Below are positions 1 through 64,000 of a DNA stretch of 64,000 nucleotides, piece after piece. The stretch lies in IMG/VR virus record IMGVR_UViG_3300005099_000065, positions 15,662 to 79,661 of that record, one strand, 5' to 3'. Under the pieces are notes generated by a model, which searched no databases, was not told where the DNA came from, and saw only the letters and a list, made by a program, of their open reading frames with translations. The position numbers were made by a program, and so were the translations under genes. Source of the DNA: a virus. Numbering within the stretch: the first letter of the stretch is position 1; each line of letters starts with the position of its first letter.

Positions 1-1
1 C

Positions 2-160
2 CTTCATGGTACAGAAAGGGTTGAGGTCAAAGCAGCTATCGATTTGTTTTTGAGATGTTCCAAGATGAATGAATGGAAATACAAAGAAAGAGGTTGGCGA
101 CACGGTTTTGCTATTTTAACCCGTGTCAAACCATTGGGTGAGGGGGTGATGATAAAATGA
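2..160 (+). CDS. C-terminal fragment of a gene that starts upstream of the window (unknown function)
   Basis: Frame open from base 2 (LHGTERVEVKAAIDLFLRCSKMNEWKYK...) to TGA 158-160, which overlaps the next ATG (ATGA coupling). Confidence 0.45.
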   Translation, partial: LHGTERVEVKAAIDLFLRCSKMNEWKYKERGWRHGFAILTRVKPLGEGVMIK

Positions 161-396
161 AAGAAGATGCTGAAGTGATAGCCAAGTTGGTGGAACATTT
201 TCTGAGGCTTTGGTCAACCAATCCAGACAATCTTCATCCCCAATATGCTTCCACAGGTAAAGCCGAATTGAATTTTTATTTGGGTAAGTGGAGATTGGAG
301 ATAAAAGCCGAAGTGGGAGAAATTCGCTTCACAGTTACACCATTGGGAGGTGTAACGCCATGGTGGAACATGGGTTTAAACCAGGCGACAGGATAA
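157..396 (+). CDS. hypothetical protein
   Basis: 79-aa ORF with ATGA overlap to the upstream frame; no recognisable motif. Confidence 0.45.
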   Translation: MKEDAEVIAKLVEHFLRLWSTNPDNLHPQYASTGKAELNFYLGKWRLEIKAEVGEIRFTVTPLGGVTPWWNMGLNQATG

Positions 397-551
397 AAAT
401 CAAGTCAAATGAAACCACGAGAATGATGTGTTTGGATGGGAAAGAGGGAGTGGTTGTGCAAATAGAGAAGAACCAAATTTTGGTAGATGTGACAGAGGCT
501 GGACTTTTTTGGTTTTGGCCAGATGAAATAGAAAAGATGGAAGATGATTAG
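360..551 (+). CDS. small KOW/SH3-like protein
   Basis: GGAGGT SD before ATG 360. FKPGDRIKIK...GKEGVVVQI is a KOW-like pattern. Confidence 0.55.
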   Translation: MVEHGFKPGDRIKIKSNETTRMMCLDGKEGVVVQIEKNQILVDVTEAGLFWFWPDEIEKMEDD

Positions 552-558
552 GAGGTGA

Positions 559-1695
559 ATGATGAAATTAGTGTTTTCAGTCATTATCACCAGCGCAGCA
601 AAATCAGAAACCAGACAAATATGGTTGTTCGAAGCTTTAACATCTGTTTTGTCCCAGTCTTACCCTTATTGGGAGTGCATAGTTGTGGATGATACAGGTG
701 AGCAGTTGCTAAAACCGATAGTAGAGAAAGCTCGAAATCTCGCTACCAATCCCATTTTGTATGTGCCCAATCTTTGCAATTTGGGTTTGCAAAAGTCGTT
801 CAACATTGGTCTGTTTTATGCTGCGGGAGATTGGATTGTGAGATTGGACGATGACGATCAATTCTATCCTTGCACTTTGAATGAATTGGCTTTATTTATC
901 CAAAAATGTCCAGACAACGTGGTTTTTGTTCACAGTGATATTGCTTTCATGCATGGAGGTGTGTACAGCTATCCAGAATGGGACGGCACTTTGGAAGGTA
1001 CTGAGAGAATTGGCCACGTGCAGGCTATCAAGAGGCAGGCTTTGCTTCAAATAGGAGGGTGGAGAACAGACATTGATTATGCAGCAGATACAGACTGTGT
1101 GATTAGGCTTCTGGAGATGGGCTGGGAAATTCGACACATTCCGAAGGTGTTGTACCTCAATCGTCATCATGAAGATCAGTACACTGTGTGGTATGCCAAA
1201 CATAAAGATCCCATAAAGGCTAAGCGGAGAGTTTTTCAGGATGCTTTGAAACGCAATTATGAGTTTTGGAGATATCGTCAGTCAACTTTTCAACCTATGA
1301 CATGTGCTAAAGTGGCTGATGTGCTGGAGGCTGTGAAAAAGTATTTGAAAGGTAACGGAATTGAGTTAGGAATGCAAGTCATTGGGCTTAGCTCAGACAT
1401 TTTTGCGAGCGTGAAAGACGAGATGGTATTTGAGGATGAGAGATTGGATTACGTTTTAATTTTTGTTTCTGACTTATCTCAGTTGATTAAGAAAAAGATA
1501 TTGCTTTGCTCTCGCAAGGTGAAAAGGGGAGGACATTTGATTTTGGTTATCAGTCGCAAACGAGATCCCGAATGGCGTCAAGGCTTTTTGATTTGGATAA
1601 CCAATAAATTTAGAACCAAAGATTTTGACTTGATTCAATTAGACACAGCCAAAGAAGGAGAGTGGTCAGAATGGGTACTAAAAAAACGGTGTTAA
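559..1695 (+). CDS. GT2 glycosyltransferase with C-terminal degenerate methyltransferase-like domain
   Basis: SVIIT, SVLSQSYPYWECIVVDD, DWIVRLDDDD (DxD) and IGGWRTDIDYAADTD are GT-A motifs; GGAGGTGA SD. Confidence 0.9.
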   Translation: MMKLVFSVIITSAAKSETRQIWLFEALTSVLSQSYPYWECIVVDDTGEQLLKPIVEKARNLATNPILYVPNLCNLGLQKSFNIGLFYAAGDWIVRLDDDDQFYPCTLNELALFIQKCPDNVVFVHSDIAFMHGGVYSYPEWDGTLEGTERIGHVQAIKRQALLQIGGWRTDIDYAADTDCVIRLLEMGWEIRHIPKVLYLNRHHEDQYTVWYAKHKDPIKAKRRVFQDALKRNYEFWRYRQSTFQPMTCAKVADVLEAVKKYLKGNGIELGMQVIGLSSDIFASVKDEMVFEDERLDYVLIFVSDLSQLIKKKILLCSRKVKRGGHLILVISRKRDPEWRQGFLIWITNKFRTKDFDLIQLDTAKEGEWSEWVLKKRC

Positions 1696-2537
1696 TTTTG
1701 GGGGCAAATTTCGACAACGTCGCAGGAATGGAATCAGGTGTGGCCAAAGCTTTTCGCCAGTTGAATTGGAATGTGATTGCTTTGTCGTATCGCAAAATGT
1801 TTCCTAGCAATTTGTTTATGAAAGTGGATGAAGCTTATGCAAAAGGAATAGATTTGGTGTTGGTTATCAAAGGTGAAAGAGTAGATCCTTTGCAAACCTT
1901 TCCTCGTGCTTCTGTACCCAAAGCATTTTGGTTTCAAGACGATGTACGCTGGAGTAAAACCAACTGGGCTTTGTTTCAGACTTTGTTTCCTTATTATGAT
2001 TATGTTTTTTATTTTGATCAATCGGGAATTGAATGGATGCAAGACAAAATAAGAGGGAAGGTCTATTTTTTGCCATTGGGTTATGACCCTGAAGTTTATC
2101 GACCTCGATCGAAGAAGAGAGATGTATGCTTTTTATGTTCTGTTGTAGGTCCAAGGTTGGAAGTAGCTTATATATTAAAGCATCGCTACAATGCTTTGGT
2201 TGGTTGGGTTGGAGACGATTACCCTAAGCTGTTAGCTGAGACTAGAATTGCAGTGAATTGGGGATTGACCTTCCAATCTACCCAACAGCGAGTTTTCGAA
2301 GCAGCTGGATGTGGGTGTGTGGTAGTGACCAGTTGGGTGGATGAGAAATATCGTGTGTTAAAAACACCTATATATGTGAAGGATTTGGAACACTTGACCA
2401 AAGAAATCGATGAGCTCTTAGTCGATGAAGAAGAGTTGAAGAAAAAAGCTCAGCAAATCAAAACAGAATCACAAAACCATACTTGGAAGCACAGAGTTTT
2501 GTCTCTTTTAAACCAAATCCAAGGAGGAGACAAATGA
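1662..2537 (+). CDS. GT-B glycosyltransferase (CgeB/spore-maturation-like family)
   Basis: YFLPLGYDPEVYRP, AVNWG and QRVFEAAGCGCVVVT motifs; C-terminal NHTWKHRV. Exact start uncertain. Confidence 0.8.
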   Translation: MVRMGTKKTVLILGANFDNVAGMESGVAKAFRQLNWNVIALSYRKMFPSNLFMKVDEAYAKGIDLVLVIKGERVDPLQTFPRASVPKAFWFQDDVRWSKTNWALFQTLFPYYDYVFYFDQSGIEWMQDKIRGKVYFLPLGYDPEVYRPRSKKRDVCFLCSVVGPRLEVAYILKHRYNALVGWVGDDYPKLLAETRIAVNWGLTFQSTQQRVFEAAGCGCVVVTSWVDEKYRVLKTPIYVKDLEHLTKEIDELLVDEEELKKKAQQIKTESQNHTWKHRVLSLLNQIQGGDK

Positions 2538-3439
2538 AATGTCTGGTTGTGGGTGGAGCAGGATTCATTGGTAGTCATTTGGTTGAACATCTGTTGAGCC
2601 AAGGTTATGAAGTAGAAGTGTTGGACAATTTAATAGCGGGCAATCCCGACAATGTTTCCATTCCCGTTGCCACTTCAGTAGAGGACTTGCAAAGTGAATT
2701 TTGGGACGTGATTTTTTGGTTGGCTGACCGAGTAGGAGTGAAAACAATTGTGCAAACCAAAACATTCAATTTGATCAGCTCTTTGTTTCTTTTGAAAACT
2801 TTTATCGGTTGCTCGCACAGAATTGTTTTGGCTTCTAGTAGTGAAGTTTATGGACAATATTGGTCGAAATATCAATTTTCATATCACAAAAGGTTTACCT
2901 ATGCTTGGATAAAGTTGTTGGAAGAGTTTTTGGTGTCCGAAAGCTGGACATCATATGTTATAGCAAGATTGTTCAACGTTTATGGACCCAGGCAAAGAAT
3001 TCATGCAGGAGTGGTTCCATACTTTTGCTATCGGGCTTACCATCATTTGCCCTTGACGCTGCACGAGGAATCTGGTTATTGCGCTGTTCGTTCATTTTTG
3101 TACGTGAAAAATTTAGCGGAGCTTTTGACCACGTTGGCCATTTCCAATTGGACAGGAATAATGGACATAGGCAATCCCTTTGCCGTCATAAGCATCAGGT
3201 CATTGGCTATGAAGATTCGTGAGCTTTTTGATTCCAAATCTGCAATTTTGACTGTGGACAATCCTTATGCAGGTCCTAGAGTGCGTTATTCGTCTTGTAT
3301 GGAAATGAGAAGGTTTTTTGGTGAAGATTATTTGAGGCAAAAACTGGTTCCACTAGAGGAAGGATTGAAGGAAACTGCCAATTGGTACAGGAAAGTTTTT
3401 GACCAAAATGATTCTCAGTTACAACAGTTGATGAAATGA
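2534..3439 (+). CDS. NAD-dependent nucleotide-sugar epimerase/dehydratase (extended SDR)
   Basis: GGAGFIGSHL, ASSSEVYG, YxxxK (YAWIK) and RLFNVYGPRQ; SD GGAGGAG before ATG 2534. Confidence 0.9.
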   Translation: MKCLVVGGAGFIGSHLVEHLLSQGYEVEVLDNLIAGNPDNVSIPVATSVEDLQSEFWDVIFWLADRVGVKTIVQTKTFNLISSLFLLKTFIGCSHRIVLASSSEVYGQYWSKYQFSYHKRFTYAWIKLLEEFLVSESWTSYVIARLFNVYGPRQRIHAGVVPYFCYRAYHHLPLTLHEESGYCAVRSFLYVKNLAELLTTLAISNWTGIMDIGNPFAVISIRSLAMKIRELFDSKSAILTVDNPYAGPRVRYSSCMEMRRFFGEDYLRQKLVPLEEGLKETANWYRKVFDQNDSQLQQLMK

Positions 3440-4329
3440 ATGTATTAGCTAATTGGAAGGGTGGAAAATTGTTGTACCAAATTTACGGAGGAATCGGAGA
3501 TTTGTTGTGGCGTACTGCTCTCTTTCGTCAAATCAAAAAGTCATTTCCCGACACATATTTGTGTGTGAGCAGTCGGGGACCTCATTGGAAACTGATTTAT
3601 GAAAATAATCCTCATGTGGATGAATTGCTCGATTTCGGCAGCTATGATTGTTCTGAGTTTGACCGAGTGATAGAAGATGAGTTGTGTCCTCATGTGAGAT
3701 GTGGTTATGCTTTCAAAATGCATGCTGTGGAAGCATTGGGTGTATGGGCTGGTTTGGCAATTGAGGATTTGAGTTACGAATACAAAGTGAAAGATGAAGA
3801 GAGAAAATGGGCTAAGGAGTTTTTGTCTCAATTTGCTCGACCAATCATAACAGTGGCTTTAAGGGCTTCGAGTAACGTGAGAAATTGGGACCCCATTCAA
3901 CAGTTGAGATTGATTAAGATGCTGAGAGAAGTAGGCACTGTGATTCTTTTGCATTCTCATCCTGTCGATTTGGCAAGGTTGGATGGGGTGGTGAGCATGT
4001 GCGGAGGATACAATGTTCGACAAGTGGCTGCTGTTATCGAGCAATGTGACCTTTTAATCACACCAGACACAGGGGCTTTGCACTTTGGTTGTCATTTTGG
4101 AATTCCTACAGTTGCTTATTTCGCAGGCACAGACCCCAAGTGCCGAATACGAAAGACAGACAAAAACGTTTCAGTGATGATGCAACCAATTTTGCCTGAT
4201 TGTCATCCCTGCTGGTTTCACGGGGCGAATTGCCCTCGTTTTGGCACTTTGGTTCCCAAATGCATATCATTGTTGAAAGCAGAACAAGTGTTTGAATTGG
4301 CTTTACAAAAATTGAAGGAAAGGAGGTGA
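3436..4329 (+). CDS. GT9 (heptosyltransferase-like) glycosyltransferase
   Basis: GGIGDLL, YENNPHVDEL and AAVIEQCDLLITPDTGALH...GIPTVAYF are GT9 motifs. Confidence 0.88.
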   Translation: MNVLANWKGGKLLYQIYGGIGDLLWRTALFRQIKKSFPDTYLCVSSRGPHWKLIYENNPHVDELLDFGSYDCSEFDRVIEDELCPHVRCGYAFKMHAVEALGVWAGLAIEDLSYEYKVKDEERKWAKEFLSQFARPIITVALRASSNVRNWDPIQQLRLIKMLREVGTVILLHSHPVDLARLDGVVSMCGGYNVRQVAAVIEQCDLLITPDTGALHFGCHFGIPTVAYFAGTDPKCRIRKTDKNVSVMMQPILPDCHPCWFHGANCPRFGTLVPKCISLLKAEQVFELALQKLKERR

Positions 4330-4694
4330 GGCAATTGTTAGGCACTCAAGCAAGAAAAAGAGGCTATCAAATAAACAGAGTTCAGTTGAAATTGAAAAGA
4401 CATCGAACATTAACACCAGACATCGTGGCGTATGTTATGGGGACTCGCTGCGTGTTGGGGTGGGATTGTGAATCTTGTCCCAAATATTCTCATTGCAAAA
4501 AGCGAGTCCAAAGGGATCTCTTTTATCAAAAGAAAATTGAAGACGAAGTGTTAGACTATTTGGACAGAGCCAGAAAAAGCAGAGGTCCCGATTTATGTGA
4601 TTTGGGAGTGGTAAGTGATATAGTACAGGAGGAATATTTATATGAGTGGGAAGAGGATTTCGAAGGTATCAATTATCATTCCAGTTTACAATAA
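4326..4694 (+). CDS. hypothetical protein
   Basis: GTG start after GGAGG, 122 aa, with a C-x4-CxxC-x4-C cluster and an acidic tail. Confidence 0.5.
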   Translation: MRQLLGTQARKRGYQINRVQLKLKRHRTLTPDIVAYVMGTRCVLGWDCESCPKYSHCKKRVQRDLFYQKKIEDEVLDYLDRARKSRGPDLCDLGVVSDIVQEEYLYEWEEDFEGINYHSSLQ

Positions 4695-6693
4695 TTTGCA
4701 ATTGTTGAAGAAGTGCATAAGCTCGCTTCGTCAACACCATGCTGGAGCTGAATATGAATTGGTGATTGTGGACGATGGGAGTACAGAGCCTGGGACGAAA
4801 GAGTATTTGAGCAATTTTGAAAATGTGATACAGCAAAGCAATCAGGGATTTATAAAGGCATGCAACCACGGAGCCAAAGTAGCAATTGGCGAATATCTTT
4901 TGTTTATGAATTCAGATATCGAGGTTTTGCACGATGGTTGGCTGGGAAGGTTGGTGATGGTATTTGAAGAGAAAGAGGATGTGGGGATAGTAGGATGCAA
5001 ATTGATTTTCCCTGACGACACTGTACAACATTGTGGTATGGAATTTTCCTCACGCCATATGAATTTCATTCACCGTCATTATCGAGCCCACAAAGCAGAT
5101 CCTCAAGTAAACCAAAGCGGATACGTACCAGCTGTTACAGGAGCTTTGTTTATGGTGAGAAGGAAAGTGTGGGATGAGTTGAATGGATTTGATGAACAGT
5201 ATGTATTCGGATATTTTGAAGACACGGATTTTTGTATGAGAGCTTTGGAGAAAGGATGGAAAACTTATTATTGTGCTTCGGTGGAAATGATTCACCACCA
5301 GTCAGCTACCACGGGAGGATGTCCATCTGAAGTCTGGTTTCACAACCATGAAATTTTTAAACAGAGATGGATCCGAACTGGCAAACTATGTCGTTATCCT
5401 AAAATAGCAGCTTGCTACATTGTATTCAATGAAGCCGAATTCATCAGCGAAAGCTTAGCCAGCATTTATCCTTGGGTTCACAAAATCATCATTGTAGAAG
5501 GCTGTACTGAATACACAAAGCAATTTGCTCGACCAGATGGAAGCAGTAGTGATGGGACAGTTGAAAAAATAAAAAACTTCAATGATCCTCAGAAAAAAAT
5601 TGTACTCATTCAAGGAAAGTGGAAAGACAAAACACAAATGAGAAACGAATATTGCAAACATTTGAAAGGATTTGATTATGCTTTGGTTGTGGATGGAGAT
5701 GAGGTATGGAGTTATCGGGAAATGGCAAAAGTAGAGGAATTGATGTTCAAAGAACCGCATGTCAGAGCATTCAGTTTTGGAATGTATGAGTTTTGGAAAG
5801 ACTTTACCAGAGTGAACAAAGGAGTGTGGGAACAGTTTTTGGGTCGTCGTACTTTGATAAAATTGGACAAGGGGCTCAAGTACAAAGATCATTTGACTCC
5901 TGTCACAGAGGATGGTCAAGTGATTCCAGCCACTTTGCATCCCGAAATTCATTTTCACCACTACAATTATTGCCAAAGTGATGAAAAAATTAAGCAAAAA
6001 TTTGAATATTATCTCAAGAAAGGCACTCCTGGTTTCAAGCTGAATGGAAATTGGTATGAAGAAGTGTGGAAGGCTTGGGATAAAGACCGAGTGAAAGTGG
6101 AAAGCACCACAGGCAATCATCCATTTGGGGGTGGGTACACAGTGGAATATCTGGGAGATCATCCCGAAGCTGTACGCAACCATCCCAAATACCAACATTT
6201 CCTTTTCATTCGCAAGCGTTCCATTTTGTTTACATGCGATTTGAATTTCCAATTGCCGTTTTTTCATCGGCTCACCCCTTATGATGTGAATCCATTAGAT
6301 CCTTTTGCTCACGATGTCAAGGTGTTCGTGTTGTATGATTTTTTGTCTCATTATTCCAAAAATGAAATTCAATCCATTTTGAACAATTTGTGTGCTTTGT
6401 TGGACAACCAAGGAGAAATACGCATCATTGAACCCGATGCCGAAAAGATAACCCGTGCCTTCTGTTCTCGCCATATCTCTATTTCAGATCTCAACAATTT
6501 GCTTTTGGGTAATCCCAATCATCAATTTGGACAAAGGAAAACTTTGTTGAATGTGAGTTTGTTGAAGATTATGCTTTTGGCTGGTGGATTTAGTTTTATC
6601 CAAAGCCTTGACAGACCAGATTTTTTCTTGGAAATCAGGGCATTCAAATCCCCAATTTATAATATTTTTAGACATTTGAAAGGAGGGATTTGA
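4642..6693 (+). CDS. multidomain glycosyltransferase (two GT2 domains plus C-terminal methyltransferase-like remnant)
   Basis: First GT2: VSIIIPVYN, VIVDDGS, LFMNSD, GYFEDTDFC. Second GT2: YIVFNEAEFI, IIIVEG, LVVDGDE. C-terminal FLSHY...GEIRIIEPD. Confidence 0.88.
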   Translation: MSGKRISKVSIIIPVYNNLQLLKKCISSLRQHHAGAEYELVIVDDGSTEPGTKEYLSNFENVIQQSNQGFIKACNHGAKVAIGEYLLFMNSDIEVLHDGWLGRLVMVFEEKEDVGIVGCKLIFPDDTVQHCGMEFSSRHMNFIHRHYRAHKADPQVNQSGYVPAVTGALFMVRRKVWDELNGFDEQYVFGYFEDTDFCMRALEKGWKTYYCASVEMIHHQSATTGGCPSEVWFHNHEIFKQRWIRTGKLCRYPKIAACYIVFNEAEFISESLASIYPWVHKIIIVEGCTEYTKQFARPDGSSSDGTVEKIKNFNDPQKKIVLIQGKWKDKTQMRNEYCKHLKGFDYALVVDGDEVWSYREMAKVEELMFKEPHVRAFSFGMYEFWKDFTRVNKGVWEQFLGRRTLIKLDKGLKYKDHLTPVTEDGQVIPATLHPEIHFHHYNYCQSDEKIKQKFEYYLKKGTPGFKLNGNWYEEVWKAWDKDRVKVESTTGNHPFGGGYTVEYLGDHPEAVRNHPKYQHFLFIRKRSILFTCDLNFQLPFFHRLTPYDVNPLDPFAHDVKVFVLYDFLSHYSKNEIQSILNNLCALLDNQGEIRIIEPDAEKITRAFCSRHISISDLNNLLLGNPNHQFGQRKTLLNVSLLKIMLLAGGFSFIQSLDRPDFFLEIRAFKSPIYNIFRHLKGGI

Positions 6694-6694
6694 G

Positions 6695-7759
6695 ATGCCT
6701 TTAGGTTTCAAAGGTTATTTGATGATTGCTGAAGAAGGAACCACAGTTGCTGGTGGAAATGTGTGGGGTAAGGAAAGCGTGGATTGGTTGAGTGCTTTGT
6801 ATTTTGAAAGCGAGTCACTAGCACCAGCACCAGACATATTCTTTTCCACTGAATTGGGTGGCAGAAACGCTGAAGGAGACAGAGCATTTCGTCGTTCTCG
6901 CAAACGTGGAGACAAATGCGAAGGAGCTATCACCATCACAGCATATCCAGAAGGTGGTGGAGATATGAGCGGATTAGCCTTATTGCTCAAACATGCCACA
7001 GCTGGTGTGACTAGTGGAACACTAATTGGAACAGCACAAGGACTGTCAGATGATTATTATCTCCACACATTCATTCCCAAAGACGAAATCGACAATCTTT
7101 GGAATGGTTCCACATATCGAGTTTACGGATTGACTGTTCACATTGGTCGTGAAGATGATAGTGGGTCTTTGAGAAACTATCCCCATCTGGGGTGCAGAAT
7201 CAGAAACATCACTTTCAGTTGTGCTGCTGGCGAGGAACTGAAATGCTCTGTGGAATTTGTAGGCAGAAAGCTAGGAGACACGGGCACAGCCAAAACACCC
7301 AGTTATTCAGGATTGTCCCCTTGGACATTTGATGAGGCAAGTGTGACAGTGGATGGTAATACTAGACAAATTGATTCCTTTGAAATCACAATCACCAATC
7401 CGATGGTGGAAGCTCACACATTGGGCACTAATGTCTTAGGAAGAGTCAGATTCAGTGGAGCCAGAACTGTAACAGGAAACATCACAGCACCATTTGAGGG
7501 ATGGGTGAAAGACTTGTTCGACAAATGGCGCAACAACCAAAGCGCATCTCTCAATATTAAATTCACCAAAGGTACATATTGGACAATTGAGTTTGATTTG
7601 CCTAAAGTGATTTTCACTGGTGCTCCACCCAGCATTGGAGGTCCCGAAGAACTGGTAGTCACTATGCCATTCCAAGCGCTGTGGGACGAAAGCTCAGGAT
7701 ATGATATTCGAATCAAACTCAGCAACAGAGATGAAAAGGTAGGTTATGACATTAGCTAA
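6695..7759 (+). CDS. major tail tube protein
   Basis: 354 aa, beta-rich G/T-rich tube-type sequence (ELKCSVEFVG, FEITITN, RTVTGNIT, LVVTMPFQA) located directly before the chaperone and TMP genes. Confidence 0.8.
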   Translation: MPLGFKGYLMIAEEGTTVAGGNVWGKESVDWLSALYFESESLAPAPDIFFSTELGGRNAEGDRAFRRSRKRGDKCEGAITITAYPEGGGDMSGLALLLKHATAGVTSGTLIGTAQGLSDDYYLHTFIPKDEIDNLWNGSTYRVYGLTVHIGREDDSGSLRNYPHLGCRIRNITFSCAAGEELKCSVEFVGRKLGDTGTAKTPSYSGLSPWTFDEASVTVDGNTRQIDSFEITITNPMVEAHTLGTNVLGRVRFSGARTVTGNITAPFEGWVKDLFDKWRNNQSASLNIKFTKGTYWTIEFDLPKVIFTGAPPSIGGPEELVVTMPFQALWDESSGYDIRIKLSNRDEKVGYDIS

Positions 7760-7779
7760 TAATTTCAAGGAGGCACACG

Positions 7780-8220
7780 ATGCCCATTAAAAGCATGCCC
7801 AAAAATGAAATCATTTATGTCCCAGAGTACTCTGGGAACAGAGACGATCCCCAACCTTTGTGGGTGAAAATCAGACCATTGACCAGAAGAGAAAGCGATC
7901 AATACAGAAAACAAATAAGGTACTGGCGCAGAAAGGGATTCAGAGATCAATGGGAATCAAATTTGCCAGAAATTGAAAAAAGACAATTCTTAGATCATGT
8001 GTTAGAAGTACACAATTTTGTCGATTATGAAACAGGAGAGGAAATCACGGACATCGAGCGTTTTTACAACGAAGCGCCCGATGAATTGATTACTGAAATT
8101 TTTAATGCAATGCTAGATGCTAGCACATTCAGTGAGGAGGAACTAAAAAACTTCAGGCAGCTTGCCGTTGGGTCTTCAGCGGCAAGCAGTGGGAATGCCC
8201 ATGCGACAAAAAGAGAATGA
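7780..8220 (+). CDS. tail assembly chaperone (lambda gpG-like)
   Basis: Lies between tube and TMP; VKIRPLTRRE motif; in-frame slippery heptamer near the 3' end. Confidence 0.75.
   Translation: MPIKSMPKNEIIYVPEYSGNRDDPQPLWVKIRPLTRRESDQYRKQIRYWRRKGFRDQWESNLPEIEKRQFLDHVLEVHNFVDYETGEEITDIERFYNEAPDELITEIFNAMLDASTFSEEELKNFRQLAVGSSAASSGNAHATKRE
8145..8187 (+). other. programmed -1 ribosomal frameshift signal
   Basis: A AAA AAC (8145-8151) is in frame, followed by an 8-nt spacer and a hairpin GCTTGCCG (8160-8167) / CGGCAAGC (8180-8187) extendable by 4 more pairs. Confidence 0.75.
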
Positions 8221-8570
8221 GAAACTGTGCTATTGATGAAGAGATTGTGTTGGAAAAACATGAAGAATTTTACGTGGTTTACAGCCCTCAAGTCAAGGGA
8301 AACTTCCAACTCACTTTAGGAGATATCAAATTCAAAGTTTGTCCTCTCAGTTGGATTAGCTCTGACAGCTGGTATTATTTGGAATTGTTTCATTTGTGCA
8401 AAACTTTGCATTGTCTGCCTGAAGAAGGAGGAGTGCTAGATCAAGACAACAAAACAATGGAAGCATTTCAAATCATAGCAACAGAAATTCAACGTTATTC
8501 CGAACGGATGAAATCGCAAGAACTGCAAATGTTGCCACAACTGGAGCAAATGAGATGGAGAAAGAGTTAA
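8151..8570 (+). CDS. tail assembly chaperone frameshift extension (gpT part of gpGT)
   Basis: The -1 frame is open from 8136 (after TGA 8133) through the listed ORF 8217-8570; LPEEGGVLDQ...MEAF resembles T-type chaperone C-termini. Confidence 0.7.
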   Translation, partial: LQAACRWVFSGKQWECPCDKKRMRNCAIDEEIVLEKHEEFYVVYSPQVKGNFQLTLGDIKFKVCPLSWISSDSWYYLELFHLCKTLHCLPEEGGVLDQDNKTMEAFQIIATEIQRYSERMKSQELQMLPQLEQMRWRKS

Positions 8571-10915
8571 CACTAAAAATCAGAGCCAAAAATTTAGCAA
8601 CCAGAACATTTGAGGAAGTAAAATCAGGGCTGAACAAGCTGGATAAAAGTTTGTCCAGCCTTGCAAAAACTGTTTTTTCAGTAAAAGGAGCTTTGGGTGG
8701 ATTGATAGCTGTTTTGGGAGCTAGAGAATTAGGACAGACTTTGGTTAAAGCGGGAACTGATTTAGAAACATTCAGAACACAGTTGCAAGCTCTCTACCAA
8801 GGCAATGTGGAATTAGCTGAACAGGCTTTGCAAGCTGTTATTCAATTTGCTGAAAAAACCCCATTCTATACCAAAGACGTTGTAAACGCATTCATTATGT
8901 TAGAGGCGGCTGGAATCAAGGTTTCAAGCAAACTCTTGAAAACATTAGGAGACACTGCTTATTTGTTCAACCGAGACATTTCTGAAGTAGCTAATGCCTT
9001 GATTGGTATGGAAACAGAGGTGTGGAGGAGGCTGGGTGTGGTTATTGACAGAACCGGTAAGAAAGCAGTTATCAGTAGTGGAAATATAAGGATGGAAGTA
9101 GAAAATACTATCGCATCCATCAGAGCAGGGGTGGTGGAATTGTTGGAAAAGAGATTTTCAGGGGCAATGGAGAAAGCCGAGGGCACATATGTTGGAGTTA
9201 TGAGGATACTGGGGTCCATCTGGGATATCTTTTGGATGAAAGTGACTGAAAGCGGAGTTTGGGATTACATCAAAGCAGTGTTTCAAACCTTGCTAGATTA
9301 CATCAACCGTTTTCGTGAACAAGGTAAACTCGATGTATGGGCGAAAAGCGTATCAAATGCTCTCATAGTGGCTTTCAAGACCGGAGTAGAGAGCATTGGT
9401 GTGTTTATACGGGCGATGGATGTGTTGAGAAGTGCTTGGAATGCAGTTAAAGGAGTTATAGCTTTAGCCTTGTCCACAGTTGCCGCAGGTTTGTCTAAAG
9501 TGTTAGGAGGATTGTCCAAAGTGGTGGATATTTTCAGGAGAGACTGGGCTCAATCTCTTAAAAAGGCTTCCGAGGATTTACAAACTGTGCGGACAACTTT
9601 GGTAGAGACAGCTGTTCAATCACTAGATGCATCCAAAAAATACTACAATGACATCTTGAAACACGAAAGAACTTTTGATGAATTTCAAAGAAATGTTGAA
9701 TCAGCTTTTCAAAGAAACATAGAAATGACCCAAAGGCTTCAGGAGGTGGAAACACAAAGAGCCAATGCATTGTCAGAAAGCAACTTGAAACTATTGGAGC
9801 AGCAAGATTTGCAATACAAGAAAGAACAAGAACTGGCTGAAGAGAGAGAAAAATTTGAAGAAGAGAGATTGAAATATTTTGAAAAAATAAAAGAGGAAAT
9901 GATGAGTAAGAGCGAGCTTTATGCCAAGAAGATGGAAGAGGAGATTGAAAAGTACGCACGCACTGAAGAGGAGAAAATGTTGATTCGCAAATACTATGAG
10001 GAGAAAATTGCAGAAGCTAGAGCCCAAGAGATCGAGCAAGAGAAACAAGCAATGGCTGAAAGACTGGGTGTGTGGATTGCTGGCAATAAAGAGCTGATAG
10101 ATGCTACCACAGCTGATTTGGAATACTTGACCCAAAAGGCAAAGGAATTTTCCAAAATCTATGGTGAAGAATTAGCCAAGCCTATGGTGGCTCTCTTGGC
10201 TGGCATTGATATGGCAATCAATGAAATACCAAAGAAAAACGAAATCATAATGAAGATGGGCAAGGATTTGGTCGAAAACTTGCATGAAGGCTTTAAGGGA
10301 ATGTTCAAAGGCTTAGTCACAGAGGGAATCGGAGGATTCAAAGATGCTTGGAAACAAATGCTCAATTCTATCAAAAACACATTCATAGACACTTTTGCTG
10401 AGTTGGCAGCCAGTAGAGCCTTGCATGCGCTGAAGTGGGCGCTCATAAAACTGTTTGAGGACGTTTTGAAGTCAAGAGCCTTGATAGCCTTAGTGAAATT
10501 GCTTGAAAATGTGTTTGGTTTCGATTTAAGCCCTCATTTTGATTTCTTGAAGATGTCTGCCAGTGCTTTCAGACCCACATCGTTGCCGATCCACCGTTCA
10601 CTTGCTTCGCTGAGTGCTTCTTTGTTTGCTCCTGCGTTACCAATGTCAATTGCTGGCATTAGTCCAATTGAAACCAGACCAATGTTTCAAGAAGCCACAC
10701 CACCATCCCAGCCAATCATAACTACCACATTGCCTGCTGCTACTTATGAAGCACAACCTAGAAAACCAACCACAGTGAACCTGAATGTGAAAATATCCAC
10801 ATGGGATTCGGCAACTATGGCCAAAGTCGTGAAAGAAAAAGTTATCCCGAATCTCATTGAAGACATTAGAAACTATGGAGCATTGAGAACAGAAATAACC
10901 AAAGTAACAGCATGA
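8555..10915 (+). CDS. tape measure protein 1
   Basis: N-terminal LTLKIRAKN, tape-measure core FAEKTPF...VVNAFIML, long helical/coiled-coil body and typical C-terminal VNLNVKI. Confidence 0.88.
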   Translation: MEKELTLKIRAKNLATRTFEEVKSGLNKLDKSLSSLAKTVFSVKGALGGLIAVLGARELGQTLVKAGTDLETFRTQLQALYQGNVELAEQALQAVIQFAEKTPFYTKDVVNAFIMLEAAGIKVSSKLLKTLGDTAYLFNRDISEVANALIGMETEVWRRLGVVIDRTGKKAVISSGNIRMEVENTIASIRAGVVELLEKRFSGAMEKAEGTYVGVMRILGSIWDIFWMKVTESGVWDYIKAVFQTLLDYINRFREQGKLDVWAKSVSNALIVAFKTGVESIGVFIRAMDVLRSAWNAVKGVIALALSTVAAGLSKVLGGLSKVVDIFRRDWAQSLKKASEDLQTVRTTLVETAVQSLDASKKYYNDILKHERTFDEFQRNVESAFQRNIEMTQRLQEVETQRANALSESNLKLLEQQDLQYKKEQELAEEREKFEEERLKYFEKIKEEMMSKSELYAKKMEEEIEKYARTEEEKMLIRKYYEEKIAEARAQEIEQEKQAMAERLGVWIAGNKELIDATTADLEYLTQKAKEFSKIYGEELAKPMVALLAGIDMAINEIPKKNEIIMKMGKDLVENLHEGFKGMFKGLVTEGIGGFKDAWKQMLNSIKNTFIDTFAELAASRALHALKWALIKLFEDVLKSRALIALVKLLENVFGFDLSPHFDFLKMSASAFRPTSLPIHRSLASLSASLFAPALPMSIAGISPIETRPMFQEATPPSQPIITTTLPAATYEAQPRKPTTVNLNVKISTWDSATMAKVVKEKVIPNLIEDIRNYGALRTEITKVTA

Positions 10916-10916
10916 G

Positions 10917-13900
10917 ATGGCTGAATTACTTCTTACAGTACGAGCAAAAAATTTGGCTAGTCCTGAGCTCCAACGCATCGCATCTGTTGCTTCCAAACCA
11001 ATAGTGCCTCCCTGGTTAAAAGCAGTTGGTCTGTTTTATCTAGGACATGAATTTAGGCGATTAGCTTCCTCGTACTCAAGCGTGCATTCTCAGTTGGACG
11101 TCTTTTTGGTTCAAATCGCCACTGTGAAAAAGGTTTCGCTAGAAGAGGCATCTCAAATTCTGTTCCAATTGAGAGACTTCGCCAGAACACTGCCATTCAA
11201 GACCTCTGACGTGATTCAGGCTTGGACATTGTTGAACAGTGCTGGATTTCCTGTGGGTATAGAATCCTTAAGACACATTGCTGACACAGCTTTTGTATTC
11301 AATCGTACTATGACAGATGTGGCTCAGGCTATGATAAGCCAAGAAACTGAAGTGTTAAGACGATTAGGTGTCATCATACAAAGAGGACAAAAATCTATCC
11401 GAGTTTCCTCCAAAAATCTCAACACTGAAATTGAAAAATCTCGATATGCTTTGTTCCGAGCCATCCAACAAAGCCAAAAAGCTTATGAAGGAGCATCGTC
11501 CCAAGCTTATCACAATGTGCAAGGTCTGGTAGCCATATTCAGCAGTGAATGGTGGGAGTTTTTGGCCAATGTGAGGATGAAAGGATTTGGCGATTATTTG
11601 ATGGCAACTTTGACCTCTTTATTGCATTGGGTTGAGAGCAAAAGACGAGAAGGCACTTTGGAAAGATGGGCTCAAAGGATATCCCAAACCTTGGTCTCCC
11701 TCACTGCTTTGGCAATGAAAGGATTTCGGATGCTTTTGGAATCTGTTATTGTGGTTGGAGAAGCCTTGAGAGACTTTTTGAAACTCATTATTGATTTCAA
11801 ACAAGCTTTCTCATTGAAACCAACTGAAGTACGAGCATCAGTCCCTTCATTAACCACTCCCGATTTGACTTTGGAAGCCGAGCAAGCTGTTGCCCAGATG
11901 GTAGAGGCTTTGAAAGAGCTTTGTTATTCAAACACAGACTTTCTGCAGCAAGTGGAAAGAAGATACAGAGAAAATCGCAAACTCACTTTGCAACTCATCC
12001 AACTCCGAGCCCAGACAACTCAAATGGCTTCCCAATCCAACTTGGGCACATTAGTTGAACAAGCCGAACAAATCAAAAGGAAACAAGAACAGCTGAAACA
12101 AGCAGAAAAATTAGCCAAAAAGCAAGAGAGCTATTTCTCCAAGCTCTTGGACAAAATGAAAGACACTGCTGTGGGGCTGGAAAAGAGCTATGAGTTGGAG
12201 ATAGAGACATATGCTCGCACAAATGAAGAACAAGAGCTCATACGTGCCAAATTCCACAAGTTGTGGATAGAAGCAATAGAAAAGCGCACTCAACAGATAG
12301 AACAATTCTTGAAGGATCTACCTGGTGACGAAAGACAAATTCAAGAACAAAAGCTTCAACTTGTGATGATTCACATAAAGGAATTGAATCAACTTGTTGG
12401 CTCATATCATGAAAAATTTCTCCAATCTCCTTCAATAGCTGTAGAGGCTTACCAATCTCATTCTGTGGTAGTGATTAAGAGAGCGAAACAATTGTTGAAG
12501 GTTGTGGAAGATTTGCCCTATGTTGAAACAGGTGAACCTTATGCAAAGCTAAGCGAGATTTGGGAAAAATTGTTCATGGCGAAAGTGATAATAATTGAAG
12601 GCAAAAAGTACGAGGGTTTTTTCATAGTTTTGAACAAACTTCCATCTGATTTAAAAACCTCATTGTCCCCCATGGTCGAACAATTAAAGTCGACTTTTTC
12701 AGTCAAGGCTTTGCAAGAATGGTGGAATGAAGTTTGGACAAGTCGAGCCACCCAAATGTTTTTTGGTCTTTTTGACAGACTTTTTCACGCCAAACCAGCA
12801 CCACCTTCATTTTGGAACACCTTCAAGAGAACGCTTTTGAAAGCTTTAGAAGAAGCGGCTAAGAAACTGGTAGCAAAGCTGCTAGTTTCCCTTTTCAGAA
12901 TCACCATTGGAGAATTAGGTTGGTTTATGTTTTCATTGCAAGGTGAAAGGATTGTAATGGCACTGCTTGGATTGTTTGGAATAGACTTGAGTCCTGCTGC
13001 TCAACAAATCGCCAAAGCAGGATGGTTCACAGGTTTCGTGATTCATCCTATTTATGGAGGTTTGGTAGGTGCGTTCATTGGAGCTTTGTTAGGTAAATTG
13101 TTTGATGTGTTTGGATTGTTTAGAGCGTCCAAAACTATTTACAGATTTGTGGGTCCTATTTACAGCATATACATCTCGCCCAGAATCTGGATGGGAGGAG
13201 GAGGAAAGGGATTTGAAACAGCTGTCACAGTCGATCATCTGGTTATTCCTAGTTTGGGAGCTCAATTTGGTTGGAAAATGGCAGTGGCTCAAAGGATATC
13301 CCGAGTGCAAATGTATGTCCAACAATTCATATCATCCAAATTGGGAAGCAACATCCCTTATGCACAAAGTGCTGCATCGATTGCTTACTACAGAGCCATA
13401 GTTAATTCAAATGAATGTGCTCCTGAAGGATATCCTGAAGCTGTATTCATATCAATCCGAAATCCTCAAGAGGCTTTAATCAAAATGGAAAGATTTTTGT
13501 GGCGTTTTGCTGTCTATTACATACAAGAACTGGTTTTTGCTCAATCTGTGTTCAAAGCTCTTCCTCCACAACAAGCTCGTTCTACATATTTGCAATATTT
13601 GCATTATGCCGTAGCCCAAGCCAGGAGATCCTTGCCAATCGTCTCTTCAAGTGGATGGGCTAGATGGCAAGAAAGAGTATATTCCAAATCACTAGGCGAA
13701 GCGTCAAAGCTCGTGATGTCAGCCAAGCGAGAACGCTATTACACCAAAGAGACGTACATGACCCAGATAATGACACCAATCAAATATGCTCCATATCCCT
13801 ACACAGTGATAAGAAGAGTGCCTACTGGTTACAAAACAGTGACATATGAGAGAAAAGTACCCGTGGTCCACCTCAGAGAAATTGGCGAAAGGATTATTCC

Positions 13901-14324
13901 ATTTGAAACACCATGGGGAATAGAGGAAAGACGAATCAAAATTTATGAACAATATATCACATATGAAACCAAGACAGAAGTAAAGAAAATCCCAATTGGT
14001 TATGAAACACGTAAAGTAATCAAATACTTACAACGACCCATAGCATGGAAGGTGAAATATGTGAGACAAACGAGATGGACTCCACTCATATCACCCGAAG
14101 AAATGGAGCTTTTACATCCTCAATATCTGCCAGCAGCTTTGCACAGATTCCATCCTGGTGATTTCCTAGAAGTGTCCTATGGTTCAAAAGCAGAGCTGGT
14201 TGAAAAGATTTTACCCGAACAAACATTTGATGTGAATATTGAAATAACAGACATAGATGGAACGTATGTAGATGAAAGCCTGAGACCCATTGTGAGACAA
14301 ATCATGTCCAGCTTGGGAGGTTAA
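10917..14324 (+). CDS. tape measure protein paralog 2 (extended, with hydrophobic segment and beta-rich C-terminal region)
   Basis: LLTVRAKN, FARTLPF, DTAFVFNR and ETEVLRRLGV align by eye with TMP1. Confidence 0.75.
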   Translation: MAELLLTVRAKNLASPELQRIASVASKPIVPPWLKAVGLFYLGHEFRRLASSYSSVHSQLDVFLVQIATVKKVSLEEASQILFQLRDFARTLPFKTSDVIQAWTLLNSAGFPVGIESLRHIADTAFVFNRTMTDVAQAMISQETEVLRRLGVIIQRGQKSIRVSSKNLNTEIEKSRYALFRAIQQSQKAYEGASSQAYHNVQGLVAIFSSEWWEFLANVRMKGFGDYLMATLTSLLHWVESKRREGTLERWAQRISQTLVSLTALAMKGFRMLLESVIVVGEALRDFLKLIIDFKQAFSLKPTEVRASVPSLTTPDLTLEAEQAVAQMVEALKELCYSNTDFLQQVERRYRENRKLTLQLIQLRAQTTQMASQSNLGTLVEQAEQIKRKQEQLKQAEKLAKKQESYFSKLLDKMKDTAVGLEKSYELEIETYARTNEEQELIRAKFHKLWIEAIEKRTQQIEQFLKDLPGDERQIQEQKLQLVMIHIKELNQLVGSYHEKFLQSPSIAVEAYQSHSVVVIKRAKQLLKVVEDLPYVETGEPYAKLSEIWEKLFMAKVIIIEGKKYEGFFIVLNKLPSDLKTSLSPMVEQLKSTFSVKALQEWWNEVWTSRATQMFFGLFDRLFHAKPAPPSFWNTFKRTLLKALEEAAKKLVAKLLVSLFRITIGELGWFMFSLQGERIVMALLGLFGIDLSPAAQQIAKAGWFTGFVIHPIYGGLVGAFIGALLGKLFDVFGLFRASKTIYRFVGPIYSIYISPRIWMGGGGKGFETAVTVDHLVIPSLGAQFGWKMAVAQRISRVQMYVQQFISSKLGSNIPYAQSAASIAYYRAIVNSNECAPEGYPEAVFISIRNPQEALIKMERFLWRFAVYYIQELVFAQSVFKALPPQQARSTYLQYLHYAVAQARRSLPIVSSSGWARWQERVYSKSLGEASKLVMSAKRERYYTKETYMTQIMTPIKYAPYPYTVIRRVPTGYKTVTYERKVPVVHLREIGERIIPFETPWGIEERRIKIYEQYITYETKTEVKKIPIGYETRKVIKYLQRPIAWKVKYVRQTRWTPLISPEEMELLHPQYLPAALHRFHPGDFLEVSYGSKAELVEKILPEQTFDVNIEITDIDGTYVDESLRPIVRQIMSSLGG

Positions 14325-14326
14325 AT

Positions 14327-14896
14327 ATGGCAACCATAAATTTTTTGGTGGAATGGGAAACAGCATGGGAACCACCTCAAGGACCCAAGCTATTGTCCAG
14401 AGTGTTAACCAACTTGGACAAGAGGATCTTCACTTCGGGTTTTTTGGACAGATTTTGGAACAAAGTGGCAAGGAACATTGGCAGAGCAGTGGCTGAGAAA
14501 TTTGAAACCAAACCAGGTTGGCCTCCATTGAAACCTCGTTACAGAAAATGGAAAGAGTCAGCTGTGGCTCATGGATGGAAAGTGAAAGTGGGAGTTTTCG
14601 GCAAAAAGGTGGCAAAATTCACAGAAATGGGCAAACTGACAGGAATCATGTATGAATCGGCTACTCGCAAAAGACGTTGGGCGAACATTTTTGAAATCCG
14701 AGACGAACCTCACTTTCGCAAAGCCCATTTCAAATATGCCATCGACTTAACCAAACTTCCTTATGCTCGCAAATTTGACACCATTCGACCCTTCTTTTAC
14801 CTCACGGCTGAAGAAGCAAACAAAGTGATGAAAAATCTGCATTTGATTTGCTGGAGAGAAATGAGAAAAGTGATAAAACAACAAATGGGGGTATGA
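14327..14896 (+). CDS. tail completion / virion morphogenesis protein (Mu gpG/HK97 gp10-like)
   Basis: Basic 189-aa protein with WPPLKPRY, GKLTG and RPFFYL patterns; adjacent to the terminator-like gene. Confidence 0.6.
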   Translation: MATINFLVEWETAWEPPQGPKLLSRVLTNLDKRIFTSGFLDRFWNKVARNIGRAVAEKFETKPGWPPLKPRYRKWKESAVAHGWKVKVGVFGKKVAKFTEMGKLTGIMYESATRKRRWANIFEIRDEPHFRKAHFKYAIDLTKLPYARKFDTIRPFFYLTAEEANKVMKNLHLICWREMRKVIKQQMGV

Positions 14897-14897
14897 G

Positions 14898-15335
14898 ATG
14901 GCAAAAGACACCATCAATTACGTGGAACAAGGAATCGAGCAAATCAAAACAGTTTTGGAAAGCGAAAAATCATTCATTCAATACAAAGCTTTGCTTTCGT
15001 CTGATTCTCCTCACCTGACCAAATACCCTACCATCACCATAGAATTTGACAGTGGAGAAGAGGAATGGATATCATTGCCTCGCAAAAAAAGATTACATCT
15101 GACTTATGTGGTGACTGTCTATTATGAAGAGTTTTCTGAAAGCACCAGAAGAGAAAAGGTGAGGCAGTTTTTAAACAATGTAGCAAATGTGTTAAGAGAG
15201 AATTATGATTTCAGTGGTTGGGCTTTGTACTCAGACATCCTGGATGTGACTCCTTACATCATTGCAAGAGGAGAAAAGTTGATAGCAGGAGGAGCGATTC
15301 GAATCACATTGCACAAGGATATAAGCATCAGTTAG
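14898..15335 (+). CDS. tail terminator / neck protein
   Basis: 145 aa with YPTITIEFD, LTYVVTV and NVANVLRENY, a terminator-like fold pattern. Confidence 0.6.
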   Translation: MAKDTINYVEQGIEQIKTVLESEKSFIQYKALLSSDSPHLTKYPTITIEFDSGEEEWISLPRKKRLHLTYVVTVYYEEFSESTRREKVRQFLNNVANVLRENYDFSGWALYSDILDVTPYIIARGEKLIAGGAIRITLHKDISIS

Positions 15336-15428
15336 CAACGAGATGTGTTCAATTTTTGTGTTTAAAAACATTACGCATGTTCTTACATGTACCACTTGGT
15401 TTGATGTGTGGGATTTGCTCAAATCTGC

Positions 15429-16940
15429 TTAAAAATGACGCCAATATTGAGACGAGCCTGGCTGAGGGTTAGACACGATTGGGGTGTCTACTACTTTTTG
15501 GATTTGAACTCGTCGGATTTCTCCCCCTGAATGAGGTATTTCATCTTCATTTAGCGGACGTCTCAATCTTTGTTCCACCTCATAATCTGGCTGTTCTTGC
15601 CACATCAAAATTATCATTCCCAAAGCACTCAAACAGTCCAAACTTTTGCCCTTAGCCGTGCGGGAAATGCGAACGCCCATTTGAGTGGTTTCCATAGTGG
15701 CATTGCGCAATTCCCAAATCAGTCTTTCATGATATGGGAAAGATATCAAACCATTTATAAACAAAGATTTCAAAGCAGGAGCTAATCGATAAGGATTGGG
15801 CTGGAGAACTTTGGCTTCAATCCCTCGCTGTTGTAGCCTTTGGTTCAAAAACACACTTTGCCAAGGGTCACTGATCACTGTCAAATCAGGATACCATTCA
15901 TCTGCCTGTATCACATAATTTTCTATTTCACTGATTTGCACTGGGTCCTCTGTGCTTCCCTTCCAAATTTGAATGTCCTCTAAGGCTATGAAGTCATCTT
16001 TGGTTTTGGCTACAATGGCCACAGCCAAATCATGAGTCAAACCCACATCCAAACCCAACCAATAACGGCACAATGGATCTGGTTTTTTAAATCCCCATTG
16101 CATATCAGGGTTGACTGCTGATTCTATTAGCTCTGGAGACAAAAACTTAGCACCCTGTGTTTTCACCCATTTGTTCAAAATAAGACGTGCAAAAGTAGCA
16201 TCATCCATATTGTCCCGACAATTACGCAACCAGTTGTCTGTTATCCAGGGAGGTTTTAACATTGGATTGGTGTAAAGATCCTCTGGTTCCCAATAATACC
16301 AGTTGGAAGGACAATTTTTGCGACATTTTTCCCTGATTTCCCAACAAATCCCTCTCTGGTCTTCACCAGCATTGGTGATGAGAATTCCCTTGGCGTGAGG
16401 TTTGATAGCCGAAGCAAACATGGCGTCAAACAGCTTGCGGTCTGGCTGATTCCAAAATTCATCAAACACGTACAAATCTGGATTGTATTGGTGGGTGAGC
16501 TCATATTTGGAACTCAAAACCTTCAATTGAATCCCTCGAGCAGGAAAGTCTATTTTGCCCACCTTGGCTTCTAAAACACCATGAAAATTCGGGTTGTATT
16601 CTATCAGCCTTCTGGCTTTGTTCCAAAGATATGCCGCCTGCTCTTCAGAACCACCCAAGAAATATCCCTCCCAAGCAGGATATTTCAGCCCATCTAAAAA
16701 CAATCGAGTAACAGCCTCATATGCAACCAAAGTTGATTTACCACTCTTTTTAGGCAACTGAATGTAATAAAGGGAATAACGAGGATCATCCAGCGGCTTT
16801 AAAATTTTGCGATATTGCCAGTCAGTAACACAATCTTTCAACAACTGTCCATTGTCCAAGACCCATTGCTCAAGACGAAACTTCATGTAATTTCTCTTGT
16901 ATTCTTTGAGTAATTCGGCTGTGATACGAGGTGGACGCAT
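15429..16940 (-). CDS. terL: terminase large subunit
   Basis: Walker A PKKSGKST, Walker B YVFDEF, coupling motif ITNAG, nuclease LGLDVG and DCLSALG. Confidence 0.88.
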   Translation of the reverse strand: MRPPRITAELLKEYKRNYMKFRLEQWVLDNGQLLKDCVTDWQYRKILKPLDDPRYSLYYIQLPKKSGKSTLVAYEAVTRLFLDGLKYPAWEGYFLGGSEEQAAYLWNKARRLIEYNPNFHGVLEAKVGKIDFPARGIQLKVLSSKYELTHQYNPDLYVFDEFWNQPDRKLFDAMFASAIKPHAKGILITNAGEDQRGICWEIREKCRKNCPSNWYYWEPEDLYTNPMLKPPWITDNWLRNCRDNMDDATFARLILNKWVKTQGAKFLSPELIESAVNPDMQWGFKKPDPLCRYWLGLDVGLTHDLAVAIVAKTKDDFIALEDIQIWKGSTEDPVQISEIENYVIQADEWYPDLTVISDPWQSVFLNQRLQQRGIEAKVLQPNPYRLAPALKSLFINGLISFPYHERLIWELRNATMETTQMGVRISRTAKGKSLDCLSALGMIILMWQEQPDYEVEQRLRRPLNEDEIPHSGGEIRRVQIQKVVDTPIVSNPQPGSSQYWRHF

Positions 16941-16958
16941 TTATAATTATTATAAATG
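16938..16958. promoter_or_regulatory. perfect palindrome joining two divergent start codons, with a TATAAT on each strand
   Basis: CATTTATAAT-T-ATTATAAATG. TATAAT at 16942-16947 (+) and 16949-16954 (-), each 8 nt from its ATG. Confidence 0.6.
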
Positions 16959-19151
16959 GCTATTCAATGGTTACCTGATAACAAGCTGGAAGGAGTTACC
17001 AGGCTCACTGATTTAGATGATGAGGTGGTGCTCAATTCTGTCCCAAACCATGGAACAGAATATCTAAATGATTACAATACAGCCACACTTTGGAGCGCCA
17101 AAAGCAAATCAGATGTTGAAATCGTTGCTGATTTGGGTTCTAGTGTAGCCATCGACACCTGCATAGTGCTGGGCACTTTGAAAAGTGCTGATTCTTTAAC
17201 AATTGGATATTCGAGCGATGGAACTTATTTCACTGAAGAACAAATCTCTAAACCTGTTTATGGAACTGGATTTGGAACACTAGTTGAAACTCAAAGTTAT
17301 CAGTTTTGGAGATTGAGCATAAACACATCCAATTTGCCAGCTATAAGAAGGGGCAGAACCAAAGCTAGTTTTGGTAGACCTAGCGAGAATAGATTTGGAT
17401 TGAATCCCAATGACGACCTTTGGTGGTCTATCGGAAATAAAATTTGTGATTGGGTACATGAAAGGTTACATCACTTACAAGGAGCAATACGATTCTTATT
17501 TGTACCTAAATGGTCAGGCACTAGCTTGGGAACCAAAACTTTGTTGTCTATTTGCACTGACTACCATTATTCTTATTTATCCATTTGTAAACTAGGGAAT
17601 GAAATAGAAGCTCGGATTTATGGAGCAGGAGCAAATTATTATTCGACTAAAATTTCAGGTACTTCAATTGTACCTTATGGCACTTATCACTTAGTCTTCA
17701 CTTGGTGCCAAAGACATGAAGTCATCCCTTCTTATTATATGGCTTTGTACTTGAATGGACAATTGGGGACTTACAATGAAGGATCTAAAGCCATTGCCAG
17801 GATAGGGCATCTAGATATAGATCTATATTTTAGGCTAGGTCGAGGAGCTAGAACAGGAGATGGCACTTTTGCTTATGATGGAGATGTAGCTATTGAAAGC
17901 TTAGCTGTTGAAGATGAGTGGTGGGGAAGCTCTAAGGTTGAAAAGGATTATCTTGAAGGAACTCGCACTCTAGTCAGACCTCAACTCAGATTCTTAGCTC
18001 CATTCATTGCTCCTGACAGCGAACTGCCAGGGCACTTAGAAAAAGATCCCGATTATGGGTATGGTTGGGTGGAAAGTGATGCTTTCTATTGGCGACTTTC
18101 ACAAGAAGAAACTGATTTCATTGCTCGAGTTAATAATAAAGTTGAAACTTCATGGGAATATGATCAAGAACCAGAACAAATCGGAACTGCTACAAAAGAT
18201 TTCACCACTAATACAATCAAAAATTATTACGCAATCATTGGAAGCTTACTAGTACCAACTAGCCAAGGCACTTTAGATGCTGGCTTATCATTTGTCAAGC
18301 CAATAAATCCAGGTTACCATTTTGGTCACGTTTGGGTCCATACTTCTGACAATCCTTATACAATGAAATACACCTTCAACATTTTTGAAACTGACGGAAG
18401 CGTTAGTTTATTTGGAACTGATTTGTTGAAAGGCACTTGGAATCGTATTGAATATCAGATTTTTGTGGACAGCCAACAAAATTTAAAATGGCGTTTTGGA
18501 TTATGGGGGACTGTCAATTATTCAGGTACTGGAACATATGCAATTATTACCAGTGAGATAACTTTGTACAAAGCCGTCACAGATACAGGCACAGGACATT
18601 GGTACAGCAGCGCTGGAACATTTGTGGATATACTTACTTTAGGCACGGTCAAAAAATGGTATTTTTATAAAGCTGGTACTTGTGGAGTTTGGTATGGAGC
18701 ACCAAGCGGAACCAAACCAGTCACTCACTGGTGTATGGAGGTTGGTACTGTGGGACCTACTGTGTTTAATTGGAAAACCAAAAGCGAAAAACATCAAATT
18801 TATGAATGGTTTCTAGGTAAGAAAACTGAATTAAGCGAAAATCCTGAAGCCAATTACAGGTTGATAGATCGTTTTGACGTGGAAAAACAAAAGACCAAAG
18901 GTGGAAAATCATTTACATATTTCAGATATTCATATCGCTCTTGGCAGTTCACTTATTCCACAATCAGCGAGGCAGATAAAGAAACGCTAAGACAAATAGT
19001 GAAAAAAGCTAAAGGTCCTTACAAACCGATTTACATGATTTTGTTTCCTGACAATCCAGAGCCAATCAGAGTGACATTGGAATCAGAACATGAATGGCAA
19101 GACATGATTGGTGGATGGAATTACACTTTAATCTTATCTGAAGAAAAATGA
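16956..19151 (+). CDS. distal tail/baseplate protein with inserted carbohydrate-binding-like domains
   Basis: 731 aa, beta-rich; LamG-like YHLVFTW...LYLNG segment; C-terminal Dit-like SWQFTY...WNYTLILSEE. Confidence 0.55.
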   Translation: MAIQWLPDNKLEGVTRLTDLDDEVVLNSVPNHGTEYLNDYNTATLWSAKSKSDVEIVADLGSSVAIDTCIVLGTLKSADSLTIGYSSDGTYFTEEQISKPVYGTGFGTLVETQSYQFWRLSINTSNLPAIRRGRTKASFGRPSENRFGLNPNDDLWWSIGNKICDWVHERLHHLQGAIRFLFVPKWSGTSLGTKTLLSICTDYHYSYLSICKLGNEIEARIYGAGANYYSTKISGTSIVPYGTYHLVFTWCQRHEVIPSYYMALYLNGQLGTYNEGSKAIARIGHLDIDLYFRLGRGARTGDGTFAYDGDVAIESLAVEDEWWGSSKVEKDYLEGTRTLVRPQLRFLAPFIAPDSELPGHLEKDPDYGYGWVESDAFYWRLSQEETDFIARVNNKVETSWEYDQEPEQIGTATKDFTTNTIKNYYAIIGSLLVPTSQGTLDAGLSFVKPINPGYHFGHVWVHTSDNPYTMKYTFNIFETDGSVSLFGTDLLKGTWNRIEYQIFVDSQQNLKWRFGLWGTVNYSGTGTYAIITSEITLYKAVTDTGTGHWYSSAGTFVDILTLGTVKKWYFYKAGTCGVWYGAPSGTKPVTHWCMEVGTVGPTVFNWKTKSEKHQIYEWFLGKKTELSENPEANYRLIDRFDVEKQKTKGGKSFTYFRYSYRSWQFTYSTISEADKETLRQIVKKAKGPYKPIYMILFPDNPEPIRVTLESEHEWQDMIGGWNYTLILSEEK

Positions 19152-21577
19152 GTGTAGTAGATGAAAGATTGGAAAAAGTAGGCAAAGGCTTAGAGGAAAC
19201 CAGAGACTTAAGATTGTGTCTCAAATTGAGTATAGGAACAATTGTTCGTTACTTCATAGATGGAGAAAAACCCCTAGATTTAAAAGGCACTTATTGCGAA
19301 CCCAGAATTGTGAATTATTCGCCTTTGACAGAAAATTACAACCCTGAGTCTTTGGAATTTCAGATCAGTGACATGAGCTTCAGTCTAGCCAATGGAGATC
19401 GTTACTTTTCTCGACACCCATTCAATCACCAATGGTTGATTGGAGCCGATGCAAATGTTTTGATTGGTTATGAAGATATTGAATTTTCAAGTTGGAAAAA
19501 AATATTGGAAGGCAAAGTCAAGAAAGTGTTCTGGCAAAACTCAATATTTCACATAGATATCAGTGACTCACTGAAAAAACTAGATCGACCTGTGCCAGAT
19601 ATAACAGTAGGGACAAATGAATTTCCACAATTAGATCCTGAATATGAAGGTCGTCCTATTCAATATTTTTGGGGAGATTGGACTAGAGGCACAACTTCAT
19701 GGCTTTGGTGCTATGATATACCTGCAGGCAATCGGTCAGGCACTTATTGGACAAGTGGCGGAAATATGGTGTTAGTACATAATGAGGGTACACTATTAAT
19801 AAGTCCTGACGGATTGAATTGGGAAATAGGAACTGTTGCTCAGGGAACAAGATTCAGATGTTTGAAGCAATTCGGGACTTTGATTTTTGTAGGAGATGAA
19901 TATGGAAATATATATAAATTTTCAGATGTCAGAATGAGAACATGGACAAAAACTTTTACAGGCACATTTATGACTCAAAACATTGTGTATTCAATGGAAA
20001 AAAAGACATTGCTTGGAACGGATTATTTATGGGTTTCTTTTGGAAATGTTTTAACTAAAACACCAAATGGTTATGACTTTGAAAAAGTATGGAAATTTGA
20101 TTATCATGTTACAACACTGAAAACAGATGAAGATGAAAAATATCTGTATGCAACTCCTTACTACTCCATACAATGTTCTGAAAATGGAACAAGTGGATGG
20201 ATTGCAGTTGTAGATAATATAACCGATCAATTCTTTTGTTCAGCTATATTTGGTACAACTGTGTGTTTTGGAGCAAGTAATGCAAAGGTGTACAAAGTCT
20301 TTGGAACCAGATTTGCAGTAGAAAAACTAGAGGATTCATACAATCAGGTATGGAGCATGACAAAAAGCTACAAATACCTTTATGCTTGGGTTGCACGTGG
20401 CGGTTGGATCAAGCTGTTTCGCAGCGATGGCCAAAAGTGGGAAAAAATTTACCAAGCCAAACACAGTACACCCGTCTGGCCGTACATAGAATTTTTCAAA
20501 AACAAATTGGTTTCTCGTCATTTGGTATGTTACAGAGAACCAACCACACCAGGGGGAAACTTTGAAGCCATACCAATTTCAAATAACAGACGAAAATGGC
20601 TCATATCTAGACAATACGTAGATAAGCTAGATGTATGGTTAGGCAAAGTGCAACTCGATTCTACTATGTATTTGTTACGAAGAGGTACTGTCTATAACTT
20701 CGGAACCAGAAATTGCTCCTACATTGAATTGTCCGACAAAATTCCAGATGATGAGATAGGAACTCATGTGGTTACATTTTGTCCTCAGGTTACCAAATAT
20801 GGAGAAAACGTTTCAGATGTATTGAAAAACATCCTTACATGGAATGAATTGGGAGGATTTGCCGAAATTGGAACCACATTTGATGTGGCTAAAAACAACT
20901 TTCCAAATGCAAAACTAAACATTTATATGGTTGAACAGAGAAGGCTAGGACAAATTTTACACGATATAGCCAAACAGACATATGGCATCGTGTATTTTGA
21001 AGGAGGAATCCCCCAATTCAGAATATTCAAAGATATAGATCAAGAAACAGTTTCAAAGCAAATAGATCAAAATGACATTTTGGAATTTCAGCTTGAAAGA
21101 ACAATAGATCAAATCACAAATGAAGTTACAATTTATCACTCGTACAACGAAGCTCAAAAAATATATCGCTCTATATTGAAAGTGTTGGGCACTGCTGCAT
21201 ATTTAGAATATGGAATCAAACAACCAATCACTATACATGGCAAATATTTAGTAGGAACGGGTTTTGCATATGATGTAGCTGTTAGATATTTGAATGATTT
21301 GCAAGTGGGGTATTATTGTTTGAGGATGAAATTGCCCTTGAAATACATAGTGTTGCATCTGGGGGATGTGATACAAGTCACATATGATGAGGGACCTAGC
21401 CAAGAAGGAGGATTCACAAACAAGAGATTCAGAATGTATTCTATTAAAAAGGATTTTGCAGACAATTCAATTGAAATTGAAGCAATTTCTCCAATTGAAA
21501 TGTATGCTCTGAAAGAAGACTACAAAACCGTACTCAGTACAGAAGAACATTTGTTTATAGCAGGAACAACTTACTAG
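19148..21577 (+). CDS. tail hub/central tail protein with probable beta-propeller insert
   Basis: 809 aa. Hub-like ends (ISDMSFSLAN; LHLGDVIQVT). Central W-rich repeats (SPDGLNW, TPNGYDF, SENGTSGW, RSDGQKW). Confidence 0.6.
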   Translation: MSVVDERLEKVGKGLEETRDLRLCLKLSIGTIVRYFIDGEKPLDLKGTYCEPRIVNYSPLTENYNPESLEFQISDMSFSLANGDRYFSRHPFNHQWLIGADANVLIGYEDIEFSSWKKILEGKVKKVFWQNSIFHIDISDSLKKLDRPVPDITVGTNEFPQLDPEYEGRPIQYFWGDWTRGTTSWLWCYDIPAGNRSGTYWTSGGNMVLVHNEGTLLISPDGLNWEIGTVAQGTRFRCLKQFGTLIFVGDEYGNIYKFSDVRMRTWTKTFTGTFMTQNIVYSMEKKTLLGTDYLWVSFGNVLTKTPNGYDFEKVWKFDYHVTTLKTDEDEKYLYATPYYSIQCSENGTSGWIAVVDNITDQFFCSAIFGTTVCFGASNAKVYKVFGTRFAVEKLEDSYNQVWSMTKSYKYLYAWVARGGWIKLFRSDGQKWEKIYQAKHSTPVWPYIEFFKNKLVSRHLVCYREPTTPGGNFEAIPISNNRRKWLISRQYVDKLDVWLGKVQLDSTMYLLRRGTVYNFGTRNCSYIELSDKIPDDEIGTHVVTFCPQVTKYGENVSDVLKNILTWNELGGFAEIGTTFDVAKNNFPNAKLNIYMVEQRRLGQILHDIAKQTYGIVYFEGGIPQFRIFKDIDQETVSKQIDQNDILEFQLERTIDQITNEVTIYHSYNEAQKIYRSILKVLGTAAYLEYGIKQPITIHGKYLVGTGFAYDVAVRYLNDLQVGYYCLRMKLPLKYIVLHLGDVIQVTYDEGPSQEGGFTNKRFRMYSIKKDFADNSIEIEAISPIEMYALKEDYKTVLSTEEHLFIAGTTY

Positions 21578-21587
21578 GAGGCTTAAA

Positions 21588-22664
21588 ATGGCTCGTTTCA
21601 AATTTGCTGGAGTTTATTTAGCTAGAAAAGGTGACAAGCTAGTTGCTGTACCATATGCAGATATAAGCATATATTTAGCTGGAACTGATACTCCAGCTGT
21701 TGTATACACATCGGAAACGGGTTCTTACTACATTAGCTCAGCACCTCAATTGAACACGAATGAAAATGGAGAATTTGAATTTTATGTAGATGACACAGAT
21801 TATGACTACACACAAAAATTCAAAATTGTGTGTTCAAAACCAGGCTATGAAACCAAAACCTGGGATTATGTTTCCATATTTCCATATGCTGGATTCGATG
21901 CTCATTCAATTAGAAACGTGAATGTGGTAGATAACTTAAGTGATGTGATTTCAACCCATGATTTATTGAAATATCAAGGCACTCAGCTTGCTCCTGAAAA
22001 CATTGACGAAATCTTGATGTCCTATTATAATGCCTCACTTCATAGTTTATTGTGGTGTGCAGGGGATCAATTTACCCCTGAAAATATAAATGAAATTTTG
22101 AAATCTTATTTCAATCCCTCTGACAGCAATGACATATTAATATATGATGGCTCGAACTTCACATGTGAGCCTATAAATGCATTAGAAAAGATAACTGAAG
22201 TTAATATCAGTTCTACCTGTGATTATGTAGAATTTACAAATCTAGATGGGAATTCAGCTTGGTTTTACTGGTTGTTAGTTGTCATCAAAAATCCATCAAC
22301 AACAAGCTCTCATCTCAACCTCTATGTAAATGGAGACACAACTGAATCTAATTACCATTATGCTTATCTTTCTAGCAGTTCAGGAGGAGTAAGTGGGGGT
22401 GTAGAAAATCGACCTTCTATATTATATTTTGACTCAGGTATAAGAGCACTTTTAAGTATAGTAATTTCTAAAGATGTTGATGGTTACTTTAGGTATATGA
22501 GTAGAGGAGTTAGAAAGACAGGTTCTAACATAGTGATAGACATTCGTTATGGATGTAGAAATTCAACAATTAGCAATATTACATCTTTAAGAATACAAGG
22601 ACTTGCCTCAGGAATGATAGGAACGGGTTCAAAGTTTATGCTTTTCAAAGCAAGGAGGACATAG
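21588..22664 (+). CDS. tail fibre / receptor-binding protein
   Basis: N-terminal NENGEFEFY head-binding-like domain, three ~26-aa internal repeats, and position at the end of the tail module. Confidence 0.6.
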   Translation: MARFKFAGVYLARKGDKLVAVPYADISIYLAGTDTPAVVYTSETGSYYISSAPQLNTNENGEFEFYVDDTDYDYTQKFKIVCSKPGYETKTWDYVSIFPYAGFDAHSIRNVNVVDNLSDVISTHDLLKYQGTQLAPENIDEILMSYYNASLHSLLWCAGDQFTPENINEILKSYFNPSDSNDILIYDGSNFTCEPINALEKITEVNISSTCDYVEFTNLDGNSAWFYWLLVVIKNPSTTSSHLNLYVNGDTTESNYHYAYLSSSSGGVSGGVENRPSILYFDSGIRALLSIVISKDVDGYFRYMSRGVRKTGSNIVIDIRYGCRNSTISNITSLRIQGLASGMIGTGSKFMLFKARRT

Positions 22665-22666
22665 TT

Positions 22667-22903
22667 ATGAAATTGAAAGGAATACAAGCAGATGTGAGGG
22701 ATGGGCAAATAAGGGAAGTGTACGAGGAAATCTCAGATGAAGAATACCAAAAAAGACAACAATTCATAGACAAGTTGGCAAAGCAAGAACAAATAAAAAA
22801 TTTGATTTCTCAAAAAATGAATGAGCTATTAAAACAAATGGCTATAGAAGAATTGATAAAAGAAGGCAAAATCAAACCAGAAGATCTAGAAGAAATCCAA
22901 TGA
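22667..22903 (+). CDS. small protein, possible fibre assembly chaperone
   Basis: 78 aa directly after the fibre gene; helical and charged. Confidence 0.45.
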   Translation: MKLKGIQADVRDGQIREVYEEISDEEYQKRQQFIDKLAKQEQIKNLISQKMNELLKQMAIEELIKEGKIKPEDLEEIQ

Positions 22904-23394
22904 CTCCACAACAAAAGAAACTGACTGACAAATTGTTGAAAGTCAGATTGTCTCCACATTTCATGATGAGGGAATTCAGAACCAGCACATTGTATCCAGA
23001 GTTGGCTGAAAGAATTCCTCTAGATGAAACAGATGTGTTGAAATTTCGCTTGATTTGCTACACCATTTTGGAACCAGTGTGGGAAATGCTGAACGAAAAA
23101 TATCGCCCTAAACCAGTGAAAATCCGAATACTGAGCGGCAAAAGAAGCTACCGATTAAATACTTTGCTAGGAGGAAGGAAAAGAAGCTTGCATTTGCAGT
23201 CGATGGCTGTGGACTTTGTACCTCTGATAGATTACTTGGTGTCGGATGAAGTGTTGGAGCAAACGTTTCAGTTCATAAAGCTGAGATTACCTTATGCATT
23301 TGGGGAATTGTATTGGCAATACAGAAGACAATTCATCCATGTAAGCCTACCATTGCCTGGCAAGTGGAGGGAAGCATGGGTAGTGAAAGAGTAA
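22900..23394 (+). CDS. peptidase M15 family (Zn-dependent cell-wall peptidase, endolysin-like)
   Basis: LSPHF..REF, ILSGKRS..LN..LGG..SLH...AVDF and FIHVS motifs. Confidence 0.8.
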   Translation: MTPQQKKLTDKLLKVRLSPHFMMREFRTSTLYPELAERIPLDETDVLKFRLICYTILEPVWEMLNEKYRPKPVKIRILSGKRSYRLNTLLGGRKRSLHLQSMAVDFVPLIDYLVSDEVLEQTFQFIKLRLPYAFGELYWQYRRQFIHVSLPLPGKWREAWVVKE

Positions 23395-23789
23395 GGCAAG
23401 TGCTGAATCTGGATGTGGATGAAGAAACTGAAAGGAAAATATTGGCTTATGGATTAACCCTAATTGCGTGGCTGGAAACAGATCCTGCTGATTTGCCTGA
23501 AATTGATTCTCCAGCTGGTGCCAGAATGAAAGATCTGGGCAAAGAATGGAACAAGTTGAGAAAAGAGCTAAAAATTCGAGCTTACAAGCCTTGCAGAGAT
23601 AGCGATGCCCGAAGAGCCCAGCTGGTGCAAATGTACTTGCAGCTACGTTATGAGATAGATGTAAAGCAACCTCCACTAACACCTGCCACTCGGATTGCCG
23701 TGTGGAAAATGAAACTGGATTTGATGAATAAAATAGAGCAGTTGAAGCAAAGCAAAGAGGAAAGCCTGAGTGAGTTGATTAAGAAATAA
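23376..23789 (+). CDS. hypothetical protein (possible terminase small subunit)
   Basis: GGAGG SD before ATG 23376; helical with C-terminal ESLSELIK. Functional call is weak. Confidence 0.4.
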   Translation: MGSERVRQVLNLDVDEETERKILAYGLTLIAWLETDPADLPEIDSPAGARMKDLGKEWNKLRKELKIRAYKPCRDSDARRAQLVQMYLQLRYEIDVKQPPLTPATRIAVWKMKLDLMNKIEQLKQSKEESLSELIKK

Positions 23790-23885
23790 CAAAAACCAAA
23801 AACCAAAAACCAAAAATCAAAAATCAAAAATCGAAAACCAAATTCGAATCAAAATCAAAATCAAAATCAAATCAAAATCGAACCA
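23790..23885. repeat. degenerate heptamer/hexamer tandem repeat (CAAAAAC x3, CAAAAAT x3, then CAAAAT-like)
   Basis: Read directly from the sequence immediately after the stop at 23789. Confidence 0.9.
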
Positions 23886-24244
23886 AAGCAATTCGGATTT
23901 TTGAAGCTGAGAGAGGAGAAAGTGAATTGAAGGTGGAAAGTCGATTGCGGGATGAAATGTGTGTTAATTTTGCTGGGTTGCATGTTATTGGCAAGGGCTA
24001 AATCGTGGTGTTGGTGTTGGTGGGGTTGGAAATTTTGGATTTTAGAGCTCTATTAGCATTTGCACTGCACCACCATCACCAACCCCACTCACACACCAGC
24101 AGCACATCTTCATCAACTTCATCCATTATACCTGTCCATAATCACAAGCTCATATGTTCCTGTCCGTGTGCCTATATGTTCATATTTATGTCCATAATTG
24201 CATATTTGTATGCTCATGTTTATATGTCTATATGTTCATGTTGT

Positions 24245-24298
24245 GGCGTAATACGGTTGTTTGGCGTAATACGGTTGTTTGGCGTAATACGGTTGTTT
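24245..24298. repeat. three perfect 18-bp direct repeats GGCGTAATACGGTTGTTT
   Basis: Units at 24245-24262, 24263-24280 and 24281-24298, with no spacers. Confidence 0.95.
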
Positions 24299-24526
24299 GA
24301 TGTGATATGTGATTATTTTTAATGGTGTGTGTGGTGGGGATGAATGTCTTTGGGACATATAAAAAAATAAAAAAAATTCAAGATTTACACACCACCACCA
24401 CCACCAATACCAACAACACATCTACCACCATCAACACCAACAACACCACCACTCCACCAACAATAGCTTCATCCACATCAACAGCAAACTCAATTTGATT
24501 CGGTCTGGATCTGGTTTGATTCAACC

Positions 24527-24739
24527 TCAGCTTTCTCGAACACCCTTCCTCAACTCAAACCTTTCGCAATTCTCTTTAGGCTCAAATTCTTCGTCCTCAT
24601 CAGCCAGAACAATACCATCGCAAAGATACAACAATCCTATCCCCGTATATCTGGCTTTGAAATGTTTGCAATGGAAACAACTTCTTTCCTTTTGTTGACT
24701 TGATTTGATTCTCCCTTTTGATTTCATTTCCTCATCCAT
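24527..24739 (-). CDS. small Cys-containing hypothetical protein
   Basis: CFHCKHF...C...C putative Zn site; last gene of the minus-strand cluster. Confidence 0.55.
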   Translation of the reverse strand: MDEEMKSKGRIKSSQQKERSCFHCKHFKARYTGIGLLYLCDGIVLADEDEEFEPKENCERFELRKGVRES

Positions 24740-24879
24740 TGCTTATCCGAATCACTCCAAATCTTTTTGTATCTTTTCCACATAACATAAGCAAGCCAAA
24801 ATTGCTCTCCACTGCTGAAATACGGAGTTTCTAACATTGTGCCGTAAGCTTGTTTCATTTCTTCCAAAACATTTTTCAT
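24724..24879 (-). CDS. hypothetical protein (probable C-terminal half of a split gene)
   Basis: ATG overlapping the upstream TGA; contains FSSGEQFWLAYVM. Confidence 0.45.
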   Translation of the reverse strand: MKNVLEEMKQAYGTMLETPYFSSGEQFWLAYVMWKRYKKIWSDSDKQWMRK

Positions 24880-25112
24880 AGCCGTTGCAGTCCAAAAAAG
24901 CTGTTGGGTCTCAGCATTTGTTGCAATTGGTCTTGGCGAGGAAGCCAAATGGTTTCACTCGCCAATTCCTCTGGCCAATTTATCTCCCAATGATATTTTA
25001 TTTTGTGATGAAATTCCCGTATTGCGAACAGATCATCATATTTGTATTTGCATTTCTTTTGGATTTCCCTGGCTTTCTTGCACATCAAAATATATTTTCC
25101 ACTCAGATCCAT
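24876..25112 (-). CDS. hypothetical phage protein (probable N-terminal half of a split gene)
   Basis: GGAG SD; MDLS..YILMCKKA.EIQ and IWLPRQDQLQ.M motifs. Confidence 0.55.
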   Translation of the reverse strand: MDLSGKYILMCKKAREIQKKCKYKYDDLFAIREFHHKIKYHWEINWPEELASETIWLPRQDQLQQMLRPNSFFGLQRL

Positions 25113-25188
25113 TTTCTCCTTTGAATTCAGTTTTCATAACATCACCATCACCATCACCATCACCATCAATGCAACCATTCTTTGCATT

Positions 25189-26013
25189 TCATTCTTCTTG
25201 CGATTCGATTTCTTGAATGGCTTTTTTATACCACTCATTGCTCAAGTCTTTCCAAAACAATGTTTGCTTTTCTTTCATTTCCAAATACTCAACCAATTGT
25301 TGAGCAGTTATCCAATCCTTCAATCGAGCTGGATAACCTTGGGAATTAAGCTCCTTTTCTATTTGAGCCAAAGTCAAAATGTTCCTTTTACCCTCTTCGT
25401 CTTTCCAGCAATGTTCAAATTCCCTCAACCTTCCCAATATGCAAGGAAAACAACCCACACGAGCGAAACCCCGAGAATAAAGGGGATTGGGTTGAATGCT
25501 CCGAGAGCGCAACAATTGGAACACTTGAGGTACCGAATAGCGCAATAGAGGAAAATGACATGTGATCCGAGACAATTTGTTTCTCATTCCTTTTCTCAAA
25601 GATGCCCATTTTAGCCAATCCCGACAATTCATGTAAGCTGAGGTGTATTTGATACGACGTGAACGGCTTTCGCTTTTTCTGATTCCAATCCAAAGCTCTG
25701 TTATGTCATAACCAGAAAAAGCCAAAAATTCAGCCACTGGTCTGGTTTTCAAATAACCAGTGCAGAATCTGATTTTGGAATTGGGAAATCTTTTCCACTT
25801 TCGTATCAAATCAATCAAAGTGTAGGATGGAGACAATCTGATTATGCGCACACCCAAAACCCTTTCCAAATAATCCAAATATTCATATGTGAGCGAATGT
25901 TCCCAACCAGTGTCTGTGAAGATCCCTACCACATTTTCATTTCCATACCTTTCCACAGCCAGCAATAATGTAGCTGTGCTATCCTTACCCCCACTCACCA
26001 ACACTCCAATCAT
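25189..26013 (-). CDS. PAPS/APS-reductase family (PP-loop) protein
   Basis: SGGKDS PP-loop, FTDTGWEH, RFCT..LK..P, GIRKSESRSR and RVGCFPC. Confidence 0.88.
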   Translation of the reverse strand: MIGVLVSGGKDSTATLLLAVERYGNENVVGIFTDTGWEHSLTYEYLDYLERVLGVRIIRLSPSYTLIDLIRKWKRFPNSKIRFCTGYLKTRPVAEFLAFSGYDITELWIGIRKSESRSRRIKYTSAYMNCRDWLKWASLRKGMRNKLSRITCHFPLLRYSVPQVFQLLRSRSIQPNPLYSRGFARVGCFPCILGRLREFEHCWKDEEGKRNILTLAQIEKELNSQGYPARLKDWITAQQLVEYLEMKEKQTLFWKDLSNEWYKKAIQEIESQEE

Positions 26014-26125
26014 GAACGCCCTACCTAATGTTCACTCCCTTTGTGTCAAGAAGCGCTTTTCTAACACCCCAGTTTTGGCTCTATCTCTTCATCTCGACCA
26101 TCTCCTCCTTGTCTATAAATCATCT

Positions 26126-26461
26126 TTATTTTTTCCAACCAGCAATAGCTGAATTTCTAAATTGTTTAGCAGCTTCCACCACTTCAGGATGAGGATGTTC
26201 AAAACTCACTCCTATGTATTCATCTGACGTCCATTTGACCACACCCTTCAACACGTGAACGCTATTCAATATCAAATGAACCTCTATGGAATCTCCTTTT
26301 TTGAAATTGTGTCCATCTTTTTCTACCAAACACCCTCGCTCACTGATGTTCAGCATCCGAGCTGGCTCAGCAGGCAAGGTGGTCTCAAGCAAACCAAAAC
26401 TTTTTTTGATATAAGCTAAATTCCAAGTAAGGAGACGAGGGCTTTTCCTCTTTTCCTCCAT
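26126..26461 (-). CDS. PilZ-domain protein
   Basis: RKSPR (RxxxR) and NISERG (D/NxSxxG) motifs, then GVVKW...IGVSF; GGAGG SD. Confidence 0.8.
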   Translation of the reverse strand: MEEKRKSPRLLTWNLAYIKKSFGLLETTLPAEPARMLNISERGCLVEKDGHNFKKGDSIEVHLILNSVHVLKGVVKWTSDEYIGVSFEHPHPEVVEAAKQFRNSAIAGWKK

Positions 26462-26737
26462 TTACTTTCCACCTCCTTGCAAATCTTCTCTTTTCAAATT
26501 TTTCAAACTCAAATCTATCAATTCATCCAAATCCTTCCAACACTGAGCAAGATAAGAGCGAACAGATTGTGCATTCAATCCCTTTGCATAAACATAGACA
26601 TTGTCTGCTTCTTCATCTATACCAAAATGAACCAAAGACATTCGGTTCCCCTCCAACACAAACTCAGCATAAAATTTTATGTCTCCCAAAAGAGAATCTT
26701 TCACCCATTTGGCTATGGTTATTTCCAACTTCATCAT
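26462..26737 (-). CDS. hypothetical protein
   Basis: 91-aa ORF in a tightly packed minus-strand run with GGAG SD. Confidence 0.55.
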   Translation of the reverse strand: MMKLEITIAKWVKDSLLGDIKFYAEFVLEGNRMSLVHFGIDEEADNVYVYAKGLNAQSVRSYLAQCWKDLDELIDLSLKNLKREDLQGGGK

Positions 26738-26940
26738 CTGCTCCTCCTATACAATTCCACTTCTGTCAACAACAACCAAATTTCCCGGCTTTCCACTTTT
26801 ACCTTTACCATGTCTGGTTTCACATCAATCACTTCGCCAACCTTGTTAGCCAGCTTCAATATGTTGGTGGTGGGGGTGAAAAGCACGAAAACTTTGTCAC
26901 CCACTTTGTAATTGTAAGTCATCTCAGCCCTCCTTGACAT
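26734..26940 (-). CDS. small KOW/SH3-like protein
   Basis: YKVGDKVFV...NKVGEVIDV; resembles the protein at 360-551. Confidence 0.55.
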   Translation of the reverse strand: MSRRAEMTYNYKVGDKVFVLFTPTTNILKLANKVGEVIDVKPDMVKVKVESREIWLLLTEVELYRRSR

Positions 26941-27154
26941 ATGTTACTAATCGCACGTCTAAGCTCGGTGTTTTTTCTTTGATCAATTTATATGAGTGAT
27001 AGCCAATTGTCACACCATGAGCTAAAAAATCGCAAAAATGCAGCAAATGGATAAACAACAATTTGTGGATTGATTTATCATCAGGAAGCTCGAGCTTTTC
27101 ATAATACTCCTTTGCTAATTTGATTTTGTCGCTGAACAAAATCATTTCATCCAC
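26924..27154 (-). CDS. hypothetical protein
   Basis: 76-aa ORF packed in the operon. Confidence 0.5.
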   Translation of the reverse strand: MDEMILFSDKIKLAKEYYEKLELPDDKSIHKLLFIHLLHFCDFLAHGVTIGYHSYKLIKEKTPSLDVRLVTYVKEG

Positions 27155-27527
27155 TTTTTATCACCTCCTGAATGTTGATCCAACACAAAGCCAAAGCATT
27201 TTCCAGCTTCACGGATTTTCCATAATCATCTATTAGCCCTGTAAAATCTTCATATCCAGCTATCCACAAAAGCCTGCCTTGATCCCAATACACAACTAAT
27301 CGACCTAGCTTTTCGTGATATTTAGGCAGTTGCCGAATCATTTCAGATGCATTAGGTGCTGCATACCTTTTGTTGTGTTCTATCACCAAATCTATCACTC
27401 TCTGATAATACCACAACTGATTTCCCACCCAGTGCCATAGGATGCAATCTTGAGGAAAACCGTGTTCCTTCAATCGTTGGGCTACGAGAAGAGAAACCAC
27501 TTGATCTTTGGCAGACAAATCTCTCAT
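27147..27527 (-). CDS. hypothetical phage protein
   Basis: VVSLLVAQRLKEHGFPQ...AAPNASEM..QLP; GGAG SD. Confidence 0.6.
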   Translation of the reverse strand: MRDLSAKDQVVSLLVAQRLKEHGFPQDCILWHWVGNQLWYYQRVIDLVIEHNKRYAAPNASEMIRQLPKYHEKLGRLVVYWDQGRLLWIAGYEDFTGLIDDYGKSVKLENALALCWINIQEVIKSG

Positions 27528-27720
27528 CTTTCGCTCCTTAAATCTTTAATTGTTTTAATGTTACGACCCAATTTCTCTCTCCAGTTGTTTGATTAGTTTT
27601 TCAATCTCTTCTTTTGTCCTCATGACAAGGAATACCAAATACAAATTGTTTTGCTGATAACAGGTCTTTTTCAAAGTGTCTAAGCTTTTCAAAATCCCTC
27701 TCAGTTCGACCAAAATCATT

Positions 27721-29130
27721 TCATAAGATTTTTGCATCCTTTTTCTCCTTCAATTGCAAAATTTTCTTTTCAATTTCTTTTTCATTTCCCACTATCACAT
27801 TCCAACCCAAAGCACGATAGATTTGAAATCTTTGTTGGCTGTGAGAAGCCAAATAATCATTCCCGTAATCCATACAGTCTATCAACAGTGGATTTGTGTC
27901 TTTGGGACGCAAAAGTCTACCAGCCCTTTGCACCACCGAAATTCGACTTCGACCTCCACCAGCTACCACCAGTACATCCAGCTGAGGAATGTCGATTCCT
28001 TCTTTCCACACGGTGGTGGCTATGACTATGGCGGATTGGTGGTTCAAAGCCTGGCGTAACAGGTGTTGAATTCGGCGAGGAGTTTTGCCTTGTACCAGCC
28101 TGGCTCCAGGAACAAGCGAAGCCAAAATTTTACCCTGCTCCACAGTGTCTACAGATATCAAAATCTTTCGACCTCTCAACAGTTCTACCAAATGAGCTAG
28201 CGTTTTATTTCTTTGTTCATTTTCAATTATTCCTTCCCTGCGTACCCAATACCAACTACCATAGACGGGACAGCGGGTTTTCACCATCAAAACAATGGGC
28301 TGAGACAAGTAAGATTGTTGTGTCAATTGTTGCACTTTTGCTTCATATATAATGGGACCTATGACACCGCAAGCTTTCATGTACTCTTCTGTCGTCCATA
28401 ATGTGTGAGGAGTGGCTGTGAGACCGATGCGAAATGGGATTTCGCTTTTGATTAAAATCCTCCGATAAGTATCAGAATGAGAGTGGTGGGCTTCATCCAC
28501 CATTATCCCATCGAAATGTTCCCTCAAATTTTTGATTTCATTTTCATCCCATCTGGACAAAGTTTGCACAGTGGCAATGGTGACTGTGGCTGGATAATAA
28601 TCCACCTGTCCTCCACCCCAAATACGAGTGGAAAAGAATCGGGAGAAAAACAAATATTGTTGGTGAAGCAATTCTCTGGTATGCACTATGAAAAGACATC
28701 TGAAATCCCGAATGCTGGCTATGATTCCAGCTGCTATGATAGTTTTGCCTCCACCTGTGGGGATGTGGATGATTCCTCTTTGGTGTTCGAGAGAGTAATG
28801 AACTGCTTCATTTTGATATGAACGCAACTGAATACCATCCAAATTGATTTTTTGCAACTTGTAAGATAATTTCATCTTTCTGATTTTCAAATAAGGATAT
28901 CTCTTTTCTATCTCTCCCAACAACCCACTCAAGAACCAACCTCTTTCACTTATCATACTCACTTTGATTATCTTTTTCCTCCACACTCTCTTTTTCCCCC
29001 ACCACGCTGGTTCCCATTGCACTTTTTTGTATATGAGTTCTTTTCTCAACCTTTCAAATTCTGGATGGTTGGGCGAAATCCAAGCCCAGCTAGGAGATCT
29101 TTGCACTATGTCAAAGGCTATTTTACGCAT
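27721..29130 (-). CDS. superfamily 2 DEAD/DEAH helicase (UvsW/XPB-like)
   Basis: LRSYQ, PTGGGKT, VDEAHH, GLTATP, EGIDIP and QRAGRLLR. Confidence 0.92.
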   Translation of the reverse strand: MRKIAFDIVQRSPSWAWISPNHPEFERLRKELIYKKVQWEPAWWGKKRVWRKKIIKVSMISERGWFLSGLLGEIEKRYPYLKIRKMKLSYKLQKINLDGIQLRSYQNEAVHYSLEHQRGIIHIPTGGGKTIIAAGIIASIRDFRCLFIVHTRELLHQQYLFFSRFFSTRIWGGGQVDYYPATVTIATVQTLSRWDENEIKNLREHFDGIMVDEAHHSHSDTYRRILIKSEIPFRIGLTATPHTLWTTEEYMKACGVIGPIIYEAKVQQLTQQSYLSQPIVLMVKTRCPVYGSWYWVRREGIIENEQRNKTLAHLVELLRGRKILISVDTVEQGKILASLVPGARLVQGKTPRRIQHLLRQALNHQSAIVIATTVWKEGIDIPQLDVLVVAGGGRSRISVVQRAGRLLRPKDTNPLLIDCMDYGNDYLASHSQQRFQIYRALGWNVIVGNEKEIEKKILQLKEKKDAKIL

Positions 29131-30157
29131 TGTTTGCCATTTGATTTTTGAGCTTGTTCAAATACCATTTCACCGTCACTCTCAATCCCTCTACCAAACT
29201 CAATTTCGGTCCCCAGCCAGTTGTTGTTCTGATTTTGAGACAACACAATCTGTATTCCCAATCATGACCTGGACGATCTGACACGAATCTTATCAATCTT
29301 TCTCTTTCAGCATTTCCCTCAAACTCATCCACCAAATGACAAATCAACTTCACCAATTCCAAATTTTGCACACTGAGAGTAAAGGCAGCATTTCCTATGT
29401 TATACGTGCCCAAAATACTTTTGCCTTTTTTCCTATACAATTTCAACAATCGATGAAGGGCAGCGCAATAGTCGCCGATGTACAACCATGAACGCCTTTG
29501 TTCTCCTTTGCCATACACTGGTATGGGGCGTTGCAAATAAGCATTGAGAATGGTTTTGGGAATCAACTTGGAAAAATCTTGTCGAGGACCGTAAACGTTG
29601 GTTGAGTTGAAAATCAACACAGGCAAATCATATGTTCGCTGATATGCATTTATTAAACACATGGCACCTGCTTTACTAGCACTGTAAGGAGACGAAGGTC
29701 GATAAGGGGAATCCTCTTCAGCCCACACCTTGTCTCCAAACACCTCGTCAGTACCTGCATAAAAGAACAACTTGCCTTCTCGAGATTTCCAAAATTCACG
29801 ACAGGCTTCAAGCAAAGTGAGAGTGCCTTCCATATTGATTCTGACGCAACGAAACGGATCTTTCAAACTCCTGTCCACGTGAGATTCAGCAGCAAAATGA
29901 AACACCATTTCAATAGGATAGAGAGTAAAGATGGTCTTCACTTGCTCCCAATCCTCCACTCTTCCCTGAATATGATAATAACGAGTGGGAAATTCTTGGG
30001 TCAGTTCTTCATTGTTTCCATAACAAATATCCAACTCCATGCTGTCCAAATTCACCACGTTCACATTGCGATATTGCATCAAAAGATTCCAAATCCAATT
30101 GCTACCAATAAACCCTGCCCCACCCGTTACCAGAACATATTTTTCATTCATTTGCAT
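29123..30157 (-). CDS. rfbB: dTDP-glucose 4,6-dehydratase
   Basis: TGGAGFIGSN, HFAAESHVDRS, GTDEVFG, SPYSASKA and DRPGHD. Confidence 0.92.
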   Translation of the reverse strand: MQMNEKYVLVTGGAGFIGSNWIWNLLMQYRNVNVVNLDSMELDICYGNNEELTQEFPTRYYHIQGRVEDWEQVKTIFTLYPIEMVFHFAAESHVDRSLKDPFRCVRINMEGTLTLLEACREFWKSREGKLFFYAGTDEVFGDKVWAEEDSPYRPSSPYSASKAGAMCLINAYQRTYDLPVLIFNSTNVYGPRQDFSKLIPKTILNAYLQRPIPVYGKGEQRRSWLYIGDYCAALHRLLKLYRKKGKSILGTYNIGNAAFTLSVQNLELVKLICHLVDEFEGNAERERLIRFVSDRPGHDWEYRLCCLKIRTTTGWGPKLSLVEGLRVTVKWYLNKLKNQMANNA

Positions 30158-30171
30158 TCCTCCTTGTTTTT

Positions 30172-30235
30172 ATTATAACTTGTTTTGATTGAAAAGTGAA
30201 AATTTTTTAGTTGAAATCCAAAAACAGGTTATAAT
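30172..30235. promoter_or_regulatory. divergent sigma70-like promoters
   Basis: Minus strand TTCACT (30195-30200)-N17-TATAAT (30172-30177). Plus strand TATAAT at 30230-30235, 8 nt before ATG 30244. Confidence 0.6.
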
Positions 30236-30243
30236 AATACAAA

Positions 30244-31488
30244 ATGAAGATATATTTCAAAAATTCCAACGGGATTCTTTATCAAGGTCATGTGTTAGAT
30301 GTTTTGAAGCAACTGCCTGACGAGTGTGTGGATTGCGTGATAACTTCGCCCCCATATTGGTGTTTGAGACGATATCCTAATGCAGACACGATATGGGATG
30401 GAAAATCTGATTGCAAACACGAGTGGGAAGGAGAGTTTTGCAAAAAATGCGGGGCTTGGAAAGGACAGCTAGGGCTTGAACCAACTTTAGGTTTGTATCT
30501 TATCCATCTAGTTCAAATAATGAAAGAGCTGAAGAGAGTCTTGAAAAAAACAGGAGTCATATTTTGGAATCATGGAGATAACTATTCCAACAGTACTGTT
30601 CGCTGCGGTGCACCAGAGAAATGTATGTGCCTTCAAAATTTTCGTTTCATCACCCATTGCATTGATGAATTGGGATTGATTTTAAGGAACATCATCATTT
30701 GGTGCAAACCAAATGCCATGCCCTGTAGTGTCACGGACAGACTTGCCCTCATGTACGAGCCCATATTCGTGTTGGTTAAAGACCGAGCATATTGGTTTGA
30801 TTTAGACGCAGTGAGAGTACCTTATGCACCGAGTGGGATACAAAGGAGAAAATATCCTTTGTCAAAGTTTGGCGGAGATCCTCAAAATCCCACAGGCAGA
30901 TTTGGCAAAGGAGTCAAAAAAGGAAGTGAAGCAGTGCTTTTGCCTGAAATACCAAATCCATTGGGTAAAAATCCTGGCGATGTCTGGATAATTGCAACAC
31001 AACCATTTCCAGAAGCCCACTTCGCTACATTTCCTCCTCAATTAATAGAACCATTGGTAGAATTGGGTTGTCCTCGTTGGATATGCAAAAAATGCAAACA
31101 ACCTCGCTCCAGAATAGTGAAAACATACTATGAACCAGGCAAACGTTATTCAAATGAAAAGACTTTGACCGAAGAGGCTAAAAAGCAAGGTCAAAATCCA
31201 GGTCCTCAAGGAATGAAATATGGCAGAGCAAATGCCATACGCTACACCGTTGGTTGGACAAAGTGCGGATGCGATGCTGGATGGGAATCAGGTGTGGTAT
31301 TAGATCCTTTCATGGGCAGTGGTACTGTGGCTGTGGTTGCTACTCGGCTTTTGCGTCGCTGGATTGGAATAGAAATCAGTGAAGAATATTGTCAGATGAC
31401 CGTGAATAGATTAAAACAACAAGTAAGTCCTTTGTTGACGTTTTTGGCTGGATGGTCAACCTCTCACGATGAACCTGCAATCATTTGA
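30244..31488 (+). CDS. beta-class DNA methyltransferase (probably N4-cytosine) with Cys-rich inserts
   Basis: VDCVITSPPYW (motif IV SPPY), HFATFP and VLDPFMGSGT (motif I). Confidence 0.92.
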   Translation: MKIYFKNSNGILYQGHVLDVLKQLPDECVDCVITSPPYWCLRRYPNADTIWDGKSDCKHEWEGEFCKKCGAWKGQLGLEPTLGLYLIHLVQIMKELKRVLKKTGVIFWNHGDNYSNSTVRCGAPEKCMCLQNFRFITHCIDELGLILRNIIIWCKPNAMPCSVTDRLALMYEPIFVLVKDRAYWFDLDAVRVPYAPSGIQRRKYPLSKFGGDPQNPTGRFGKGVKKGSEAVLLPEIPNPLGKNPGDVWIIATQPFPEAHFATFPPQLIEPLVELGCPRWICKKCKQPRSRIVKTYYEPGKRYSNEKTLTEEAKKQGQNPGPQGMKYGRANAIRYTVGWTKCGCDAGWESGVVLDPFMGSGTVAVVATRLLRRWIGIEISEEYCQMTVNRLKQQVSPLLTFLAGWSTSHDEPAII

Positions 31489-32371
31489 TGTCATTCAGTA
31501 CTTGGAAGATAGAGGAATTGAATATCGATTGAGAGGCAAGAATGTTTCTCGTGGTTGGGTAGAAATCAATTGCCTCTGGTGTGATGACCCTTCGTTTCAC
31601 TTAGGGATTTCTCCTCAAAGATTTTTGAATTGTTGGAGATGCGGACCCAAAGGTTCAATCATCAATTTGATTTGCAAAATAGACAAGTGTAGCAAACCAG
31701 CGGCCAAAGAAATTTTAAAGCAATATTCGCACTTAACAGACGAAACTTTAAACATCATTTTAAATAAGCAACCTCAACCACGGGCAAAATCATCACTTTC
31801 ATTACCTGGTCGCCCAGGGTTGCATGATCAATATCGTGACTATTTGATAAAGAGAAAATTCAATCCTGATTTTTTGGAAGTGTATTATCAGTTGAGAAGC
31901 GGACCCATAGCAGGTTGTTATCATCACAGAATCATCATCCCAATCATTCAAAATCGACAACCAGTTTCATTTTTGGCTCGCTCCATATCAGATTCATTAC
32001 AGCCTAAATATCTGGCTTCTCCTAGTGAGCAGTCATTGAAACCCATAAAACATTGTCTGTACGGGATCGATGAGATAAAAGACGAAGCTGTGATTGTGGA
32101 AGGAGTAACTGATGTGTGGAGATGGGGACCTGGTGCTGTGGCAGTGTTTGGCAAAACAATGACATGGGAACAAGTTCAGCTTTTGAAATCCCGAGCTCAT
32201 CGAGTGATCGTGTTGTTGGATGCTGATGCTCATAAGGAAGCTGAAAAGCTTGTTCATGATTTGGAACCATTTTTTGATGAAGTGAGATTGATGAATTTGG
32301 TTCGTGGTGATGTGGCTGATTTGAATGATGATGAATTGATGAAATTGAAAAAGAAAGTCTACTTGTTTTGA
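31469..32371 (+). CDS. DNA primase (Zn finger plus TOPRIM)
   Basis: CLWCDD...H...CWRC; VEGVTD and LDAD acidic TOPRIM motifs. Confidence 0.88.
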   Translation: MNLQSFDVIQYLEDRGIEYRLRGKNVSRGWVEINCLWCDDPSFHLGISPQRFLNCWRCGPKGSIINLICKIDKCSKPAAKEILKQYSHLTDETLNIILNKQPQPRAKSSLSLPGRPGLHDQYRDYLIKRKFNPDFLEVYYQLRSGPIAGCYHHRIIIPIIQNRQPVSFLARSISDSLQPKYLASPSEQSLKPIKHCLYGIDEIKDEAVIVEGVTDVWRWGPGAVAVFGKTMTWEQVQLLKSRAHRVIVLLDADAHKEAEKLVHDLEPFFDEVRLMNLVRGDVADLNDDELMKLKKKVYLF

Positions 32372-33205
32372 TGGTGCAAAAAAGGTCTGCCTGTCAGCGT
32401 CGGACGGTTAGCTCGGCGTCGGACGGTTAACCTTGAAATCAAATCAGCGTCGGACGTCATGAGCGTAATACGTATTACGCCAAGTATACGCTTGACTAAT
32501 TTTTTACTTGTGGGTCCTAATATAATATACTAGGGCAACTGAGATTTTTTTCTTGACTGAAAATAAACTGAGTTTCGGGTTGATGGTGGTTAACCACCAT
32601 CTGGTCTTTTCGTAAATGTCGGCTATAACGACAATTCGGTGTTTCATAGAATCAATTTGGTAAATAAATTTATTTATTTTTTAATTGAAAAATAAAAATC
32701 TTTTATAGAAATTCGTAAGAATTTCTCGTTTTTGGATTTATGGTTCTCAAACCTCCCTATTAATCAAGCAAAATTGGGTCACTTGATGGTGTTTAAACAC
32801 CATCAAGAATTCAGCAATTTGCGAACCCTTCCTATAACCGAGCAAAAGTTGAACTACCTGATGGTGCTTAAACACCATGTGGTTTTGATCAAAATGTTTG
32901 AAATCAAAACCCCATTATCTCCAGCCAGGTGTTAAACGTCAGCCCAGTTTCGAGGTTCACCACCACACACCAGTTTTGAGGATTCACCTGCTGCTGGTTG
33001 TGATGTGGAATGAAAATGGTTTGAGGAGCAAAAAGGCACCACCAATTTTGTGTTTCGAATTCTTTTTGCATGTAATCCTATGTGTAACAAATTTGGACAC
33101 TTAATTTGCTCAAAATTTTTGCTATCCATTGGGCTGAAGCCAACGTTACGAAAATTTTCACTTTTGTTTCGTTGTCGGCTATAATAGTTACAAGAGTGAG
33201 ACAGG
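32372..33205. other. putative replication origin / control region with palindromes and direct repeats
   Basis: 834-bp non-coding gap between primase and the initiator/DnaB genes. Palindromes at 32463-32480, 32582-32601 and 32782-32807, near-palindrome at 32861-32878, AT-rich tract at ~32655-32720. Confidence 0.6.
33157..33185 (+). promoter_or_regulatory. promoter TTCACT-N17-TATAAT
   Basis: Read directly; upstream of ATG 33206. Confidence 0.6.
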
Positions 33206-34252
33206 ATGGCAGCGAAAAGAAAGGAATTGAATTTTGGTATTTATTACTGGATGCAGAATTTGCAAAATTATGTCAAAACTAATTACGCCGAGGTTTTGCT
33301 TTTGTTTGCTTATTTATGGGACAGAATACATTTTCACAAACAACGGTTTTTTAACCATTCGACCATGGCCGCAGCTATCGGGGGAGTGAATGCAGATCGA
33401 GTTTATCATTATCTCAAGAAACTGGCAGATTTGGGTTTGGTGAAAAAGAGACAATGTTTGGTGGATGGGGTTAGGAAGTTGGAAATAGAATTTGATTATG
33501 ATGCGTTGAGAAAGCTTTTGCACTGCCGAAGTGAGCAGAGAAAAGAAATTGATTTGTCTCCGTGTTTAGAGAAGGTGTTGAACGTGTGGAATGAATGCGG
33601 TAATTTGCCCAAACATCGCAAGAACAATACCAAAGTTTTGAAGAGGGCTGAGAAATCACTGGCTTTGTTGTTGTCCAAGGGTTATACGTTGAACCAAATT
33701 TTTCTTTCCATTCGCAATTATGATTATTTGCTAGGTTTGAAGCTTAGCGATTTCAATTCCTCATTGCCAGGATATCGGGTGGGATTGGATGAGTTTTTAG
33801 GAGGTTTCAGTTCTGTCACTAAAAATAGGATGAAAAAGGCTAATGTGGAATTGAATCTCAACAGTTGGTTTGAGGAATGTTTGCATTCCAGGGAGATGTT
33901 GGCAATAAAATGGGCTAAAAGTTTTGCTCAATTTAGTGAGCAGGAGAAGCAAATCATCATTGAGTGGAAGGATTGGTGGAAGGATAGAGTGAAAGCTAAG
34001 GGATCTGACGCAGATTGGTTGTTTTTGGCTCGTGATTGGTTTGTGATTGTGAAAAAGCGACATCCTTTGCTTAGAGAGGAACCTTACGAATTGCATCCAA
34101 CTACTCGTTGGACTTGGCGTTTTGATGTGATAGTTCGTAATGATTCTTATTTGAATTCGATTGCATCAGATCCTCGAAAATTGCGTTTTCATCTGAATAA
34201 GATTATGGACAAGGTGTATGAAATAGAAGGATATAAGGATTGGTTAGAATAG
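33206..34252 (+). CDS. replication initiator / replisome organiser-like protein (N-terminal winged HTH)
   Basis: AAAIGGVNADRVYHYLKKLADLGLVKK wHTH; lies between the putative origin and DnaB. Confidence 0.55.
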   Translation: MAAKRKELNFGIYYWMQNLQNYVKTNYAEVLLLFAYLWDRIHFHKQRFFNHSTMAAAIGGVNADRVYHYLKKLADLGLVKKRQCLVDGVRKLEIEFDYDALRKLLHCRSEQRKEIDLSPCLEKVLNVWNECGNLPKHRKNNTKVLKRAEKSLALLLSKGYTLNQIFLSIRNYDYLLGLKLSDFNSSLPGYRVGLDEFLGGFSSVTKNRMKKANVELNLNSWFEECLHSREMLAIKWAKSFAQFSEQEKQIIIEWKDWWKDRVKAKGSDADWLFLARDWFVIVKKRHPLLREEPYELHPTTRWTWRFDVIVRNDSYLNSIASDPRKLRFHLNKIMDKVYEIEGYKDWLE

Positions 34253-34264
34253 GATGATAAAATT

Positions 34265-34292
34265 TTCAATGTTTGTCAAAAACCAGTATAAT
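34265..34292 (+). promoter_or_regulatory. promoter TTCAAT-N16-TATAAT
   Basis: Read directly; upstream of the GGAGG SD and ATG 34312. Confidence 0.5.
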
Positions 34293-34311
34293 ATTTACAG
34301 GAGGAAAAAAG

Positions 34312-35802
34312 ATGGTGAAGGATTTGGAAGAAGAAAAGTTCGTGTTTCATTGTTGTTTACAGGGAAACAGATATTTTTTGTCTAATGTGTTGAAGTTTTT
34401 GAAACCTTATCATTTTCAGAGCCAATATCGTCGCAAAGTGTACCAAAGTTTGGAATCTTTTTTTAATCAATTCGAGAGACCTCCAGCTTTGTGGGAATTG
34501 AAAGATTATTGTTTGAGAACGATTAGGGATGAACAAATGAGGGAAGGGGTGGAGAACATTTTGAAGGATATTCCCGAAATCCAAATAAATGAAGATAATA
34601 TGGACTATATGGTAGATAAGGTTTTGAAGTTTGTTAAGAAAAGTGTTTTGGTGGATTTGGTGGATGAAGTGATATCGAATTTGAGTAAGGGGAATGTTGA
34701 ACAGGCAGAGGCATTGGTGAAATCTTTCAAAGGCGTTTCTGTCGATGATTCGGCTCATTTTTTTGGTTTTCAAGACATGATTGTGGATGCTTATTTGCAA
34801 CAAGAAGAGGATTTCACGCTTGAATTTAGCGGATTGTTGGGGGAATTGATAGGTCCTTTGCGTCCAGGTTGGTTGGTTGGAGTATTGGCGCCGAGTAAAA
34901 GGGGTAAGACTTGGTTTTTGATTCATACGGCTTTGGATGCTATGTTTTCGAGGCTGAAAGTGTATTTTGTTTCATTGGAAATGCCTCGTGTACAGTTGAG
35001 TCGAAGGTTCATTCGAGCACTTAGCAAGAGGGAGGACGATGAAGAGTGGAAGCTAGTAGCTGATTGTGTGTTGAACCAGGAAGGAACATGTAGCAGACCA
35101 GAAAGAAAAAATCGAATACCATTGAAGATTAATGGAGATTTTCCTCAGAGATATGAAGACACACCAGAAGGTTATCAGCCTTGCACTGCTTGTCGAGATA
35201 AAAAAGACTCTCATTTTCGTTTGAGTGGGTGGAGGGTGAAGAATTCTCAAAGAAATGTGAAGCCGAAAGCGGATGAGAATTATTACACTCAGTTTGAATG
35301 GACTAATAAATTATATGGCCATTTTCTATACGCCAGTAGTTACCCTGCTTATTCTGTTAGAATTCAAGACATATTGATGGATTTGAATGTTTTGGAATCT
35401 AGTAAAAATTTCATACCTAAGGTTGTGGTGATCGATTATGCTGATTTGTTGGCATCTTTGCATTCTTATGATGAATATCGTCATCAGTTGGACGAAATTT
35501 GGAAAGGTTTGAAAGGATTGGCTATGGAAAAAAATTGTATAGTCATGACGGCTTCTCAAGCTACTCGTGCGTCTATGAGTAAACATCTTTTGGATACGAC
35601 TGATGTGGCTGAGGATATTCGCAAGTTGGCTCATTGTGATTTGATGATAGGTTTGAACCAAACTGATCGAGAAAGGAAAACTTCGATTTTGAGAATCAAT
35701 GTGATTGCGAAAAGGGAGGGATTTTTCGATCCTAAAAGACAATTGAAATGTTTGGCTGATTTTGAACATGGAAGGCTAAGGATTGATGAAAGTTGGAAAT
35801 AA
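34312..35802 (+). CDS. dnaB: DnaB-like replicative helicase
   Basis: APSKRGKT Walker A, FVSLEM, VVVIDYADLL, TASQA, AEDIRKLAHCD; SD favours ATG 34312. Confidence 0.9.
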   Translation: MVKDLEEEKFVFHCCLQGNRYFLSNVLKFLKPYHFQSQYRRKVYQSLESFFNQFERPPALWELKDYCLRTIRDEQMREGVENILKDIPEIQINEDNMDYMVDKVLKFVKKSVLVDLVDEVISNLSKGNVEQAEALVKSFKGVSVDDSAHFFGFQDMIVDAYLQQEEDFTLEFSGLLGELIGPLRPGWLVGVLAPSKRGKTWFLIHTALDAMFSRLKVYFVSLEMPRVQLSRRFIRALSKREDDEEWKLVADCVLNQEGTCSRPERKNRIPLKINGDFPQRYEDTPEGYQPCTACRDKKDSHFRLSGWRVKNSQRNVKPKADENYYTQFEWTNKLYGHFLYASSYPAYSVRIQDILMDLNVLESSKNFIPKVVVIDYADLLASLHSYDEYRHQLDEIWKGLKGLAMEKNCIVMTASQATRASMSKHLLDTTDVAEDIRKLAHCDLMIGLNQTDRERKTSILRINVIAKREGFFDPKRQLKCLADFEHGRLRIDESWK

Positions 35803-35820
35803 TATTTAGGAGGTGTAGCT

Positions 35821-36468
35821 ATGTTAATACCCAAAACAAAACAAGAGAAAAAACAGTTCATTTTGGCGATGCAAAAACTCAATGAGTTTTTGACAGCCAA
35901 AGGGGAAGGGGAGATTCCTAAAGCAGACATAGAGACTAACGTGTATGATTTTGTGGATGCTATTGAGACAATGGATGAAAAATGGTTGGATGAGCTTCCC
36001 GATGAAGTGATAAATATGTACAACCATTTGGTGTCTGACGAGTTGGCTGAAAGTGAACAGGAGAAAGTTGAAGAGAAAGAGGTTGAACAGCCAGAGCAAA
36101 TTGAAGAAGCAAAGGAGGAGGAAGCGCAAGAGGCTGAAGCTGAAACTGAAACTGAGGCTGAAGCTGAAACTGAAACTGAGGCTGAAGCCGAGGAGACGAA
36201 GTTCGAAGGAAAGCCAGAACCACTTCCTAAAGATGCAATAATTAAGAAGAAACCAACTCCACCTAAGAAACGTTCAAAATTCGAAACAATGGTGAGGGCT
36301 TTGCAAGCCAAATCACCTTGCACTATGGATGAATGGTTGGAAGAGGCTGAACGTATGTGGGGTAGGACAACCACGGATATGAAGTGGTACTTAAATGGTG
36401 TGGCTATTGTTTTGAAGTGTGTGGGTGTGTTAGAGGAAAAGGACGGTAAGCTTGTTTTGAAAAGATGA
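35821..36468 (+). CDS. acidic hypothetical protein with AETETE low-complexity linker and C-terminal wHTH-like domain
   Basis: GGAGGT SD; E-rich core encoded by GCTGAAACTGAAACTGAG repeats. Confidence 0.65.
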   Translation: MLIPKTKQEKKQFILAMQKLNEFLTAKGEGEIPKADIETNVYDFVDAIETMDEKWLDELPDEVINMYNHLVSDELAESEQEKVEEKEVEQPEQIEEAKEEEAQEAEAETETEAEAETETEAEAEETKFEGKPEPLPKDAIIKKKPTPPKKRSKFETMVRALQAKSPCTMDEWLEEAERMWGRTTTDMKWYLNGVAIVLKCVGVLEEKDGKLVLKR

Positions 36469-37514
36469 AGGAGTTTAAAAATCCCATAAGCGTTAGAGGA
36501 GACTATTTGTATTGTCCTTTGCCTTTGGATTTGGACACATATTGGAATTGTACCACCGATTGCGTGCATTGTTATCTCAGAAGGCTGAATTACGTGTGGG
36601 GCAAGGAGCAAAGAGCGTTAGACCCCATTAAGCTGGAAGCAAAATTGAAGACAGCTAGCCAATCCAAAGCCAGAAATGATTTGGCTGTAATGTTGAGACT
36701 AAAGAAAACTATCAGATGGGGAAACAAATCAGATCCTTTTCAAATTTGTGAATACAGATATGGCATTTCTGTTCAAGTGTTTCGGATTTTGAAGAGGTTG
36801 GACTGGAGTTTTGCTCTTTATACCAAGAATGTGGAATTGATGCAAAAGATGTTAGGAGACGAGCTTTGGGATGAATGGTGTTTGAAAAATGTGAGTATGT
36901 TAATCAGTGTGATGGTGGGTCAGGAATATGATTGGGTGAAATTGGAAAATGAGAGATGTTCGTCTTTTGCAAACAGATTGCATTTTTTAGCCAGATGGTT
37001 GGATAAAGGAGGGATGGGGGCTTTGATTTGCGAGCCCTTCATTCCTGGATATCATTCCATATCACAATGGGAATCATTGTTGAAGCGAGCTAAGACATTA
37101 GGCATCAACAGAGTGAACATTTATAATTTTCATTTCAATGCATTTGTGGCCAGGCGTTTGCACAAGCGAGGAATCGATATCAGAAGGATTTGGTATTACA
37201 ACCAGGATCAACAATGGAGACCCATTTTGAAAGTGCTGTTGCGAAAGGCTAAGGATATGGGTATGATTGTGGGCTGTCCTGACTTCGTGAACAGTGGTGA
37301 TTTTGTAGATGAATGTAATACGTGTTGCGGAGTGGATGTGCCTAATCCTTGTCGTTTTAACACCCATCATTGGAAACCAATGTGGTTGTTGGGTTATGAA
37401 GCAGATGATATAATCGAGCGGACATATGAGGGTTATGGGGATGTGAAAAAGGCTAGGCGGATTTTGCAAGGACGAAGTAAAGAATTTTACACTATGAAGG
37501 ATATTGTGAAATGA
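36465..37514 (+). CDS. radical SAM enzyme (SPL/Rv2578c-like)
   Basis: LDTYWNCTTDCVHCY (CxxxCxxC), SDPF, YTKN and EPFIPG. Confidence 0.85.
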   Translation: MKEFKNPISVRGDYLYCPLPLDLDTYWNCTTDCVHCYLRRLNYVWGKEQRALDPIKLEAKLKTASQSKARNDLAVMLRLKKTIRWGNKSDPFQICEYRYGISVQVFRILKRLDWSFALYTKNVELMQKMLGDELWDEWCLKNVSMLISVMVGQEYDWVKLENERCSSFANRLHFLARWLDKGGMGALICEPFIPGYHSISQWESLLKRAKTLGINRVNIYNFHFNAFVARRLHKRGIDIRRIWYYNQDQQWRPILKVLLRKAKDMGMIVGCPDFVNSGDFVDECNTCCGVDVPNPCRFNTHHWKPMWLLGYEADDIIERTYEGYGDVKKARRILQGRSKEFYTMKDIVK

Positions 37515-38278
37515 AACTGTATTATTATTTTCATTTTGGGGATTGTGTTTTGAAAGTGCCTCATAATGTCTCTCGGTTTTCTCAAACCAGGGTGCGGAAA
37601 AACACACCTCATTCTCAATTCATCTTTGATCATCGAGAGGATTTGATTTGTGAATTGAATTGTGTGAAGGATTTGGCTCAAAGCTTTTCTTTCACATCTT
37701 ATTTGGAGATGATGGCTGGTTTGGGTTTCAGTGCCAAACTGGTAAGCAGTATTCAAGATTTGAATGAAATTTGGTTGAATGACAAGGATGAGTTTTGTAC
37801 TACCAGCTTGGCTATCAATTTTGCAAATGAAGTGGGAAAGGAAATCATGATTACCCAGAGTGATGTTTTGGATTTGAAAGTGGTTGGTCGTTGGGATGTG
37901 ATTTTTATCGATTTCAACACTTTTTCTATGAAGAGATGGAATGAGTGGTTGAGATTGTGGGGTAATGTGAAAGGAAAGTTTCGTAATTTATGGTTAACGG
38001 ACACTGCTTGTTATGTGTGGACAAAATTTGGAGCTCAAACATTTGAGAAATGTTTTGGTTTCAAATCTTTGGAACAATATTGCCAGTCTTTTTCAAATTT
38101 GATAAAATCTACTTTAGGAGCATCGCTAAGAAGAGCAAGAATAGGAGCAAATGGCAAATGTGCCATTTTGGATTTCGAATATGGTTATGAGGGTGATTGG
38201 GATTTGAGAAAAGTGGACAAAAGTTTGAGTTTGAAAATAGAAGTGAAGTGGGGTTTGAGGAATGATTGTGAGAAATGA
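37511..38278 (+). CDS. class I SAM-dependent methyltransferase-like protein
   Basis: LEMMAGLG (motif I), LNDKD (II), QSDVLD (III) and WDVIFIDF (IV). Confidence 0.65.
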   Translation: MKLYYYFHFGDCVLKVPHNVSRFSQTRVRKNTPHSQFIFDHREDLICELNCVKDLAQSFSFTSYLEMMAGLGFSAKLVSSIQDLNEIWLNDKDEFCTTSLAINFANEVGKEIMITQSDVLDLKVVGRWDVIFIDFNTFSMKRWNEWLRLWGNVKGKFRNLWLTDTACYVWTKFGAQTFEKCFGFKSLEQYCQSFSNLIKSTLGASLRRARIGANGKCAILDFEYGYEGDWDLRKVDKSLSLKIEVKWGLRNDCEK

Positions 38279-39059
38279 TACGCCGATTGAAAAAGTGACT
38301 TCGTCTATTTTTGTGAAACGTGAAGACTTGGCTACATTGTCTCCAGGTCCTCCTTTCAGTAAGACACGGGGTTTGTTTCAGCATTTGTTTTTGCTTTTTC
38401 GTTTAGGAATCAGATGTGTGGGTTATGTGGAAACAGCTATTTCAATGGCAGGATGGGCTGTGGCTTGGTTAGGAAAAAAGATGAATATGAAAGTCATCAT
38501 TTTCGATCCTCAGTACAAAGATGATTCTAAATTTCCTTTGCCTTTGCATCGCCAAAAGTGGAAACAGTTTGGGGCACAGCTGGTGAAGGTGAGAGCAGGT
38601 AAAGCCAGTGTGAATTGGTACATTGCCAGACGCTGGATGAAGGAGAATGTTCATCAGCCATGGAAATTGTTGCCTTTGGGATTACCTTTGAATGAGACTG
38701 TGTTGGAAACCTTTGCGCAAGCGAGAAAGTGTATCAGAGATTTCCCTACCATAGTGGTTCCAGTTGGTAGTGGTACTATTGCTTGCGGGATAGCCAGAGC
38801 TTTGTATCGGAACCAAAAACTGATTGGCATTATGAGTCGCACTGGAGATGTGCGCAGAAAATTTAAGTTTGTGGTTAAGTGGTGTGAATATCCAACTCAT
38901 GTGGACATAGTGGACCCAGGATATCCTTACACCAAAAAGGTGGACATCAAAACTCCATTTCCTTGCAATCCTTATTATGATACCAAAGCTTGGCAGTGGG
39001 TGTTGGAACATGAAGATGAGTTGGAGAAGCCTATTTTGTTTTGGAACATAGGGGCATGA
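38262..39059 (+). CDS. PLP-dependent fold-type II enzyme (cysteine synthase/desulfhydrase/ACC-deaminase-like)
   Basis: FVKREDL...FSKTRG (PLP lysine), VVPVGSGTIACG phosphate loop, NPYYDTKAW and FWNIG. Confidence 0.82.
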   Translation: MIVRNDTPIEKVTSSIFVKREDLATLSPGPPFSKTRGLFQHLFLLFRLGIRCVGYVETAISMAGWAVAWLGKKMNMKVIIFDPQYKDDSKFPLPLHRQKWKQFGAQLVKVRAGKASVNWYIARRWMKENVHQPWKLLPLGLPLNETVLETFAQARKCIRDFPTIVVPVGSGTIACGIARALYRNQKLIGIMSRTGDVRRKFKFVVKWCEYPTHVDIVDPGYPYTKKVDIKTPFPCNPYYDTKAWQWVLEHEDELEKPILFWNIGA

Positions 39060-39060
39060 A

Positions 39061-40458
39061 ATGGAATATGAAGATTTGAAGCGCAAGTTGCAAAGGATTG
39101 TGCCTCGCCATGGGGTTTTTGCTTTGCCTAAAATGCCAAGGTTGAGTCACAAGGGGAGGAAAAAGAATTATCGTCAATATCATTTGGTAGAGAACAAATT
39201 GATAGAGCCTAGACGAAATTTGCATGAGGAGGAAATCAAATCATTTGCTGAAGTGAGTCTCAGAGCACAAGCATGCCCTATGCCTTTGAATTTGGACACA
39301 TATGATGGTTTGATTTGTCCTTTTGGATGTCGTTATTGCTATGCAAATTGGTTTCGCTTGAGTTTGTACACTTCGTTTTTCGACAATCCTGACCAAATAG
39401 GGATTCGAAGTTGCAACCCCGATTTCTTCAAGCGTCAGTTAGATAGATATATGAGTTACAGGGGTAAGGTTGAGAAGGCTGGTAATGAAGTGGCTCGGGC
39501 TTTCGCTTTGGAGATTCCTGTGAGGTTTGGAATCAGATTTGAAGACTTTTTGCCTTGTGAAGAAAAGAGGAAGGTGTCTTATGAGCTTTTGAGGTACCTG
39601 AAAGAGGTGAGTTATCCCGTGATGATAAACACCAAATCAACTTTGGTGGGAAGGGATGAGTATGTGAAGGTGTTGTCTGAAAATAAAGCTAAGGCAGCTG
39701 TTCATATGACTTTGATTACAGCTGATGAAAGGTTGCGTAAGAAATTGGAACCAGGTGCTCCATCGTTTAAACGCAGAATAGAGGCTTGTGCTTCTTTGGC
39801 TTCGGCTGGTGTTCGAGTGGTGGCCAGAATAGAACCATTTATGCCTTTTTTGAATGATACGATGTTGGACGAGTATGCTCAGGCTTTGAAGGAAGCGGGA
39901 GTGTCTAACATCACATTCGACACGTACAGTTATAGTGCTAGAGGATTTGTGGTGAGAGGGGCTTTTCAGATGGTGGGTTTGGATTTTGACAGGATGTTTT
40001 ATGCTGTGTCCGATTCTCAACCATTGGGTTCATTGGCTTTGGCTTTGTTTATGAATGAATTCAGAAAGAGAGGTTTCAGTTGTTCCACGTTTGATTTTGG
40101 AAATGTCCCATACAACGATCAAGACATTTGTTGTGAAGTGGGAGATTGGTTCGAAGGTGGATGGAATTATGGATGTGGAGTGATGGCTATTCGTTATATC
40201 AAATCCCAGTCACCCAAACCCGTCAGATGGTCTCAATTTGAAAACTGGGTGGAAGGCAAAGGAGGCTTTTTGTCTCCTGCTTTGAAAAAAGAAGTACATC
40301 AAATTTGGAATGGGGAGGGGGATGGCCAATTTTATCTGAGCTGGGCTGACGGTTTGAAGTGTTGTGGTTGGGATGAGGATGGTAGGGTTTGGCGCTGGGA
40401 TCCAGATGAAAATTATCGTCAAAAGATGTTTCAAGTATTGTTGGAGGGATTGAAATGA
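39061..40458 (+). CDS. radical SAM enzyme (SPL/Rv2578c-like)
   Basis: LDTYDGLICPFGCRYCY, INTKS, KLEPGAPS..RRI and RIEPF. Confidence 0.85.
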   Translation: MEYEDLKRKLQRIVPRHGVFALPKMPRLSHKGRKKNYRQYHLVENKLIEPRRNLHEEEIKSFAEVSLRAQACPMPLNLDTYDGLICPFGCRYCYANWFRLSLYTSFFDNPDQIGIRSCNPDFFKRQLDRYMSYRGKVEKAGNEVARAFALEIPVRFGIRFEDFLPCEEKRKVSYELLRYLKEVSYPVMINTKSTLVGRDEYVKVLSENKAKAAVHMTLITADERLRKKLEPGAPSFKRRIEACASLASAGVRVVARIEPFMPFLNDTMLDEYAQALKEAGVSNITFDTYSYSARGFVVRGAFQMVGLDFDRMFYAVSDSQPLGSLALALFMNEFRKRGFSCSTFDFGNVPYNDQDICCEVGDWFEGGWNYGCGVMAIRYIKSQSPKPVRWSQFENWVEGKGGFLSPALKKEVHQIWNGEGDGQFYLSWADGLKCCGWDEDGRVWRWDPDENYRQKMFQVLLEGLK

Positions 40459-41291
40459 TTTCATCTTCTCAATTGGAAAAAATATTTGCTCACGCAGCAG
40501 CTTTGCATTCAGAGGGAAAAATGAAAAATTGGATTTACGGGGAAGGCACTAAGATTTACATTTTGAACACAGATTGTTCTTTGTTGGTGAGGTTTAAAGT
40601 GCCTTGGGAGCTGGGTCATTTTTGCTTTTCAGCTCACGAATATGAAGGTCAAGAATTTCATCTTTCTCCAACTGGCATGATATTCAAGTCACAAGATCAA
40701 GATTACGAGAGAACAAAATTTAGCCCCGTCAATCCACCGTATTCTTTTGAATGGATAAAGCGCACGTGGAGTGTTTTGGATCAAAAGACAAAGGAGTGCA
40801 AACCAGTTGGAAAAATAGTTTTGGAAGACAAGGTTTTGAGATGGTTGGAAAAGGATCTTCCCCATACAGAATTTGTGTTGAAGGAGAAGGGATGGTCTTT
40901 GGTTCAACGCAACATATATACGGGAGAAATCATTCAGATTACCAAAAAACCTCGCCCTTTGACTTTGTTGGATAAGGATGAGGTGATGGGTGAAAGGAGT
41001 ATAGGTTTGAGGACAAATGACTTTTTTGCTCTTTTCACATTTGTGTCCAAGCTCAGCTTTTATTTTTATGATTTACCTTTTGCACAAGCTATGAATTTGA
41101 GCTTTTTTGATATGAGAGTGTTTTTGGGAGGATGTTTTTATGATTCATTAGGAGATTTGGAGGTGATTTATGGGAGGGAAATCCAGAAAGTCAGGCATGG
41201 TGAGCCGTCAGCTGATAGAAAAAATATTGAGAGAAGGAAAGAGCTCATCCAAAAAATCAAGGCAAGGCGGCGGCTCATCAACAAAGGTTAA
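40455..41291 (+). CDS. hypothetical protein
   Basis: 278 aa, ATGA-coupled to the upstream gene; no motif recognised. Confidence 0.65.
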   Translation: MISSSQLEKIFAHAAALHSEGKMKNWIYGEGTKIYILNTDCSLLVRFKVPWELGHFCFSAHEYEGQEFHLSPTGMIFKSQDQDYERTKFSPVNPPYSFEWIKRTWSVLDQKTKECKPVGKIVLEDKVLRWLEKDLPHTEFVLKEKGWSLVQRNIYTGEIIQITKKPRPLTLLDKDEVMGERSIGLRTNDFFALFTFVSKLSFYFYDLPFAQAMNLSFFDMRVFLGGCFYDSLGDLEVIYGREIQKVRHGEPSADRKNIERRKELIQKIKARRRLINKG

Positions 41292-41312
41292 GTTGCCTTT
41301 GGGAGTCAAGAG

Positions 41313-42098
41313 ATGAGTTATTTGGAATGCTTGGAACGGTGGAGAATTGAGCCCAATTTTTGGATGAGCGATGAGTATTTTGAGAAGGCTGGATTTAGAG
41401 AAGAAAGGAAAGGGAATGTTTGGTATGTGAGAGATGATGAAGGAAAATTGATGTTTCCTCCTGTGCATGAAAGTGTGGGTTTGATTGCTGGTTGCGAGGA
41501 TATTTGGGCTGATGTGGATGGTTTTCAAGGAGAAGGTCAAAAGGAATTTTTGGACTGGGAGTACATTTATGACCCTAGAGACTTTTTGCGTTTGGAAGGG
41601 GGCAAGTGGAGGACATTTCGTAAAAACGTGCGCAGATATGCTCGCATTCATTCGGCTAATTTGTTATATGAAAATTGGAATTCGGCTTCATCCAAATTGA
41701 CTGATTTGTCTGAACAGGTGGAAGACATTGTGGTGCAATGGCTTCAAAAAGACGAATCACGTTACATATGGGATGCTGAGGTTATGTTGGTTTATGTTCG
41801 GGAAGGTCAAAATCGTGAAGTTTTGTGGGATGTGAAGAGTAAAAAGGTTTTGGGGATAAACATTTGGGATGAAAACTATTGGTATGTGAATTTTCGTTAT
41901 TGTTTTTGTCGTGATGAGAAGTATTTGAGTGAGTATTTGAGATGGTGTTTTTATTTGGCTCGATGTTTTAGTGGTAATCCAAAGCTGGTGAATGACGGAG
42001 GGACATTGGGTTCTCAAGGTTTGGAGCGTTTTAAGGACAAATTGAATCCAATCAAGAAAAGGAGGGTATATTCATGGAGGGTAAGCGAGTCAAAATAA
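41313..42098 (+). CDS. DUF2156 / MprF-C-terminal-like GNAT-fold protein
   Basis: EYIYDPRDFLRLEGGKWRTFRKNVRRY and VNDGGTLGSQGLERFKDKLNP match the family's YxY...L.G.K and N...G..GL...K...P patterns. Confidence 0.65.
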   Translation: MSYLECLERWRIEPNFWMSDEYFEKAGFREERKGNVWYVRDDEGKLMFPPVHESVGLIAGCEDIWADVDGFQGEGQKEFLDWEYIYDPRDFLRLEGGKWRTFRKNVRRYARIHSANLLYENWNSASSKLTDLSEQVEDIVVQWLQKDESRYIWDAEVMLVYVREGQNREVLWDVKSKKVLGINIWDENYWYVNFRYCFCRDEKYLSEYLRWCFYLARCFSGNPKLVNDGGTLGSQGLERFKDKLNPIKKRRVYSWRVSESK

Positions 42099-43177
42099 CG
42101 AGACGTCCTAAACCTTACCCAGCTTTGAAGGCTGGTCAGATGGCTTCGCTTTTGAAGCCAGTGATGGCTAGTTTGAGAGAGGGAGAAGGAGAAGGAGTGT
42201 TGTTTCAGAACAATTGGATGGTGGGTGTGGGAGAGTATTTGATGGTTTGGTCGCCATTGCCCACTGGAGTGGCTGGTTGTGTGAATGGTAAATTGTTATT
42301 CGAGTTTGTGCATCGTTTGCCTCCCGAAGAGGCTTTGCAATGTCGTGTTGAGGATGTGCATTTGATTTTGGAGAGCAAGGATAAGCCCAGAAAGTTGAAA
42401 ATGAATTTGATTAGTGAAGTTTGGGAACCATGGGCAACACCACCAAAGTTGGAAGAGTTTTTACCCCTGGAAGAAAGCTTCTTCAAGGATTTGGAATTGG
42501 CGCTGGGTGGATTGGAAGTGAAATCCTTGATAGGTCCTTTGGCTGGTGTATGGATTGGAGAAAATAAAGTTTTGGCCACTGACGAATGTAGGGCAAATAT
42601 GTTGCAACGTCAGGGAGGGATTTATGCAATAAAACCTGGTCTGCTTTTTTCGGCTAGAGCTTTGGATTGTTTGTTAGATTTGAAATTGGCTTGTAACGGA
42701 TGGTTATTGGATAAGGACAGAAGGTGGGTTTGGTTTTCTACATTGGAAGGGATTTTGTGCGCTGTGAGGTTGATGCAAAGCGAAGAATATCCCACACAGG
42801 CTTTGGTCGAGTTGTTTTCTCGCTCTCGCCATTATGTTTCTTTCCCTGTGTCGGAGTTTGGCGAAGCTGTGGATTTGGCTCATGTGGTTGCTAAACATTC
42901 AGGAACCAAGAATCTCATTGTTTCTCTGATTTGGAAGGGAAACACTTTGACAATTGTGGGGAGAGGCGAATTCGGTTCATTTGAACAATCGATGAATTGG
43001 AAAAAGGATTCTAGCTTACCTGATGAAGGTGGTTTTGATGTGAATCCTGTGTTGTTGAAAAACATGATAGAAGGTTCAGTAGAAGCAAAATTTGGTTTGA
43101 CTGAAACTTTGGTGTTTGTTGAGGGCGAGGATTTTCAATATTTAGCACCTTTGATTTGGAAAAGCAATGAAGCTTAA
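42074..43177 (+). CDS. sliding clamp (DNA pol III beta-like)
   Basis: 367 aa with GCVNGKLL, LATDECRA, EEYP and FDVNPVLL clamp-like patterns; directly before the polymerase and clamp loader. Confidence 0.65.
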   Translation: MEGKRVKITRRPKPYPALKAGQMASLLKPVMASLREGEGEGVLFQNNWMVGVGEYLMVWSPLPTGVAGCVNGKLLFEFVHRLPPEEALQCRVEDVHLILESKDKPRKLKMNLISEVWEPWATPPKLEEFLPLEESFFKDLELALGGLEVKSLIGPLAGVWIGENKVLATDECRANMLQRQGGIYAIKPGLLFSARALDCLLDLKLACNGWLLDKDRRWVWFSTLEGILCAVRLMQSEEYPTQALVELFSRSRHYVSFPVSEFGEAVDLAHVVAKHSGTKNLIVSLIWKGNTLTIVGRGEFGSFEQSMNWKKDSSLPDEGGFDVNPVLLKNMIEGSVEAKFGLTETLVFVEGEDFQYLAPLIWKSNEA

Positions 43178-45689
43178 ATTGTTCGAGGGCGAACCAGATT
43201 GCATGAAGTGTGGATTGTATCGAGGGATTAAGTCTCCACGTATGTCTTACACTGGTAAGGGTGAGAAAGGAGTGTTGATAGTGGCGGAAGCGCCAGGTAA
43301 GACAGAAGATGAGCAAGGGGTGCAGTTGGTGGGGCGAGCTGGTCAATATTTTCGTTCTGTTTTGAAAAGTTATGGTTGGGATTTGGACAGGGATTGCTGG
43401 AAAATCAATGCTGTGAACTGTTATTGTTCTCACAAACCAACCAGAACGCAAATTTCGTGTTGTCGACCAATGGTTGAAAGAGCTATTAAGGAATGTCGTC
43501 CACGTTACATTTGGTTGTTGGGGGAATGTGCCATAGCTAGCTTTTTTTCATGTTATTTCGGTGATTGTTCTCCCACTTTGTGGAGAAAGTTTTGCATTCC
43601 TGACAGACGTTACAAATGTTGGGTAATTCCTTTGTTTCATCCCAGCTTTGTGATTCGGAATGAGAAGGATAAAGGGTTGAGTATGACGTTTGAGAGAGAT
43701 GTGGGTTGGGCTATTCGTCAAAGTGAAAAGGAGCGAACATGGATTGATTTCTCTCCCGAATCTCAAATAAACATATTGTTGAGTGAGGCTGATGTGATAT
43801 TGAAGTTGAAGGATTTGAAACAAAGTGATTTGATAGCCTTCGATTACGAAACCACAGGACTGAAACCATTTGCACAAGGTCATCGGATTATTAGTGTGGC
43901 AGTGAGTAATGGAAAAGAAACTTTTGTTTTTCCTTTTCAGCATCGGGCTTCTCCATGGCTGAATGACGAATCGATAAAGCATGAATGGACGAACATTTTG
44001 CTCGAGTCCAAAATCAAAAAAATAGCTCACAATGTTTCATTCGAGGATTTATGGAGTCGTGTGATATTGAATTTAGATGAGGTGAAGGGATGGTTTTGGG
44101 ACACGAAGTTGGTGGCTCATCTTTTGGACAATCGCAAGGATTTGACTCATTTGAAGTTTTTGGCTTTCGTTAATTGGGGTTTGGTTTGGACAGAGAAAGT
44201 GAAACCTTATTTGGGTGGCGCTTCATCTAACGAATTCAATAAGTTGGAAAAAGTGAATTTGAAGGATTTGTGTCTTTACAATGGGATTGATGCTTTGATG
44301 ACTTGGAAAATTTTTGAAAAGCAATTTGACGAGCTGAAGCATCGTCCCAAGTTGAAATCGGCTTTTGATTTGTTTTTCAAGGGTCAGTTGGTCTTGTCCA
44401 AGTGTACTAGCAGAGGGTTGAAGGTGGATTTGCAATATTATGAGAAGCAATGCAAGAGAGCTCAACGCAACATAGACAGATTGGTTCACGAGCTTCTTCA
44501 CGACGAGAGCGCTAAGAGGTTTGAGCAAAAGTACAAGAAACAAATAGATTTGAGATCAGCTTTGGATTTGAGAAGGTTGTTTTTTTACGTGAAAAAATAT
44601 CAACCTTTCAAAGTCACATCCAAGACCAATCCCAGCGTTGATCAAGAGTCACTGGAATATTTTCAAGAGGAATACCAAGACACTTTTGCCGAAAAGCTTT
44701 TGGTTTTGAGAAAATGGGAGAAAATCAATTCCACATATTTGTCGGGGATTATGAAAGAAGCAGTGAATGGCAAAGTACATCCCTTCTTTTCATTGGCCAC
44801 ATCTCGTTCATATCGTTCATCTTCTCATTCTCCCAATTTTCAAAACATTCCTGTGAGAGATGAGTTAGCTAAAAAAATTGTCAGAAGGGGAATCATAGCC
44901 CACAAAGGTTGGCAATTGATGGAGGTGGATTACAGCGGAATTGAGGTGAGAATTGGAGCTTGTTACCACAAAGACAAAAATATGATCGAATACATTTGTA
45001 ATCCAGATTCAGATATGCATAGAGATTGCGCAGCAGACATTTGGTTGTTGGACAAAAATGATGTGACAAAGGAGCTTAGGTTTTATGCAAAAAACCAATG
45101 GGTGTTTCCTCAGTTTTATGGTGATTGGTATGGGAGATGCGCTGAGAAATTGTGGAGAGTTTGTCGACATTTGAAATTGAAAAATGGAATGAAAGTGGAG
45201 GATTGGATAAAGACCAAAGGCATAACTTGTTTTGATGATTTTGTTCAGCATTGCAAACAAATGGAAGACAAGTTTTGGAACCAGCGCTTTCGGGGATATC
45301 AACAATGGAAGGAGGAGATGTGGGAATTTTATTTGAGAAAAGGTTATGTGGAGACATTTTTCGGTTTTCGTTTCACGGGCTATATGGATTTTAAGAGAGT
45401 GAACAATTATCCAATTCAAGCCACTGCTTTTCATTGTTTGTTGTGGAGTTTGATTCAGATAGAGAGTGAGTTGAAATCCAATGGAATGAGAACCAAAATT
45501 TTAGGTGAAATTCATGACAGCATTATATTTGAGGTTTGGCCACCAGAGAGAGAACAAGTGATACAATTGGTGAGGGAGGTGATGACCCAAAGGATTAGGA
45601 AACAACACGATTGGATTATTGTGCCTTTGGACATAGATATAGAAATTGCACCAGTTGGAGGAAGTTGGGATGAAAAACAATCAATTTAA
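43167..45689 (+). CDS. polA: family A DNA polymerase with N-terminal family-4 uracil-DNA glycosylase domain and 3'-5' exonuclease
   Basis: UDG: CxxC, VAEAPG..ED..G...VGRAG, HPS. Exonuclease: AFDYET, AHN, YNGID. Polymerase: PNFQNIP, VDYSGIE, NYPIQ, IHDS. Confidence 0.93.
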   Translation: MKLKLFEGEPDCMKCGLYRGIKSPRMSYTGKGEKGVLIVAEAPGKTEDEQGVQLVGRAGQYFRSVLKSYGWDLDRDCWKINAVNCYCSHKPTRTQISCCRPMVERAIKECRPRYIWLLGECAIASFFSCYFGDCSPTLWRKFCIPDRRYKCWVIPLFHPSFVIRNEKDKGLSMTFERDVGWAIRQSEKERTWIDFSPESQINILLSEADVILKLKDLKQSDLIAFDYETTGLKPFAQGHRIISVAVSNGKETFVFPFQHRASPWLNDESIKHEWTNILLESKIKKIAHNVSFEDLWSRVILNLDEVKGWFWDTKLVAHLLDNRKDLTHLKFLAFVNWGLVWTEKVKPYLGGASSNEFNKLEKVNLKDLCLYNGIDALMTWKIFEKQFDELKHRPKLKSAFDLFFKGQLVLSKCTSRGLKVDLQYYEKQCKRAQRNIDRLVHELLHDESAKRFEQKYKKQIDLRSALDLRRLFFYVKKYQPFKVTSKTNPSVDQESLEYFQEEYQDTFAEKLLVLRKWEKINSTYLSGIMKEAVNGKVHPFFSLATSRSYRSSSHSPNFQNIPVRDELAKKIVRRGIIAHKGWQLMEVDYSGIEVRIGACYHKDKNMIEYICNPDSDMHRDCAADIWLLDKNDVTKELRFYAKNQWVFPQFYGDWYGRCAEKLWRVCRHLKLKNGMKVEDWIKTKGITCFDDFVQHCKQMEDKFWNQRFRGYQQWKEEMWEFYLRKGYVETFFGFRFTGYMDFKRVNNYPIQATAFHCLLWSLIQIESELKSNGMRTKILGEIHDSIIFEVWPPEREQVIQLVREVMTQRIRKQHDWIIVPLDIDIEIAPVGGSWDEKQSI

Positions 45690-46632
45690 CGAGGAAGTTT
45701 TGTATTTGAAGTACAGACCCAAGGATTTCGATGAGTTTGTGGGAAATGAATCCACTGTAGAGTCTTTGAGGTCTGTGTTGGAAAGAGGAAATCCTCCTCA
45801 TGCTTTTTTGTTTTACGGTCCCACAGGTTGCGGGAAAACCACTCTGGCTAGGATTGTGAAAAAATATTTGGATTGTGGTGATCGAGATTTTCATGAGTAC
45901 AACGTGGCAAATGTAAGAGGTATTGACACTATTAGGGAGATTTTGAACCAAATGTGGTATGCGCCTGTCGGTGGTCGTTCTAAGATATATTTGTTAGATG
46001 AATGCCATGCTTTGACCCGTGATGCTCAAAATGCTTTATTGAAGGCATTGGAAGACACTCCAAGCCATGTGTATTTTATTTTGTGCACGACAGAACCACA
46101 AAGACTTCTTCAGACCATTCGCAATCGTTGTACTCCATTTGAGGTTTCAAGGTTAGCTCGTCCTAAGATGTTGAGGCTTTTGAAAAGAGTGTCAGAAGCT
46201 GAGGGTTTGAATTTGGATAGCCGATTTTTGGGTCAAATAGCCACAATGAGTGAGGGATCTCCTCGAGCTGCTTTGGTGTTGTTGGATGGAGTGAAAGATT
46301 TACAAGATGAAAATGATATCGAGAAGTTTTTGCAATCTCAAGTTCCAGATGAGATGAAGTTTCAAGACCTCGTTCGTGTGTTGTTGGATTATCGTTTGTC
46401 TTCCCCAGCTAGATGGAAGGAAGTGAGTCGTTTTCTCTCTACCACTCGTGAGGATCCTGAGAAACTGAGAAGAGCTTTGATGCATTATCTGGCTAAGGTG
46501 TTGTTGAACCAACCCAATGTTCAATTGGCTAGATTGTTGGAATGTTTGATGAATGGGGATGTGAGGGATGCTGGATGGCCAGGATTGGTGTATTGTTTGT
46601 TTGTGGGAAATTTTTTTGCTCCACAAAAATAG
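45670..46632 (+). CDS. dnaX: clamp loader AAA+ subunit (DnaX/RFC-like)
   Basis: KYRPKDFDEFVGN, GPTGCGKTT, LLDECH, NALLKALE and RNRC. Confidence 0.9.
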   Translation: MKNNQFNEEVLYLKYRPKDFDEFVGNESTVESLRSVLERGNPPHAFLFYGPTGCGKTTLARIVKKYLDCGDRDFHEYNVANVRGIDTIREILNQMWYAPVGGRSKIYLLDECHALTRDAQNALLKALEDTPSHVYFILCTTEPQRLLQTIRNRCTPFEVSRLARPKMLRLLKRVSEAEGLNLDSRFLGQIATMSEGSPRAALVLLDGVKDLQDENDIEKFLQSQVPDEMKFQDLVRVLLDYRLSSPARWKEVSRFLSTTREDPEKLRRALMHYLAKVLLNQPNVQLARLLECLMNGDVRDAGWPGLVYCLFVGNFFAPQK

Positions 46633-46657
46633 CGCTATAATATAACAGGAGGGTAAA

Positions 46658-47164
46658 ATGGATTTGAAGAAAAAAGCTGAGGAGCATTTGAGGGTAGATC
46701 CTTTTAGCTTGGTGGAGGATTGGGAACAACAGCCACATTTGTTCATGTTTTGGAGTGAAAAGTGGGTGGATGCTGTGTTGGAGAGAGAAAACATTAAGCA
46801 ACGGCTGGAGGTGTTGAGGGCTAGATTGGATTTGGACATACGCCAAAACCCCGAGTCGTACGGAATTTCCAAAATCACAGAAAGTGTGGTTGATTCTGTA
46901 ATTAAGCGACATCCCAAGTATCAACAACTGTTGGCTGAATACAATCGTTCATGTTCAGAAGTGAATTTTTTGAGCTCAGTTAGAGAAGCATTGAATCATA
47001 AGCGTAAGGCTTTGGAAAGCCTGACTCAACTTTGGGTCACGGGTTATTATCATCATCCTAGCGCATCCAGAGCCTCAAAAGAAGAAGACGCTATACGCAA
47101 AAAGCATTTGGAAGAATTGAATTCAACTATGAAGAGAATTTTGAAAAAGGAAGGATTGAAATGA
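46658..47164 (+). CDS. UvsY-like recombination mediator (helical)
   Basis: All-helical, KITES.V...I...Y and EAL.HKRKAL; located next to the SSB and RecA genes. Confidence 0.5.
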   Translation: MDLKKKAEEHLRVDPFSLVEDWEQQPHLFMFWSEKWVDAVLERENIKQRLEVLRARLDLDIRQNPESYGISKITESVVDSVIKRHPKYQQLLAEYNRSCSEVNFLSSVREALNHKRKALESLTQLWVTGYYHHPSASRASKEEDAIRKKHLEELNSTMKRILKKEGLK

Positions 47165-47278
47165 AGCTGTGGGAATTTGTGCTTTGGGGTGCTGTGATAT
47201 TGTTTTTCGGTTATTTGGCTTGCAGATTGTGGAGCTTTGCTGTGTTTCGCAGCTATTTTCAAGTAAGGAGGGAAAGAG

Positions 47279-48316
47279 ATGAGAGGAAAGATTGACATTA
47301 GGAAAATTGATTTGGAGAAAATGAAAGCAGATTTGCTGAAAAGAACAAAGCTCAGCTATGAAACTAGAGATTTGGGTTCAACCTTCAAAAGTTATTTCAA
47401 AAGTGGATTAGATATACCATTTTGGGATTGCAAAGAGGGGGAACATTTGATTGATATTATCCCTTACATGGCAGGTCCTAACAACCCTCACAGTGAGCCA
47501 GGGACCTTTACTTATTTGTTGGATATTTGGGTACACTACAATGTGGGAGTGAATGAGGATCAGTACATTTGTTTGGCTAAAACTTACGGCAAGCCCTGTC
47601 CTGTGTGCGAGTATTTGAGCAGGATGAGGAGATCTCCTGAATTTGATTCTGAAGAGTTTTCCAGTTTGAAAGCTAGAAGAAGAGTTATCTACAATATTGT
47701 TTGTTATGACGACCCTAGAGAACAATCCAAGGGCGTTCAGGTTTGGGAGGTGGCTCATTATTTCATGGAGCGTCATTTGTCTGAATTGAGCAAAACTCCT
47801 AAGGGAGAACACATTCCATTTTCAAATGTTGGTCTGGAGGGCAAATCAATTTATTTTCGCAAAAAGGGTAGAGGCGCTGGAAACGTGGAATTTGTGGGTC
47901 ATCGGTTTGTGGACAGAGAAGAGCCAGTGGAATTGGAATTGTTGGAGCAGGTTTATTGTTTGGACGAATTGATTTACATCCCCACATATGAGGAGGTTGA
48001 AGAAGCTTTGTATGGGTCGAGGAAAAAGGTTGAAAGAGATAAAGAGAAGTTTGAGGAAACAGAAAGGAAGCATTATGAGTATGAAGCAGAATCCGAGGTC
48101 GAACCAGAGCCAGAAGAATTGGAACCAGAAGAGCCAGAGCCAGAGCCAAAACCAAGGCCGAGGTTGGCGTCGAGGAGATCCAAGAGAATAGAATGTCCAG
48201 CTGGAGGTAAGTTTGGAATTGATTTTGAGGAGTTTGATGAGTGTGAATCTTGTGATTTTTATGCAGAGTGTGAAGAAGAGTGGAGGCAAAGGAGGAGGGC
48301 AAGAAGGCAAAAATGA
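47279..48316 (+). CDS. phage single-stranded DNA-binding protein (gp32-like) with acidic tail and C-terminal Cys motif
   Basis: HYNVG...YICLAKTYGKPCPVCE, RVIYNIV, GVQVWE; E/P-rich linker. Confidence 0.7.
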   Translation: MRGKIDIRKIDLEKMKADLLKRTKLSYETRDLGSTFKSYFKSGLDIPFWDCKEGEHLIDIIPYMAGPNNPHSEPGTFTYLLDIWVHYNVGVNEDQYICLAKTYGKPCPVCEYLSRMRRSPEFDSEEFSSLKARRRVIYNIVCYDDPREQSKGVQVWEVAHYFMERHLSELSKTPKGEHIPFSNVGLEGKSIYFRKKGRGAGNVEFVGHRFVDREEPVELELLEQVYCLDELIYIPTYEEVEEALYGSRKKVERDKEKFEETERKHYEYEAESEVEPEPEELEPEEPEPEPKPRPRLASRRSKRIECPAGGKFGIDFEEFDECESCDFYAECEEEWRQRRRARRQK

Positions 48317-49284
48317 AAGCACCTTTGTTGAACAAGAAAGCATTTGATTTTTCATTTACAGTCTCCACTGGTAGTACTTTGTTGGATTTGGCTATCAGTG
48401 GAGGTCGTTGTGAACAAGGCGGTTTGTGTCGGGGTATAATGGTGGAAGTATTCGGTCCTCCCAGCACAGGCAAAACAGCCATACTGGCGGAAGTATGTGC
48501 CAGTGCTCAATCTAAGGGAGGAGATGTGTTGTTTTTGGATCCTGAGGGAAGGTTGGACAGAGAATACAGCAAAATTTATGGGATGAAGATCGATGAAAGC
48601 AATTATTATTGTCCAGACACGGTGGAAGAGCTTTTTCAAATCATACAGGATTGGAAGCCCAAGTCTGAATTGGCTGTATTGGCTTGTGATTCTTTGGCTG
48701 CTTTGAGTACTCAGATGGAGATGCAAGACAGAGACAAAATGGGAATGAGAAGGGCTAAGGAGTTTTCAGAAGGCTTGAGAAAAGTGTGTCGTTTAATTGC
48801 TCGCAATGGTTGGATTTTGATGTGTTCCAACCAAATCAGAGAAGGGGAATTTGGAGAATTTGTTCCTGGAGGCAAAGCCATTTCATTTTATTCTTCATTG
48901 AGGATTCGTTTGAGTTTAGAGGAGAAAATTGTTCGCAAAGTTGTTTTGCCTTCCAAAGCCAAGGCTCGAAAAGTCATTGGAATCAGGACTCATTGCCAAG
49001 TGAAAAAGAATTCATTGGACGATCCTTTCAGAGAAGCAGACATTTTTGTGATATTTGGATATGGGATTGATGACATTCGGGGTAATTTGATGTATGTGAA
49101 GAAAATGAAGGGTCTTGCTCCAAATATGTATGAAGTAGGTGATGAAAAATTTATAGGAATTGAGCAGGCTATTCGATATGTGGAGAAAAACAATTTGGAG
49201 GATGAATTGAAAAAAGAAGTCATTTCTTTGTGGAGAGAGGCAGAGTCTAAGTTTCGTTACGAGCGTAAGCCTAAAAAAAGATGA
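48313..49284 (+). CDS. recA: RecA/UvsX recombinase
   Basis: VEVFGPPSTGKT, FLDPEG, DSLAAL, NQIR, PGGKAISFYSSLRI and KNSL..PFR. Confidence 0.92.
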   Translation: MKAPLLNKKAFDFSFTVSTGSTLLDLAISGGRCEQGGLCRGIMVEVFGPPSTGKTAILAEVCASAQSKGGDVLFLDPEGRLDREYSKIYGMKIDESNYYCPDTVEELFQIIQDWKPKSELAVLACDSLAALSTQMEMQDRDKMGMRRAKEFSEGLRKVCRLIARNGWILMCSNQIREGEFGEFVPGGKAISFYSSLRIRLSLEEKIVRKVVLPSKAKARKVIGIRTHCQVKKNSLDDPFREADIFVIFGYGIDDIRGNLMYVKKMKGLAPNMYEVGDEKFIGIEQAIRYVEKNNLEDELKKEVISLWREAESKFRYERKPKKR

Positions 49285-49294
49285 TTGAAAAAAG

Positions 49295-50389
49295 ATGATT
49301 GAAAGAATTGAAATACAAAATTTTCAGTCTCACAAGAGAACAATTTTGGAATTAACTCCTGGATTGAATGTGGTAATAGGTCCCAGCGATTCAGGCAAAA
49401 GTGCCATTATTCGGGCTTTGAGATGGTTGTTTGAAAATCGACCTTTGGGATGGAATTTCAAATCCTCATTTGCTGGGAAAAATGAGCCCACTGTGGTGAA
49501 GGTGAAATTTGACGATGGAAATGTTGTGACCAGATTTCGTTCACAAGACCACAATTGTTATCGTGTGAATCGTCGGACGTTGTCTGCCATCAAGTCAAAA
49601 GTGCCAGATGAAGTGAGCCAGGTTTGTGGTATTCCTGATTTTGCAATTCAATCTCAATTTGATCGTTGCTTTTTGCTTCAGGATTATCCATCAGAGGTGG
49701 CTCGTCAATTGAACCAAGTGACTAATTTGGAAGTTATCGATCAGTTGTATCATGAGATGCAGGTGGAAATGAACAGCTTGCGTCAGGAAATCAATCGTTT
49801 GCAATCCCAAGAATCTGAATTGAAATATGAACAACAAAAATTGAGCTTTGTGCCTCAATATCGCAAATTGTTAGCTAGGTTAGAAAAGCTGGTTGTGGAA
49901 TATGAAAACTTAGATGCTCAGATAGAGAAAACATGGGAGATTTTGGACAATGTGGAAAAGCTGAAGAGGATTTTGATTAGGTTGCAGAGAAAGCTGAAAG
50001 TAGAAAATTTTGAGAGACTTTGCACTAAGGCTAAATTATGTAGTGTGTTGAAGGAAAAATTGTATAGTGCGAAGGAGATTTTGAATTCAATAGGAAAAAC
50101 AAAAAATCAGATTCGCGAAGTAGAATCCAAAACAAATTTGGAAAGTTTTTGCGAGAGGATTCAATCTTTGTGTGAAACAAGTTATGAACTGAAATCGAGA
50201 ATTAAAGAAACGTCTTCATTGTTGTTGCATATGGATACGATTTCTTATCAATTGGAACAAAAGCAGATGGAACTGGAATTGAAAGTGAAGGAGCTTTCGG
50301 ATATGATATTGGAAGCTGGTGTTTGTCCTGTATGTGGTAACAAAGTGAGTGAGGATAAGCTTTATCAACATTTGAGGAGATATCTGTGA
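49295..50389 (+). CDS. sbcC: SbcC/Rad50 N-terminal half
   Basis: IEIQNFQSH, GPSDSGKS Walker A, Q-loop IQSQFD, coiled coil and terminal CPVCG zinc hook. Confidence 0.85.
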   Translation: MIERIEIQNFQSHKRTILELTPGLNVVIGPSDSGKSAIIRALRWLFENRPLGWNFKSSFAGKNEPTVVKVKFDDGNVVTRFRSQDHNCYRVNRRTLSAIKSKVPDEVSQVCGIPDFAIQSQFDRCFLLQDYPSEVARQLNQVTNLEVIDQLYHEMQVEMNSLRQEINRLQSQESELKYEQQKLSFVPQYRKLLARLEKLVVEYENLDAQIEKTWEILDNVEKLKRILIRLQRKLKVENFERLCTKAKLCSVLKEKLYSAKEILNSIGKTKNQIREVESKTNLESFCERIQSLCETSYELKSRIKETSSLLLHMDTISYQLEQKQMELELKVKELSDMILEAGVCPVCGNKVSEDKLYQHLRRYL

Positions 50390-51393
50390 GATTTTTGTGT
50401 GTGGGTGATTTGCATTTGAGAGCAAGCCCAACCAAATACAGGATGGAAGATGTTGAGGCATTTTATGAAGTACAAAGATCAAAATTGCATTGGATAATAG
50501 ACCAGGCATTGGAGTACGGTTGTCATGCTATTATCCAAGCTGGGGATTTTTTTGATTCTCCTAATGTTCCCTATTCGGTCTTGAATATGGCTATGAGCGA
50601 GCTGAAAAGATTTCAAGAACACGGACCCGTCTTGGTTGTGTATGGTCAGCACGATTTGAGATATCATTCTGCATCTCATCTTTATAACACTCCTCTAATG
50701 TCTCTGAAAGAATCAGGTTTGGTGTTTTTGGCAGGGAAAAAGCCTTATGTTCTCGCTTCATCAAAATCAGACGAAGTTGTGTTCATATATGGGGCTGGAT
50801 GGGGAGATCCTATTCCCAGACCTTTGGATGAGAGCAAGGCTTCGGGTGTTTTGAAAAGAAAGACTTTGAATGTTTTGATTGTGCATCGATTGATAAGTGA
50901 TCAACCATTGTTTCCAGGTCACAAATATTGTTCATCTGTTTTGTTTTTGAGAAAGGCAAAGGGTTTTGATTTGATAGTCAGCGGAGACAACCATCAGTTT
51001 TTTATTCGTCGGCTTCGAAGCGAAAACAGAGTTTTGGTTAATTGCGGGAGTGTTTTGCGCTTGACTGTGGAGCAGAGGGATTTTCAACCTAAGGTGGTAT
51101 TGGTGGATGTGGGAGAGGAAGGAGTGAAGATAGAGAAAATTTTGTCTATTCCAATTCATAAGGAAGTTTTTGATTTGCAGCGTTTGGAAAGAGAAAGACA
51201 GATTGAATTGAATAAAGCTTTGGGGGAATTTATCAGTCAGCTTCAAAACCGAATGGAGGTGAAATTAGATTTTGTGAGCAATTTGAACCAATGTCTCAAG
51301 AGGATCAAATTAGATCCGATTGCAAAACAAGTTTTGTGTTATTTGGCATCTAGATGCGAAATTGATTTGGAGGTTTGTCGTGATGAATCTTGA
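50386..51393 (+). CDS. sbcD: SbcD/Mre11 metallophosphoesterase nuclease
   Basis: GDLH, GDFFD, YGQHD, VHR, SGDNH and NCGS. Confidence 0.92.
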   Translation: MRFLCVGDLHLRASPTKYRMEDVEAFYEVQRSKLHWIIDQALEYGCHAIIQAGDFFDSPNVPYSVLNMAMSELKRFQEHGPVLVVYGQHDLRYHSASHLYNTPLMSLKESGLVFLAGKKPYVLASSKSDEVVFIYGAGWGDPIPRPLDESKASGVLKRKTLNVLIVHRLISDQPLFPGHKYCSSVLFLRKAKGFDLIVSGDNHQFFIRRLRSENRVLVNCGSVLRLTVEQRDFQPKVVLVDVGEEGVKIEKILSIPIHKEVFDLQRLERERQIELNKALGEFISQLQNRMEVKLDFVSNLNQCLKRIKLDPIAKQVLCYLASRCEIDLEVCRDES

Positions 51394-51628
51394 TGAGGTG
51401 ATGGAAAAATTGGAAAGGATAAGAGATGAGATTGAAGAAACGAAAAGGAGAAAATCAGAGTTGCAGGGAAGGCTGGAAGAGTTGAGGAAACAATTGAAGA
51501 AATTGGGTTTTGATGATGAAGAGCAAGCACGCCAGGCTTTGCCCGAAATGGAAAAAAAATTGAAGCAATTGGAAGAGCAAATAGCAAAGGAGTTGCAAGA
51601 ATTGGAGAAGCAATATTATGGGCGATGA
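51383..51628 (+). CDS. coiled-coil protein (probable middle fragment of SbcC)
   Basis: GGAGGT SD; heptad-rich; lies between SbcD and the SbcC C-terminal half. Confidence 0.6.
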   Translation: MNLDEVMEKLERIRDEIEETKRRKSELQGRLEELRKQLKKLGFDDEEQARQALPEMEKKLKQLEEQIAKELQELEKQYYGR

Positions 51629-52238
51629 GTTTCGTCAAAGATTGGAAGTTTTGAAAAGACATTGCTTGGAATTGGAGGCTAAGCTCAAACTCTTATCCAA
51701 ACAACTAGAGGAGATTCAAGAACACAAGCATTGCGCTGAAGAAAGATTGGAAGCTTTGGTGAGACTTCGGGGGATAATTCAAAGGGCAGTGGACATGACT
51801 CAAAGCCAAATCAAGAATCGTATATCTACTTTGGTTACCAAAGCCCTTTCTATTGTGTTTCCAGATCCTTACCAATTCGAAGTGGATTTTGTTTCCAGGA
51901 GGGGGAAGGTTGAATGTGATTTATGGTTTGTGAGAGATGGAGAAAGGATAGCACCAGTGGAAGCTAGTGGAGGAGGACCTGTGGATGTGGCTTCATTTGG
52001 TTTGAGATTGGCTTTTTGGACTTTGGTGAGAGCTAGACCTGTTTTGATTTTGGATGAAACTTTTCGTTTTGTTTCTGCTGATTTGCAACCCAAGTGTAGC
52101 GAGATGTTGAAAACGTTGAGCCAAAAGCTGGGAATCCAAATTTTGATAGTAAGTCATTCATCTCATATAGCTGATTTTGCTGACAAAGTTTTTGTCGTGC
52201 AAAAAGTGGGGAATGTGTCTAAAGTGACTCAAAAATGA
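51618..52238 (+). CDS. sbcC: SbcC/Rad50 C-terminal half
   Basis: ASGGG signature, LILDE Walker B and VSH H-loop. Confidence 0.85.
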   Translation: MGDEFRQRLEVLKRHCLELEAKLKLLSKQLEEIQEHKHCAEERLEALVRLRGIIQRAVDMTQSQIKNRISTLVTKALSIVFPDPYQFEVDFVSRRGKVECDLWFVRDGERIAPVEASGGGPVDVASFGLRLAFWTLVRARPVLILDETFRFVSADLQPKCSEMLKTLSQKLGIQILIVSHSSHIADFADKVFVVQKVGNVSKVTQK

Positions 52239-52248
52239 TGGAAATTTT

Positions 52249-52277
52249 TTCATTGTTTTCAAAAATCAAGTTATAAT
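52249..52277 (+). promoter_or_regulatory. promoter TTCATT-N17-TATAAT
   Basis: Read directly; upstream of the lysozyme gene. Confidence 0.55.
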
Positions 52278-52296
52278 AAAAACAGAGGGGGAAGGG

Positions 52297-52836
52297 ATGA
52301 AACAAATGAATCATTATTTTGAGAAGTCTTTGGAATTTGTATTCAAGTGGGAAGGTGAAATTAGTGATAATCCTGATGACCCTGGCGGGCTTACTGTTTT
52401 TGGATTAAGCTCTAGATATTTTCCAGTGGAACAGTGGGTCAAAGCGGGCTTGAGCAAAGAGGAAATGAAAAGAAAGGCTAAAGAGATTTATTACGAGAAT
52501 TTTTGGACAAAGTGCGGGGAAGGGTTGAATTTTCCTTTATGTTTGTTTGTGTTTGACACTGCTGTTCAATTTTCGTGTCACAAGGCAGCCAAACTGTTAC
52601 AGACTGTGATAAATGAAATTTTTGATCGCCTGGTTGGATATGAACAAATTAAAGTTGACGGCATAATCGGACCCAAAACAAAGGAAGCGGCTGCTCGTTG
52701 TTTCATTGATGCCTATTACACATTGCATTACAAGTATTTGATTAAACGCATTCAGAAATATCTTGAGTTGTCTCATTTCAAACATTTTGGTAGAGGTTGG
52801 ATAAGAAGAGTGATTGATTTATCAAATTACATTTAA
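52297..52836 (+). CDS. glycoside hydrolase family 108 lysozyme (endolysin)
   Basis: WEG...NPDDPGGLTVFG, FDTAV, KVDGIIGPKT and FGRGWIRRV. Confidence 0.9.
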   Translation: MKQMNHYFEKSLEFVFKWEGEISDNPDDPGGLTVFGLSSRYFPVEQWVKAGLSKEEMKRKAKEIYYENFWTKCGEGLNFPLCLFVFDTAVQFSCHKAAKLLQTVINEIFDRLVGYEQIKVDGIIGPKTKEAAARCFIDAYYTLHYKYLIKRIQKYLELSHFKHFGRGWIRRVIDLSNYI

Positions 52837-52838
52837 GA

Positions 52839-53411
52839 GTGGTTATGGATTATTGGAATGTGGAAAGAATTGAGAATTGGGAATTTGTCGGTTTGATATC
52901 TAGGGAAACCAGTGCTATTTGTTTTGAAATTCAAATCCTCGACCAAGTTTTTGTTATTCCTGTTGGATATGAAGATTGGGCAAGAGCAGTTGGAAAGAAA
53001 GCTAAACTACGTTTGGTTCCTAGACAATATGAGAATTATGAAGTGCTTGTTTTTGAGAATTCGAAGGTGCGTCGGGTGTGGTTGGATCCAGTGGAGTTGT
53101 ATTCTCGAGTGGTTGTTTCTAAAAAAGAGTATGAATTGGCTCACGACAAGATTGAGAAAGGTTTGGTTGATTCTGTTTTTCAGTTTGCAAAAAAGGAAGG
53201 ATGGATAGACAACACAATTCGTCTGACTCAAGGAGAAATACCAGTCAAATGCTTGATCATAAATGTGGAGCGTCTGATTCCGATGAAGGTGTATATTTAT
53301 TTATACAAGAACAAAGAAGTCAAAGTCGAGGAGTCTCCATTGTATAAAATGACTTGCAGATTTGAAGGTTTTTTGTATAAAAATCCAAATAGGGAGGTGG
53401 TGTTAAAATGA
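52839..53411 (+). CDS. hypothetical protein
   Basis: 190-aa ORF packed between neighbouring genes. Confidence 0.6.
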   Translation: MVMDYWNVERIENWEFVGLISRETSAICFEIQILDQVFVIPVGYEDWARAVGKKAKLRLVPRQYENYEVLVFENSKVRRVWLDPVELYSRVVVSKKEYELAHDKIEKGLVDSVFQFAKKEGWIDNTIRLTQGEIPVKCLIINVERLIPMKVYIYLYKNKEVKVEESPLYKMTCRFEGFLYKNPNREVVLK

Positions 53412-53845
53412 AAAAGGGTTTTATTTTGTTTTTGATGATTTTGTTCGTGAGTTTTTCGGCAATGGCTGAAATGCAGTTTCATGATTATTATGGGAAATAT
53501 GTGGATGTGATTTATGTGAAGAAGCTTCCTGGTGAGTCTAGCCGATTGGTGTCTTTGCAATTCGCTCGTCGCAACGTTAATGCGATGAGTATGGACAAAA
53601 TTTATTGCGTTATCATTACAGATTTGAGCGGTCGCAATTATGACCCTCAAGCTTTGTATTGTTATCAAAAGTTGCCTAGTGGGCACGTGGCTGGTGTGGA
53701 GGCATTGAGGTCAATTCATGCCGACATTATTGTTTTGGGAAGTGGCTATACAAGAGGCTGGGATTTGGATAGGGAAAGGAAAGTTTATTATTTCATTATG
53801 AGATCTGTGCTCAACAATACAGCAGACATAATACCAGTGAGGTAG
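53408..53845 (+). CDS. secreted hypothetical protein
   Basis: Signal peptide MKKGFILFLMILFVSFSAMA; GGAGGT SD. Confidence 0.65.
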   Translation: MKKGFILFLMILFVSFSAMAEMQFHDYYGKYVDVIYVKKLPGESSRLVSLQFARRNVNAMSMDKIYCVIITDLSGRNYDPQALYCYQKLPSGHVAGVEALRSIHADIIVLGSGYTRGWDLDRERKVYYFIMRSVLNNTADIIPVR

Positions 53846-53850
53846 CAAAG

Positions 53851-54294
53851 ATGAGAGTAACTGGAGAAGCCTTGGAAAGATTGAAGAGACAATTTAAAAG
53901 GAGAAAGCCAATATTGATTCATAAGCTCAACAATCATCGTTGTATCTTGTGTGGAGCTGAGGCTAATAGTTATCACCACCTGATTCCATTATCATATTCG
54001 GCTGCTTATTTGGAAGGAGTGAATTCCAGTTGCAATTTGGTTCCTTGTTGTTTGGGTCCCGAACGCTGGTGTCATTTCAGATTGAATGGCGTTAGCTATT
54101 GTTTTTTGAGCGTGAATAGGAATTTGTATGGTAAATTGCCTTTGAGAGTGTTGGCTGGTTTGATTAGGCAGTGGATTGAATTGTATCGTGATGAGTTGAG
54201 AAAAAAGAGAGCAGCTGAGCTCAAGCCTTATATGAAAGTGAAGAAATTAATTTTATGTGGAAATGAAATTTTGGCTCGATTTGAAAGGAGGTGA
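53851..54294 (+). CDS. HNH endonuclease
   Basis: CILCG...YHHLIP...NSSCNLVPCC...CH. Confidence 0.75.
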   Translation: MRVTGEALERLKRQFKRRKPILIHKLNNHRCILCGAEANSYHHLIPLSYSAAYLEGVNSSCNLVPCCLGPERWCHFRLNGVSYCFLSVNRNLYGKLPLRVLAGLIRQWIELYRDELRKKRAAELKPYMKVKKLILCGNEILARFERR

Positions 54295-54299
54295 AAATC

Positions 54300-54431
54300 A
54301 TGGCAAAAAAAGGATGTCCTGGGTCAAAGATTAGAAGTGGAGGCAAGGGCAGAGGCTTGGGTCGAGGTCAAGGCAAAGGACCTATGGGCGTGCCCATAGG
54401 TCAAAGCAAAACAACAAAAACTAAAAAATAA
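54300..54431 (+). CDS. small basic Gly-rich protein (43 aa)
   Basis: Strong SD GGAGGTGA. MAKKGCPGSKIRSGGKGRGLGRGQGKGPMGVPIG...; stop abuts the cytochrome's SD. Below the ORF-track length cut-off. Confidence 0.6.
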   Translation: MAKKGCPGSKIRSGGKGRGLGRGQGKGPMGVPIGQSKTTKTKK

Positions 54432-54443
54432 GGAGGTGATAAG

Positions 54444-55541
54444 ATGAGAAAATTTGTTGCTTTATTTGTTTGTTCGGCATTGGTTTTGTGGGTAGTTTGT
54501 GCCATGGCAAAGGTGACGGGTCCTTGCGCTGATTGTCATACAATGCATTATAGTCAAGGTGGAAATGCAAATAATTATCCTTCTGGTGGACCTTTTCCTT
54601 CTTTAACAATAGGGGATTGTATCGGCTGTCATGCTGGCAATACTCCTATTAAAGGCACTAACGATGAGATTCCTGTCGTGTTGAGAAACACAGAGCCAAC
54701 TGGGACAGGTCCTAACAAGAGTCTGGCTGGAGGAGATTTCTATTGGGTTGGACAGGGGGATGATGCTAAGGGTCACAATGTGGTTGGTATAAGCGGCGAG
54801 GATCAAATGGGTCGTACTCCACCTGGTTGGGATCCAACAGACAATGCTGCTAAGGCTTATGGTGTTGTTGCTAATGGTGAAGCAGTTTGGAGCAAACAAC
54901 TCACTTGTGCTGGTACATACGGTTGTCATGGTTATCATGATGAAGAAAATGATTATCGAGCTATCAAAGGAGCTCATCACGGAAATGACGATTGCCTCAA
55001 AGCAGATACTTTGGATGTAAGCGAACAAGGTACTTCAACAGCCACTAGCTATCGATTTCTATATGGTATTAAGGGGATTGAAGACAAAGATTGGGAATAC
55101 ACAGCTCAGGATGGTTCAACAGACCACAATCAATATTATGGGGTGAATGGAAACACGAATCAAACTGCTCCCACCGTCAGCTTTCTTTGTGCCGAGTGTC
55201 ACGGTGATTTTCATGCGGATATTCAGGACGGAAACGTGTGGATTAGACATCCCACAGATATAGTTTTACCAGCTAAAGGTGAATACGAAAAGTATAATGG
55301 TGGAACAGGTTCAGCTAATCCTTACAGTGTGTTAGCGCCTGTGGGGAGCGATTTGAGCACTGGAGTAAGAGACACAATCAATCCAGGCAGTGCAGACGCA
55401 ATTGTTCTTTGTGTTTCTTGTCACAGAGCTCACGGTTCTGAGTATGATGACATTTTGAGATGGAATTACACTGGTGAATGTGAGGCTGGTCAAGGTGATA
55501 TGACTAAATGCGGCTGCAAAGTATGTCATACTGAAAAATAA
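54444..55541 (+). CDS. secreted hexaheme c-type cytochrome, OmcS-like
   Basis: Signal peptide. Heme sites CADCH, CIGCH, CAGTYGCH, CAECH, CVSCH, CKVCH. OmcS-like motifs CHTMH, GGDF.WV, KGHN, RHP and CHRAH.S. Confidence 0.85.
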   Translation: MRKFVALFVCSALVLWVVCAMAKVTGPCADCHTMHYSQGGNANNYPSGGPFPSLTIGDCIGCHAGNTPIKGTNDEIPVVLRNTEPTGTGPNKSLAGGDFYWVGQGDDAKGHNVVGISGEDQMGRTPPGWDPTDNAAKAYGVVANGEAVWSKQLTCAGTYGCHGYHDEENDYRAIKGAHHGNDDCLKADTLDVSEQGTSTATSYRFLYGIKGIEDKDWEYTAQDGSTDHNQYYGVNGNTNQTAPTVSFLCAECHGDFHADIQDGNVWIRHPTDIVLPAKGEYEKYNGGTGSANPYSVLAPVGSDLSTGVRDTINPGSADAIVLCVSCHRAHGSEYDDILRWNYTGECEAGQGDMTKCGCKVCHTEK

Positions 55542-55546
55542 ACACA

Positions 55547-55616
55547 AGCCGTGGCTAGGGAGGTCCTCCTTTCTTGCCTGCCCATCCCTTCACCTCCTTT
55601 CGCCCTGGCCATGGCT
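55547..55616. other. GC-rich stem-loop (14-bp stem) after the cytochrome gene, carrying two CCTCCTTTC motifs
   Basis: AGCCGTGGCTAGGG (55547-55560) pairs with CCCTGGCCATGGCT (55603-55616), including two G-U pairs. Confidence 0.55.
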
Positions 55617-55632
55617 GTGACGGAGGAAAAAG

Positions 55633-56100
55633 ATGATAACCATTAATGATTTTATGTACGAGTTAGAACCAGATGAGCTTCGTGAAGCTTTGGGAATCAC
55701 GCAAGAGGATTGGGCTGCTTTTATGGAGGATTTTTGTGAAGTCGCTTCGTCTTCAACCAGATTGCACGAGTTTCTTAAACGGTGTGGAGAGTTTCCAACT
55801 GTTTTGTTAGCAATGTTGCTGGCTCAGCTTTTCGCTGGAAAAGGTTATTTGGTTTTGCGAGATGCTCATGCAGATGTTTGGATTTTGCTCATGAGTTGTT
55901 GGATTGAGAAAGTGGAAAAGAGTTTGGAAGAAGAGGGAGATGGGATTATAGATCCTTTGTTTTATTTTGAGGACCTTCGATATTTTCCCAAACCACTTTT
56001 GATATCATTTTTGTGGTTTGTTTGCACTGCTATTGAAAAACATGTCAAGTCTAATGAGAAACATGAGCGCAAAGTACATCGTCGGAATAGATCCAGGTAA
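55633..56100 (+). CDS. hypothetical protein
   Basis: GGAGG SD; 155 aa; acidic and helical. Confidence 0.6.
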   Translation: MITINDFMYELEPDELREALGITQEDWAAFMEDFCEVASSSTRLHEFLKRCGEFPTVLLAMLLAQLFAGKGYLVLRDAHADVWILLMSCWIEKVEKSLEEEGDGIIDPLFYFEDLRYFPKPLLISFLWFVCTAIEKHVKSNEKHERKVHRRNRSR

Positions 56101-56506
56101 AACATCAGGCTTAGCCATCCTTGCTCAATCGGGTGTTTTGTTGTATCACACTCAAGGATCTCCTGTTATGATTTGGGAAGTACTAGAGACATATCATCCA
56201 GATTATGCAGTGTTGGAAAAGGCAACAGCCAGACCCAAGCAAGGAGTGGTTAGCACTTGTAGCTTTTGCAAAACGTTTGGTTTTTGGGAAGGAGTATTGA
56301 CGGCTTTGAGAATACCTTATGTTTTGGTGTCTCCCACTCGATGGAAAAGAGTTTTGGACAGTGGAAAAAGGGACAAGGCTCATGTGATAGATTGGGTTAA
56401 TCGGATGTTTGGTTTGAAATTGAAGAAATCTTATCACCATGAAGCCGAAGCTGTTGCTATGGCTTGGTGGGGTTTGGGAGAGTTGAAAAAGACAGGAGCG
56501 ATTTGA
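56063..56506 (+). CDS. ruvC: RuvC-like Holliday junction resolvase
   Basis: IVGIDPG, VLEK, VSPTRWK and EAEAVAMA. Start uncertain (56054 or 56063). Confidence 0.8.
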   Translation: MSAKYIVGIDPGKTSGLAILAQSGVLLYHTQGSPVMIWEVLETYHPDYAVLEKATARPKQGVVSTCSFCKTFGFWEGVLTALRIPYVLVSPTRWKRVLDSGKRDKAHVIDWVNRMFGLKLKKSYHHEAEAVAMAWWGLGELKKTGAI

Positions 56507-56552
56507 AATATTTGGTTGGGAAAATTTTTTAAAATTTTTTTAAAAAAAGGTA

Positions 56553-56581
56553 TTGACTTTTTCTAAAAAAGGTATTATATT
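56553..56581 (+). promoter_or_regulatory. strong sigma70-type (early) promoter
   Basis: TTGACT-N17-TATATT with an upstream A/T UP-like tract; AAAAAAGGTATT occurs twice. Confidence 0.75.
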
Positions 56582-56613
56582 ATACTCAGAACAAAACAAG
56601 AGGAGGAGCAAGG

Positions 56614-56952
56614 ATGAAAAGAAATTTGAGAAGAGATTTGAAGAGGTGGTTGGAAGAAGCTAAAGCCGTGCTGGTGAACCCTCACACTGGAGAAGTGAAA
56701 ATTAGGATTACAAATGATCGCCAGTTAGTCTTGAGCAGGAAGCAAGCTTTGGAATGCCATGATTTGTTGAAGCAGTATGAATACAAGACTTACAATGAAA
56801 TCCTTTATGCTTTGGGGGCTTGCCATGGTCTTGCAGGCGTGGAGTTGAGAGACGTTGTCCACATCACCACAACGACCGAGTTTTTCTCGGTCGTTGCTGC
56901 GGATGGGAAGTGTATCAATGTTCCATCTGCGGGTACATTTATTTGGGAATAG
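56614..56952 (+). CDS. hypothetical early protein
   Basis: GGAGGAG SD; first gene after the strong promoter. Confidence 0.65.
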   Translation: MKRNLRRDLKRWLEEAKAVLVNPHTGEVKIRITNDRQLVLSRKQALECHDLLKQYEYKTYNEILYALGACHGLAGVELRDVVHITTTTEFFSVVAADGKCINVPSAGTFIWE

Positions 56953-57036
56953 GAGTGCCTCTTTCTTATTTTTTGAAGAGAGACGAAAAACTTTCAAGGA
57001 TTGAATTGGAACAAAATAAATAAGGAGGTGATAAAG

Positions 57037-57213
57037 ATGCAAATAATGTGTGAACAATTTTTTATGGAAAGGACTTGTGGAGGAGATTGTCCTTTGAAAG
57101 ACCAGTGTCCTTTTGCCAAATCTTATATGAAGGAAACTGACATATATTTTGAACCAAATTTTGTTGAGGAGGATTTCGAAAATGAATGCGGAGAAAGAAG
57201 TGAGGACTTATAG
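57037..57213 (+). CDS. small Cys-containing hypothetical protein
   Basis: GGAGGTGA SD; C..C.GDCP..DQCP. Confidence 0.5.
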   Translation: MQIMCEQFFMERTCGGDCPLKDQCPFAKSYMKETDIYFEPNFVEEDFENECGERSEDL

Positions 57214-57376
57214 TTATAAAGTTGTTTGCGCTTGGTGTAAGAAGCTGGTAGCTATTAAAAAAACAAAAGATTATAAGATGAGTGGAACTGTGTCTCATTC
57301 TATTTGTAAGAAATGTTTTCAAAAATTTTTTGGAGCAGAAGAGAGTAAGGATGAAAAATTTGGGAGGGTGAGATGA
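57182..57376 (+). CDS. small Zn-finger-like protein
   Basis: VVCAWCKK...SHSICKKC. Confidence 0.6.
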   Translation: MNAEKEVRTYSYKVVCAWCKKLVAIKKTKDYKMSGTVSHSICKKCFQKFFGAEESKDEKFGRVR

Positions 57377-57573
57377 AAGAAGTCAAAGACAAGTCCAGTG
57401 TTAGTCATTTGCTGATTGGTTGTCTAGCTCCAATGTTGGTTAAATTTGATTTGGATGTGGAGGATGAATTCTTTTCCATTGATGACTGGATGTATGTGGT
57501 GGAGGCTCAAAGAGTGGAGGGCAATCTGGTCATGGTCAGGAGTCAGTTTTTTGTAGAAGAGGATAAGAGGTGA
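57373..57573 (+). CDS. hypothetical protein
   Basis: SD and ATGA coupling. Confidence 0.5.
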   Translation: MKEVKDKSSVSHLLIGCLAPMLVKFDLDVEDEFFSIDDWMYVVEAQRVEGNLVMVRSQFFVEEDKR

Positions 57574-57755
57574 GAAGGTATCGAGTTGTGTGTAATAATC
57601 CAAATTGTATTGTTGTGCAAAATTTCGGTGGAGTTGTTGAGACTTCCTGTTGGCCAGCAGCATGGTGTTGTTCTGAATGTCAGGTGATCGAAATTGAAAA
57701 TGAAAATAAAAATAAAAACAAAAAGAAAGGAGGTGAAAAAAATGAGAAAGCTTAG
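57570..57755 (+). CDS. small Zn-ribbon-like protein
   Basis: CNNPNC...CSEC; low-complexity ENENKNKNKK tail. Confidence 0.5.
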   Translation: MRRYRVVCNNPNCIVVQNFGGVVETSCWPAAWCCSECQVIEIENENKNKNKKKGGEKNEKA

Positions 57756-58176
57756 CGTTTTTGTTTTGGTTTTGTCTTTGGTTTTTGGTTGTGCCGTTTG
57801 CAAATCTCCTAGAAGTCTGAGAATGGAACAGAGCTTTCAGATTTTGAGAGGTCGTCCTTACCCCGATGCTGTGCAATTCTTTGAGTCTCGAGGTTGGAAG
57901 GTTATAAAGCCCAAGATTGGTAAGCTTCGTTTGTTGGACTTCAAAGCTAAAGGATTGCAGGTTTATGCGGCTGTGAAGCCAGGCAGACGTTATGCTCGTC
58001 GCCATATTTATTTCGACAAATTTGGGCTTCAAGCAACCACGTTTTATTACCAAAGATATTTTGTGGTTTGGATTGGAGTCGACAGCCAGGGGATTGTCAG
58101 GAAGTTAGCAGTGGATGAAAGGGAGAAACTTTTCAGATTCAGAGATTATAGCACGGGGTTGGATTTGGTTTTTTAA
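57742..58176 (+). CDS. predicted lipoprotein
   Basis: GGAGGTGA SD; MRKLSVFVLVLSLVFGC signal II/lipobox. Confidence 0.65.
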   Translation: MRKLSVFVLVLSLVFGCAVCKSPRSLRMEQSFQILRGRPYPDAVQFFESRGWKVIKPKIGKLRLLDFKAKGLQVYAAVKPGRRYARRHIYFDKFGLQATTFYYQRYFVVWIGVDSQGIVRKLAVDEREKLFRFRDYSTGLDLVF

Positions 58177-58182
58177 AATATT

Positions 58183-58413
58183 TTGAAGGAGGAGAAAAGA
58201 ACGGTGAGAAAAGTGATTAGATTTTTGTTAGGAATTATCTTTTTCATCAGCTTTTTCACTTGCATTGGTTGCACAGTGTCTTTGTTCGCTATGTTCAATT
58301 GTTGGTTGGTGGAAAGGTTAGGGCTGGATTTGGTTCATTTGGTTTCAGGGGCAACTTTGACTTTTTTGATTTGCGGAGGATCTCTTTTGTTGGATGAAAT
58401 TTTGAGAAAATAG
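58183..58413 (+). CDS. small two-TM membrane protein
   Basis: Two hydrophobic segments in 76 aa. Confidence 0.55.
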   Translation: MKEEKRTVRKVIRFLLGIIFFISFFTCIGCTVSLFAMFNCWLVERLGLDLVHLVSGATLTFLICGGSLLLDEILRK

Positions 58414-58445
58414 AAGAGGACCCAATTTGGGTCCTCTTTTAATTT
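58414..58445 (+). terminator. rho-independent terminator
   Basis: AAGAGGACCCA-ATT-TGGGTCCTCTT (11-bp stem) followed by a T-rich tract. Confidence 0.8.
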
Positions 58446-58462
58446 TAGATGGAGGGGAGGCA

Positions 58463-58768
58463 ATGTGGAGTTATTTGTGCGCTTTGCAAGCAATGAATCC
58501 TTGCAATTATGTGCCAGCTGAAGAAGTGGAGGAGGCTTTGCCATATCATCTGGATCCTGAGAAGGAACTTATTGCCAAAGAAATTGCTTTGGGTAAGGGA
58601 TTGAGCGAAGAAGCCAAGTTTGTGGTTAGATTGGTTTTGGAATCACCTCAAGAAATGGGGTTGATTACCAAAAAAGCAATCACTGAGCATTTGAGAAGTC
58701 TAGGCTGGCCATACAAGAGGATATGGTTGGTTTTTAGTGAAATCAAAGAATGGTTAAAGGAGGTGTGA
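58463..58768 (+). CDS. hypothetical protein (possible DNA-binding)
   Basis: GGAGG SD before ATG 58463. The listed start 58427 falls inside the terminator. Confidence 0.55.
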   Translation: MWSYLCALQAMNPCNYVPAEEVEEALPYHLDPEKELIAKEIALGKGLSEEAKFVVRLVLESPQEMGLITKKAITEHLRSLGWPYKRIWLVFSEIKEWLKEV

Positions 58769-58770
58769 AA

Positions 58771-58962
58771 ATGCAAAGAAAAAACCCCCAGACTGAAAAG
58801 ACTATTTGTGTAGTAGTCAAAACTCAGAATTGGAATAAACTCAAAGCCTATGCCAGCTTGAAGGGATTGAAAATGAGAGAAGTGTTAGACATAGTGATTG
58901 AAGAGTTTTTCAGAAACAGGGACATTCGGGTGTCTGAAATGCCGAAAATCAAGCCAAATTGA
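58771..58962 (+). CDS. ribbon-helix-helix DNA-binding protein
   Basis: TICVVVKTQNWNKLKAYASLKGLKMREVLDIVIEEF is an RHH pattern. Confidence 0.65.
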   Translation: MQRKNPQTEKTICVVVKTQNWNKLKAYASLKGLKMREVLDIVIEEFFRNRDIRVSEMPKIKPN

Positions 58963-59004
58963 TGAAATTTATAATAGTTTTAGAATGAATTCAGGAGGGA
59001 GAAT

Positions 59005-60930
59005 TTGAAAATTCCTGACGATGTTGTCAAAGCTTTGAAAAAAGCAGGGTTGTATTCTGATTTTGAGAAATTTCTGAATATGAAGATGGTGGAACAAGAA
59101 TTGTGTTCTCATGGTGGCGCTTTGTCTCGTGCTGTGCATCCTTGGTATGGTGCTTATAATCCTGACAAAATCTCTATCGACATTTACGACAAAATGAAAA
59201 CCAATCCTCAAGTGGCAGCTGGTCTGAAATGTATCAAATATCCCGTTTTGGCTTTGAATTGGCACGTGAAAAGTGATTCTCAAGAAGTGAGAGAATTCGT
59301 GATTGAAAATTTGAAACCATTGTGGAGAGGTCTCATTGAATCTTGTTTGACTGCTGTTGAATATGGATTCTCAACCCATGAAATTGTTTACGAAAAGAGA
59401 AATGGAAAAGCATATCTCAAAAAGTTGAAATCTCTTCATCCCAAGTGGATTAACATAAATTTGGATGAGCATGATAATTTTTTGGGATTCACCCAAACCT
59501 GGATGGGACGATTTATTCAGGTACCAAGAGTGAAAGCCTTTATTTTCACTCACGGCAAAGGAGAAAGCTTTGGCAATCTGTTTGGTGAATCTCGGTTGAA
59601 ACCTGCTTACGAGCCTTGGTATTGGTGGAGTACATTAATCCAGTTTATGATGAAGTATTTCGAGAGAAGAGGAATTCCTCCAACCAAAGTCAGATTCCCC
59701 CCAGGCAAAACCAAAGAAGGCAAGAGCACAGCTGAAGTTGCAGTGGAAATGGGCAGGGCTTTGCAAAGCGAATCTGTGGTGGCTATCCCTAGCAGTGTGT
59801 GGGAGATAGGAGGAAAGGTGCTTTACAAGTGGGATGTGGAATATTTGGATGAGCAGAGAAGAGGAGATATGTTTCAATCTGCATTGGTAAGCCTAGAGGC
59901 TAAAATATTGAGAGCAATGTTTGTACCTGAAAGGGTTATTACACAGGACACGTTGTCCAAAGCTGGTTCTTATTCATTGAGTAAAGTGCATGCAGATATG
60001 TTTTTGCTAGGTGAAGAAGGGTTGACAGTGAGCTTGGAGGATCAAATCAATAAATATTTGATTTCAAAGCTGGTGGAAATCAATTTTGGCAAGAAGGCTT
60101 GGGCTAGGGTGGAGATGGAAAGAATTACAGAAGCCAGAAAGCAGTTTTTGAAGGACGTGTTCATGGAAATGTTGAAATCTGGAGATGCTAAGCCTGCAGC
60201 AGATGCCATTGCTGATTATCTGGGGTTGCCTATGGAGGGCAAACAACCAGAAACTCAAGAAGCTGAGGAAAAACCAGAGACCAGCATAAGCTTAGAAGAA
60301 AGTCAGCCAGCAGGACGTTGGTGGAGAGAACCCAATGAATTTGAAGATTCAAAGCTTTTGGTTGAAGTGGAAGACATGTTGAATAAACAAAAGACCTCTT
60401 GTTTATACGAATTGTTGAACATATTCGATGATATGGAGGAACAGGTGGTGGCTAAGTTGGACAGACTGCATAAGCAAGGACAGCCTTTGACCGATTTGTG
60501 GTACAGAAGGGTCAAAGTTTTTGATCCCGAAAAGGGAGAAAAAATAGAAAAGGTTGTGTGGGAACCAAACAAGAACAAAGTGCGTTCATTATTGTCCCAA
60601 CATTTGAAGGAAATTTATTTATGGAGCCAGGAGCAAGCTTTGAAGCGATTGGAAAGAGAAGACAAGCCACAGGTCGATAAGAGATATTGGGATAAGATCA
60701 AAGTTAGACTAGAGGCTATTGCAGAACAGATTTATGGGGATTTGAGATATCAGTCGCATTTAGGTCTTGCTGATGCACAATTGATGGGAGATCCTTTAAT
60801 TCCCAGATTGCGTCATGTGTTTAGTGTGATAAAAAACAAGAAGTTGCCTTCAATAGTTGATACTGAATTTTCTTTTGCTTTTAATGTTGGTCAACAACAA
60901 GTGGGAGATTATTATGGCGTGGCAGAGTAG
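59005..60930 (+). CDS. portal protein (Mu gp29/DUF935-like) with C-terminal extension
   Basis: TTG start after GGAGGG. AVEYGFS.HEIVY, NLFGESRL...Y..W, ERRGIP and GSYSLSKVH..F. Confidence 0.85.
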   Translation: MKIPDDVVKALKKAGLYSDFEKFLNMKMVEQELCSHGGALSRAVHPWYGAYNPDKISIDIYDKMKTNPQVAAGLKCIKYPVLALNWHVKSDSQEVREFVIENLKPLWRGLIESCLTAVEYGFSTHEIVYEKRNGKAYLKKLKSLHPKWININLDEHDNFLGFTQTWMGRFIQVPRVKAFIFTHGKGESFGNLFGESRLKPAYEPWYWWSTLIQFMMKYFERRGIPPTKVRFPPGKTKEGKSTAEVAVEMGRALQSESVVAIPSSVWEIGGKVLYKWDVEYLDEQRRGDMFQSALVSLEAKILRAMFVPERVITQDTLSKAGSYSLSKVHADMFLLGEEGLTVSLEDQINKYLISKLVEINFGKKAWARVEMERITEARKQFLKDVFMEMLKSGDAKPAADAIADYLGLPMEGKQPETQEAEEKPETSISLEESQPAGRWWREPNEFEDSKLLVEVEDMLNKQKTSCLYELLNIFDDMEEQVVAKLDRLHKQGQPLTDLWYRRVKVFDPEKGEKIEKVVWEPNKNKVRSLLSQHLKEIYLWSQEQALKRLEREDKPQVDKRYWDKIKVRLEAIAEQIYGDLRYQSHLGLADAQLMGDPLIPRLRHVFSVIKNKKLPSIVDTEFSFAFNVGQQQVGDYYGVAE

Positions 60931-61792
60931 AGAGGTTTTACAGACACACAGAGGACCTCGAACAATTGTGCGATATGTGTACAGTGCCATTTTAGATTCT
61001 GTTGTTTGTGATTTGTGTCGAGCTTTGGACGGTCGAGTTGTGTTGCCAGGGTCTCCAGAGCATCGGATGTTTACTCCTCCTTTGCACCAAAATTGTAGAT
61101 GCATTTGGATCGGGATAACATCCCATGACCCAAATATACCAAGCCCTCATTGGCCACCATTAAATGAAAGTTTGATTGATAAGTTTGGTTCTTTGATGAG
61201 TTTTCGCAAGCGCGGAGAAAAACCATCTTTTTCTCGCTCATACAAACAAGCAATAGAAGAGGTATGGAAGGACGGAGATGGAAAATTTGAAGTTGTTATT
61301 GCATGCGATGATTCAGGAAGGAGATTGTTGAAGAAAGCGGGAAGTAAAACTCAGGTGGAATTTTCTTGGCGTGAAATGAGATTGTTTGAGAAAGCTCATT
61401 TAATTCATAACCATCCTAGAGGAGTGGGTCTCAGTGCTCCAGATGTGGGTTTAGCTGTTGTATCCCAAATGCGTTCAATTACGGCTGTAGGAGACAAATT
61501 TGAATACCAATTGATTTTGTCGGATGAATTCTATCGTTATTTGTCAAAAAAAGGCTTTGTTTTTTGGGGACGAAGGTCAAAACGTCCTTCTCTTTTGGTT
61601 GAGCATACATATCAAAAAATGATAAAAGTTTATCGAGACATTGAGAGAGAAGTGAGGGAACAGTTAGATCAAAAATTGATGAAAGGGAAAATACGAGTGG
61701 AAGAGGCTTGTCTTTTACACCATCATTTGGTTTTGGAACGTTTTGTCAAAGTATTTCCTGGTTTGAGATATATCAGGAGGAAACGCAAATGA
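60914..61792 (+). CDS. MuF/SPP1 gp7-like head morphogenesis protein fused to a JAB/MPN-like (HNHP...S..D) domain
   Basis: YSAILDSVVCDLCRALDG...PPLHQNCRC (MuF); LIHNHPRGVGLSAPDV. Confidence 0.78.
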   Translation: MAWQSREVLQTHRGPRTIVRYVYSAILDSVVCDLCRALDGRVVLPGSPEHRMFTPPLHQNCRCIWIGITSHDPNIPSPHWPPLNESLIDKFGSLMSFRKRGEKPSFSRSYKQAIEEVWKDGDGKFEVVIACDDSGRRLLKKAGSKTQVEFSWREMRLFEKAHLIHNHPRGVGLSAPDVGLAVVSQMRSITAVGDKFEYQLILSDEFYRYLSKKGFVFWGRRSKRPSLLVEHTYQKMIKVYRDIEREVREQLDQKLMKGKIRVEEACLLHHHLVLERFVKVFPGLRYIRRKRK

Positions 61793-61962
61793 GGGTGTTC
61801 AAAAAGGATTCATTTGTGTTGGATGATACTCCTTTTGATTTACAAAGTTTGAAGCCATATCCTCATTTGAGCGAAGCTGTCAAGCAATTCCTTTTGTCAA
61901 AGATTAAGGAAATTCGAATTGTGAATCGAAGTGCAAAGACAAAGCGAGGTGGTAGAAAATGA
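61789..61962 (+). CDS. hypothetical protein
   Basis: ATGA-coupled at both ends. Confidence 0.45.
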   Translation: MRVFKKDSFVLDDTPFDLQSLKPYPHLSEAVKQFLLSKIKEIRIVNRSAKTKRGGRK

Positions 61963-64000
61963 AAAAGTATTATTATTTGTCTTCACTGAGCGATGAGGAA
62001 AGAAAGCTAGCCGAAAAAGATTGCAAAGCATGGATAGAAATATTCAGAATTGGCAAGTGGAAACATCCCCAATATGGATGGATTGTAGCTACTAGGGAAA
62101 TGTTTGAGTCTTTTATACGCAACTGGAAAAACAAGGTTATTGGCAGGGAATTGAGCTTTGATTTTCATCATCGTCCTGAATGGGGAGCAGCTGCTTGGGT
62201 GAAGGATATGAAGATAGAAGGGGACAGATTGAAAGCATATGTGGAGTTTACGCCCAGGGGATGCGAGGCAGTGAAAAACAAAGAGTTTATCTATTTCTCG
62301 CCCGAATATGTTGATGATTATGTGGATAAAGAAAATCCATCCATTCATTACGGACCCACATTGTTGGGGGGAGGATTGACCAACACTCCATTCCTTACCA
62401 ACCTAGCGCCCATTGTATTATCGGAATGTGTGGAAAACCAAATGTATGAATTTCAAGCATGCGTGGGTCCCGAGTGTGAGAAAGCTTTGATTTCAGCTCA
62501 AACAGCAGACATCCACACACCACAATATTTGCCAAATTTGGAGATTGATTATTCAGACCCAACTTCAATAGAAACAGCTTGGGAATCATTGGAGCATCAA
62601 TACAAATCTGAAACAAATGAAAAGAGAAGGAAAGAGCTTTTAAAATTGGCTCGTGAGATTTTTGACAAAGCTCAGTCAATGGGAGTCAAATTGAAAGGTC
62701 GTTTGGCTCAAGCAATAGCCAAAGTTTCAAAACTACAAGACATTTTGAACCATCTCCCTCCCTTCATTGAGTCGAGAGCTGTCATATCATTGATTGGTTC
62801 TCATACCAAAGGAGACCTAAGCTCTGATCTGGATTTGCATTGTCGTTGGGAGTTTTTGAGAAAAAGATTTGAGGAAGCAATTTGCAAATCTTTACCAGTT
62901 GAAATGGGTCCTGTTCACTTCGTGGACGAAAAAATGTTGGGGTTTGAAGAACCATTCACACAAGGCATTCCTCTTTATCATGTGCGATTGGTACGTTGTG
63001 ACCCTGTTGATTGGGCAAGTGAAAGGAGGCTCATTCCTTTACCCCATGACAAAGTGTTGAGATTTGAATTGGAGTTTCGGGCAGGTAAATTGTTGGATGA
63101 TAAAGGCTTCAAGGGTTTGAAGAGATTGGAGGGAGCTTTGGAGGATGGGAAAGTGAAAGCATTTTGGAGTGCAGAAACTGGATTTGTTTTTTATGAAGTG
63201 CAAAAACTGGATGGCAAGAGATTGATGGAAGTGGCGGACATCCAATCCCGATATTTGGAGGAAATGGCTGATGCTCATCCTTTGGTGAATCAAGCCAAAT
63301 TTTATTCAATCTCTCAGGCTAAAGAATTGTGGGACAAAGGATATGACTGGGTATTAGTGTGGCCAGATGATGAGATTGAGCCTATTCACAAGTTTCTTTT
63401 TCATCCCGAAAATTACAATCCAGCCAAGGTGAGAGATGACCAGTTGAGAGACGATTTGAGGATAGCCATCGCTCATTTGAGCAATTTGGACAAAGGTCGC
63501 AGATCAATGTTCAAATCGAGAGAAGAGGGAATCTCATTTTTGGAAAAGATTGTGGATGAATTGTTGAAAAGGAAAGCAATCACTTTCCATCCCGAGGAAT
63601 GGAGCAAAGCAGCTGAAAAATATCTGAAACCGATTTTGCAAAAGAGAGGTTTTAAGTTTGAAGACAATCCTAAACAATTGTCTCAATTTCCATCAAATTT
63701 CAAAGTTGATTTGGGATGCGGTCCCAACAAAGCTGAAGGTTATTTCGGAATAGATAAAGTATATTATCCTGGTGTGGATTTGGTTTATGACTGCAACCAA
63801 GGAATTCCTTTGCCTGATAATTGCGCAGATGAGGTAAGGGCTATTCATTCATTAGAACATTTTGATGACCAAACAGCCATTATGTGGGAAATTTGGAGAA
63901 TTTTGAAGCCTGGAGGAAGGTTGGTGTTTGAAGTGCCCTCCACCAAAGGAGAAGGGGCTTACATTCCCGACCATCGCAATTTTTGGAACAAAACTGTGGT
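61959..64000 (+). CDS. Mu gpI-like prohead protease fused to a nucleotidyltransferase-like and a class I methyltransferase domain (3' truncated by window)
   Basis: Hand-translated; no stop in ~680 codons. Protease: IFRIGKW.HP.YG, FDFHH, FSPEY, GGGLTNTPF. NTase: LIGS...SDLDL. MTase: VDLGCGPNK...GID...HSLEH...RILKPGG. Confidence 0.82.
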   Translation, partial: MKKYYYLSSLSDEERKLAEKDCKAWIEIFRIGKWKHPQYGWIVATREMFESFIRNWKNKVIGRELSFDFHHRPEWGAAAWVKDMKIEGDRLKAYVEFTPRGCEAVKNKEFIYFSPEYVDDYVDKENPSIHYGPTLLGGGLTNTPFLTNLAPIVLSECVENQMYEFQACVGPECEKALISAQTADIHTPQYLPNLEIDYSDPTSIETAWESLEHQYKSETNEKRRKELLKLAREIFDKAQSMGVKLKGRLAQAIAKVSKLQDILNHLPPFIESRAVISLIGSHTKGDLSSDLDLHCRWEFLRKRFEEAICKSLPVEMGPVHFVDEKMLGFEEPFTQGIPLYHVRLVRCDPVDWASERRLIPLPHDKVLRFELEFRAGKLLDDKGFKGLKRLEGALEDGKVKAFWSAETGFVFYEVQKLDGKRLMEVADIQSRYLEEMADAHPLVNQAKFYSISQAKELWDKGYDWVLVWPDDEIEPIHKFLFHPENYNPAKVRDDQLRDDLRIAIAHLSNLDKGRRSMFKSREEGISFLEKIVDELLKRKAITFHPEEWSKAAEKYLKPILQKRGFKFEDNPKQLSQFPSNFKVDLGCGPNKAEGYFGIDKVYYPGVDLVYDCNQGIPLPDNCADEVRAIHSLEHFDDQTAIMWEIWRILKPGGRLVFEVPSTKGEGAYIPDHRNFWNKTV

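Follow-up and report, generated by a model that had tools for sequence, protein, structure and literature searches.

Gene content between DnaB and the replicative clamp

The window, i.e. the whole 64,000-nt stretch that was analysed, derives from a complete phage genome of 79.7 kb. Between the genes for a DnaB-like helicase and the replicative clamp it carries six ORFs, all on the plus strand, as the original prediction had placed them:

34273..35802, +, DnaB-like helicase, flanks the slot upstream (context)
35821..36468, +, acidic low-complexity protein, upstream of rSAM1
36465..37514, +, rSAM1, SPL/PA0069-like radical SAM protein, 349 aa (core)
37511..38278, +, class I SAM-dependent methyltransferase-like protein, ORF2 (accessory, 11/44 loci)
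38262..39059, +, fold-type II PLP enzyme, homologue of M6 gp52 (accessory, 20/44 loci)
39061..40458, +, rSAM2, radical SAM protein, 465 aa (core)
40455..41291, +, ORF5, predicted second sliding-clamp-fold protein (core)
41313..42098, +, DUF2156/MprF/FemABX double-GNAT protein (core)
42074..43177, +, replicative beta-like clamp with three domains, flanks the slot downstream (context; PHROG processivity factor, E 0.0024)
43167..45689, +, UDG-fused family A DNA polymerase (context; Pfam UDG and PolA matches on the near-identical locus L267)

The gaps at the junctions from the acidic ORF through to the replicative clamp (-4, -4, -17, +1, -4, +21 and -25 nt) bear out the suggestion that the genes are mostly translationally coupled, and a promoter/terminator scan gave no excess over shuffled sequences. 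The acidic ORF is probably part of the replication context rather than of the module, since a lookalike occupies the same position in loci with and without the module. The family assignments made from the sequence at the outset (radical SAMs, MTase-like, PLP and DUF2156-like proteins) agree with the Pfam, NCBIfam and structure matches described below.

rSAM2 matches the Pfam Radical_SAM family (E 3e-11) and is a paralogue of rSAM1 (24% identity). The CxxxCxxC motif (C29/C33/C36 in rSAM1, C86/C90/C93 in rSAM2) is invariant in 68 rSAM1 and 62 rSAM2 sequences; rSAM1 has four more near-invariant cysteines (C17, C271, C287, C288) and rSAM2 has C72, C118, C341, C357 and C358, and a second Fe-S cluster is probable in each protein, judging from sequence. 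Both belong to the same superfamily branch of DNA-acting rSAMs as spore photoproduct lyase and the PA0069/Rv2578c family, but their matches to PA0069/Rv2578c-type rSAMs (NCBIfam) lie far under the curated cut-offs, the spore photoproduct lyase family PF20903 is reached by rSAM2 with 14 bits (cut-off 27, E 0.02) and not by rSAM1, and they further differ in their extra invariant cysteines, in being paired paralogues and in that no full-length relative of rSAM2 was found in GTDB genomes. The original prediction had invoked an isomerase of the kind found in Pseudomonas phage M6 (gp53). This assignment was rejected: the match to gp53 is limited to 24% over 196 aa, tblastn of the rSAMs against M6 gave no match, and rSAM1 and rSAM2 fall with ParB-linked phage rSAMs and not with gp53 (HHalign score 229 vs 88; FastTree 99, in an unrooted tree with long-branch warnings that does not show the direction of transfer).

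The PLP enzyme matches Pfam PALP (E 4e-10) and aligns over its full length with the M6 gp52 decarboxylase (35.5% identity, E 4e-43). The Schiff-base lysine K34 falls on the gp52 motif, and all 25 module PLPs keep it; these PLPs form their own clade (SH-aLRT 95, in a quick, unrooted tree that leaves the direction of transfer aside). The substrates of gp52 are amino-acid:base conjugates in DNA, which it decarboxylates only if the alpha-amine is free (PMC8989533). ORF2 is a class I MTase (atlas scores 0.93-0.97 with all named matches being MTases; PDB MTases at E about 1e-3) with the class I SAM-binding motifs; in the family alignment its motif IV reads D-F-x-x-F, and the (D/N/S)PP(Y/F/W) motif of DNA N6A/N4C methyltransferases is absent.

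ORF5 had been labelled an unknown protein, but its model (pLDDT 78) exhibits a two-domain architecture of the PCNA/gp45 type (residues 1-234) followed by a basic tail, and it matches the PCNA, 9-1-1 and gp45 clamps. The comparison with Rad9-Rad1-Hus1 gives Z 15.2 (208 aligned residues, rmsd 4.1); the top 39 rows of structural matches are all clamps, 42 chains reach Z>=8, and the score drops sharply after the clamps. By profile, ORF5 resembles the beta-like clamp of the same phage only weakly, and an atlas search with ORF5 returned nothing. Thus, as far as the model goes, ORF5 is a predicted sliding-clamp-fold protein specific to the module. Its family comprises 214 clusters at 50% identity; a clamp fusion, P0186, gave no further information.

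The last ORF matches LPG_synthase_C (PF09924) with E 9e-6 and 25.5 bits, just under the cut-off of 27.5. Its model (pLDDT 96) superimposes with Z 21.8 on 2hqy, 16.3 on L-PGS, 13.3 on Sbb17 and 12.9 on FemX, in accord with the MprF-C/DUF2156 transferase fold proposed for it; Mom is not among the structural matches listed. 2hqy, the closest structure, is itself uncharacterised. A basic helix (R103-K104-N105) and a Phe-Lys pair (F240-K241) are invariant in 114 transferase sequences, the latter being likened to FemX F304/K305 by motif and position rather than by residue-level superposition. With the MprF/L-PGS C-terminal domain, FemX and Sbb17 the protein shares the fold (about 240 residues aligned at Z 12-16) and probably the basic helix and the Phe-Lys pair, but it has no membrane domain and is encoded by a phage. 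The modelled fold suggests a probable aminoacyl-tRNA-dependent transferase. The source genome has no tRNA gene; five are scattered among relatives, with tRNA-Gly in only one of them.

Distribution among related phages

The gene order was seen again in about 80 IMG/VR loci, and the arrangement is therefore not due to chance. Both rSAMs, the extra clamp and the transferase occur together in all 44 distinct DnaB-to-clamp loci, a set in which rSAM2 is present by construction and the rSAM1 position is held by rSAM1 or its paralogue rSAM1b. The co-occurrence in related phages that had been proposed as a check was thus found for a core of four genes, in which the transferase is just as constant as the rSAMs. 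It does not extend to the PLP enzyme and the MTase, counted at first as pathway members, which are accessory (20/44 and 11/44 loci, respectively); the reductases also vary. Of 10 loci with an aldo-keto reductase (AKR) gene only one also has the PLP gene (Fisher p 0.013, with no correction for kinship), and all of them carry the MTase or a DAO-like oxidase, as expected if these enzymes were alternatives for trimming one intermediate. PLP enzyme, flavin oxidoreductase, amidoligase and acyltransferase, the accessory classes seen here, are also the ones listed for T-hypermodification clusters.

Two settings lack the transferase. Six phages whose DnaB and clamp genes are related have PLP and N6/N4-MTase-fold genes in the slot and neither rSAM nor GNAT; these sister phages came from a PLP search, and the set is therefore biased to PLP carriers. 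Four ParB-linked rSAM loci also carry a PLP gene of the same family. Most of the contigs that lack the transferase cover only part of a genome (14-47% complete) and may have a donor enzyme elsewhere. The exception is G032, a 97% complete genome with a ParB-linked rSAM and PLP, in which neither an ADDT nor a hit to the transferase profile was seen. Both settings have SAM as a shared co-substrate.

The source genome avoids several restriction sites (O/E: CGCG 0.07, CCGG 0.16, GGCC 0.24, GATC 0.44), with G/C-only sites the most depleted and GATC and CATG depleted too; the family median differs from these values. Since the avoidance persists, any modification gives no blanket protection.

The enzyme set is widespread in phages, and no description of the module was present in the mainly open-access literature searched.

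Comparison with known modification systems

In M6, the 5-NedU pathway comprises gp51 (ADDT), gp52 (PLP decarboxylase), gp53 (rSAM isomerase), gp54 (5-hmdU kinase) and gp58 (thymidylate-synthase homologue) (PMC8989533, PMC5889632). The module resembles it in its full-length gp52 homologue, right behind which lies an SPL-like rSAM that probably has a second Fe-S cluster, and in the position of the cluster near a DNA polymerase. It differs in that ADDT, kinase and hmU synthase are missing, both rSAMs fall outside the gp53 clade, an extra clamp and an aminoacyl-tRNA-type transferase are added, and the PLP enzyme is optional and from a clade of its own. The lack of a 5-hmdU synthase, kinase and aGPT, noted for the window, extends to the whole genome: the amino acid:DNA transferase PF18724 and the 5-hmdU DNA kinase PF18748 were each found in 0 of 24 genomes (with M6 as positive control), the thymidylate-synthase homologue PF00303 in 0 of 11 near-complete genomes including the source (2 of 24 overall), and gp51 and gp55 queries were negative on the source genome. 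TET/JBP, searched (like PF18723) without a positive control, was found in 0 of 5 genomes, and so was DpdA/TGT (PF01702), the transglycosylase of 7-deazaguanine DNA modification, with a tRNA-TGT model that may miss DpdA. Of the initial proposal of an undescribed pathway related to that of M6, the co-occurrence, the gp52 homologue, the aminoacyl-tRNA transferase fold and the absence of hmU entry enzymes thus speak in favour, whereas the orthology of the rSAMs with gp53 and the core status of PLP and MTase had to be given up. Nor does the oxygen sensitivity of the enzymes, taken as fitting an anaerobic host, say much on the host, because gp53 works in a phage of Pseudomonas aeruginosa.

Mom transfers glycine from Gly-tRNA to the N6 of dA in dsDNA, and its product 6-NcmdA, the only known tRNA-to-DNA product, has no free alpha-amine or carboxylate (PMC13219725). 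The likeness to the module protein lies in the GNAT superfamily and in the (here putative) use of aminoacyl-tRNA in phage DNA modification; however, Mom acts alone on unmodified dA, while the module protein is a DUF2156/MprF/Fem double-GNAT always accompanied by two rSAMs and a clamp. A parallel for the extra clamp as a helper is found in ParB proteins, which activate phage T-dioxygenases (PMC13229309): in both cases a non-catalytic DNA-associated protein would stand beside a post-replicative base-modifying enzyme, and relatives of rSAM1/2 are ParB-linked, although here the helper has the PCNA fold, the catalysts are rSAMs and TET/JBP gave no match (in the five genomes searched without a positive control).

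Proposed mechanism and alternatives

From sequence evidence, the module quite probably makes a post-replicative DNA base hypermodification, and it is likely that this putative machinery is held on DNA by its own clamp. We infer the steps from the observed gene set, folds, co-occurrence and lack of hmU entry enzymes. The PCNA-fold protein would encircle new DNA, perhaps via the phage clamp loader, and recruit the enzymes; the rSAM1/rSAM2 pair would then use radical chemistry to join an alpha-amino-acid group directly to an unmodified base (candidates are C, A or the methyl of T), with SAM itself as the most parsimonious donor (3-amino-3-carboxypropyl, acp). Dph2, ArsL and TYW2 are precedents for acp chemistry; no sequence feature marking acp- rather than adenosyl-radical chemistry was found, both motifs being canonical CxxxCxxC. 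Swappable trimming would follow, here PLP decarboxylation to a primary amine plus methylation, in relatives oxidase and aldo-keto reductase or other enzymes, and finally the DUF2156 enzyme would take an amino acid from an aminoacyl-tRNA of the host and cap the amine or a hydroxyl with it. The module likely serves to protect a subset of sites from host nucleases.

This order, with the rSAMs first, acp or another amino-acid unit as donor and tRNA-dependent capping last, is offered tentatively. It is favoured over the order originally predicted, in which the transferase would aminoacylate an exocyclic amine of dA, dC or dG from aminoacyl-tRNA in the manner of Mom (PMC13219725), with radical rearrangement, PLP chemistry and methylation to follow. 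The presence of the transferase in 44/44 loci, with its FemX-like basic helix and Phe-Lys pair kept, suits that order, and its invariance, equal to that of the rSAMs, fits an early essential step equally well. We nevertheless regard it as rather unlikely, because relatives of the rSAMs pair with the same PLP family where there is no transferase, and because neither an amide-linked nor a Mom-rearranged glycine (as in 6-NcmdA) would offer a gp52-type decarboxylase a free carboxylate; the best folds are DUF2156/MprF/Fem, with Mom not among the structural matches listed, and the scarcity of phage tRNA genes, above all tRNA-Gly, weighs on the same side. Somewhat more plausible, but still doubtful, is that an M6-like base is reached anaerobically. 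The thymine methyl in DNA would be oxidised by one rSAM to hmU or an exocyclic-methylene equivalent, an aminoacyl ester made by the transferase would replace kinase and aGPT, and the second rSAM would rearrange this ester to a C-alpha conjugate, which the PLP enzyme would turn into 5-aminoethyl-dU or a relative. The gp52 homology, the two probable Fe-S clusters as in gp53, the existence of dioxygenase-fed hmU pathways and the strongest avoidance at G/C-only sites agree with this route, as does the transferase, whose nearest characterised folds are MprF/L-PGS, enzymes that acylate hydroxyls. Against it stand the place of both rSAMs outside the gp53 clade, the related rSAM and PLP pairs free of a transferase, and the depletion of GATC and CATG; moreover, we know of no rSAM thymine hydroxylase.

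Or perhaps the target is not DNA but tRNA, a protein (of the replisome or virion, for example) or an amino-acid-derived small molecule? Gene sets for natural products, too, combine an rSAM, a PLP enzyme, an MTase and an aminoacyl-tRNA transferase (PMC12945691), lipids, peptides or metabolites are the substrates of most DUF2156/Fem enzymes, and the site avoidance persists; but with a clamp-fold protein in the invariant core, a fixed position inside the replisome operon, gp52 substrates known in DNA and DNA-methyltransferase-fold genes in the slot of the sister phages, we find this improbable. Least probable of all is a role in DNA repair, in which SPL-like lyases for photoproducts or cross-links would use a dedicated clamp and the other enzymes would be unrelated passengers: the weak SPL match in Pfam, a clamp suited to repair and the UDG fused to the polymerase would fit, but the invariant aminoacyl-transferase fold, the single-clade gp52 homologue and the rarely co-occurring tailoring genes would be left unexplained.

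The amino-acid-type thymine hypermodifications described in the literature consulted start from 5-hydroxymethyluracil and employ a kinase and an amino-acid:DNA transferase, and Mom is the single tRNA-dependent case. With the hmU source, the kinase and that transferase absent and the M6 decarboxylase kept, the module would, if DNA is what it modifies, represent a new entry chemistry for DNA hypermodification, common to the ParB-linked phage rSAMs. We know of no precedent for a separate clamp serving modification enzymes. The 214 clamp clusters, set beside the lack of any transferase relative among 50,697 GenBank phage records, suggest a chemistry common in nature and unseen in culture. Thus, if the reading is correct, a small module of 4-6 genes would produce a family of novel bases across hundreds of uncultured phage lineages.

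The six module proteins and their setting

The window covers positions 15662-79661 of a virus record of 79,661 bp, which is 100% complete according to CheckV; the final 50 bases of the record are found again near its start. All six ORFs of the original prediction are present, tightly packed (gaps of about -4 to +21 nt) within a replication operon.

Replication operon, plus strand, in order
Primase
DnaB-like helicase
Acidic ORF
Six module genes (36465-42098): rSAM1, ORF2, PLP enzyme, rSAM2, ORF5 (extra clamp), ORF6 (transferase)
Beta-like clamp
UDG-PolA
Clamp loader
UvsY-like
SSB
RecA
SbcCD

The radical SAM proteins rSAM1 and rSAM2 are paralogues (24%, E-value 1e-14) of the SPL/PA0069-like branch, and each keeps the CxxxCxxC motif plus at least four further near-invariant cysteines (68 rSAM1 and 62 rSAM2 homologues); gp53, the radical SAM isomerase of Pseudomonas phage M6, binds two clusters (PMC8989533). 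ORF2 exhibits a class I methyltransferase fold and has no DPPY-type motif. The PLP enzyme matches the M6 decarboxylase gp52 over its whole length (35.5%, E-value 4e-43); it matches 66 GenBank phage records, and the 40 matches listed are all M6/YuA-like. ORF5, which had been regarded as an unknown protein, is predicted by structure comparison to adopt a two-domain PCNA-type clamp fold, different from the three-domain replicative clamp encoded two genes downstream, to which it shows a weak profile match. The model of ORF6 (pLDDT 96) matches the double-GNAT transferases DUF2156/MprF/FemX/Sbb17, and a basic helix and a Phe-Lys pair are both invariant among its homologues. Judging from the sequence, these features resemble those used by FemX on aminoacyl-tRNA (PMC12945691). 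By analogy, ORF6 would share with Mom the type of donor (PMC13219725).

Among relatives, 35 of 49 UDG(-Pol) proteins bear a terminal G-F/L-F/L peptide at the N-terminus, and 5/16 module methyltransferases and 8/70 rSAM1 proteins bear it at the C-terminus (background below 1% per interior window). It may be a clamp-binding peptide in this phage clade; its strict form is absent from the window's own proteins.

Other genes of the window
54444-55541: phage-encoded multiheme cytochrome c with paired CXXCH motifs
559-6693 and 29123-30157: an epimerase clustered with GT2, GT4-like and GT9 glycosyltransferases amid virion genes; an NDP-sugar dehydratase-like gene apart; the target may be the virion or DNA
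25189-26013: PAPS-reductase-domain protein (E-value 2e-25)
30244-31488: ORF resembling an N6/N4-type DNA methyltransferase (SPPY and F-x-G-x-G motifs, cysteine-rich insertion)

The cytochrome hints at an anaerobic respiring host. PAPS-reductase domains are found in DNA-modification loci.

Conservation and accessory genes among relatives

IMG/VR loci centred on rSAM2 (80) and rSAM1 (50) were collected and mapped, and genes were counted in 44 distinct loci covering DnaB through the clamp. All 44 encode rSAM1 or its paralogue rSAM1b, the extra clamp, the transferase (four seeming absences are overlap artefacts, counted as present) and rSAM2, the last by construction. Accessory genes include the PLP enzyme (20 loci), a methyltransferase (11), an aldo-keto reductase (10), DUF362 (5), a glycosyltransferase-like protein (4) and, more rarely, a DAO-like oxidase (3), a third rSAM (2), a second GNAT (2) and an amidoligase (1). 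The PLP enzyme and the reductase are nearly mutually exclusive (p 0.013, a statistic that ignores kinship), and the reductase never occurs without the methyltransferase or the oxidase. The extra-clamp family forms 214 clusters at 50% identity; the transferase has 211 homologues, none among GenBank phages, and rSAM2 relatives in GTDB genomes are distant and partial only. The literature searched yielded no published description of the module, which is real, conserved and undescribed.

Variants among the relatives
L004:11754-13268, L005:8688-10211, L061:14427-15941, L091:15402-16862: third rSAM (~500 aa) downstream of the transferase, sister of ParB-linked rSAMs in the tree
L016, L017, L020, L029, L059, L078, L080: rSAM1b in place of rSAM1, always with DUF362, sometimes with a glycosyltransferase-like gene, with PLP in 0/5 counted
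L055:4710-6169, L099:7448-8925: methyltransferase fold that we take to be CmoA-like plus another methyltransferase fold; carboxymethyl transfer is possible
L054, L060, L061, L067-L073, L083, L102, L116: rSAM2 broken right after the CxxxCxxC region (~190 + 420 aa), in some with an inserted endonuclease-like ORF, as if introns or inteins had targeted a conserved gene
P0186 (L268:8001-9701), P0198, P0251: extra clamp joined to DUF3102 or to an N-terminal part that by eye, with no Pfam match, resembles a cytosine-C5 methyltransferase fragment

Comparison with M6 and transferase-free sister systems

As had been noted for the window, hallmark M6 enzymes are missing: with M6 as a positive control, neither the amino acid:DNA transferase (ADDT) nor the 5-hmdU kinase was found in 24 genomes, nor thymidylate-synthase homologues in the 11 that are at least 90% complete, and M6 protein queries gave the same absences in the window's own genome. 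Thus, the module is not M6-type by membership, despite the common last enzyme (gp52-type PLP). It resembles the M6 pathway in that an amino-acid-derived base would be made post-replicatively by rSAM and PLP enzymes. The module PLP proteins form a single clade (SH-aLRT 95) separate from M6-type ones.

A PLP-centred search revealed four gene settings, two of them transferase-free. In six phages whose DnaB and clamp are related to those of the module phages (four closely, two distantly), the DnaB-clamp slot holds PLP and one to three N6/N4-methyltransferase-fold genes, with no rSAM, extra clamp or transferase there; these loci are candidate systems of 3-amino-3-carboxypropyl (acp) transfer followed by decarboxylation. 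Another setting combines a ParB-like protein and an rSAM, with or without PLP, often just upstream of terminase. ParB-linked rSAMs are much nearer to rSAM1/2 than gp53 is (HHalign score of rSAM2 229 against ParB-rSAM, 88 against gp53) and join rSAM1/2 on one FastTree branch (support 99). The genome carrying L192 (36 kb, 97% complete) has ParB-like, rSAM and PLP genes; neither an ADDT nor a transferase-profile match was found in it.

Transferase-free loci
L189:6986-9582, L191:4799-6688, L193:2512-5427, L194:1614-5860, L205:6923-8890, L213:4831-7864: PLP + N6/N4-methyltransferase fold
L190:2660-5369, L196:6322-9080, L192:4920-7798, L257-L265 (in L260: 5004-8677): ParB-like + rSAM

Proposed function and chemistry

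The module probably carries out DNA base hypermodification; a role in repair, or action on molecules other than DNA, would each be a poor explanation of the gene set. CGCG, CCGG, GGCC, GATC and CATG are all strongly avoided in the genome; GCGC, CTAG and GTAC are not. Median CGCG O/E is 0.39 in module loci (more avoidance) versus 0.93 in M6-type loci, sets that also differ in G+C. Since avoidance of CGCG, CCGG, GGCC and GATC persists, protection by modification, if any, is partial.

gp52 requires an amino acid that is attached to a base and whose alpha-amine is free (PMC8989533). Because SAM is the only evident amino-acid donor in the two transferase-free settings, the PLP substrate there would most simply be an aminocarboxypropyl-base, built by the methyltransferase fold in one and by the rSAM in the other. 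Both folds include known acp-transferring enzymes, whose substrates are RNA, protein and small molecules. Given the kinship with ParB-linked rSAMs, the window's rSAM pair would also make an aminocarboxypropyl-base, on which the PLP enzyme would act, and the tRNA-dependent enzyme would then add a cap, a step resembling the terminal acetyltransferase of PaMx11 (PMC8989533). We favour this rSAM-first order only tentatively, from gene context on mostly partial contigs.

New here are the sister systems that lack a transferase, the kinship of the rSAMs and the rSAM-first model to which these lead, and the ParB-like + rSAM modules offer a minimal system for studying the chemistry.

Follow-up and report, generated by a model that had tools for sequence, protein, structure and literature searches.

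A tailed phage with predicted Desulfofervidia hosts carries a gene for an OmcS-family hexaheme cytochrome

A gene for a hexaheme c-type cytochrome was identified in the genome of a tailed phage, the 79,661-bp IMG/VR record IMGVR_UViG_3300005099_000065. The encoded protein is almost certainly a true homologue of OmcS with the OmcS fold, and it is very likely that the gene is both truly phage-borne and functional. Among biological wires, the best understood are filaments of OmcS-type cytochromes. The window analysed here is a stretch of 64,000 nt, bases 15662-79661 of the record, and feature positions are given in window numbering. Comparisons were made with two contigs of two other metagenomes, L112 (24 kb) and L113 (6.8 kb), which came from a scan of JGI metagenomes, and with a more distant phage fragment from the Guaymas Basin (L002/L003). 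The gene has the following features:

54444..55541, plus strand: OmcS-family hexaheme c-type cytochrome gene, an open reading frame of 365 aa plus stop
54430..54439, plus strand: Shine-Dalgarno sequence AAGGAGGTGA, 4 nt before the ATG, read from the sequence
54444..54509, plus strand: Sec-type signal peptide, residues 1-22, with predicted cleavage A-M-A|K, from a reading of the sequence
54525..54548, plus strand: heme-1 motif CADCH (residues 28-32) followed by T-M-His35, from alignments to OmcS
54618..54632, plus strand: heme-2 motif CIGCH (residues 59-63), from sequence and conservation in homologues
54906..54929, plus strand: heme-3 motif CAGTYGCH (residues 155-162), a Cx5CH site of non-standard spacing, the OmcS counterpart being CSSCH
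55188..55202, plus strand: heme-4 motif CAECH (residues 249-253), from sequence and conservation in homologues
55410..55433, plus strand: heme-5 motif CVSCH (residues 323-327) with R-A-His330, from alignments to OmcS
55515..55529, plus strand: heme-6 motif CKVCH (residues 358-362), from sequence and conservation in homologues

The initial annotation described an intact gene with a strong Shine-Dalgarno sequence, a Sec signal and six heme sites, five CxxCH and one Cx5CH. All of this is confirmed from the 365-aa reading frame and the 10-mer ahead of it; the frame is open throughout and every family-invariant residue is kept. An identical 10-mer stands ahead of the L002 copy (75% identity). Read by eye, the signal peptide is made up of MRK, a 16-residue hydrophobic core, and A-M-A before Lys23. 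This pattern is also present in the L112 and L002 alleles, and residues 2-19 form a helix in the AlphaFold2 model. A lipoprotein signal is ruled out because the L002 copy has no Cys across the signal stretch.

When the single sequence was compared with all PDB sequences using phmmer, OmcS (6EF8) was the sole match (E 3.3e-7), with query residues 26-345 aligned to chain residues 7-350. A profile built from 36 family members matched OmcS at E 3.4e-19, and no further PDB family was significant. Similarity to the OmcS family is thus significant, and the motifs that the initial annotation had given as following the order of Geobacter OmcS are indeed in that order in the HMMER alignment to 6EF8: CHTMH.S.GG, GGDF.WV, KGHN.V, YR.L.G, CH.D.H...RHP, Y..LAP, and C.SCHRAH.S. 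This alignment ends ahead of the C-terminal C..CH.K, which is reached only by the structural alignment. Within Pfam and NCBIfam, only a C-terminal Paired_CXXCH_1 stretch is recognised in the cytochrome, and no curated OmcS model in these collections matches it.

The predicted structure likewise supports the OmcS fold. The first AlphaFold2 model, based on the 36 sequences, was poor (pLDDT 60); OmcS was matched by Foldseek only at E 0.07, and was returned alone, at Z 9.6, by an exhaustive structural aligner. A deeper model from 115 sequences reached pLDDT 87 and pTM 0.86. Using this model, VIA-align returned 6ef8_A alone out of 48,161 chains (Z 16.7, rmsd 4.0 Å, 270 residues), with the next chains only at Z 4.7 and 4.0. 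The structural alignment spans model residues 26-365 and 6ef8_A chain residues 7-407, therefore including both C-terminal ends. Foldseek with the better model did not return OmcS, and gave OmcE at E 4.3; we attribute this miss to the loop-rich fold. There was no match among the BFVD viral structures. Since the weights of AlphaFold2 are older than the 2019 release of OmcS and modelling was done with no templates, the agreement is not a memory of the structure.

Compared with OmcS (GSU2504, Geobacter sulfurreducens, PDB 6EF8/6NEF), the phage protein has the fold in common and six heme sites at the positions and in the order of those of OmcS, and is likewise a predicted secreted protein, sharing the CHTMH, GGDF.WV, KGHN, CH..(.)H, RHP, and SCHRAH motifs. 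It is 21-30% identical to OmcS and about 40 residues shorter. OmcS is bacterial and forms filaments; its counterpart here is encoded by a phage and is a candidate filament former. At heme 3 the phage protein has a Cx5CH site where OmcS has CxxCH, a family-wide departure in which both Cys and both Gly are invariant. The family of the phage protein also has three extra invariant His (178, 179, and 228), which OmcS does not have.

Conservation was assessed in 118 cellular homologues, compared with both phage alleles. Neither allele has lost any of the 12 heme Cys, which are at least 98% conserved among the homologues, and both alleles retain all 13 of the His that are conserved in at least 98% of this set. 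Twelve His are common to OmcS, based on our reading of the sequence alignments with local motifs lined up: six in the heme motifs plus His35, His111, His165, His257, His269, and His330. Ten of these are kept in at least 98% of the homologues, with His165 at 91% and His257 at 97%. His111 lies within KGHN, His269 within RHP, and His330 within CHRAH, while His165 is in CHGYH (CHDPH in OmcS) and His257 in CHGDFH (CHTDIH in OmcS). All homologue-conserved residues are kept in the phage allele except for three mild changes, at positions 247, 264, and 265.

In OmcS, the ligand contributed across the subunit interface is His16, the second His of CHTMH, as Wang and colleagues reportedly found in 2019; its counterpart in the phage protein is presumably His35. 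The presence of this equivalent, claimed from the sequence at the outset, holds, with His35 aligning with the second His of the OmcS CHTMH and being present in 118/118 cellular homologues. Of the 12 His ligands in OmcS, 11 come from the same subunit and one, at heme 5, from the neighbouring subunit (Filman 2019, PMC6584659).

The chances that the phage cytochrome forms filaments are judged to be even. A functional secreted cytochrome that does not polymerise, but carries or stores electrons as a monomer in the periplasm or at the cell surface and so adds to the host pool, is unlikely. Polymerisation of the Cx5CH subfamily is a proposal only, its heme-3 motif is unlike that of OmcS, and the extra invariant His residues could form an intramolecular ligand set; however, the whole OmcS fold is predicted, both termini included, and the CHTMH His, used in OmcS solely by the adjacent subunit, is invariant in the homologues. 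In addition, filaments and a heme-rich matrix have been reported between ANME and Desulfofervidus cells (PMC10553843, PMC9539880), which also argues against a non-polymeric carrier. The low identity to OmcS (21-30%) is an observation that speaks against a filament.

The genome surrounding the cytochrome gene is that of a tailed phage. PHROG matches include the large terminase, portal, head protease, minor tail, tape measure, endolysin, and RuvC, as well as PolA, DnaB, primase, clamp loader, a UvsX-like recombinase, SSB, and SbcCD. CheckV rates the record as 100% complete; its IMG/VR label is 'linear'. The two ends of the contig share an overlap of about 103 nt, in which five positions differ, and in L112 window position 64000 is followed at once by genome position 1, so that the genome closes on itself. 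A search for tyrosine integrases found none in the phage, and there is a full replication set, therefore the phage is probably virulent. No tRNA was found in the window.

The cytochrome gene is surrounded by lysis, recombination, and packaging genes. Its flanks had been described as HNH and RuvC genes, and the second of these stands, with a RuvC match at about 56063-56506 (PHROG, E 3.7e-26). The HNH label is less secure: no PHROG or Pfam model matched the upstream neighbour (53851-54294), and the label rests on HNH-like Cys/His motifs seen by eye. Directly downstream is a gene that always adjoins the cytochrome in this phage group:

55633..56100, plus strand: 155-aa gene

This gene has no Pfam or PHROG match and gave no Atlas lead, and its relatives among 5.8 billion proteins are solely within the phage group. 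There is a 59%-identical copy upstream of the L002 cytochrome, with two more paralogues downstream.

The gene recurs in other phage DNA. L112 and L113 are collinear with window positions 51.2-64.0 kb at 91-95% nucleotide identity, and each has a cytochrome gene in this position, 93% identical to that of the window and with the same junctions. In L002/L003, the 75%-identical cytochrome is flanked by homologues of the window 155-aa gene and PilZ gene. The hallmark genes and the recurrence of the junctions in independent assemblies support a real phage context.

Among 5.8 billion proteins, 2,538 database proteins match the cytochrome, the best after the phage alleles being 60% identical. Named relatives include those of Ca. 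Desulfofervidus and Desulfofervidaceae (54% identical) and Thermodesulfatator (52% identical), and the two best matches from metagenome-assembled genomes (L008 and L009) belong to the GTDB class Desulfofervidia. At the nucleotide level, identity to host genes is about 65%. In a maximum-likelihood tree of 64 rows, the two phage sequences form a pair with 100% support on a stem of 0.36, and this pair is within a 26-row clade with 95% support that is otherwise of Desulfofervidia type, the phage branch being at its base. The comparisons by profile and by phylogeny that had been proposed as checks therefore gave a match to OmcS and a placement in a Desulfofervidia-type clade.

Between the window copy and L112, the 93%-identical pair, dS is 0.39 and dN is 0.036 (dN/dS 0.09); between the window copy and L002, dN is 0.165 and synonymous sites are saturated. 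In the 93%-identical pair, the amino-acid differences are concentrated in the first approximately 90 residues, and the C-terminal 220 are almost invariant. As judged from these substitution patterns, purifying selection has kept the cytochrome in no fewer than three diverged phage genomes. The tree and the divergence of the alleles mark it as an old, selected resident of the phage lineage, taken long ago from a Desulfofervidia-type clade.

An accident, either an assembly chimera or a recent and functionally irrelevant capture of host DNA, is extremely improbable and in our view refuted. Points in its favour would be the 'linear' label and the G+C of the gene, 43.6% against a phage mean of 40.0 ± 2.1%. 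However, the excess arises at codon positions 1 and 2 (G+C 0.51), which are set by the amino-acid content, and GC3 is below the phage mean; high G+C was therefore rejected as a sign of foreign origin. A chimera, which had been named in advance as an outcome that would overturn the reading, is excluded because the junctions recur in L112 and L113 and there is a diverged copy in the Guaymas Basin fragment. Likewise, since no cellular protein is more than 60% identical, both a chimera and a recent insertion of host DNA are ruled out, and the dN/dS of 0.09 argues against functional irrelevance.

Desulfofervidia, a group of thermophilic sulfate reducers, receive electrons from archaea that oxidise methane and alkanes. 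When the phage DNA was compared with seven Desulfofervidia genomes, short matches clustered on one contig of one of them, G008. The matches lie in a CRISPR array, with a 30-nt repeat and 113 spacers, adjoining Cas4 and Cas1. Five spacers match five separate phage sites with 1-4 mismatches over 34-37 nt, and approximately four more match the phage more weakly, about nine in all. In a control, the reversed phage genome yielded only 14-15 nt seeds against the G008 spacers. The sites matched by spacers include:

6878..6912, minus strand: protospacer, G008 spacer matching at 34/35
3758..3792, plus strand: protospacer, G008 spacer matching at 33/35
14595..14631, minus strand: protospacer, G008 spacer matching at 33/37
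62355..62388, plus strand: protospacer, G008 spacer matching at 31/34 (32/34 in the sister contig L112)
54868..54895, plus strand: cytochrome stretch matched by spacer L104:7322-7359, 30/38 identical at a homologous offset

On the evidence of these CRISPR spacers, which is independent of the cytochrome, the host of the phage is judged to be Desulfofervidia. With the phage portal protein as query, no prophage was found in the seven genomes. The contig with the array also carries three OmcS-like genes of G008 itself, and ResB and CcsA are beside the array. The host would therefore supply both the paralogues and the maturation system needed by the phage gene. This agrees with the expectation of the initial annotation that the phage depends on the host for heme maturation; the lack of heme-maturation genes that it reported for the window extends to the whole 79.7-kb phage, which has no cytochrome-c assembly gene (PF01578).

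The spacer that matches the cytochrome gene itself is suggestive of being directed at the phage cytochrome. Other phage alleles match it at 28-29/38, and the cytochrome genes of G008 at 20-21/38, which is chance level. It is only suggestive because a cell-type homologue from another sample, L150, matches nearly as well (29/38), and the spacer is for this reason not taken as proof that cytochrome-carrying phages are targeted.

The closest cellular counterparts are the cytochromes of Ca. Desulfofervidus auxilii (HotSeep-1) and syntrophic sulfate reducers (HS1_000170, PMC9539880; PMC10553843), which form one subfamily with the phage protein at 50-60% identity and have the same Cx5CH site and invariant residues. 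Relatives in Desulfofervidus have been labelled 'pentaheme' (PMC9539880), a count explained by the Cx5CH site at heme 3. The OmcS-like cytochromes of HotSeep-1 are among its most expressed proteins in consortia with ANME-1 and have been proposed to be electron-accepting filaments (Murali et al. 2023, PMC10553843). In cells the genes come as tandem pairs next to those for TPR proteins, and one case is close to pilus and secretin genes, whereas the phage gene is single and between phage genes, and the phage copies form a clade of their own on a long stem.

Based on the above, we consider it moderately likely that this is an auxiliary metabolic gene, by which a tailed phage of Desulfofervidia uses its own OmcS-family cytochrome to sustain or raise the inflow of electrons to the host. 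That the phage cytochrome acts in extracellular electron transfer to the benefit of the phage is considered likely to the same degree. We infer expression, heme loading, secretion, polymerisation, and benefit along the following lines. The pre-protein would be exported by the host Sec machinery during infection and six hemes would be attached by the host System II (ResB/CcsA), which presumably already processes the Cx5CH site of the host paralogues. The protein may then leave the periplasm by the route of the OmcS-like cytochromes of the host, and its subunits could stack head to tail, with or without host subunits among them, His35 of each completing heme 5 in the one that follows. In this way the inflow of electrons from the archaea would be kept or raised while host gene expression declines, providing energy for virion production, in a logic like that of cyanophage psbA.

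Cyanophage psbA is the classical phage auxiliary metabolic gene. Shared with it are a host-derived gene at an energy bottleneck, purifying selection, a lytic phage, and reliance on the cofactor machinery of the host; the phage cytochrome differs in that it is predicted to be exported, loaded with cofactor, and to work extracellularly, perhaps as part of a structure common to two species. Several points count against the auxiliary-metabolic-gene reading. If transcription is late, as the lysis, recombination, and packaging neighbours may indicate, there would be little time for an energetic pay-off. Extracellular cytochromes are possibly long-lived, therefore their replenishment during infection may not be limiting. 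Co-polymerisation with host subunits is uncertain because identity to the host paralogues is 50-60%. The phage has no other electron-transfer part and no second multiheme ORF, the cytochrome being the only one, an observation that speaks against an electron-transfer role.

The position of the gene beside lysis and late genes also speaks for another explanation, remodelling of the cell surface, in which a variant subunit made by the phage masks or replaces a putative receptor in the cytochrome filaments or matrix of the host, so that superinfection is blocked or the loss of progeny on debris is prevented. This is improbable. The differences between the 93%-identical alleles mainly in the first approximately 90 residues, next to an almost invariant C-terminal 220, would fit such a role, as would the long stem (0.36) that separates the phage clade from the host proteins and the host spacer that matches the cytochrome gene family. 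However, the source of that spacer is ambiguous, given the 29/38 match of the cell-type gene in L150, and the retention of the homologue-conserved residues, bar the mild changes at 247, 264, and 265, favours an ordinary cytochrome function.

It is possible, and is proposed here only tentatively, that a subunit made by the phage enters or replaces the extracellular cytochrome wires of the host. If so, a virus would directly tune the electrical link of methane- and alkane-oxidising archaea with their sulfate-reducing partners, and direct interspecies electron transfer, and with it the anaerobic oxidation of methane in hydrothermal sediments, would be subject to control by infection. In the bacteria to which methane-oxidising archaea pass electrons, OmcS-like proteins belong to the most abundant products. 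The divergence of the phage alleles to 75% identity would imply that extracellular electron uptake limits virus production in slow-growing syntrophs. The concept of auxiliary metabolic genes would also be extended beyond enzymes inside the cell, to an extracellular structure that is exported, loaded with heme, and possibly shared. The phage protein offers expression and structural studies a compact natural variant of OmcS, of 343 mature residues and with several natural alleles, and the CRISPR spacers support a phage-host pairing for an uncultured organism that is central to the methane cycle.

Carriage of cytochromes by mobile elements is not new as such, because Borgs, jumbo elements, and amoC-phages are known carriers. 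Multiheme cytochromes have been reported on Methanoperedens Borgs and jumbo elements (PMC12660748, PMC13444090) and a NapC/NirT cytochrome in amoC-phages (bioRxiv 10.64898/2026.06.18.733297), these being likewise mobile carriers of host-like multiheme cytochromes as metabolic cargo. The cytochromes of Borgs are, however, archaeal and of other families, and NapC/NirT is a membrane quinol dehydrogenase of another cytochrome family; in none of the three is the cytochrome an OmcS-type nanowire subunit carried by a tailed bacteriophage. No relatives of the OmcS family were present in 50,697 GenBank phage records or in 72,556 PLSDB plasmids, two scans of IMG/VR found no other carriers with the patterns used, and no report of a phage-borne OmcS-family gene was found in the literature searched. 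Across the GenBank phages and the IMG/VR patterns, therefore, only one phage lineage with an OmcS-type gene was found, which also counts against the auxiliary-metabolic-gene reading.

A scan for promoters and terminators around the cytochrome gene gave nothing above shuffled sequences. Directly 3′ of the gene is a hairpin:

55543..55619, plus strand: hairpin, the loop of which holds a 21-nt block (55581-55601)

The 21-nt block, a possible regulator of the gene, is identical among all of the phage copies, and the L002 hairpin has seven U after it and is terminator-like.

The cytochrome gene is followed directly by a hairpin, the loop of which carries a 21-nt block that is shared between the phages:

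55543-55619 (window), hairpin directly 3′ of the cytochrome stop codon
55581-55601 (window), 21-nt block CCCATCCCTTCACCTCCTTTC in the hairpin loop
2177-2197 (Guaymas Basin phage fragment L002), the same block
3771-3791 (sister phage contig L112), the same block
3875-3895 (sister phage contig L113), the same block

This block is identical in all of the phage copies, despite saturation of the synonymous cytochrome sites when the window and L002 are compared, and it was not found anywhere else in the 151 loci. In L002, seven U come after the hairpin. The block is a mimic of the 16S rRNA 3′ end (CACCTCCTTTC), and the Shine-Dalgarno sequence of the cytochrome gene itself is complementary to it. Read on the minus strand, the block gives a Shine-Dalgarno sequence and an ATG.

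Two small genes lie beside the cytochrome:

55633-56100 (window), 155-aa gene family member
539-1006, 2240-2692 and 2710-3093 (L002), 155-aa gene family members
54300-54431 (window), 43-codon Gly/Lys/Arg-rich ORF, flanked by the HNH-like gene and the cytochrome gene

Members of the 155-aa family always adjoin the cytochrome, have relatives only within this phage group, and share the motif FPKPLLI.FLWF and two hydrophobic stretches; the window has a single copy, whereas in L002 the cytochrome is surrounded by three paralogues in tandem. The 43-codon ORF, for which there was no family match, is retained in L112 and L113 and is missing from L002.

A further gene pair is located elsewhere in the window:

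26126-26461 (-), PilZ-domain gene
25189-26013 (-), adjoining PAPS-reductase-like gene

The PilZ-domain protein is of the c-di-GMP receptor type (E 2e-8). Because a PilZ homologue directly adjoins the cytochrome module in L002 (3-488), there is a hint that the two belong to a common 'surface/biofilm' cargo set.

Comparison with L112 and L113, at 91-95% identity to the window, also identified three stretches that are missing or replaced in these contigs:

52853-53393 (window), taking out most of the 190-aa ORF at 52839-53411
56855-57359 (window)
60348-61941 (window)

They have the look of small cassettes that vary from phage to phage in the surroundings of the cytochrome. Based on the overlap of the contig ends (window 63898-64000 against genome 1-103; approximately 103 nt, 5 mismatches) and the bridging of this junction by L112 (13393-13730), the record closes on itself, though IMG/VR calls it 'linear'. 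The 3′-open ORF at 61959-64000 runs on at the record start.

Between the window and L112 cytochrome alleles there are approximately 25 amino-acid differences, nearly all within residues 1-90 (window 54444-54710), which comprise the signal peptide together with the loops that follow hemes 1 and 2; only about four positions differ in residues 145-365. More than 100 family members have the Cx5CH heme motif (window 54906-54929) without variation, therefore counts of CxxCH motifs alone miss one heme and class these proteins as pentaheme, which is the case in PMC9539880. In the cellular cytochrome cluster L151, the cytochromes are adjoined by the cluster's own Cytochrom_C_asm gene and by one for a radical SAM protein, which might provide a dedicated lyase for the Cx5CH site.

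The Desulfofervidia genome with spacers matching the phage (G008) has on its contig C44 (L104), in order:

551-2166, Cas4 and Cas1
2595-10211, 113-spacer array with the repeat ATTTAGAGCTTACCTATGAGGGATTGAAAC
10306-12470, CcsA and ResB, immediately downstream of the array

Three OmcS-like genes are present 36-53 kb further along this contig.
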